In this document: positions 1-32,000 of the stretch, piece by piece
How the letters are laid out: the number at the start of each line of letters is the position of its first letter
How positions within the stretch are numbered: position 1 is the stretch's first letter
Assembly: GCA_023898425.1 (NCBI GenBank)
Contig: CP060222.1
Location: 1 to 32,000, forward strand
Origin: Candidatus Saccharimonadota bacterium
GTDB lineage: Bacteria; Patescibacteriota; Patescibacteriia; 2-12-FULL-60-25
Reading direction: 5' to 3'
DNA length: 32,000 bases
Position numbers and translations under genes: made by a program
The notes under the pieces: model-generated
Database searches by the model: none
What the model was told of the DNA's origin: nothing
The model's input: only the letters and a program-made list of their open reading frames with translations

Positions 1-1490
1 GAATAGTTCGTTGTATTGTTAAACGTGATTACAGGAAAACTCTTACTCAATAAGACATTGCCGTAATTATCTTTGATATAGCCTTGGTATTGAGCAGTTG
101 TCTGACCACCTGATTTGGTAACGTTTTCTGTGAGATAGCAGTTCGTCGTGTTTGTACAAATCGCACGCATGCTGCCATTTTGATCGTAGATCTCTAAACG
201 ATAGCTTGTGCTTGGAGCATTCGTAAGTTGCAAGTTAAAGCCAACGCTTTCGCCGTTTGTAATGTACGATTTACTTGCGCTTGTTGTGAGTTGGTAGTTG
301 TTATTGATGTTGTTAATGCTAATACGTGAGCTGTAGGCAGCAGGGATTTGTTCATTGTTATCGTTTTTCACGATGACGTAAAAACGTTCGCTGTTTGAGC
401 CATTCACTGCATTGATTTGGGCCGTATAGGTACAAGTACGAGCGTCATAGCAAGTGTAAAGGAGAGTATTGTCGCGTTCGCGGTAGAACTCCATACGTAA
501 CTGATTATCAGCTACGGTTACATTTGTTACGGTCGCTGTAAGAATCACGGACTCACCATTGTTTACATTTGTTTTGTTGGTCTGAAGATTTGATGATCCT
601 GAAGAGAATGTTCCGTTTGAATAACCGTTAAAGTAAATCACCTGTGAGTATTCACGCGCCATCTCTTGATTATCAGAAGTGCGTTTCAATACCATAAAGT
701 ATTGGACCGTGTTTTGATTGGTAGTATTACGATAAGGACGAACAGTCGTATCACAATACGTTGTATTATCGCATGAACGAATACTAGAGCCGTTACGCGT
801 GTCCTTGATCTCTAAGCGGTAGCTATAGGATGGTACGTTAAAGACGCGGCCGCTAAGTGTGATGGATTCACCTTCGTTAATCGAATTACGGTCTGTTGTA
901 AGCGTGACTGTTGATGGATTATTTGGGTATGTTGGATAATCTGGGAAAGGATTATTTGGTGTACCGTTGTTAAATATCGTATCGCTTGGATTGCTTACAC
1001 CATTGTATTCGTTTGAAACATTGTAATCGGAAAAGGAGTATAGCGCGCTACCCATTTTGTAATTCGTAAAAAATGTATCTGGTAGGTCATGAACTTGTTT
1101 TGCCCAATTATATCCGTACAAGTTAGATGCTACAGATTCTGAAGCGATAAGACGCAAGTAACCACCTTTTGAAACAGCATAGGTACGTGGGTCGGTGTTG
1201 ATCTTAAGAAGCTTTGCGCCTGGGCGATAGGTGACGTTGCCACCGATCGTTATGGATGAAAGTTCTTGATCGCTAATAATCTTTACCTGAGAAAAATCAG
1301 AGAACCAAGAATAATACGTTCCTTCGGTAGGAAAAACATAACGTTTGCCGTCCGTTGCATACCAATAGACAGCGCTATTAGAAACGCCTTTGATGGCAGA
1401 ATTAGTAGATATAGAGGCTGCCGAAGCTGGGGCTTTTGGCGCAGCGATCGCAACAACTAAGAGCGCGATAGCAAGAAAACGTGTTTTCAT
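1..1490 (-). CDS. Secreted repeat-domain surface protein, 3' end cut by window edge (first ~496 aa present)
   Basis: Absent from the ORF track because it runs off the left edge. The minus-strand ATG at 1490-1488 gives MKTRFLAIALLVVAIAAPKAPASAASIS (signal peptide). I scanned the frame by hand over 1-660 and translated 1020-1490 and found no stops; 661-1019 was only read quickly. An N-terminal module (YWYATDGKRYVFP..TYYSWFSDFSQVKIISDQEL..RPGAKLLKINTDPRTYAVSKGG..LYGYNWAKQVHDLPDTFFTNY) is followed by three ~100-aa tandem domains with GES(I/V)xL and paired Cys. Confidence 0.75.
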   Translation of the reverse strand, partial: MKTRFLAIALLVVAIAAPKAPASAASISTNSAIKGVSNSAVYWYATDGKRYVFPTEGTYYSWFSDFSQVKIISDQELSSITIGGNVTYRPGAKLLKINTDPRTYAVSKGGYLRLIASESVASNLYGYNWAKQVHDLPDTFFTNYKMGSALYSFSDYNVSNEYNGVSNPSDTIFNNGTPNNPFPDYPTYPNNPSTVTLTTDRNSINEGESITLSGRVFNVPSYSYRLEIKDTRNGSSIRSCDNTTYCDTTVRPYRNTTNQNTVQYFMVLKRTSDNQEMAREYSQVIYFNGYSNGTFSSGSSNLQTNKTNVNNGESVILTATVTNVTVADNQLRMEFYRERDNTLLYTCYDARTCTYTAQINAVNGSNSERFYVIVKNDNNEQIPAAYSSRISINNINNNYQLTTSASKSYITNGESVGFNLQLTNAPSTSYRLEIYDQNGSMRAICTNTTNCYLTENVTKSGGQTTAQYQGYIKDNYGNVLLSKSFPVITFNNTTNY

Positions 1491-1579
1491 AGTCATATGA
1501 GTATTGTATGCATAAAATAAGGATTTCGTCAAAGAGCTCGTTGTTCAAATGTGAGCTATTTTGCTATTCTTTGCAACGT

Positions 1580-2155
1580 ATGAAGAAGCAAATGCTGACA
1601 GTTGGTATCGTATTAATGAGCCTCACTTTTGGCTGGGCTTTTTTACGTTACGGCTATTATATTGGGTTTACGCCAACAGAATTTGCCTTAGCTCGTATGG
1701 ATGACGGAGAAAAGCGTCTTGCACTCACCAAGGCGCCAACGGGTGAGGTGGTTGTAACCGAGCTTACAACCGAGCAAAAACAAGCAGAAAATAACTACTC
1801 CATCGAGGTATTAAGTGAGGGGATACCAGAGCGTATAGCAAACTTCACTTCTGCTGACGATACTTCTGTAGAAGGCATGGTAAGAATTGTAAGCTATAAT
1901 CAATTACTTTATGTTGTTTTTGATGAAAGCGTCACTCTTACGCCTGCACCTACGTTGCGTGTGTACCTAACGAAGAATGGAACAGGCACTTTTGGTGACA
2001 ATCAAAATAATACGGTTGATTTAGGCGAGCTTAAATCAGCACGCGGGACTCAAGTATACGAGATCCCATCTACGCTCACGCTCGATGAGATCAAGTCTAT
2101 CGATATTGTAAATGTGCCGTATCAGCTCACCTTGGCAAATGCTGTTATCAATTGA
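1580..2155 (+). CDS. Membrane-anchored DM13-domain-like protein
   Basis: ORF 1508-2155; I prefer the ATG at 1580 (MKKQMLTVGIVLMSLTFGWAFL, a TM anchor). The C-terminal pattern GMVRIV..VVFDESVTLTPAPTLRVYLTKNG..VDLGELKSARGTQVYEIPSTLTLDEIKSIDIVNVPYQLTLANAVI matches my memory of the DM13 consensus (PDLrVYL ... LG.LK...G.Q.YeIP ... F.v.Fa.A.L). Confidence 0.6.
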   Translation: MKKQMLTVGIVLMSLTFGWAFLRYGYYIGFTPTEFALARMDDGEKRLALTKAPTGEVVVTELTTEQKQAENNYSIEVLSEGIPERIANFTSADDTSVEGMVRIVSYNQLLYVVFDESVTLTPAPTLRVYLTKNGTGTFGDNQNNTVDLGELKSARGTQVYEIPSTLTLDEIKSIDIVNVPYQLTLANAVIN

Positions 2156-2197
2156 CCAGATTTAAAGTCCGCGCTACCGTGCTGGCACAACAAAAGA

Positions 2198-2284
2198 GCT
2201 GGGATGGCGAAATTGGCAGACGCACTAGGCTTAGGACCTAGCGACCGCAAGGTTATGAGGGTTCAAGTCCCTCTCCCAGCACCA
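2198..2284 (+). tRNA. tRNA-Leu (anticodon UAG), genomically encoded CCA
   Basis: The cloverleaf folds by hand. Acceptor GCTGGGA/TCCCAGC; anticodon stem CTAGG/CCTAG with loop CTTAGGA (anticodon TAG); long variable arm (class II tRNA); T arm GAGGG-TTCAAGT-CCCTC; discriminator A followed by CCA. Confidence 0.9.
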
Positions 2285-2319
2285 CGTAAAAACCGCAGGA
2301 AAAACCTGCGGTTTTTACG
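2285..2319 (+). terminator. Intrinsic terminator after tRNA-Leu
   Basis: Perfect 15-bp inverted repeat cgtaaaaaccgcagg/cctgcggtttttacg with loop aaaaa. The GC core ccgcagg/cctgcgg is followed by a T5 run. Confidence 0.7.
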
Positions 2320-2345
2320 TGGTGTTCACGTGGCGCGCCGTTTTT

Positions 2346-2372
2346 AAAACCACAGGATTTCCTGTGGTTTTT
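2346..2372 (-). terminator. Hairpin terminator downstream of minus-strand gene 2385-2690
   Basis: ccacagg-attt-cctgtgg flanked by A and T runs. Read on the minus strand, the stem is followed by TTTT. Confidence 0.6.
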
Positions 2373-2384
2373 GTAATCAACAAA

Positions 2385-2690
2385 CTAGTTTGTTGATGCA
2401 GGAGTAACCTTTAACGCATCAACTTTGGCTTCAATACGTTCGAGGCGCTCAACGATATTTTGGATTTCTGGTTTGAGATCAGGTCTTTCTTGAGCAGGGC
2501 GAGCTGGAAATCCTTTTGCCATCGCAGAAAGCGAAATGCCGGTAAATGAAAACACGATGGCTAGTACAGCGATCCACATAACAGCAGCTGTAGGAATATG
2601 GCTTTCGGATTTCTTTTTAACGATAACGGGTGCTGCAGATTTTGAGGCAACAGCCTTAGGTTTTTTGGAGGTGCGTTTTGTTGTGGGCAT
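2385..2690 (-). CDS. Small single-pass membrane protein with basic N-terminus and C-terminal helical region (hypothetical)
   Basis: The track ORF 2385-2774 is trimmed to the ATG at 2690 (MPTTKRTSKKPK...), because the longer N-terminus is the terminator hairpin at 2757-2776. TM segment AAVMWIAVLAIVFSFTGISLSAMA. Confidence 0.55.
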   Translation of the reverse strand: MPTTKRTSKKPKAVASKSAAPVIVKKKSESHIPTAAVMWIAVLAIVFSFTGISLSAMAKGFPARPAQERPDLKPEIQNIVERLERIEAKVDALKVTPASTN

Positions 2691-2752
2691 AAAAGAGCTA
2701 TATAAAGATGAATCTATTATAGCATAATTTCGTTTTTTATTTATGCACAAAC

Positions 2753-2781
2753 AAAAACATGCCCCGAAGGGCATGTTTTTT
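2753..2781. terminator. Bidirectional hairpin terminator (serves gene 2792-3124)
   Basis: acatgccc-cgaa-gggcatgt flanked by A5 and T6. Confidence 0.7.
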
Positions 2782-2791
2782 AAGCGTGATA

Positions 2792-3124
2792 TTAGTTTGT
2801 GTCATTGAGTTCAGAGAGATCTACATCTTCTCCTTTAGCGAAAGTGTTAGGGTCTAGGGGCTTATCGCCAACTTCATGGATTGGACCTGATGTCTCTATC
2901 ATAGCGTTAATATCTCCAGATGCTGATTTAGCATTGGTAATAGCTTTTTGCCAAGAATCTTCTTCGTGCAAGTCGTGAATATCTTTAAGCGATTCGTTCA
3001 CTTCTGGTGATGTTTCGCCGGTATTTGGCTCTATTGCATTGATATTTGCTGCCTGGGCTTGACTGAGTGTTTTCATGGTTTCACCAACAGGTTTTGGGAT
3101 TCTGTTCATTGCTTGTTCATTCAT
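2792..3124 (-). CDS. Small acidic hypothetical protein (110 aa)
   Basis: Intact ORF with an ATG start, followed by the hairpin terminator. No motif recognised. Confidence 0.5.
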   Translation of the reverse strand: MNEQAMNRIPKPVGETMKTLSQAQAANINAIEPNTGETSPEVNESLKDIHDLHEEDSWQKAITNAKSASGDINAMIETSGPIHEVGDKPLDPNTFAKGEDVDLSELNDTN

Positions 3125-3298
3125 AGTATTTTTTGCTTGTTATTTATTTGTACGGCACTTGATTTATAATCATATAATATCACAAAAATGGCATTTTGTC
3201 AATCTATATAAAACATCTATAACTAGCTAAAAACTTGACATTTTTATAAATTAATGGTATTCACTTAGAGTCCTTTTGCAGCGTATTGGAGGTAGACC

Positions 3299-3754
3299 AT
3301 GGGTATCTTGCTCAAATTTCGTCCACGGCAAACAGATCCTTGGGATGCATTTCTGAAGATCGTTAATAATCCTGTAACGTTCGACGTTATTGGGATGGTA
3401 GATCTCAGTCATTCACCTGAGCGTAAGCACGATGAATCCGTTACGGGCGCTGACTTGCTCTTTAAAACATCAGCATCTCATGCGGAGCTTGAAGAGCTTT
3501 GCGAACAACGCAAACAATTAAGTGTTGTTTGGGAGTTTTCTCTTGAACGCATGGACCTTAAGAAGTCGGCAGGGAGGATTCATAGCCTCACCGTTGGTAA
3601 GCAAGGTCTTTTGGTCCGGCTTCATTTTGTTAGAGATTTCGATCTCCATTTGCCAAGTAAAATAAAGGCAGAGCACCTACCTCGATCATTTCTTGCAAGA
3701 GTAGTAGGAGCGCAAGACAGAATTTGTCTTTCGCTCGCTAACAGCTCTTGTTGA
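3299..3754 (+). CDS. Hypothetical protein (151 aa)
   Basis: Intact ORF. A strong SD (GGAGG at 3288-3292) sits 6 nt before the ATG. A hairpin plus T-run lies at about 3779-3805. Confidence 0.6.
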   Translation: MGILLKFRPRQTDPWDAFLKIVNNPVTFDVIGMVDLSHSPERKHDESVTGADLLFKTSASHAELEELCEQRKQLSVVWEFSLERMDLKKSAGRIHSLTVGKQGLLVRLHFVRDFDLHLPSKIKAEHLPRSFLARVVGAQDRICLSLANSSC

Positions 3755-3865
3755 ATGTTATCCTTTTCAGATTCTCTACCGCCTGGCTCGTCTGGGCGGC
3801 TTTTTCATTGACGAAAACATTGATTTAGAACAATGATAGCAAAAGTTCTTTGCAAAGAGGTGACC

Positions 3866-4390
3866 ATGACAAATCCATCCGAAGATGATGTAGGAGACAA
3901 TAGGGTAAATCGACCCAGCTACTTTTTGTTAAAACAAAAGCCTTGGCAAATCCTTCATCACATTATCGATGAAGGCAAGGGTGTGGAGCTACTCTCTGTG
4001 AAACGTATTATACAGAGACGTGATCATAACCTCTTTCGGTATTGGAAGTGTTTTGATGAAGATGGGCAGGGGATAGAATTACAGCTCCTTCTTCGAACGA
4101 ATGTTTATCAAGACGAAGACTTTGAGAATTGGATCAATACTTCATCTTCTGATGCTAATGAATGGCTCGCGCTATGTATACGTAATGATAGCGCATGGGT
4201 ATGTGGGCCAATTGTAGCATTCAAGAAGCATGAAGAAGGTGTAGTGATCCATATCTATCTATTCGTTCATGATAGAGAGTTGCCGCCAAACCCTGCGGTG
4301 AAAAACTTTCAACTTAATCGCGTGCTCATAAAATTTGGTTCCGAATTGAAAACGCGTAAAACTGTTTATGCAAACACTTCTTCTGTATAA
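3866..4390 (+). CDS. Hypothetical protein (174 aa)
   Basis: Track ORF 3833-4390. The ATG at 3866 is preferred because AGAGGTG lies 5 nt upstream. A terminator follows directly. Confidence 0.55.
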   Translation: MTNPSEDDVGDNRVNRPSYFLLKQKPWQILHHIIDEGKGVELLSVKRIIQRRDHNLFRYWKCFDEDGQGIELQLLLRTNVYQDEDFENWINTSSSDANEWLALCIRNDSAWVCGPIVAFKKHEEGVVIHIYLFVHDRELPPNPAVKNFQLNRVLIKFGSELKTRKTVYANTSSV

Positions 4391-4413
4391 CCGCCTCGAT
4401 GAGGCGGTTTTTT
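4391..4413 (+). terminator. Intrinsic terminator
   Basis: ccgcctc-gat-gaggcgg followed by T6. Confidence 0.8.
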
Positions 4414-4420
4414 AATGGCA

Positions 4421-4445
4421 AAAGACCTCCAAGGAGGAGGTCTTG
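4421..4445 (-). terminator. Intrinsic terminator of the SIR2 gene 4452-5192
   Basis: agacctcc/ggaggtct hairpin, followed by a T-run on the minus strand. Confidence 0.65.
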
Positions 4446-4451
4446 CAGAAG

Positions 4452-5192
4452 TTATGAGAAAATCAATGGGATGATTTCTTCGAGGGATTGCTCAATAGCA
4501 ACCGTTAGAATATGTGCTGTACTCGGCTTAATGATGGGGTTTAACTCTATGGCGACTTTTCCGGAGTTACGCACCATCTCTACGAGGCCATGTGTGTCGA
4601 GAGTATTACTATTTGCTCCAATGAGGATGAGACCGTCACAGTGGGTGATAGCATGAGTAATAGCTGGGTAGACTAGGATATCGTCTTCAAACAGCGCGAT
4701 ATCATGCTTTAAGCCGCCACGACACATAGGACAGCTTTTTATGTTCAGTTGTGCGGGTAAGCTGTGGTTACAACTTAGGCATCGCCAACGATGAATACAG
4801 CCAAAAACTTCAATAGTTTCTGAACCGGCTTTTGTGTGTAGTCCGTCTACATTTTGCGTGATGAGATAGGGGTTACCGCCATCTTGCTTTACGCGAGACA
4901 GGTAGCTCGCGATCGCATAATGAATACTGTTTGGTTTTGCATATCTCATCGCAAAGCGTTCTCTTTCGAAGTACTCAAAAATACTTTTTGTATTTGCATG
5001 AACGAATTCTTTGCGAGAAATGTCGCCGCAATCGCACTGATCCCAGAATCCAATCGGACCCTGAAAATGAGAAAGCCCACTTGGTATGGAGACACCAGAA
5101 CCCGTTAGTATGAGTGGATGTCTTAGTAAGCTTATCTCCCTTTTTGCTTTTGCATGGAGGGCGTCAGCTCTTCTTTGGTAACGTTTTAGCAT
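4452..5192 (-). CDS. Divergent SIR2-family protein with non-canonical active site
   Basis: SIR2 landmarks are present: LILTGSGVSIPSGLSHFQG (canonical GAGxSxxSGIPxFR), LITQNVDGLH, and a Zn ribbon CLSC...CPMC. The HG catalytic motif reads EVFGCIHRWRCLSC. AGGAGG SD upstream. Confidence 0.8.
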   Translation of the reverse strand: MLKRYQRRADALHAKAKREISLLRHPLILTGSGVSIPSGLSHFQGPIGFWDQCDCGDISRKEFVHANTKSIFEYFERERFAMRYAKPNSIHYAIASYLSRVKQDGGNPYLITQNVDGLHTKAGSETIEVFGCIHRWRCLSCNHSLPAQLNIKSCPMCRGGLKHDIALFEDDILVYPAITHAITHCDGLILIGANSNTLDTHGLVEMVRNSGKVAIELNPIIKPSTAHILTVAIEQSLEEIIPLIFS

Positions 5193-5255
5193 GAGTACCT
5201 CCTGAAAGTGCTAAAATAAATGTAGCAAAATTAGGAAAAGCGTCAATCCAACAAT

Positions 5256-5292
5256 AATAAAAATAAGCAGATCGACTCTGCTTATTTTTATT
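5256..5292. terminator. AT-rich hairpin terminator downstream of gene 5297-5857
   Basis: Perfect 15-bp inverted repeat aataaaaataagcag/ctgcttatttttatt with a 7-nt loop. Confidence 0.6.
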
Positions 5293-5296
5293 ATGC

Positions 5297-5857
5297 TTAA
5301 GCGGCTTTTTTGATATCAGGTGTTTCTTCATCAGAGACTTCTTGCGCTTCTGCTGTCATGTCAGGAATTTCTTCTAGATCCGAGCTTTCAAGCTTTACAG
5401 TGCCATCATCCATCACTTCTCTTGCATGCGCTGTCATGTCAGGAATTTCTTCTAGATCAGCACTTTCAAGTTTTATACTACCGTCATCCAGGATTTCGCG
5501 GGCATGCGCTGTCATATCTGGGACTTCTTCAAGGTCTTCGCTATCAAGAGCGATTGTTTCACCAGCGTTGATTGCGGCAAGAATGCGCTTTTGAGCAGCT
5601 TCATCTGATTCGGTTGCTTGTTTATTTAGGTTCACGAGACGAGTATTGTTTTCTTTCGTTGCAAGAAGATCTTGCAATGAGGGGCGTTTAGCGGTGTCAG
5701 CGGCTGCGACTTCGCGTGCATTTTCGACAAGTTTTGCATCCGTTGGCATGTCCGTTGAAAATGGTTGATCAAGCTTTAAAAAATCTGGCTTATTCTTTAC
5801 TGAAGCTGGAAGATCTTCTTCGTTAAATGGCTCACTGATTTTGTCGAATTGGCCCAT
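5297..5857 (-). CDS. Acidic tandem-repeat protein (hypothetical)
   Basis: The track ORF starts at a TTG (5887); the first ATG is at 5857 (MGQFDKISEPF). The C-terminal half carries three 26-aa repeats DLEE(V/I)PDMTA(H/E)A(R/Q)E..DDG(S/T)(I/V)KLES. Confidence 0.6.
   Translation of the reverse strand: MGQFDKISEPFNEEDLPASVKNKPDFLKLDQPFSTDMPTDAKLVENAREVAAADTAKRPSLQDLLATKENNTRLVNLNKQATESDEAAQKRILAAINAGETIALDSEDLEEVPDMTAHAREILDDGSIKLESADLEEIPDMTAHAREVMDDGTVKLESSDLEEIPDMTAEAQEVSDEETPDIKKAA
5330..5563 (-). repeat. Three tandem 78-bp coding repeats
   Basis: The anchor gctgtcatgtcaggaatttcttctagatc occurs at 5352 and 5430, with a diverged copy at 5508. The period is exactly 78 bp, which keeps the frame. 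Confidence 0.85.
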
Positions 5858-5932
5858 AGATAGTTGAGATATTAAATAAATAGACAATAAAAGTTTAGCT
5901 TAAGCGTAGGTATCTTGCTATAGCGGTGAATA

Positions 5933-5961
5933 TTGACAAAATGCATAATATAGTATATATT
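5933..5961 (+). promoter_or_regulatory. Sigma70-type promoter for the 5997-7197 operon
   Basis: TTGACA (5933-5938), a 17-nt spacer, then TATATT (5956-5961). AAAGGAGG SD at 5983-5990 precedes the ATG at 5997. Confidence 0.65.
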
Positions 5962-5996
5962 AGCCATCGTTCACAGCACCTTGAAAGGAGGTTGCA

Positions 5997-6440
5997 ATGG
6001 TCATTGATTTTGCCAGCCGGAGAGATCCAGCTGAAAACAGGCTCTCACTGTTGCGACGCTGGTTTGGTTCGTGCGAATCTGCGCATTACCTGCACAGCCG
6101 CGTACTCAGAGATGAGGATGGAAGTAACTACCTCATCGTTCACGTGACGCTAAAGTCACCACTTCACCAAGAGGTCGACTTTGTCGGCGATGACTGGAAG
6201 GATCTTTTCATCGCCAAAGAAATCCGCTTCGGATTTATCATGACTGATGCGGCCGTCATCGACTGTCGCCCGATTTGGGCGACGAAGCATCCCGATTATA
6301 TGGAGCTCGTCTGTCTCGTGAGAGATCAGACCAAGACCAACGGATCTGCAACATTCATCGCACCAAAGATGATGTTCTTGGCGGATGATAAGCATGCTAC
6401 TCACCAGGTGCCTGTCGTGGAGGATCATTCCCATGAATAG
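5997..6440 (+). CDS. Hypothetical protein (147 aa), translationally coupled to cobB-like sirtuin
   Basis: Intact ORF with strong SD. Its stop at 6438-6440 overlaps the ATG (6433) of the downstream sirtuin by 8 nt. GC-rich like its partner. Confidence 0.65.
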   Translation: MVIDFASRRDPAENRLSLLRRWFGSCESAHYLHSRVLRDEDGSNYLIVHVTLKSPLHQEVDFVGDDWKDLFIAKEIRFGFIMTDAAVIDCRPIWATKHPDYMELVCLVRDQTKTNGSATFIAPKMMFLADDKHATHQVPVVEDHSHE

Positions 6441-7197
6441 CACTGATATCGCGCGAGCACGTGATGCCATTTTGGCAGCGCGTGACGTTGTCTTTCTCAC
6501 CGGCGCCGGTATTTCGGCGGCGAGTGGTGTCCCGGTCTTTCGAGGCTCGGGCATCGTGTGGGAAGGCAAGCAAGCAACGGAGCTCGCAAACGCAAAGGCG
6601 TTTGCTGCAGATCCAATGCTCGTTTGGTCGTGGTATTTGCATCGTCGTCAGGTGGTTGCAAATGCTAGCCCAAATGCAGCACACCAAGCGATCACTGCTT
6701 GGCAGCCCTGCGAAGGCGCGATGAAGTGGTTATTGACGCAAAACGTCGATGACCTCCATGAACGCTCTGGTAGCAAAGACGTGACACATGTCCATGGCGA
6801 CCTTTGGTTCAATCGCTGCACCAAATGCGGCAAGCAACGCGAAGACCGGTCGCTCCATTTCGATGAAGTGCCTCGGTCACCTTGTTGCGACGAACTCGAG
6901 CGTCCTGCTATCATTTGGTTCGGAGAAACGATCTCTGAAAACGAATGGGGGATGATGAACTCCGCGGCAGGCTTTGCCGATGTCATCATCGTCATTGGTT
7001 CTAGCGGTGTTGTCACAACATCCGTTAGGTTCATTGAGCGTGCACGACGGGCAAAAGCCATCGCTAACAAGCTCAAAATGTTTCAGACTCAACGCGATCT
7101 GACCGTTATCAACGTAAATCTAGAAGACTCGTTGATTAACGCAGATATCGTTCTACGCGATAGAGCAGAAGTGATTCTGCCAGAGCTTCTTCAGTGA
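6433..7197 (+). CDS. cobB: NAD-dependent protein deacylase, CobB/Sir2 family
   Basis: FLTGAGISAASGVPVFRG, LLTQNVDDLHERSG, HVHGDLWFNRCTKC, RPAIIWFGE and VIGSSGVV form a canonical sirtuin motif set. Start chosen at MNSTDIA (6433), with GGAGGA 8 nt upstream. Confidence 0.9.
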   Translation: MNSTDIARARDAILAARDVVFLTGAGISAASGVPVFRGSGIVWEGKQATELANAKAFAADPMLVWSWYLHRRQVVANASPNAAHQAITAWQPCEGAMKWLLTQNVDDLHERSGSKDVTHVHGDLWFNRCTKCGKQREDRSLHFDEVPRSPCCDELERPAIIWFGETISENEWGMMNSAAGFADVIIVIGSSGVVTTSVRFIERARRAKAIANKLKMFQTQRDLTVINVNLEDSLINADIVLRDRAEVILPELLQ

Positions 7198-7218
7198 AGA
7201 ACGCCCAACTAAAAAAAG

Positions 7219-7250
7219 CCCCACGCCAGTTCTATGGTGTGGGGTATTTT
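7219..7250. terminator. Bidirectional terminator between convergent cobB and the minus-strand operon
   Basis: ccccacgcc-agttctat-ggtgtgggg, flanked by A7 on the left and tatttt on the right. Confidence 0.7.
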
Positions 7251-7254
7251 GTTT

Positions 7255-7431
7255 CTACTTTTTCTTGTTTAAAAAATCTCGGAGGTTGTTGAGAGTTGCT
7301 TCTTCGTCTACGCCCATGTCAATTTCATGAAATTTTGTGTCTTTTTCATCCGTACCGTCTTTTGTGATGAAGCGGCCCTCCATTGCTTTATTATCATCGA
7401 GATTCTGTGTCGTTGTTTTTGGTGTTTCCAT
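7255..7431 (-). CDS. Small acidic ORF (58 aa), last gene of the minus-strand operon
   Basis: Hand-translated as METPKTTTQNLDDNKAMEGRFITKDGTDEKDTKFHEIDMGVDEEATLNNLRDFLNKKK. The ATG at 7431 lies 2 nt after the upstream stop (7434-7436), and the terminator follows. It falls below the track length cutoff. Confidence 0.45.
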   Translation of the reverse strand: METPKTTTQNLDDNKAMEGRFITKDGTDEKDTKFHEIDMGVDEEATLNNLRDFLNKKK

Positions 7432-7433
7432 AG

Positions 7434-8882
7434 TTATTTCGAAGTTAGTGCTTTTTCTAAGAGCTCACGATTTTTTCCTTTCGACGGACCTGTTTTGGTT
7501 AGATCGATACTACCGTACCAATCACTGCCAAGCATAACGAGTTTTCCTGCGTGTAGCGCACCTTTATAATCAGGATGTTCTTGACCCGAGTCTTTGAGTT
7601 TTTGACTAAAAGACTTTGCTTCCAGCTTATCTTCGAAAATGTGCCATTCATCAGATTTATCGCGGCAGAAAAACGGACCATCGATTCCGGCTCCGGCTAT
7701 CTCTTGGGGAGTTCGGCCAGATTTTAATTGCTTCAAAACATCTGACAGCGGTTTCTCTAGCGCAGGGATTTTTGCTTCTTTTACCCAATCATCTTTTTCA
7801 TCATCAAAACGTTCTTCGTAGAAATCCATTGTCGCCAATATAATTTCTAGTTTATCCGAATAATGTTCGGCGAGTTCTTCGATGCTAGATTCGTCATGAT
7901 GATTCTTATCAAATTCAAATCCATAAGATGCCCATGCATATCCGCCAACGCTAATATTTGCGTGTAAATCCATTCGCTGAATACCCATAGCGTCGTACTC
8001 AGTAAGAGATTCTTTCAATACTTTGCCAGCAACACCTCCTTCTTGAACGCTATTTGGTAGAGAAAAGCGTTCATGATAAACAGACTTTTCTACTTCACCA
8101 TCTTCGCGCTTTCTTTTTGTGATGATGCGATTAATATCACATTGCTCACCTTCCTGATCAAAGTAGGCAAGTGTGAGTTTTGTTTCACCAAAGACTTCTC
8201 CCGTTTCTGGATCAATCGACATATCTCTTACATTGATAGCACCTTGACCTTCGTACATGTCGTACTCTAGAATATCTGTTTTCGTTCTTAGATCGCAAGA
8301 CTTAGCAAACGACGCTGCATTTGGTCCCATGATCTCGTGTACAGCGATAACGTTTTGCAATGTGGTGCTTTCGACGGCTACGGGTCCGCCTTCGTGTATC
8401 GGCTGTTTGAGTTCTTGCCAAAGCTTTTCTATAGATGCGGAAAAGGCCGGTTCTTCAAAAAGCTTTTTTGCGAAGGGTCCAATAGTTTTCTCCCAATCAG
8501 AAATAATACTAGCTTTCATTTCTGGGTTTTTTATTGCTGCTTCTCGTACCGTAACAAAGTCATTTGCTGAAAGACTTTCAAATGTCATATTACTTGCGAG
8601 ATCTTCGGGTGTACGTTGCTCTACATTGTTTTCGTTTTGTGTTTCAGTAATTGCGAGTAACTCATTGCTTAATTCGGTTTTGGCATTCGCGAGCTCGCTG
8701 ATATAGTCTTTGCGAAAAACATCCTCACCTACGAGATCTTTTAATTCATTAGATTGTTGTTCAATGGCTTTTTCTGCCTGAATCAAGACCTCGTGAGAAA
8801 GTTCTTTTGCGTTTTGCTCGTGTTTATTTGCCTCAATAGAAGCGATGCCTTGTTCTCGATGGTTTGTTGATTCTAGGTTCAT
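7434..8882 (-). CDS. Orphan 482-aa protein: N-terminal coiled-coil-like region plus a globular domain of unknown function
   Basis: The track ORF begins at a TTG (8936). The ATG at 8882 (MNLESTNH...) forms an ATGA overlap with the upstream sORF stop. Segment SVQEGGVAGKVLKESL..HANISVGGYAWASYGFEF weakly resembles a GNAT acyl-CoA binding core; that assignment is low confidence. Confidence 0.7.
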   Translation of the reverse strand: MNLESTNHREQGIASIEANKHEQNAKELSHEVLIQAEKAIEQQSNELKDLVGEDVFRKDYISELANAKTELSNELLAITETQNENNVEQRTPEDLASNMTFESLSANDFVTVREAAIKNPEMKASIISDWEKTIGPFAKKLFEEPAFSASIEKLWQELKQPIHEGGPVAVESTTLQNVIAVHEIMGPNAASFAKSCDLRTKTDILEYDMYEGQGAINVRDMSIDPETGEVFGETKLTLAYFDQEGEQCDINRIITKRKREDGEVEKSVYHERFSLPNSVQEGGVAGKVLKESLTEYDAMGIQRMDLHANISVGGYAWASYGFEFDKNHHDESSIEELAEHYSDKLEIILATMDFYEERFDDEKDDWVKEAKIPALEKPLSDVLKQLKSGRTPQEIAGAGIDGPFFCRDKSDEWHIFEDKLEAKSFSQKLKDSGQEHPDYKGALHAGKLVMLGSDWYGSIDLTKTGPSKGKNRELLEKALTSK

Positions 8883-9028
8883 AGGTTTTGTTTGTTGTCT
8901 TTGGCTTTGCGTTTTATCATTTCGAGCTTGTCGCAAAACGTTATCCAGGCCTGTTTCATTTTTTCAGCGCGTTGCAAATGATCATTATCACGCTGTACGT
9001 ATATACGAAACGGATTAGGAATTATCAT
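8879..9028 (-). CDS. Small helical ORF 2 (49 aa)
   Basis: Hand-translated as MIIPNPFRIYVQRDNDHLQRAEKMKQAWITFCDKLEMIKRKAKDNKQNL. There are ATGA start/stop overlaps at both ends. It shares the motif K.AW..F.(D/E)KL..IK(K/R).A with sORF 1. Confidence 0.5.
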   Translation of the reverse strand: MIIPNPFRIYVQRDNDHLQRAEKMKQAWITFCDKLEMIKRKAKDNKQNL

Positions 9029-9174
9029 AGCTTTTTACGTAGCTGCTCAAGTTCGTCGGCTGTTTCTTGCTGATCATTTTTTACAGCGTTTTTAATAGCA
9101 TTCTTTTTTATGGATATGAGCTTTTCTTGAAAGCGGTTCCAGGCAGCTTTGATGCGCTGTTCAGCAGTAAGCAT
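9025..9174 (-). CDS. Small helical ORF 1 (49 aa)
   Basis: Hand-translated as MLTAEQRIKAAWNRFQEKLISIKKNAIKNAVKNDQQETADELEQLRKKL. It starts 4 nt after the rlmH stop and ends in an ATGA overlap with sORF 2. Confidence 0.5.
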   Translation of the reverse strand: MLTAEQRIKAAWNRFQEKLISIKKNAIKNAVKNDQQETADELEQLRKKL

Positions 9175-9178
9175 AATC

Positions 9179-9658
9179 TTACTTATGATACTCCTTGCCC
9201 TTCAATATCGTAAGTCCACGATAGAGTTGCTCGAGCAAAACGATGCGTGCGAGAGCATGCGGCATGGTTAAAGGCGATAGTGAGAGTGAGATATCTGCGC
9301 GTTGTTTGACGCGGTCAGAGAGTCCCCATGAGCCACCGATGAGAAAGGTAAGTGGACGAGCGCCAGATTCGGACCATTGTTCGATCGCTTTAGAAAATGT
9401 AGCACTATCGTAGGTCTTTGCATGTTCATCCAAACAAATCACAAAGCTGTTATTGGGGATAAGTTTTAAAAGTTCATCTGCTTCACGTTCTTTTGTTTGT
9501 TGTAGGTCTGGTTTGGCAGAGCCTTTGTGACCTTCTTTTCCCTCAAAGAGTGTTATGGTAGAAAAGGCTTGTAAACGCTTGATATATTGCGCTTCGGCAG
9601 CCTCTTGCCAGGGCTCTTGAGGGGTGCCAATTGCACGTATCTGGAGGATTGGTTTCAT
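9179..9658 (-). CDS. rlmH: 23S rRNA (pseudouridine1915-N3)-methyltransferase RlmH (SPOUT family)
   Basis: 159 aa with the typical C-terminal signature LTFLIGGSWGLS..ISLSLSPLTMPHALARIVLLEQLYRGLTILKGKEYHK. Confidence 0.85.
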   Translation of the reverse strand: MKPILQIRAIGTPQEPWQEAAEAQYIKRLQAFSTITLFEGKEGHKGSAKPDLQQTKEREADELLKLIPNNSFVICLDEHAKTYDSATFSKAIEQWSESGARPLTFLIGGSWGLSDRVKQRADISLSLSPLTMPHALARIVLLEQLYRGLTILKGKEYHK

Positions 9659-9686
9659 AATAAGAGTTTCGCGGATTTGGCCTTAC

Positions 9687-9715
9687 TTGACAATGTCTTC
9701 TGAAGTCTGTAAATT
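9687..9715 (+). promoter_or_regulatory. Consensus sigma70-type promoter with no CDS downstream
   Basis: TTGACA (9687-9692), a 17-nt spacer, then TAAATT (9710-9715). Confidence 0.55.
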
Positions 9716-9721
9716 ACCGCC

Positions 9722-9901
9722 ACATTCAGTTGACCACGTCCCACGAATTCAGCACGAGCTGTTTGGCGAAAGGGACCTCTGGAGAACCACAGTCAAGAAC
9801 GTCTAAAAACGTTCACAACTCTCTCGGCCAAATAGGCCACGGATAGCCAAGACCACGGATCTCTCAGAGACCGAGCTTGGCCCCCGCCAAGCTCTTTTTT
9901 T
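9722..9901 (+). ncRNA. Candidate ~180-nt small RNA of unassigned class (or a terminated rRNA leader)
   Basis: Bounded by the promoter above and a strand-specific terminator. It is more GC-rich than its flanks and has local hairpins (gaacgt-ctaaaa-acgttc, ggcc-aaata-ggcc, cagc-acga-gctg) plus a direct repeat ccacggat x2. The only ORF is 37 codons, lacks an SD, and starts inside the promoter. Confidence 0.4.
9873..9901 (+). terminator. Strong intrinsic terminator, plus strand only
   Basis: 9-bp stem gagcttggc/gccaagctc, loop cccc, then T7. The opposite strand has no T-run. Confidence 0.8.
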
Positions 9902-10006
9902 CACCTCAAGGTTCGCGGTACGACGACCAGAGAACGTTGCCTGATCTTTCAGACGCCGTTCCTTGGCCGCCAGAAGCAATTCTCGACCAAGTGCAATTTT
10001 GACAAC

Positions 10007-10244
10007 AGAATATTGAAAAATGCATACAGGATCATTTTTATTCTCCAGAATAAAAAATAAGATCCAGTTAGAATTGTACGTAGAACATTCAACTGTTTTA
10101 TGTGCAAGGCATAACATTGCACTTGTAATTATAATCGTAACGAGTTAAATTTGATCGTTTAATCTGAAAAATATAATTGTGCATCCTCTGGACGCTTCTT
10201 CTCGCAAGAGAAGATGACGTGTACCAAGACTTCAACTTGGATAA
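10007..10244 (+). other. 23S precursor leader: 5' strand of an extended processing helix
   Basis: Complementary to 13293-13460. agaatattgaaaaatgc pairs with gcatttttcaatattct (17/17), gttagaattg with caattctaac, attcaactgttttatgtgcaaggca with tgccttgcacatacaacagctgaat (2 mismatches), and ataattgtgc with gcgcaattat. Confidence 0.75.
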
Positions 10245-13292
<3,048 letters not shown>

Positions 13293-13460
13293 CTAGGATG
13301 GAAGCGCAATTATTGTTAAACAATCAGAAATAAACCAGTGCGACCAATACATACATAAATGCAATGGGACTGCCTTGCACATACAACAGCTGAATCTCAT
13401 CATGATCTGATGAGCTTAAGCGATTCGATCGTCAATTCTAACAGCATTTTTCAATATTCT
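13293..13460 (+). other. 23S trailer: 3' strand of the processing helix
   Basis: Complement of 10007-10244 (see above). It has its own internal hairpin ctcatca-tgatc-tgatgag. Confidence 0.75.
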
Positions 13461-13516
13461 ATCGGCCCCAGCAATGTTTGGGCGACCGACATTTGAGGAC
13501 ATCCATGCCCTTAAAT

Positions 13517-13635
13517 GCCGGTGGCTCAAGCCAAGAGGTCACACCCGTTCCCATTTCGAACACGGAAGTTAAGCTCTTGAGCAGCGATGGTACTTGGACC
13601 CAACCCGGTCCTGGGAGAGTAGCCCGTTGCCGGAC
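13517..13635 (+). rRNA. rrf: 5S ribosomal RNA
   Basis: Aligns to the bacterial 5S consensus (CCCGTTCCCATTTCGAACACGGAAGTTAAGC ... GGGAGAGTAG). Helix I forms between 13518-13525 and 13626-13633. Confidence 0.9.
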
Positions 13636-13643
13636 CACACAGT

Positions 13644-13667
13644 AAACCCAGCGAAAGCTGGGTTTTT
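13644..13667 (+). terminator. rRNA operon terminator
   Basis: cccagc-gaaa-gctggg followed by T5. Confidence 0.8.
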
Positions 13668-13737
13668 GTATTGTTTGCATTCTTTCTTTATATTGCTAGG
13701 ATGCGAATGTTTTGTACATTTACCGGAGATTGCTGAG

Positions 13738-14556
13738 ATGAGTGAAAAAGCCGCTAAGAATGAGCTGAAAAATAAGTATCCGCTCAATAGCGAGATCTTT
13801 CAACTATTCTCGAAGTGCATTAACGCATTTCTATTGCCATCAAATTCAGTCTTTAAAAGGGCGTTTGATGCTAACGAGTCTGACGTGCTTGATATCGTGA
13901 GTGTTAAAGAACGCTTCTCTCAAATGTCTAAGTCTGAAGATTTTGCAGAGCGTTTTATTTTTGCTGCGCATGCAAAGCAAAAAATGAATACTGCACCTCA
14001 TCCCGCTCTAAAAAACTTTGGTAGTGCCTGTCTTTATGGTGCTAGGAATAGAAATTGGGATCCAAACTCTTTAGTAATTGGTCCTGCTTGGTTTGGTGAT
14101 GATACGATCTTGCGTGTTTCGGTAAAAATTATCGGACCAACGCTTATTGATGATCGTGTTCATTTGAAAACGGCTGCAGCAATTACCAGATCGATTATTG
14201 GTCCAGAGACCAAAGTTGAAGAAGGCACCACGATAAAAGACGCTGTCATCGGTGGAGAGGTGTTTATAGGCTCTGGAGCGCGTCTCACGAGCTTTTCTGA
14301 AGATGACCCATGGCTTGGTGCACGGGTAATGACGGTGTGGAATGATAACCCTCGTTATAGGGGCACGTTCGATACAGGGCGCTTACGCTTAGGCCCTGTG
14401 ATTGGAGATAGGTGTCGCATTGGTGCGAATGCCGTTCTAAAGCCCGGTGTAGTTTTGTATCCTGACTGCGTAGTTCCGGCAGGTGCTCATTTGCCGGCTG
14501 GGATTTATCCTGATTGTGACTCAATCAACGATGCCCTTGCGGCGAAAAAATACTGA
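13738..14556 (+). CDS. Hexapeptide-repeat (left-handed beta-helix) transferase-like protein
   Basis: Track ORF 13594-14556 overlaps the 5S gene, so it is trimmed to the ATG at 13738 (MSEKAAKNEL), with GGAG upstream. The C-terminal half shows imperfect hexapeptide periodicity (IGPETKVEEGTTIKDAVIGGEVFIGSGARL ... IGDRCRIGANAVLKPGVVLYPDCVVPAGAHL). Confidence 0.65.
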   Translation: MSEKAAKNELKNKYPLNSEIFQLFSKCINAFLLPSNSVFKRAFDANESDVLDIVSVKERFSQMSKSEDFAERFIFAAHAKQKMNTAPHPALKNFGSACLYGARNRNWDPNSLVIGPAWFGDDTILRVSVKIIGPTLIDDRVHLKTAAAITRSIIGPETKVEEGTTIKDAVIGGEVFIGSGARLTSFSEDDPWLGARVMTVWNDNPRYRGTFDTGRLRLGPVIGDRCRIGANAVLKPGVVLYPDCVVPAGAHLPAGIYPDCDSINDALAAKKY

Positions 14557-14558
14557 AT

Positions 14559-14584
14559 AAACCCCCGTACCTACGGGGGTTTTG
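14559..14584. terminator. Bidirectional terminator between convergent genes
   Basis: cccccg-taccta-cggggg flanked by aataaa and tttt. Confidence 0.75.
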
Positions 14585-16030
14585 CTATGGAACTAGAATG
14601 GTTTTTTTTGCTTTTAGATCATCGATGAGTTGCTTTGGTGCGGCACCTAATGCGAGAGCTGTTACAAGGTAGGTAGTGGCGCCTGCAAGCACAGGTACAC
14701 CTACCCAGTAGCTTTTTGTAAAAAGGATAATAGCCGTCATTGGAATACAGGCAATAAAAGCAAGAAGGGTGACTTTTGGCTTATAGATGATCCTGTGAGC
14801 TTGATGAGTGACGGTAATATTCGCGATAAGAATGAGTGTTTCAAAGACTACGGTGAGCCATGCAGCAGCCCAGATTCCGTAGCGTGGGATGAAATAGGTA
14901 TACGCTATAATCGCTATAGTAGATACAACAAGATAAGGAGGAATCATTTTGCGTTGAGCGTCGATAGCAATGACTGCATGCGAGAAAACAACGTTTATAA
15001 AAGTCACAGCAATGGCGACGGAGAGGATAGAAAGTGCACGGCCAGCATCTACAAACTCAGGTCCAGAAATAGCAATCAACACTTCTTTACCAAGAAGAAC
15101 AGACCCAAAAACAATAGGAATTGCGAGAAAAACCATCCCATCAATCGAGTGACTAATAAGGGTTGAGAATGCGTCGTATTGTTTTTTCATCCAGGCATTA
15201 CTTAAGATTGGTAAGATAATCCCTGCATACATAAAAGGGATGGTGATGAGCACCTCGAAGACTCGATACGCGGCACCATAGAGACCAACTTCTGCTTGGC
15301 TTCGGGTAAGACTGAGGATAAAGGTGTCTGCTTTAAAGTAAAACAAACCAAGTAAAATCGTTACACCAACGGGCCAAGAACGTTTGAGCGCCATCTTCCA
15401 AAAAGCGGGGTCCCAGTTCCATGAAAAGTTTGAGTATTTACGCGCATGATAAATATTAAAGGTAAATAAGATGAGTGACGAAAAAGTAATCACCCACATC
15501 ATGGGGATTAGACCAAGATTATAATGAATAACAGCTAGTACACCGATGATGGAGATGACACGGCCAAGTACTTCTGCGATAGCGGCAGACTCTAATTTTA
15601 ATACTTTTTGTTGTGCGCCTACGACAACCTGATTCATGCTCGGAAAAACAAAAGATCCAGCTAAGGCAAATACAGCAAGTTTAATGTGCCACGAGTAAGG
15701 GAACGCGAGCACGGATAGTGGCGCAATAACGAAAAGCATGGTGATTGCTAAAATCACTCGTAGCGTAAAGAGTGCGCTTACGCAGCGTTTTTGAAATGCC
15801 TCATCGTCTGCGTGTTCGCCAAGTAGTGCGACCAAGGTGACATTGAGTCCCATGTCCAAAAAGAGCGCAAAGAACTGTAGATAGGTATTTGCCGTTGTAT
15901 ACGCACCAAATCCTTCGGCACCCAAGGAACGTGTCATGAGGATAATCAGCCAGATTCCGATAATGGTAGAGAGGATTTTTCCTGCCACCTGGATACTCGT
16001 ATTCCAAAGGATTTTTTTTGCGAGAGACAT
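14585..16030 (-). CDS. MOP-superfamily polysaccharide/lipid-linked oligosaccharide flippase (Wzx/MurJ-like)
   Basis: About 480 aa, hydrophobic throughout with many predicted TM helices. The N-terminus MSLAKKILWNTSIQVAGKILSTIIGIWLIILMTRSLGAEGFGAY is typical of the polysaccharide biosynthesis protein family. An alternative ATG at 16048 adds 6 aa. Confidence 0.75.
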   Translation of the reverse strand: MSLAKKILWNTSIQVAGKILSTIIGIWLIILMTRSLGAEGFGAYTTANTYLQFFALFLDMGLNVTLVALLGEHADDEAFQKRCVSALFTLRVILAITMLFVIAPLSVLAFPYSWHIKLAVFALAGSFVFPSMNQVVVGAQQKVLKLESAAIAEVLGRVISIIGVLAVIHYNLGLIPMMWVITFSSLILFTFNIYHARKYSNFSWNWDPAFWKMALKRSWPVGVTILLGLFYFKADTFILSLTRSQAEVGLYGAAYRVFEVLITIPFMYAGIILPILSNAWMKKQYDAFSTLISHSIDGMVFLAIPIVFGSVLLGKEVLIAISGPEFVDAGRALSILSVAIAVTFINVVFSHAVIAIDAQRKMIPPYLVVSTIAIIAYTYFIPRYGIWAAAWLTVVFETLILIANITVTHQAHRIIYKPKVTLLAFIACIPMTAIILFTKSYWVGVPVLAGATTYLVTALALGAAPKQLIDDLKAKKTILVP

Positions 16031-16094
16031 GGTTGTATTGTACCGCATTCTCTTCTATCGCGTATATGGATAAAACTATGATATAGTTAAGCGC

Positions 16095-16814
16095 ATGAAA
16101 CATGCTTTTATAGCATTTATTGTACTTTTTGGTCTTAGTCCAGCGCTTTTTGTATACGCTCAATCAGGATCAAGTGCTCAGTACAAGAGTTTTGATATGG
16201 GGACGGTACCTGCCACGGTAGAGGCTTCTTCGCCGGGCTATATTTTAAATGGGTCGGTAGAGGCAATTGTTGGCGAAGGACTGACCAGCACAAATTATCA
16301 AGGCGGAGCAGGATCGCCCGTTCCTCAAGAACCAGATGTCGTTGTACCTCCGGTGCCTACACCAACATCAGGCGGAGGGGGCGGTTCTGGTGGTTTGGGT
16401 GATAAACGAGCACCTACGTTGCGACATCGTATTTGGACGTATTTACCGGTAGGCGTTATTAACGGTGAGCGTGGAGAAGCGGGCGGAATCGTTTTTTTAA
16501 ACGATTCTACAGTAGGTATTGAATATATAGGCGCTTTACAATGGCAGAAATCTGCTCATCCTCTAGGTTTAGGAAACAATCTACTCTCCGCTCGTTCGCA
16601 ATACGGTCAGCAATATTCAGAAAGAACAGAGTCCATTATGCGACGCAGGTTAGTAGGTGATGTAAACGATAGTCAATATGTTGATGATATTGATCTATCA
16701 CTCTTTTCACGTGCTTGGGGCAAACCAATCCCTGAAGCTGACTTTAACGAAGACGGCAAGGTGGATGATCTTGATCTTTCGCTCTTAGCTAGTCATTGGC
16801 ATCAACGTTTCTAA
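16095..16814 (+). CDS. Secreted protein with C-terminal dockerin-like module
   Basis: Signal peptide MKHAFIAFIVLFGLSPALFVYAQ, then a Gly/Pro linker. The C-terminal duplicated Ca-binding segments GDVNDSQYVDDIDLSLF and DFNEDGKVDDLDLSLL (16650-16799) fit the type I dockerin pattern DxNxDGxxDxxD. Confidence 0.7.
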   Translation: MKHAFIAFIVLFGLSPALFVYAQSGSSAQYKSFDMGTVPATVEASSPGYILNGSVEAIVGEGLTSTNYQGGAGSPVPQEPDVVVPPVPTPTSGGGGGSGGLGDKRAPTLRHRIWTYLPVGVINGERGEAGGIVFLNDSTVGIEYIGALQWQKSAHPLGLGNNLLSARSQYGQQYSERTESIMRRRLVGDVNDSQYVDDIDLSLFSRAWGKPIPEADFNEDGKVDDLDLSLLASHWHQRF

Positions 16815-16826
16815 TATCTTTACACT

Positions 16827-18071
16827 ATGAAAATTGCTCTTTCTCGCCTTCTTTTAGGCTTAATGCCAGCGTTTATCGTTGGGCTGTTTGCTACTCAGGT
16901 TCATGCGGCAACGGTTTCTATACAGGCCCCTACTGAAGTAACGCTTGGTCAAACATTTCAGGTGAATTATGTTGTCCAAGGTGCGCAAGCCGTTGATACG
17001 GTACGATTAAATGGTACCTATAGCGCCAACTTACTTGAGTTAAAAACGTTGTCTTTGTCCAAGGCGCTTGATAACCGCTCACCATCTACTGGGTTTAATC
17101 AACAAAATGGCACCTATTCTTTTGGGGCTTTTACTGTCGCTGAGCCTGCTAATGGCGCAACGAATGCAGGTGTCTTTACCTTTACGGCAAAAGAATTGGG
17201 TACGGCCACAGTTGCGCTTCAAGGAGATTCTTTAGTTCTCGCCGCTGGGGTAAACCAACTGGTAGGTGTCGCGAGTGCACAAATTCGTATCGTTGCCCCT
17301 AAAAAAGACGATATCGTAAGAGTGCCGCCTAGTAGTGTAGCCACGACGACAGATTTTTTTGTGGCAAGCGCATCTCATCCAGATGAAGATCAATGGTACA
17401 CGAATCGTGAGGTAGATATTACCTGGGATATTTTAGGAAAAGGGCTCACTTCAGTTTTTATAGCATTTGACGATCAGCCAGAGGGACCAGCTACAGAAAA
17501 AGTAGAGAATAAAGGCGAGAAACGTTTTATAGCGCCAAAAGATGGAGTTTGGTATGCGCACATTATCGCTACTTTTAACGACGGAAGAAGACTTAGACGT
17601 GACTATCGTTTACAAATAGATACGGTTGCGCCAAAGCCTTTTGCATTAAGTGCAGATTTTGAACAAATTGACCCTAACGTATCAAATTATCTACGATTCG
17701 CCGCCCTTGATGAGACGTCAGGAATCAGTCTTTATCGCATTTACGATGGTGATAAACTTGTAACAACCACCACAGAGCCTTTCTTTTCTCTAAGTGGTCT
17801 TACGGGCAATCGTGAGTTTACGGTAGAAGCCATGGATCTTGCTGGAAATGTCACAAAAAACTCTACGAAAGTAAGGCTGGGCGCAATGCTTACTAAAGAG
17901 GAAAAGACAAATGTGTGGTGGACTCTTCTTTTTGGGATGTTGCTTGTTATGCTGACAGGATTTATTGTTGGTATTTTGCTCATGAAGCGAAGAAAAGAAG
18001 AAGAAAAAGCAGATGTGAAAAGAACATCTTTATCCACAAGGCGACGCAAAAAGAAAAGCGTTACGAAATAA
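16827..18071 (+). CDS. Membrane-anchored cohesin-like domain protein
   Basis: Signal peptide, then a cohesin-like beta-sandwich (ATVSIQAPTEVTLGQTFQVNYVVQGAQAVDTVRLNGTYSANLLELKTL...GVFTFTAKELGTATVAL, about 16905-17295), then a second domain (HPDEDQWYTN..DGVWYAHIIA..IDTVAPKP). A C-terminal TM (WWTLLFGMLLVMLTGFIVGILLM) is followed by a Lys/Arg tail. Confidence 0.7.
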   Translation: MKIALSRLLLGLMPAFIVGLFATQVHAATVSIQAPTEVTLGQTFQVNYVVQGAQAVDTVRLNGTYSANLLELKTLSLSKALDNRSPSTGFNQQNGTYSFGAFTVAEPANGATNAGVFTFTAKELGTATVALQGDSLVLAAGVNQLVGVASAQIRIVAPKKDDIVRVPPSSVATTTDFFVASASHPDEDQWYTNREVDITWDILGKGLTSVFIAFDDQPEGPATEKVENKGEKRFIAPKDGVWYAHIIATFNDGRRLRRDYRLQIDTVAPKPFALSADFEQIDPNVSNYLRFAALDETSGISLYRIYDGDKLVTTTTEPFFSLSGLTGNREFTVEAMDLAGNVTKNSTKVRLGAMLTKEEKTNVWWTLLFGMLLVMLTGFIVGILLMKRRKEEEKADVKRTSLSTRRRKKKSVTK

Positions 18072-18079
18072 AGAAAAAA

Positions 18080-18088
18080 TGCTATAAT
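18080..18088 (+). promoter_or_regulatory. Possible extended -10 promoter (TGcTATAAT) for the giant gene
   Basis: tgctataat at 18080-18088 with no clear -35. It overlaps the upstream gene's terminator region. Confidence 0.35.
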
Positions 18089-18089
18089 T

Positions 18090-18115
18090 GAAACGTCCAA
18101 TAGGACGTTTCTTTT
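18090..18115 (+). terminator. Hairpin terminator after the cohesin gene
   Basis: gaaacgtcc-aata-ggacgtttc followed by T4. Confidence 0.6.
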
Positions 18116-18141
18116 ACATGTTCGGTAGTACTTTGGTAAAA

Positions 18142-21100
18142 ATGAAAATCCGCAAAGCATTTGCGGTGCTTTTAGTGTTTTTACAGGTTATTTTTAATGC
18201 TTTATCGCTATCTGTAGCAGCTGCTCCTCAAGTCGTTAGAGCGGCTGCACCTGCTACCGTCGGTTTTCACGGTCGTCTTCAGAATTCGAGCGGTACAAAT
18301 ATTAACGGAAGTCGATCTATCGAGTTTCGTTTGTACGCTAATAGTGTAGGCGGCGCAGCTCTTTGGTCAGAAACTCAGGTTCTTACAATCGACGAAGGGT
18401 TTTTTAGTGCAAATTTGGGATCAGTGACCTCGTTTCCTGCTACTTTGGATTTCAACCAACCTCTTTTCTTAAGTATTGAAGTCAACGGTGACGGTGAAAT
18501 GACGCCACGCGTAACGATGAACAGTGTTCCTTATGCGTATACTGCAGGCGGTGTAAATAGTTACGCAAATCAGCCAAGCGGAACTGGTGGCAGAATGTAC
18601 TATAATTCTGCAAGCGGTACGTTAAACTATTACGACGAAACCTTAAGCGAATGGAAGACTTTGGGCACCGCAACAACAGCAACATTTCAAGATATCACAA
18701 ATGCTGGCGCGAATACCACAAATGCTTTGCAATTTGCAGGTGGCACATCAACAGCTGGTTTAAATGTGCAAGGCGCGTTAACAGCAACGAGTGTTTCAAC
18801 GACTAATGTTACTAGCACCAATGCCTTCTTTACCTCGCTCGTATCGAGTGCGGCTTCATCAACGAGTTTCTTTTCTTCAACGGTATGGGGTACAAGTGCC
18901 TCTTTCACAAATCTTTCTGTTGGTGGTCAAAATGTTTGTCTCGCTAATGGCACCAACTGTCTTGCATCAAACGAGGTAGACAGTCTTCTTTCTGTTACAA
19001 ATCGTGGTTCGGTGGCTACGGCAACGCTCACGCTCCTTGGTGGTGCTATCGCCAATACATTGAACGTAACCGACACTGCTACCATCGCTAATGCTGTCGT
19101 TACCAGTACTCTTATGGTGTCTGGCACGGTGTCTACAAATCTCACGCCAACGACAGATCTTATTTATTCGCTAGGTACACCATCCCTTCGTTGGAATGGT
19201 AATTTTGGTGATGTTATTATCGCTAATGCTACGGCAACCTCTCTTGTTTGGACCAATGCCACCGGTACCAATACCACTTCAACCAATCTCTTTGCCACGA
19301 ATCTCACCGGTACGAATGGTTCATTTGTGAACTTCTTGGCAACCAATGCCACAACAACCAACAGCACAAGCACGAACTTCTTTGCCACGAACCTTGTCGG
19401 TGCCAATGCGACATTCACAAGTCTCTCTGTCCTTACGCCTTCGTCTTTTACAGATATTATTTGGACAAATGCCACAGGTGTTAATACGACCTCAACGAAT
19501 TTCTATACCACTAATGGCACCATGGGTTCTTTGATTGCAAACTCAGGCAATATCACCGACCTCCTTAGTACCAATGCCACTTTCACCAGTGTCACCACAA
19601 CCAATCTTTTTGCAACGCTCGTTTCGTCAACGCAAATTCTTGTGAATGGTTTTGAGGTTTGTACAAGTAATGGTACGAATTGTCCTTCTGCTGGTGCTGA
19701 ATCCGATACCCTTGCGACGGTTACCGGCCGAGGCGCTACCACCACATCAGCAGTGACCTTCTTGGGCGGTGTTACCACCACAAACCTAAATGCAACCAGT
19801 GCTCTCATCGATGATCTTGTAAGTACGAACGCCACCGTGACGGCCTTTGCGGTTCTTGGTGAAGTGAATTCAAACTTTATTCCAACAACTGATCTTGCTT
19901 ATACGCTTGGTAACAATACCAATCGCTGGAATGGGTATTTTGGTGATGTCACAAGTACTAATTTCTTCTCTTCGCTTATCGTTGGTACTAACGGTTCTTT
20001 TACGAATCTTCTTGGTACAAACGCTACTTTTACGAATGCTACAGCGACTACATTTAGTACTCAAACCTTTACGGCAACCAATGCTGGCATCACAAATGCT
20101 ACGGTGACAAACCTCATTTTTACCAATGCAACAGGTGATACGCTTGCCTTGTCTTCTTTGAGTACACAAAGTGTTTCGACAACCGACCTCCTTGCAACGA
20201 ATGCAACGCTTACCAATGCCATCATCGCAAACTCCACGACGACGAATGGCTTTATCGAAAATCTCATCGGTACCAATGTCACGAGCACCAATCTCTTTAC
20301 GGATGCTCTCACAGCTAATTCAGCAACCATTCTTTCTTTGACAGCTGGAAATATTACCGTCACAAGTACGGCGACCATTGCAAATCTTGTTGCAACAAGC
20401 TCAACACTTACGAATGTATTGATTGGCTCTAGTACGACAACGAATGCCACAACCACCAATGGTTTTGTTTCACAATTTGTGGCGACAAATGCAACGAGTA
20501 CGGATCTCTTCTCAGTGAATGTGATCGGTACCAATGCGACCTTCACGAATCTTAACGCTGCCTCTGGTCTCATCAATGACCTCACCGTTGTCTCGCTCAC
20601 CGCAGGTACAACAACCGTGACTAACCTCATTGCAACCAATGGCACCACCACCAACAGTACAAGCACGAATCTCTTTGCAACGAACTCTGTCTTTAGCGGC
20701 GCAACCTCAACGAATGCCTTCTTTACGAATATTGTTGGTACGAACGCGACCTTCACGAGTCTTTCCGTTCTTTCGCCATCAACGCTATCAAATCTTACTT
20801 GGACCAATGCAACAGGTACCAATACGACTTCAACGAATCTCTTTGCTTCGTCACTTTGGGGTACGTCCGCAAGTCTCACAACGGCACTGATCAATACCGC
20901 AACGATTACTGACTTGATCGCAACCAATGGGACAACGACCAACAGTACAAGTACAAATCTCTTTGCAACGAATTTGTGGGGAACAACGGTTTCAGGCACG
21001 ACAGCGACTTTTGGTGTGGTTTCTGCAGCAAGTGGTACGATCACAGCTCTTTCAGGAATAGATCTTGCTTATACAAACGCACTCTTCACAAACTCCACTT

Positions 21101-24100
21101 CAACAAATACGACGAGTACGAATGCCTTTGCAACAAACCTCAATGCAACGAATGGTATTTTTACAAACTCAACCTCAACCAATACCACCAGTACCAATGC
21201 CTTCTTTACCTCGCTCGTATCGAGTGCGGCTTCATCAACAAGCTTCTTCTCTTCAACGGTATGGGGCACAAGTGCATCCTTCACAAATCTTCTCGTCGCC
21301 GGTCAAAGTGTCTGTCTTGCTGACGGCACCAACTGTCTTGCCGTCACGGAATCAGATACCCTTCTCTCCGTTACCAACCGTGGCTCAGTTGCCACAGCAA
21401 CCCTCACCCTTCTTGGTGGTGCTATCGCCAATACATTGAATGTGACGAATACCGCAACGATTGCTAATGCTGTCGTTACCAGTACTCTTATGGTGTCTGG
21501 CACGGTATCTACAAATCTCACGCCAACGACAGACCTTATTTATTCGCTGGGTACGCCATCCCTTCGTTGGAATGGTAACTTTGGTGATGTTATTTGGATG
21601 AATGCAACTGGCACCAATACCACTTCGACAAACCTCTTTGCGACTAATTTTGTTGCTACAAGCGGTCAGATCACAGACGCTCTCTTGACTAACGCTACGG
21701 CAACCAATCTTTTTGCAACGAATGCGACCTTAACAAACCTAACGGTAAATAATTTAACCTTGGCCAACCCGCTCAATCTTTCGTCATTACTTTGGACAAA
21801 TGCAACAGGTGTTAACACCACCTCAACAAACTTCTTTGCTGACACAGCATCTTCTACTGACCTCTTCTTTACAAATGCCACGGGTGGGTCATTGGTGGTT
21901 AATTCGCTTAGCTCAAATACAGGGATCTTTAGCGCCATCCTTGGTACCAATGCAACGTTTACCGCTGCTACAACAACCAATCTCTTTGCCACAGCTGTTT
22001 CAACAACGGCACTCTTTGTGAATGGTCAAACGGTTTGTTTAACAGATGGAACAAATTGTACCTATCCTGGTGAGGCAGATACCTTGGCTAGCGTAACAGC
22101 GAGAGGAGCAACAACATCGGTTGCTGTTACCTTCTTTGGTGGTGTGACGTCCAGCAATTTGAACGTTACCGGTACAATCGGTGGTCAGTATGTGAATGCA
22201 TCGTCTGTTTCTATTCTTAATGGATTTAGTGCTGCAACAGGTACAATCGGTGGTCTTATTTGGACTAATGCTACTGGCACGAATACCACCTCCACGAATC
22301 TCTTTTCAAATAATCTTGTCGCGAACTCAGCGACCTTTACTCAGGCTACAGCGACAGCACTCTTTACCCCAACATTTACTGCAACGAATGCAGGTATCTC
22401 GAGCTCAACGATTACTACGTTGCAGTTTGCAAACGCTACCGGTGTAAATCTCTTTACCTCAACCGTTTGGGGAACAAGTGCATCGTTTACGACGCTTACC
22501 GTTGCAGGTCAAAATGTGTGTTTGCTTGATGGAACAAATTGCCCACTTTCAAATGAGGCGGATACTTTGGCAACCGTAACGGCGCGTGGTGGAACAACGA
22601 CTGCTCCTGTTACCTTCTTTGGTGGTGTGACATCGAGTAACTTAAATGTGACCAATACGGCAAATATCGCGTATTTAAATGCATCCTCGGTATCTGTTCT
22701 TAATGGCTTTAGCGCTGCTACGGCGACGATTGGAGGACTTATTTGGACGAATGCTACGGGGGTAAATACAACAACAACGAACCTCTTTGCGAATAACTTT
22801 AGAGCACAGGCATCAACATTGTTTGCGCTGACAGCAGGCACGGTAACCGTTACGTCCTCTGCATCTATTGTAAGTCTCTCAGGTACTGGCTATACATTTA
22901 CCAACGGGACCACAACCAATTCAACAAGTACCAGTGCTTTTGTTACAAATCTTGTTGGTACCAATGCTACGCTCACAACCTTGTCATTGGTTAATCCAAT
23001 TACGGTAACAGGTATTAGCTGGGTAAATGCGACAGGTACAAATACCACTTCGACAAATCTTGCTACGACAAACCTTACGGGTACGTCGGCAACAATCACG
23101 CGAACTACATCGACAAATAGTTTTGCCACAACGGCATCATCAACAAACAACTTCTTTACTACGGGTCAAGGTAGCTCATTGTCATTAAATGTCTTAACGG
23201 CGACTACGGGCACGATTACGAATCTTCTCTCGACATCGAGCACAATCAGTAATCTATTTGTTAATACCCTAGCGGGTACGAGCGCAACGTTCTCAAGTCT
23301 TCTTGTCGGAGGTCAAAATGTCTGTTTAACAAATGGTACAAATTGTCCGCTTTCAACTGAAATCGATACGTTATTGAGCGTTACAAATCGTGGGGCGAGC
23401 GCAACAGCAACGCTCACCTTGCTTGGTGGTGCCGTTGGTAGCTTTGTGAGTGCAACGTCTTTCTTGGGTGCTTCGGGTACAGCGATCTTTAATGGTAATA
23501 CGACTATTGGTGATGCAACGTCTGATCTATTGTCTGTAACGGCAAGAATTAATACTGATCTTGTACCGTCTACTGATCTTGTACGTTCTTTGGGATCAGC
23601 AACACTTCGTTGGAATGCCTTCTTTGGCAGTGTGACAACAACAGGTCTCGTTTGGACCAATGCAACAGGAACATCGGTAACAACAACCAATATCTTCTCG
23701 TCGATTGCGTCATTTAGCTCTCTTGTAGCGACAAATGCCACAATGACTTCGGTAACAACGACAAATATTGCTACGACCAATATCATTGGTACAAATGCGA
23801 CATTTACAAACCTCACTGCAGGAAATATCAACCTACAACCAAGTCCTGCTGTTGCAGAGGTGAGTTGGACAAACTCTGGCCTCTCATCAACAGGTATAGA
23901 ATCTGTGCGAGCGATGCAGTCTTTCAATGGTTACCTCTATGCTGGTCAAGGTGATAGCGCGGGTGATGGTGACATTAAGATTTGTGATCCTTCTGTAGCG
24001 GGTAATGCGCTCGTCTGTGATAGCGCTTCGGACTGGTCGACATCTCTTGATAATGCCACGGTTAATTCTATCGGTGCCTTTGCTGTTTATAAAAATCATT

Positions 24101-26325
24101 TTTATGCCGGTGATTCAGGAGATACTTTCTTTGAGGGTATTATCAGAGTCTGTACACCAGGCACTACGGGTAATACGCAAAAATGTGATTCGGGAGACTG
24201 GGCGGTATCAACAACAACTGGCATGGATCGTATTACACAGTTAATTGTTTACGAAGATACGCTATATGCTTCAGGTGATACGGGATTCCAAGGGGTAGAA
24301 TCTACTTATTACTGTAGTCCTGAACTCACCGGAGCAGCAGATATTTGTGATGCAAGTGATTGGACGAGAGTTGTGCCATTTGCGGGTACCTATGAGCTTA
24401 TTAACGGTCTTGTGATCTATAACAATAGACTTGTTGCCCTTATGGGGCAATCAAACGGTGACTACGATCTTCTCACCTGTGATCCTGCTTTGTCTGGCAA
24501 TCAAAGGATTTGTGATAGCACAACTGATTGGGTGCGTACCATTAATAATGGTGCCGGTAGAGATTCTTATGTCTCGGCAGCAGTGTTAAATAGCTATCTT
24601 TATCTAGGTACAGGCAATGATCCTGGCGAGGGTGATCTTCAGCGTTGTGACTCCCGTTATAAGCCTGATGCGTTACTTTGTGACGGTACCGCTGAAATCG
24701 GCACAACGTTTGATCCGGGAGCTTCTATCACGCGTATTCCAGCCATGATCAATTATGGTGGTAGCTTGTGGTTTGGTACCGAAGGTTCGGCAGGTGACGG
24801 TGATATTTATCAATTTGAATCTTCGGTAGCATCAACCTCGCATGACACGGCGTCGTTGCAGGCTACGTATTCTTTTGCGACGTATAACGGTTATCTCTAT
24901 GCTGGTCGTGGTAACTCAGCGGGTAATGGTCAGGTTTGGTTATACCAACGCCCTAAGCTTAGCTCTAGCCGCATCACCTTTAATACAGGTACTTCTACCG
25001 GTTCATTATGGTTTGAAGAAGAAGATCAGAGCTCGACAGGTGCAGGTCAAGATGCAAGTTCTACGATTGGTGTCTTTAAACTTTCACATAGTCTTGTTGC
25101 AGAAGCTGGTGCCTACGATTTAGCCGAAATGTATCCAACCTCAGAAGATGGTCTTGAAGCGGGTGATGTTGTTGCTATCGATACCAATAACCCAGGAAAA
25201 ATCAGAAAGACGAAGGATGCGTATGATAAAAATACGATCGGTATCGTTTCAACACGTCCTGGATTTGTTCTCTCTGGTCAGCAGGCAGAGAATGCTGTTC
25301 CGGTTGCCCTTGCTGGTCGTGTGCCGGTTAAAGTAACGGCAGAAGGTGGTTCTATTCAGGCGGGTGATGCTCTTGCACCATCATCAATACCTGGTTATGC
25401 CATGAAGGCCACACAACAGGGGACAATTGTGGGTCGCTCGCTTGAATCTTATGCATTTGGCTCTACCAGTACAGAAGAAACAGCAACGGTCGTGGCTTTT
25501 GTGCAAACCGCTTATCACTTTGGACCTACCGAGTCAGTGATTGCCGAAGAAATTGCGCTGTTAAATAATGATGATGCGCCAGAAGGTGATAACGTTGCTG
25601 AAATAATTCAGCCTGCAAATTCTGCACCAGAGATTAGCTTGCCACTCGGTTCGCAAATCGCTCAAGGTATCGGTGTTCAAACACTCGTGGTAGAAGAGCT
25701 CGCCGTACGTGGAATGATCATCATTGAGGGTGATACACGTATTCGTGGCTCCTTGTATCTCGGATCGTCTTTGTCTGGTACTGCTGTCATTGAGGCTAAT
25801 ACTGATCGAGTTACGGTAACCTTTAAGCAGCCGATGGCGTCGATTCCTCGCGTACAAGTAACAGCGAGACTTGAAAAAGCGAATAGTAGTGAATCATTTG
25901 ATAATGATGTTTGGGATGGAACCTATTACATCGCCAATATTACCGAAGAAGGCTTTGAGATTCGTTTACCGGGACTTGGATTATGTAAGTATTATGACCC
26001 ATGTCCAGCCGTATTATCGATGGATTGGTTCGCCTACTTCCAAGAACCAGAAATTGAAGAACCGATTCTTGTCTCATCGAGTAGTACAACGGATGTCGAG
26101 ACGCCGGCGCCAGAAGATTCAGTAGAAGTTGATAGTGAAAGCGGCACCTCTACCACAACACAAGAAGAGATTATTGAAGATGTTGTGATTCCGGAAGAAA
26201 TCCCAGTAGAAGAGGTGGTGGATACACCGCCCGAGGTCGTAGAGCCTGTAGACGAAGTCACCATACCTGTTGTAGAGGAGGTTGTGACGAGTGAGCCTGC
26301 GGAGATACCGGTGATTGGAGAGTAA
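18142..26325 (+). CDS. Giant (~2730 aa) secreted Thr/Asn-rich fibre protein with beta-propeller, phage-appendage-like and acidic C-terminal regions
   Basis: Single uninterrupted ORF. The track start at 18088 is a TTG; the ATG at 18142 gives MKIRKAFAVLLVFLQVIFNALSLSVAAAP (signal peptide), and an alternative ATG lies at 18118. Architecture by eye: an N-terminal globular domain; about 1700 aa of repeats (about a dozen (W/F)xNATG-type motifs, roughly nine of them the full WTNATG(T/V)NTTSTNLFA form; six G(Q)xVCxxxGTNC knots; four P(T/S)TDLxxxLGxxxxRWN motifs); seven propeller-like blades; a DLAEMYP...VPVALAGRVPVKV module; a beta-sandwich; and a Glu/Val/Pro tail. Confidence 0.85.
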   Translation: MKIRKAFAVLLVFLQVIFNALSLSVAAAPQVVRAAAPATVGFHGRLQNSSGTNINGSRSIEFRLYANSVGGAALWSETQVLTIDEGFFSANLGSVTSFPATLDFNQPLFLSIEVNGDGEMTPRVTMNSVPYAYTAGGVNSYANQPSGTGGRMYYNSASGTLNYYDETLSEWKTLGTATTATFQDITNAGANTTNALQFAGGTSTAGLNVQGALTATSVSTTNVTSTNAFFTSLVSSAASSTSFFSSTVWGTSASFTNLSVGGQNVCLANGTNCLASNEVDSLLSVTNRGSVATATLTLLGGAIANTLNVTDTATIANAVVTSTLMVSGTVSTNLTPTTDLIYSLGTPSLRWNGNFGDVIIANATATSLVWTNATGTNTTSTNLFATNLTGTNGSFVNFLATNATTTNSTSTNFFATNLVGANATFTSLSVLTPSSFTDIIWTNATGVNTTSTNFYTTNGTMGSLIANSGNITDLLSTNATFTSVTTTNLFATLVSSTQILVNGFEVCTSNGTNCPSAGAESDTLATVTGRGATTTSAVTFLGGVTTTNLNATSALIDDLVSTNATVTAFAVLGEVNSNFIPTTDLAYTLGNNTNRWNGYFGDVTSTNFFSSLIVGTNGSFTNLLGTNATFTNATATTFSTQTFTATNAGITNATVTNLIFTNATGDTLALSSLSTQSVSTTDLLATNATLTNAIIANSTTTNGFIENLIGTNVTSTNLFTDALTANSATILSLTAGNITVTSTATIANLVATSSTLTNVLIGSSTTTNATTTNGFVSQFVATNATSTDLFSVNVIGTNATFTNLNAASGLINDLTVVSLTAGTTTVTNLIATNGTTTNSTSTNLFATNSVFSGATSTNAFFTNIVGTNATFTSLSVLSPSTLSNLTWTNATGTNTTSTNLFASSLWGTSASLTTALINTATITDLIATNGTTTNSTSTNLFATNLWGTTVSGTTATFGVVSAASGTITALSGIDLAYTNALFTNSTSTNTTSTNAFATNLNATNGIFTNSTSTNTTSTNAFFTSLVSSAASSTSFFSSTVWGTSASFTNLLVAGQSVCLADGTNCLAVTESDTLLSVTNRGSVATATLTLLGGAIANTLNVTNTATIANAVVTSTLMVSGTVSTNLTPTTDLIYSLGTPSLRWNGNFGDVIWMNATGTNTTSTNLFATNFVATSGQITDALLTNATATNLFATNATLTNLTVNNLTLANPLNLSSLLWTNATGVNTTSTNFFADTASSTDLFFTNATGGSLVVNSLSSNTGIFSAILGTNATFTAATTTNLFATAVSTTALFVNGQTVCLTDGTNCTYPGEADTLASVTARGATTSVAVTFFGGVTSSNLNVTGTIGGQYVNASSVSILNGFSAATGTIGGLIWTNATGTNTTSTNLFSNNLVANSATFTQATATALFTPTFTATNAGISSSTITTLQFANATGVNLFTSTVWGTSASFTTLTVAGQNVCLLDGTNCPLSNEADTLATVTARGGTTTAPVTFFGGVTSSNLNVTNTANIAYLNASSVSVLNGFSAATATIGGLIWTNATGVNTTTTNLFANNFRAQASTLFALTAGTVTVTSSASIVSLSGTGYTFTNGTTTNSTSTSAFVTNLVGTNATLTTLSLVNPITVTGISWVNATGTNTTSTNLATTNLTGTSATITRTTSTNSFATTASSTNNFFTTGQGSSLSLNVLTATTGTITNLLSTSSTISNLFVNTLAGTSATFSSLLVGGQNVCLTNGTNCPLSTEIDTLLSVTNRGASATATLTLLGGAVGSFVSATSFLGASGTAIFNGNTTIGDATSDLLSVTARINTDLVPSTDLVRSLGSATLRWNAFFGSVTTTGLVWTNATGTSVTTTNIFSSIASFSSLVATNATMTSVTTTNIATTNIIGTNATFTNLTAGNINLQPSPAVAEVSWTNSGLSSTGIESVRAMQSFNGYLYAGQGDSAGDGDIKICDPSVAGNALVCDSASDWSTSLDNATVNSIGAFAVYKNHFYAGDSGDTFFEGIIRVCTPGTTGNTQKCDSGDWAVSTTTGMDRITQLIVYEDTLYASGDTGFQGVESTYYCSPELTGAADICDASDWTRVVPFAGTYELINGLVIYNNRLVALMGQSNGDYDLLTCDPALSGNQRICDSTTDWVRTINNGAGRDSYVSAAVLNSYLYLGTGNDPGEGDLQRCDSRYKPDALLCDGTAEIGTTFDPGASITRIPAMINYGGSLWFGTEGSAGDGDIYQFESSVASTSHDTASLQATYSFATYNGYLYAGRGNSAGNGQVWLYQRPKLSSSRITFNTGTSTGSLWFEEEDQSSTGAGQDASSTIGVFKLSHSLVAEAGAYDLAEMYPTSEDGLEAGDVVAIDTNNPGKIRKTKDAYDKNTIGIVSTRPGFVLSGQQAENAVPVALAGRVPVKVTAEGGSIQAGDALAPSSIPGYAMKATQQGTIVGRSLESYAFGSTSTEETATVVAFVQTAYHFGPTESVIAEEIALLNNDDAPEGDNVAEIIQPANSAPEISLPLGSQIAQGIGVQTLVVEELAVRGMIIIEGDTRIRGSLYLGSSLSGTAVIEANTDRVTVTFKQPMASIPRVQVTARLEKANSSESFDNDVWDGTYYIANITEEGFEIRLPGLGLCKYYDPCPAVLSMDWFAYFQEPEIEEPILVSSSSTTDVETPAPEDSVEVDSESGTSTTTQEEIIEDVVIPEEIPVEEVVDTPPEVVEPVDEVTIPVVEEVVTSEPAEIPVIGE
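18820..19218 (+). repeat. Copy A of a ~400-bp intragenic direct repeat
   Basis: Aligns along its full length with 21196-21594 at an in-frame offset of 2376 bp. Runs of over 40 identical bases alternate with diverged patches. Confidence 0.9.
21196..21594 (+). repeat. Copy B of the ~400-bp intragenic direct repeat
   Basis: See copy A. The encoded peptide NAFFTSLVSSAASSTSFFSSTVWGTSASFTNL...TDLIYSLGTPSLRWNGNFGDVI is nearly identical in both copies. Confidence 0.9.
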
Positions 26326-26327
26326 AA

Positions 26328-26357
26328 TTGAACAGGATAAAATATTCATGCTATACT
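26328..26357 (+). promoter_or_regulatory. Promoter of the LytR_C gene
   Basis: TTGAAC, an 18-nt spacer, then TGcTATACT (extended -10). The ATG at 26369 is only about 12 nt after the -10. Confidence 0.5.
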
Positions 26358-26368
26358 AAAAACGATTT

Positions 26369-27163
26369 ATGACAAAACGCGCTCCTTCTGCAGCAAAAGC
26401 TGCATCTCCCGCTGTTCAAGAGGCATCACGTGCAGCACGTGCCTTGCCGTTCTTGCTCGCATTACTTGTTCTTATCTTGATTGGCGCTTATGCGTACAAA
26501 TCTAAGAATACCAATGTAAGAATTGGTACAAATAACGCACAAGTCGCCCAAGGTGATGCTCGAGAAATCCAGCAACTCATCGAAAGCGTCTCTTCATTTG
26601 TTGTTGTAAGCAAAGATGAGATTCCTTCTGTGGCAACAATTGAGGATATTGGACTCGTGCGAGCACAAAACCCTATCTTGTACCGCGGTGCAGAAAATGG
26701 CGACCGTTTGCTCGTTTGGTCTGATAAGGCCGTTGTCTATTCTGTTAGCCAAAAGAAGGTGCTCTCGGTCATGCCTCTTATCAAAGATCAAGACGATATT
26801 CAGTATGTTGAGCGTCTTATCTCTACCCTCAATGCAAATCAAGGGTCAGTTGCAACATCGTCTACAGCAGCAACTTCAGAAACAGTAAACAAAAATCCAA
26901 CCGTCGAGGTACGTAATGGTACCCCAACACCGGGTCGCGCACGTATAACGGCAGATAGTCTTAAGGCAGCTGGCTTTAATACGGTCGCTCCAGTAGATGC
27001 AAGCAAAAAAGATTATACAAAAACGGTAATCTTTGTAGCCGGGGCTAATATCCAGGCTGATATTGTCGAAAAACTCCAAAAAGAGCTTAATGCGGACATT
27101 GTGACGAGCCTTTCAGGCGAGGCGGCGATCACATCTGATATCGTTGTCGTTATCGGTGGGTAG
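26369..27163 (+). CDS. Membrane-anchored LytR_C (LytR/CpsA/Psr C-terminal) domain protein
   Basis: N-terminal TM ALPFLLALLVLILIGAYAY. The C-terminal TVEVRNGTPTPGRARITADSLKAAGFNTVAPVDASKKDYTKTVIFVAG fits the LytR_C pattern (V.V.NGt...G.A......L...GF.v). Confidence 0.65.
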   Translation: MTKRAPSAAKAASPAVQEASRAARALPFLLALLVLILIGAYAYKSKNTNVRIGTNNAQVAQGDAREIQQLIESVSSFVVVSKDEIPSVATIEDIGLVRAQNPILYRGAENGDRLLVWSDKAVVYSVSQKKVLSVMPLIKDQDDIQYVERLISTLNANQGSVATSSTAATSETVNKNPTVEVRNGTPTPGRARITADSLKAAGFNTVAPVDASKKDYTKTVIFVAGANIQADIVEKLQKELNADIVTSLSGEAAITSDIVVVIGG

Positions 27164-27182
27164 TGAGATGTTTTTTGGCAAT

Positions 27183-27209
27183 AAAAAAATCCCAGAAATG
27201 GGATTTTTT
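27183..27209 (+). terminator. Intrinsic terminator
   Basis: atccca-gaaa-tgggat followed by a T-run and preceded by an A-run. Confidence 0.75.
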
Positions 27210-27233
27210 GCTTTGTTAAGCAGAATAATATGA

Positions 27234-27262
27234 TTGACAAAAGGCCTTTTTTGTGCTATTAT
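27234..27262 (+). promoter_or_regulatory. Consensus promoter of the SpoIID-domain gene
   Basis: TTGACA (27234-27239), a 17-nt spacer, then TATTAT (27257-27262). The track's TTG start at 27234 is the -35 box itself. Confidence 0.6.
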
Positions 27263-27275
27263 AAGACTAATCGTT

Positions 27276-29288
27276 ATGTCATTTCGCTCCTTTCTTTCAA
27301 CGAATTATCGATCAAAGCGCTCGCTTGCATTTGTATTGCTTGGAGCGCTTTTTGTATCGTTGATGCCAATGGTGCCTTCTGTTGCTTGGACGCGTTCTGA
27401 TTACGCATCAAGCCTTATTGTGGTGCATGCGCCATCGATCATGAACCCTGGCAAAGAAGCTGAGGTTGAGATGGTATTAAAAAACACTGGATCTGCCCCA
27501 TGGTATAAAACGGGCACAAATTTTGTCTCTCTTTATCATTATGACGGTGTCAAAAAGCTAGAGGTCCCAAGTGCTTTTGGTCCAGCGGGTTGGGATGCGA
27601 GTGAACGTCCAGCAAAACTACCGGTAGATCGTGTTAATCCTGGAGAAACAGTCACAATCCGTTTTCCTCTTATCGCACCAGCAAGAACGGGTACCTATGA
27701 TCTTGATTTTCTTCTTGTCGCAGAAAACTTGATCCGTATGGGGGGAGGACGCGCGAAATTTTCAATCAATGTCACGGGTGATCCTGTAGCTACTTCGGTA
27801 CTACCATCTTCGCCAACACAGGCGAGTGCTTTTGCTCCAAAGCCACAGCAAATCGTTGTACCAGAGCAACCATCGGATGCATCGTATGCGGGTTTTCTCA
27901 TGTTGCGTTCTGATGCTGAGATGGTTGTAAGTGGTAATGGTCGTAAGCAATTTTCGTTCGGATTTAAAAATAATGGTACGGCTACCTGGAGTTCACGCTC
28001 CGTTAAGGTGAGCGGTATTCAGCCAGCGCTCGGTGACCGCTTGGGCTCGGTGCGTGATGACTCCTGGTTGGATGCTTCAACGCCTATCAGTCTTACGGGG
28101 ATTACAAATCCAGGTGAGTTAGCTTTTGTTACTTTTAGCTTGCAAGGTCCAGCAAAGGCAGGTGTCTATACTGCGCGTTTTCAACTCTACGCAGACAATA
28201 AACAGGTAGAAGGAGCTTTTGTAGAAATTCCTATCACCGTAACAGCCGATGGGTATATTGAGCCTGAGACAATAAAGCCCGTTGTAACACCAGCGCAAAC
28301 CCCTGCGCCAACGCCAGCACCTACACCAGTGGCGGCTCCACCAACAACACCGATCTCAAGCTTTGTATTAAATCCAAAACCGCTTAACGGTGATAGCTCG
28401 ACGTTACCTGATCAGCCATTGATTCGTGTCGGTTTATTAAATCCAGAAGACTATGCGATGACGGTTAAAGCAAGTCACGTGCCATTACAGGTATTGAACA
28501 ATGGTGCACTCGTTTGTACCGTGCCGATGAACGAAGAGATCGAAGTTTCTTATAGCAAGGTTACAAGTAAGTATTCTTTAAGTGGTTCAACGTGTGGCAA
28601 TGTCTCATCGAGTGCTTGGTATGTTGTTCGTGCAAATGACGGGATTTCACCAATCACCCTCACAGATTATGTACGTCCAGTGAGTTGGTTGCCTGGCGCC
28701 AATGACAATACCTTTAGAGCGCAGCTTGAACTTCGTTACGCTTCTAAACCAGATGAAATTTGGGTTATTAACGAGCTACCGATTGAATCCTATCTAAAAG
28801 GTATTGCAGAAACATCTAATGTAAGTCCGGCTCAGTATCAGCGCGCATTATTAACCGGCGCTCGTACCTATGCTATGTATCACGTGAATCGTGGTACCAA
28901 GCACGCATCACAAAACTTTATTGTTGATGCAACCTATGACCAGGTCTATCGTGGCTATGGTCAAGAAGCAAGAACACCTACAATTAGCGCAGCCGTTGAT
29001 GCAACACGCGGACAAATCGTGACCTATAAAGGCAAGCTTGCTATCACGCCTTATTTCTCACGCTCTGATGGACGTACGCGTAACTACGAAGATGTATGGG
29101 GAGGTCAGCCTATCGATTGGCTCAAAGCCGTAAATGCTCCGGGTGATGAAGGCAAAACACTTTGGGGTCACGGTGTTGGTCTTTCAGCATCAAGTGCGCT
29201 CTATATGGATGCGACACTAGGTAAAAACTACGAACAAATCTTAAAGCAATTCTATACAGGGATTGAGCTAATGAAGGCTTATAAATAA
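27276..29288 (+). CDS. SpoIID/LytB-domain peptidoglycan-remodelling protein with N-terminal tandem Ig-like (NBR1/CARDB-like) domains
   Basis: ATG at 27276 (MSFRSFLSTNY..., TM anchor). Two similar N-terminal domains (EVEMVLKNTGSAPWYKTG... and FSFGFKNNGTATWSSRS...) are followed by a Pro/Thr linker. The C-terminus YLKGIAETSNVSPAQYQRALLTGARTYAMYH..DQVYRGYG..AVDATRGQIVTY..PYFSRSDGRTRN..WGHGVGLSASSAL..QILKQFYTGIEL matches the SpoIID pattern. Confidence 0.8.
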   Translation: MSFRSFLSTNYRSKRSLAFVLLGALFVSLMPMVPSVAWTRSDYASSLIVVHAPSIMNPGKEAEVEMVLKNTGSAPWYKTGTNFVSLYHYDGVKKLEVPSAFGPAGWDASERPAKLPVDRVNPGETVTIRFPLIAPARTGTYDLDFLLVAENLIRMGGGRAKFSINVTGDPVATSVLPSSPTQASAFAPKPQQIVVPEQPSDASYAGFLMLRSDAEMVVSGNGRKQFSFGFKNNGTATWSSRSVKVSGIQPALGDRLGSVRDDSWLDASTPISLTGITNPGELAFVTFSLQGPAKAGVYTARFQLYADNKQVEGAFVEIPITVTADGYIEPETIKPVVTPAQTPAPTPAPTPVAAPPTTPISSFVLNPKPLNGDSSTLPDQPLIRVGLLNPEDYAMTVKASHVPLQVLNNGALVCTVPMNEEIEVSYSKVTSKYSLSGSTCGNVSSSAWYVVRANDGISPITLTDYVRPVSWLPGANDNTFRAQLELRYASKPDEIWVINELPIESYLKGIAETSNVSPAQYQRALLTGARTYAMYHVNRGTKHASQNFIVDATYDQVYRGYGQEARTPTISAAVDATRGQIVTYKGKLAITPYFSRSDGRTRNYEDVWGGQPIDWLKAVNAPGDEGKTLWGHGVGLSASSALYMDATLGKNYEQILKQFYTGIELMKAYK

Positions 29289-29310
29289 ACAAAAAATAAC
29301 AATACATTTT

Positions 29311-30042
29311 ATGACAAATGAAAAAAACACATCAAATACAGAGGCAACAGCAGAAAAAGGTATGCATGGTACTATCGTAGAGATTCAGCAATTAGGTGAA
29401 TCTCGTAAAGTCACTAGAGATCAAGAACGTATTGGTATTCAAGCGTTAGAAAGCCCTGACTTTGCTCTCATAGCAAATCGCGCTCTCAATCAAGGTACAG
29501 ATCCTGAATTGCTCAATCGCACTGTTCCTGAGTCGGTAAATAAAATTGCTGAGATTCTCGGTTTGACCCCAGAACAAGCAACAGAAGCTATTTCATTAGC
29601 TCATCAACGTGGCCCTGGTGCGCTTGGTGTCGATTCGTCTGAAGAGTGGTTGTGGTTGGTATTAGCAAAGCACTCGGCAGATGAATCTAAAGCAAATAAT
29701 GATCCTGCAAAAACATTGGCCGATACTGCGCGCAAGATCGTCGCCTTTGAGCAGTACGCAAATCAGGCAACAGACCCAATGGGTGACGCTAAAGCCTTTC
29801 GCGGTGAGATGTTAGAGAAAGTGCAGCCTACTGGCATGGCGCCGCTCGGTGCAAATGTCCCATTGTATGAATCAGATCTCGGATTCTATGCTGCCTACCG
29901 TACGGGTCATGCTATTGCTGCCGTCAAAAGCACCGACGGCCTCGTCTTCTACGGTACGGATGGTTCAATCGATCTAGAGAAGGCCGGTATCAAGGTTGAT
30001 AAAGTTCTCTCGCCTACATTTGGTATCGTTTTTCCAGAATAA
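29311..30042 (+). CDS. Hypothetical protein (243 aa)
   Basis: Intact ORF 22 nt after the SpoIID stop, so probably co-transcribed. No recognised motif. Confidence 0.55.
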   Translation: MTNEKNTSNTEATAEKGMHGTIVEIQQLGESRKVTRDQERIGIQALESPDFALIANRALNQGTDPELLNRTVPESVNKIAEILGLTPEQATEAISLAHQRGPGALGVDSSEEWLWLVLAKHSADESKANNDPAKTLADTARKIVAFEQYANQATDPMGDAKAFRGEMLEKVQPTGMAPLGANVPLYESDLGFYAAYRTGHAIAAVKSTDGLVFYGTDGSIDLEKAGIKVDKVLSPTFGIVFPE

Positions 30043-30070
30043 AAAACATCCGCCATTGGCGGATGTTTTT
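30042..30070 (+). terminator. Intrinsic terminator
   Basis: catccgcc-att-ggcggatg followed by T5 and preceded by A6. Confidence 0.8.
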
Positions 30071-30194
30071 ACGAATGCTTTAAACGAATTTTGTAAGTAT
30101 GCTTTTGTGTTCAATAACAGCATGATACTATCTTGATATGTACCTAGGAGTAATCATATTAGCGTCTGTGACGTAAATAGTAAAACAAAGCATC

Positions 30195-31739
30195 ATGTCA
30201 TTTAAAAACCCATTTACCGGAAGTGAAAAACCTTCTGCTCCAAAAGCACCAGAAGAGAGAAAACGCCCAAAAAGCAAAATAAAAAATCTTGCAAAAACGG
30301 TAGGCTTCATAGCCGGCATGACAGCTGCTTCTCAAGGAGCTTATGCGCAGGCTCCCAGTAGGGCTGTTGACGAGGTTACAGAAGACGCCTCGGCTCAGCA
30401 AGAAAGAAGAGGTGATTCTAGAGTGCTAAGAGCAAGCTCTTTTGAAGAGTATTCTGATCTTACAACTGCCCTTAGAGCTGAAGCTTCGACCTATCTCGGC
30501 GAACATGTAGCTCCAGAGGTAAATATTGAAATGAATGGCCTTGTCCCTGTGGCAGTGAGTAATGGTTTTGATCGATATCGTTCTGTCGCGGAGAATAATT
30601 GGAGGCTTACCGCATTAAGTCTGCCTTCTGAAGAGGAAAATAGAGCACCTTTGTTGAATTTTTTGAATACAGGAGCGTTGCCTACTTTTATTGAATCGGG
30701 TCAGTCTCATCAAGTTGATGGGTCTGATAGACCAAGTCTAAATTTAGGGGAGATAAATCTTTATATCACGGAAGGTATCAACGAAGAGAGGGAGGTAACA
30801 CCATCAGGCACGACACTTACGGAACGATATCAGATGACAATTTCAGCAATAGACCCTAATATCGAACTTCTTGCAGAAAACGCAACTAGGTCTTCAATAA
30901 GAAACATTTCGGTAGGAGTTGGTTTTAGTGAAGCACAAGCCCTCGATACAGCTATTCGAAATTACATAAAACAGTTTTGCAGACGTATCTATAGTGCGAC
31001 TCCGCGTACGGTTGGATCCGTACAATACAACGAGGGTGATATGGCTCGGGAGTTAAGTATTTCGCATGAAAGCATCCAAACGGCGATCCTTGATTTACGG
31101 GTTGTAGATATTTCACACGATGCTCAATACGGTACATATACAGTGTTTATCTCTGCAATTAATGGCCAGTTAGATCTATCAAATACAGCTATGCAGATCT
31201 CAGAAGGTGTAAGCGCTGAAGATTATCAACAAAGGCAACTAAGGTTAGGTAATCTTGTGAGACAACGATCCGCGCAGCCACAAGTGAGTAATATTCTTTT
31301 AGATGACCCTTTTCATTCTACAGATATATATAGTCCAGAATATACAAATCGTTTTAATACGGGGATTACAGAAACTAGATCGCTACGTGAAGGTCTACAA
31401 GCGCGCAATCCTCGCGCTCCCATAATTGAAGAACCTGTTTTAGCGCAAGAAAGAACGAATATGGGGTTGCGTTTAGCGATACTACCTCAGAATGCTCGAA
31501 TCGAGACGGATGATAATGAGGGTATCATTAACCTGGAAGGTATGAATGAAGAAGAGCGCACAAGAGCTCTGACGGTAAACTCTGCTAGAGATCTTAGTGC
31601 AGAGCGCAGAGAAAGAATTGCAGCAGCGCAAAGATCTCTTTCTGTTCACCGAAGCCGCTCTAGCGCAAACGCTACACCATCACGTGCAGGTTGGGTGCGT
31701 CGTTTAGACCAAGTACTACGTGGACAGTTTCGATTCTAA
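30195..31739 (+). CDS. Hypothetical exported or membrane-anchored protein (514 aa)
   Basis: Intact ORF. A basic N-terminus is followed by the hydrophobic segment TVGFIAGMTAASQGAYAQAP (signal or anchor). The C-terminus is Arg-rich. No recognised domain. Confidence 0.55.
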   Translation: MSFKNPFTGSEKPSAPKAPEERKRPKSKIKNLAKTVGFIAGMTAASQGAYAQAPSRAVDEVTEDASAQQERRGDSRVLRASSFEEYSDLTTALRAEASTYLGEHVAPEVNIEMNGLVPVAVSNGFDRYRSVAENNWRLTALSLPSEEENRAPLLNFLNTGALPTFIESGQSHQVDGSDRPSLNLGEINLYITEGINEEREVTPSGTTLTERYQMTISAIDPNIELLAENATRSSIRNISVGVGFSEAQALDTAIRNYIKQFCRRIYSATPRTVGSVQYNEGDMARELSISHESIQTAILDLRVVDISHDAQYGTYTVFISAINGQLDLSNTAMQISEGVSAEDYQQRQLRLGNLVRQRSAQPQVSNILLDDPFHSTDIYSPEYTNRFNTGITETRSLREGLQARNPRAPIIEEPVLAQERTNMGLRLAILPQNARIETDDNEGIINLEGMNEEERTRALTVNSARDLSAERRERIAAAQRSLSVHRSRSSANATPSRAGWVRRLDQVLRGQFRF

Positions 31740-31750
31740 TCGAATTTAAT

Positions 31751-31786
31751 AATATACCCCCACATGTGTGGGGGTATATTATTTTT
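31751..31786. terminator. Bidirectional terminator between the 514-aa gene and clpP
   Basis: atataccccca-catg-tgggggtatat palindrome followed by atttttatt. Confidence 0.75.
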
Positions 31787-31800
31787 ATTGATTGCGGGGT

Positions 31801-32000
31801 TTAAGCTGTTTTTGTAATCACCTTATCAACGAGTCCGTAGGCAACAGCTTCTTTGGCTTCCATGAAGTTATCGCGTTCGGTGTCTTGTTCGATTTTTTTC
31901 ATTGGTTGGCCGGTATGTTTTACGAGAATCTTATTAAGTTGATCGCGCGTTTTTAAAATACGTTCTGCATGAATCTTGATATCAGATGCTTGGCCTTGTG
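31801..32000 (-). CDS. clpP: ATP-dependent Clp protease proteolytic subunit ClpP, C-terminal 66 aa only (5' end beyond window)
   Basis: Reverse translation gives ..[65 protein letters not shown]. This matches the conserved ClpP C-terminus (GQA.DI.I.A.EIL..R..L...LA.HTGQ....I..D..RD.FM.A.EA..YGL.D.V). Confidence 0.85.

Follow-up and report, generated by a model that had tools for sequence, protein, structure and literature searches.

Three consecutive genes on the forward strand were identified in a 32,000-nucleotide stretch (the window) of a Candidatus Magasanikbacteria genome of ~1.03 Mb. Their open reading frames span positions 16095-16814 (239 aa), 16827-18071 (414 aa) and 18088-26325 (2745 aa); a preliminary description made from the sequence alone had named all three as surface genes of a small-genome bacterium, and both the gene positions and the genome size bear it out. 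The products of the first two genes (USN52479.1 and USN52480.1) are publicly annotated as hypothetical proteins. They are referred to here as the adaptor and the stalk, and the product of the third gene as the giant. The features of the locus are listed in Table 1.

A Wzx-type flippase (encoded on the opposite strand) and a hexapeptide-repeat protein were found upstream, as previously described, and the flanks of the cassette in the window also contain 23S/5S rRNA, LytR_C and SpoIID. The LytR_C gene is a frequent fourth gene: it adjoins the giant in the related loci L001, L017, L019 and L021 and, faintly, in L022. Phage genes were absent from the window. None of its scanned genes carries a CBM, a glycoside hydrolase or another CAZyme domain, in agreement with the earlier remark that no glycoside hydrolase lies nearby.

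Table 1. Features of the three-gene locus and of the gene that follows it (window coordinates; residue numbers in parentheses)
Feature	Position	Strand	Basis
Adaptor gene, 239 aa, USN52479.1	16095..16814	+	ORF; exact public record
PamT-like head (aa 23-75) with the motif S-S/T-x-N/G-F/Y three times, at a spacing of about 19 aa	16161..16319	+	NCBIfam, motif alignment
Ig-like beta-sandwich (aa 106-184)	16410..16646	+	AlphaFold pLDDT 94-97
Dockerin module, two F-hand Ca-binding repeats (aa 185-239)	16647..16811	+	Pfam PF00404, Foldseek
Membrane-anchored stalk gene, 414 aa, USN52480.1, family A1	16827..18071	+	ORF
Cohesin domain (aa 28-156)	16908..17294	+	Foldseek; Pfam in orthologues
Two beta-sandwich stalk domains (aa 176-264; FN3/Big-like aa 274-351)	17352..17879	+	AlphaFold model, PDB profile
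Predicted TM helix at the C-terminus (about aa 364-386), then a cytoplasmic Lys/Arg tail (aa 387-414)	17916..18068	+	Hydropathy, sequence
Candidate extended -10 TGCTATAAT (18080-18088), 9-bp-stem hairpin (18090-18111), TTTT	18080..18111	+	Sequence
Gene of the giant secreted fibre (about 2,735 aa when read from ATG 18118)	18118..26325	+	Listed ORF starts TTG 18088
Conserved N-terminal module (N-module; aa 55-235, ORF numbering)	18250..18792	+	Identity in related loci
Thr/Asn/Ser/Ala-rich repetitive shaft, six C-x6-C pairs	18793..23898	+	Composition, cysteine map
Seven-repeat Kelch-type beta-propeller (aa 1938-2290)	23899..24957	+	Repeat map, family profile
Peptidase_G2-IMC-like domain (aa 2341-2477), motif DLAEMYP...GDVV...GIVST.PG	25108..25518	+	phrog_22593 E 9.5e-8
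Beta domain like H-type lectins (aa 2575-2649), acidic tail rich in Glu/Val/Pro	25810..26322	+	Sub-threshold Pfam; composition
LytR_C-domain protein, membrane-anchored (USN52482.1)	26369..27163	+	Pfam LytR_C E 1e-10

The adaptor and stalk genes are separated by 12 nt here and by 1-12 nt in all relatives, and the stalk and giant genes by 16-592 nt. The candidate extended -10 element and the hairpin that had been reported ahead of the giant are both present. An element of the form TGnTAnnnT was found in eight of 13 related intergenic regions, with a strong hairpin directly 3' of it in only four. A sigma-70 scan did not flag TGCTATAAT as a promoter because it has no good -35. A promoter of its own probably drives transcription of the giant. 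The reading of the hairpin as a conserved 5'-terminal stem-loop of the mRNA was only partly borne out, the hairpin being strong in four of the eight loci with the -10 element, and a terminator, as which it had originally been described, is the alternative candidate.

Adaptor and stalk proteins

The adaptor consists of a signal peptide, a PamT-like head, a Gly/Pro linker, an Ig-like domain and a dockerin, in this order. Its family comprises 40 sequences, the named members of which all belong to Patescibacteria apart from one partial match labelled Verrucomicrobiae. Dockerins were recognized by a duplicated F-hand of ~22 residues with Asp or Asn at positions 1, 3, 5, 9 and 12 of the Ca-loop and a helix thereafter. 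Such a duplication was found at the C-terminus of the adaptor, where the loops are formed by D189/N191/S193/D197/D200 and D216/N218/D220/D224/D227 and helices 198-207 and 225-233 are present in the AlphaFold model. Residues 188-232 matched Pfam PF00404 (Dockerin_1) with 34 bits (GA cut-off 22.9), profile matches to PDB entries 1daq, 4fl4 and 2mte were obtained with E of about 2e-4, and Foldseek superposed the module on 2y3n_B with a TM score of 0.81 and an rmsd of 2.2 Å. The Ca-loop positions are mostly invariant in 31 family sequences; the dockerin as a whole is nearly invariant across the family, and together with the Ig-like domain it forms the most conserved part of the adaptor. Gene 1 ends in a genuine dockerin, as had been proposed from its duplicated C-terminus.

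The Ig-like domain abuts the dockerin without a linker, at uniformly high model confidence, and occupies the position of an X-module. For this domain Foldseek returned only generic Ig-like folds, and it did not bear out the Ig-dockerin unit as a recognizable XDoc dyad.

For the stalk, the N-terminal cohesin claimed in the preliminary description is supported by fold and by orthologues, although Pfam is blind to the window copy. Pfam Cohesin (PF00963) gave no match at E<=1 in the 414-aa protein of the window but matched six of 15 full-length orthologues (E<0.1), three of which reach the cut-off of 24.1 bits (33.8, 28.8 and 24.4 bits). The AlphaFold model has a pLDDT of 82 overall and of about 83-95 in residues 28-156. 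In the model this segment forms the nine-strand jelly-roll beta-sandwich by which cohesins were recognized, and Foldseek superposed it on solved cohesins at an rmsd of 2.4-2.9 Å (2w1n, E 9e-10; TM scores of 0.80 for 2vo8, 0.79 for 2jh2, 0.77 for 5nrm and 0.75 for 2vn5). As modelled, the two beta-sandwich domains that follow, of which the FN3/Big-like one matched the FnIII-like PDB entry 1k85 (E 4e-5; 9e-6 with the family profile), carry the N-terminal cohesin away from the membrane.

The stalk is predicted to be anchored in the cytoplasmic membrane by its C-terminal helix. Hydropathy and sequence agree with the TM anchor and Lys/Arg tail described earlier: the helix core (aa 367-385) has a Kyte-Doolittle value of 2.7, the tail contains 14 Lys/Arg per 29 residues, R388 and R389 are invariant in the family and a long helix (aa 357-411) is present in the AlphaFold model. 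An LPXTG motif was not found at the C-terminus.

The giant fibre protein

Translation of the giant most likely starts at ATG 18118, which is kept in the closest relative. The protein has a signal peptide, and its sequence contains no TM segment, LPXTG motif or other anchor. Searches of Pfam and NCBIfam with the whole length and by segment gave nothing above threshold, a single-sequence search of the C-terminal third against the PDB gave noise only, and PHROGs returned one family of unknown function and a weak tail-fibre match.

The N-module is the best-conserved part of the giant, with 50-58% identity in all related loci, which exceeds that of the cohesin and dockerin proteins. At E<=1e-3 it was found in 23,637 representative clusters, of which only 33 remain at E<=1e-30, and it nearly always lies directly after a signal peptide. 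No match was found in 50,697 phage records, and a phage origin of the module was rejected on this ground. The N-module is among the largest families without a Pfam or NCBIfam model that were met in the analysis (>23,000 clusters).

The shaft contains recent internal duplications (DNA repeat 18802-19101 versus 21178-21477). Kelch-type propellers were recognized by six or seven blade repeats of ~50 aa together with a profile match to Kelch propellers; the giant has seven repeats of ~52 aa, five of the blades carry a C-x10-C pair, and the family profile matched designed Kelch propellers with E from 1.3e-11 (7onh) to 4e-6, which points to a propeller of this type. The giant had been pictured as a fibre tipped with a propeller: the propeller was found, but it is not terminal, as about 450 aa of domains follow it.

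Among these domains, a likeness to both Peptidase_G2 and H-type lectins, the two families named in the preliminary description, was recovered, transitively for the one and below the cut-off for the other. Peptidase_G2 (PF11962, cut-off 25 bits) gave no direct Pfam match in the giant, and residues 2341-2459 share 32% identity with those segments of P0095 and P0097 that are PF11962-positive (39.3 and 32.4 bits, respectively). Against H_lectin (PF09458, GA 24) the segment scored 18.2 bits (E 0.0028) and an 834-aa query 16.4 bits, and membership stayed sub-threshold even across homologues. The orthologue of the giant in L001 carries Peptidase_S74 domains. Intramolecular chaperones (IMC) of the Peptidase_G2 type occur in phi29 gp12, and Peptidase_S74 occurs in endosialidase.

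Gene order and the PamT-like head

The order dockerin, cohesin, giant was found in every assessable Magasanikbacteria and Uhrbacteria locus (at least 20), with varying flanks. Loci were collected through either the cohesin or the dockerin protein, and the order was the same either way. In the first set adaptor, stalk and N-module giant follow one another in all 13 distinct loci; in the metagenome set the stalk gene comes next in 10 of 10 full-length adaptor matches and the giant next in nine of the nine with room. Co-occurrence in related genomes had been put forward as a check on the original proposal, and the three genes co-occur in all relatives where this was assessable. In a variant (L036/L037) the adaptor lacks the head and the giant is still present. 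Between strains the distal part of the giant is free to vary, whereas the socket, the plug and the base of the fibre remain constant.

[quoted passage not shown] The NCBIfam model CPR_pilus_PamT matched 24 of 31 adaptor family members (best E 9.5e-6). The window adaptor scored 15.8 bits against the PamT equivalog NF058579 (cut-off 240), with aa 6-83 aligned to positions 8-86 of the 241 in the profile. The head is conserved, yet its pLDDT is 33-44 when it is folded alone; this is expected of a segment that folds on a partner, and some partner is therefore needed.

Genes directly adjoining other N-module giants also carry this head (E 1e-12 to 3e-8 with the PamT model), there on three other protein bodies. 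In L020, FN3 repeats and a membrane region at the C-terminus are joined to the head without a break, an arrangement that can be read as the Rosetta-stone counterpart of adaptor and stalk together. In the mutually related loci L022 and L023 the head lies on the first gene of a five-gene array, and in L019 a related giant has no detectable head on a neighbouring gene. A contact between head and N-module is suggested, at lower confidence than the cohesin-dockerin contact, by gene adjacency in about four independent contexts. New here, as judged from sequence comparison, is that the adaptor head matches the N-terminus of PamT and recurs beside related giants on other anchors; absent from the preliminary description, it is the most informative feature of the locus.

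A putative surface tether and its alternatives

We estimate at roughly 0.55 the probability that the locus represents a surface-tether cassette conserved among Patescibacteria of the Parcubacteria group (Magasanikbacteria and Uhrbacteria). Such a cassette would probably form a device for attachment at the cell surface, of a type as yet undescribed in these bacteria, most of which are uncultured. In it, the cohesin stalk would hold the dockerin adaptor and the adaptor head would hold the fibre. The dockerin would plug Ca2+-dependently into the cohesin encoded 12 nt downstream, and the adaptor would therefore be held on the cell. Less confidently, the head may fold onto the N-module of the giant, which has no anchor of its own, so that the fibre would be tied to the cell, with the variable shaft, the Kelch propeller and the lectin-like C-terminal domains pointing outward to the surface of a host, a prey or a substrate. 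We infer both the physical link of the cohesin-dockerin pair to the giant and the role in host contact; in the reverse orientation, the lectin-like or acidic C-terminus of the giant could lie on the cell's own wall. The surface attachment apparatus proposed earlier gains partial support from the dockerin HMM, from the fold and orthologue HMM matches of the cohesin and from synteny; the position of the propeller needed correction, and the Peptidase_G2 and H-lectin assignments are weak. No account of a cassette of cohesin, dockerin and fibre in CPR came up in literature searches, and the single related report concerned SEML1_0315, an essential dockerin-domain envelope protein of Southlakia epibionticum.

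The proposed arrangement resembles CttA-ScaE of Ruminococcus flavefaciens (PMC4266597), a cell-surface adhesion complex where likewise one cell-anchored cohesin, fixed to the cell via its C-terminus, holds one non-enzymatic dockerin protein, with an Ig-like module immediately ahead of the C-terminal dockerin. The complex is loaded from the N-terminal side, as it would be here, and the pulling geometry would appear to match. In contrast to ScaE, which is anchored by a sortase motif, the stalk has a TM helix and a Lys/Arg tail; the N-terminal cargo of CttA consists of cellulose-binding modules rather than a short PamT-like head, the adaptor Ig-like domain has no detectable homology to X-modules such as the CttA XMod, and the host genome, of Patescibacteria, is about 1 Mb in size, with no cellulosome in the scanned window. 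The best structural matches to the cohesin belong to non-cellulosomal cohesin-dockerin pairs of Clostridium perfringens glycoside hydrolases (2w1n, 2vo8, 2jh2), in which a cohesin-FN3 tandem resembles the stalk and the pair is also used outside cellulose degradation. Those pairs join large secreted toxins or enzymes to one another, whereas neither partner here has a catalytic domain and one is membrane-anchored.

A minimal cellulosome-like system for enzyme display would account for the cohesin and the dockerin, which are the defining modules of cellulosomes, but it is very hard to credit at this locus, which has a single cohesin, no CBM-bearing scaffoldin and a sole dockerin protein without a catalytic domain. 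A multi-cohesin, CBM-bearing scaffoldin with dockerin-bearing glycoside hydrolases was not found among the scanned genes of the window, and the cellulosome was rejected. The giant could also be a phage tail fibre, the locus being a prophage remnant or phage-derived cargo. It shares with phage tail spikes and fibres a long repetitive fibre and, near the C-terminus, a domain resembling their intramolecular chaperones (Peptidase_G2-like, with S74 in the L001 orthologue), although the window copy is below the Pfam threshold for both peptidase families, and the tail-fibre PHROG matches are weak. Given the phage-free window with its cellular flanks, Sec-type signal peptides on all three proteins, chromosomal synteny kept across candidate phyla and an N-module that is absent from sequenced phages, a phage origin is highly improbable.

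The PamT-like head raises the question of a reduced Pam pilus, in which the adaptor would serve as tip pilin of the PamT type, the 414-aa protein would be a membrane-anchored chaperone or anchor like PamC/D or PamR, assembly would proceed by donor-strand exchange and the 'cohesin' would merely be another Ig-like fold. Both systems occur in CPR lineages, the accessory proteins PamC, PamD and PamR likewise have C-terminal TM helices and tandem beta domains, and a tail fibre-like gene adjoins pam operons (Ca. Mycosynbacter amalyticus; bioRxiv 10.64898/2026.03.03.709456). The PamT match, frequent as it is among the adaptors, nevertheless covers only the first ~80 residues and scores far under the cut-off of the family; none of the proteins in the 414-aa family matches any Pam model at E<=1, and neither the stalk family nor the other cassette genes match a PamA/B pilin or a PapD-like PamC/PamD chaperone model. 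With cohesin and dockerin supported by HMM and fold evidence of their own, for which a plug rather than donor-strand exchange is proposed, membership of the Pam pilus was rejected and a reduced form of it is improbable.

A further possibility is that the cohesin-dockerin pair displays only the small adaptor, for example as a wall- or glycan-binding protein, and that the giant is an independent adhesin, secreted or otherwise retained, the genes being neighbours solely through the clustering and co-regulation of surface genes. A candidate promoter of its own and a larger intergenic gap precede the giant, and its N-module occurs in >23,000 clusters, most surely without the cassette, so there is no general need for a dockerin adaptor; L019 has a related giant without a head-bearing neighbour, and L036/L037 keep the giant beside an adaptor without a head. 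Clustering of this kind fits poorly, however, with a three-gene order that is strict in at least 20 loci while the flanks change, with a head that recurs beside N-module giants on three other bodies, with a conserved head that is unstructured alone and needs a partner, and with a giant that has no anchor of its own. We regard an independent giant as rather unlikely, and favour the surface-tether cassette.

More tentatively, the PamT-like head may be a general CPR peptide for docking fibres onto the N-module, with the anchor behind it swapped in evolution. The three-motif head would fold onto the N-module of (probably trimeric) tail-fibre-like adhesins, and its anchors would include the Pam pilus tip, an Ig-dockerin inserted, as here, into a cohesin on the membrane, and the fused FN3-membrane stalk of L020. 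Such a plug and socket would let an ultra-small cell mount and exchange long host-recognition fibres and, if true, would give a role to thousands of unannotated N-module giants.

How Patescibacteria (CPR) find and hold their hosts is a central open question, and to our knowledge genes have been assigned to few CPR surface structures beyond type IV pili and the recently described Pam pilus. The locus offers a testable three-part device consisting of a putative membrane socket, plug adaptor and giant fibre, kept across at least two candidate phyla. It would extend cohesin-dockerin biology to a non-cellulosomal role in mounting adhesins in minimal-genome bacteria, and its PamT-like head connects the Pam pilus with the giant 'tail-fibre-like' CPR proteins. 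The head-to-fibre contact, if real, would provide a rule predicting which giants are mounted on the cell, and how.

Gene cassette and genomic neighbourhood

The ORFs of the dockerin protein (adaptor), the cohesin protein (stalk) and the giant fibre protein (giant) were found consecutively and on one strand, as the preliminary description had stated (see table). The public records USN52479.1, USN52480.1 and USN52482.1 (Candidatus Magasanikbacteria bacterium; Patescibacteria, Parcubacteria group; 1 032 900 bp contig) are identical to the window proteins, and the first two carry 'hypothetical protein' as their sole annotation. The flippase and hexapeptide-repeat protein reported upstream were both present, the flippase being of the Wzx type and divergently oriented; the 5' flank also holds 23S and 5S rRNA genes. 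The 3' flank consists of a LytR_C-domain membrane protein followed by a SpoIID/LytB protein with N-terminal Ig-like (N_BRCA1_IG/CARDB-type) domains, a further envelope-remodelling gene adjoining the cassette.

Features of the window, with positions on the forward strand
Feature	Position	Strand	Remarks
DM13-domain protein	1508-2155		near the SIR2-family genes
tRNA-Leu	2198-2284		near the SIR2-family genes
SIR2-family gene	4452-5192	-	
SIR2-family gene	6385-7197	+	~1.2 kb from the other
Small ORFs	9803-11937	-	mostly within the 23S rRNA gene, not genes
Complete 23S rRNA and 5S rRNA	10251-13635		no 16S upstream
Hexapeptide-repeat ORF	13594-14556	+	TTG start overlaps 5S rRNA
Adaptor ORF	16095-16814	same as other two	239 aa
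Stalk ORF	16827-18071	same as other two	414 aa
TGCTATAAT element	18080-18088		immediately 5' of hairpin
Hairpin	18090-18111		9 bp, TTTT behind
Giant ORF	18088-26325	same as other two	2745 aa from TTG
Conserved N-terminal module of giant	18250-18792		aa ~55-235
Direct DNA repeat in giant gene	18802-19101 and 21178-21477		
Direct DNA repeat in giant gene	22024-22175 and 22507-22658		
GC-skew dip in giant gene	19000-22000		-0.19 to -0.22; positive elsewhere in window
SpoIID/LytB-domain protein	27234-29288		684 aa, behind LytR_C gene

The 23S rRNA comprises 3038 nt against a model of 2925 nt, and the gene upstream of it encodes a SPOUT methyltransferase on the opposite strand; together with the lack of a 16S gene upstream, this surplus of about 110 nt suggests that 16S is unlinked from 23S-5S and that an insertion in 23S is possible. 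Since the TTG codon of the hexapeptide-repeat ORF lies within the 5S gene, its true start must be further downstream.

Adaptor and stalk

The dockerin ascribed to the adaptor was recognized by Pfam Dockerin_1 on aa 188-232 (34 bits against a cut-off of 22.9 bits). Canonical acidic positions occupy both Ca-binding loops and are near-invariant in the 31-sequence family alignment, and the family profile retrieved C. thermocellum dockerins in the PDB (E about 2e-4). In the AlphaFold model aa 101-239 (pLDDT 94-97) form an Ig-like sandwich that passes without a linker into the dockerin; with Foldseek the latter matched 2y3n_B (TM 0.81, rmsd 2.2 Å, 30% identity) and the Ig-like domain returned generic Ig-like folds only. 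In the N-terminal part a signal peptide is followed by three S-S/T-x-N-F/Y motifs, spaced at ~19 residues, and then by a Gly/Pro-rich linker; aa 27-100 of this part are conserved in sequence, yet were modelled with a pLDDT of 33-44. This head is matched by the NCBIfam model CPR_pilus_PamT in 24 of the 31 family members, the window copy weakly (E 0.007, 15.8 bits; cut-off 240). PamT is the predicted tip protein of the CPR Pam pilus (bioRxiv 10.64898/2026.03.03.709456).

The stalk belongs to a tight family of proteins of 400-415 aa. The cohesin-like β-sandwich proposed for it was upheld by its fold and by PF00963 matches to orthologues (six of 15 family members matched, over aa ~34-144, and three of these reached or exceeded the cut-off), although the window copy itself gave no Pfam Cohesin match. 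The AlphaFold model (pLDDT 82.4) shows three β domains (aa 28-156, 176-264 and 274-351), the third FnIII/Big-like, and a long C-terminal helix. The best Foldseek match was the cohesin-FN3 double module of C. perfringens GH84C (2w1n, E 9e-10), and the cohesin domain superposed on single solved cohesins with a TM of 0.75-0.80 and an rmsd of 2.4-2.9 Å. The transmembrane anchor and Lys/Arg tail described previously correspond to a strongly hydrophobic stretch (aa 367-385) followed by 14 Lys/Arg in 29 residues, of which R388-R389 are invariant in the family; an LPXTG motif is absent from the sequence. On account of these features the product of gene 2 is assigned as a membrane-anchored stalk bearing a distal cohesin.

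Giant fibre protein

Translation of the giant is likely to start at ATG 18118, as this codon is preserved in the closest relative, which lacks the later ATG. The protein begins with a Sec-type signal peptide and, behind the conserved N-terminal module (N-module), contains a shaft of about 1700 residues that is built of Thr/Asn/Ser/Ala-rich repeats, includes six C-x6-C pairs and shows recent duplications within itself. The predicted propeller was recovered as seven ~52-aa repeats (five with C-x10-C), and the family profile matched designed Kelch propellers (E 1.3e-11); it does not form the tip as had been described, further domains lying C-terminal to it. Of these, aa 2341-2477 align to Peptidase_G2-IMC-positive segments of homologues, below the Pfam threshold in the window copy, and an H-lectin-like domain is likewise sub-threshold. 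The C-terminus is an acidic Glu/Val/Pro tail; no transmembrane segment or wall-sorting signal was found in the sequence.

The long direct DNA repeats, which show up in the protein as near-identical segments (around aa 240-370 and 1030-1160), suggest that fibre modules were recently duplicated or recombined within the gene. The dip in GC skew probably reflects the codon composition of the Thr/Asn/Ser-rich repeats and not a replication signal.

The first ~110 aa of the N-module retrieved 23 637 representative protein clusters (6474 at E ≤ 1e-10), where it nearly always directly follows the signal peptide; it matched no Pfam or NCBIfam model and none of 50 697 phage records. The N-module is a very large uncurated domain family.

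Of the intergenic signals claimed, both the extended -10 element and the hairpin are present. A TGnTAnnnT element occurs in eight of 13 related intergenic regions, with a strong hairpin directly behind it in only four. The giant is probably under its own promoter, and the hairpin may be a terminator of the adaptor-stalk pair or part of the giant's leader.

Related loci and proposed assembly

Loci were collected from the stalk protein, from the adaptor and by ORF classification with home-built HMMs. The order adaptor, stalk, N-module giant recurred in 13/13 distinct loci making up the first set; among those of the metagenome set the stalk gene was next to all ten full-length adaptor matches, and the giant was next in 9/9 with enough contig. 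Named records were from Ca. Uhrbacteria, 'Patescibacteria group' and Ca. Magasanikbacteria; two contigs (L017, L018) deposited as 'uncultured Gammaproteobacteria' MAGs are probably mis-binned, as all other occurrences are in Patescibacteria. The flanks differ between loci (flippase, ABC transporter, enolase/SIMPL or others), so the three genes are the conserved unit; the LytR_C membrane protein adjoins the giant in the window, L001, L017, L019, L021 and faintly L022. The gaps measure 1-12 nt (adaptor-stalk) and 16-592 nt (stalk-giant). Giants range from about 1570 to over 3280 aa with shuffled distal domains, the Uhrbacteria orthologue having Peptidase_S74 domains and no propeller. N-module identity between loci (50-58%) exceeds that of the cohesin (~37%) and dockerin (~40%) proteins.

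Two loci (L002 4628-6848, L001 11317-16422) have identical adaptors and stalks and different giants, one of 1701 aa and the other split or shortened to ORFs of 307 and 525 aa, which suggests that the fibre gene varies at strain level or collapsed in assembly. A variant cassette (L036/L037 5258-10520) is led by an extra cohesin-like 388-aa protein, followed by a 301-aa Ig-dockerin protein without the PamT-like head, the usual 413-aa stalk and an N-module giant.

Five additional giants were reached independently via their C-terminal domains. At L020 a 1018-aa protein (2844-5900) directly upstream of a giant (P0095; N-module, LVIVD propeller, Peptidase_G2) opens with a PamT-like head (PamT model E 3.4e-8, adaptor HMM E 1.5e-5) and goes on to FN3 repeats and, at its C-terminus, a membrane region; it is the counterpart of adaptor and stalk, fused in a single chain. 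At L021 a 406-aa Cohesin-matching protein lies immediately upstream of an N-module giant. At L022 and L023 an array of five genes lies beside the giant in divergent orientation, and its first gene carries the head (E 1.2e-12 and 7.2e-9); around the L019 giant no head was detectable. Given these contexts and the 'tail fibre-like protein' reported among the core neighbours of pam operons (bioRxiv 10.64898/2026.03.03.709456), comparison suggests that head and fibre belong together and that the anchor behind the head is interchangeable. The arrays themselves (L022 1077-6178 and L023 1663-6858, both -) comprise consecutive paralogous genes of about 290-366 aa; apart from the head on the gene nearest the giant they match no NCBIfam model, with one weak WxLIP_PGBD match, and may be another CPR surface-filament system.

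The demonstrated module identities, topology signals, conservation pattern and synteny were combined into a tether-and-fibre model (probability roughly 0.55). By established cohesin-dockerin biology the dockerin would bind the adjacent cohesin in a Ca2+-dependent manner and fix the adaptor to the envelope-spanning stalk; this tether taken alone is considered likely. The pair would be pulled in the same geometry as the adhesion complex CttA-ScaE of R. flavefaciens, in which the cohesin is fixed through its C-terminus and the load reaches the dockerin from the N-terminal side. On comparative-genomic grounds the head would capture the N-module and so mount the fibre on the cell; speculatively, its three motifs could each serve one protomer of a presumed trimeric fibre. 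Ligand binding would fall to the distal end with its variable propeller and lectin-like domains, and domains of the G2 or S74 type would serve in folding or auto-processing, like their counterparts in phage tail spikes. The main live rival holds that the giant lies next to the adaptor-stalk pair but functions independently of it.

Other identities were ruled out: a cellulosome by the single cohesin and the lack of a CBM or enzyme (no CBM, glycoside hydrolase or other CAZyme domain was found in the scanned genes of the window, in keeping with the earlier statement that no glycoside hydrolase is nearby); a Pam pilus, as neither pilins nor PapD-like chaperones are encoded in the cassette and none of the Pam models matches the stalk family; and a prophage, as the setting is chromosomal, the proteins carry signal peptides and the N-module is absent from the phage records.

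The principle of anchoring an adhesin through cohesin and dockerin is already known (cf. CttA-ScaE; PMC4266597), and a literature search found no paper describing such a cassette. New are the occurrence of this anchoring in minimal-genome Patescibacteria, the transmembrane-anchored stalk, the PamT-like head and the obligatory giant fibre.
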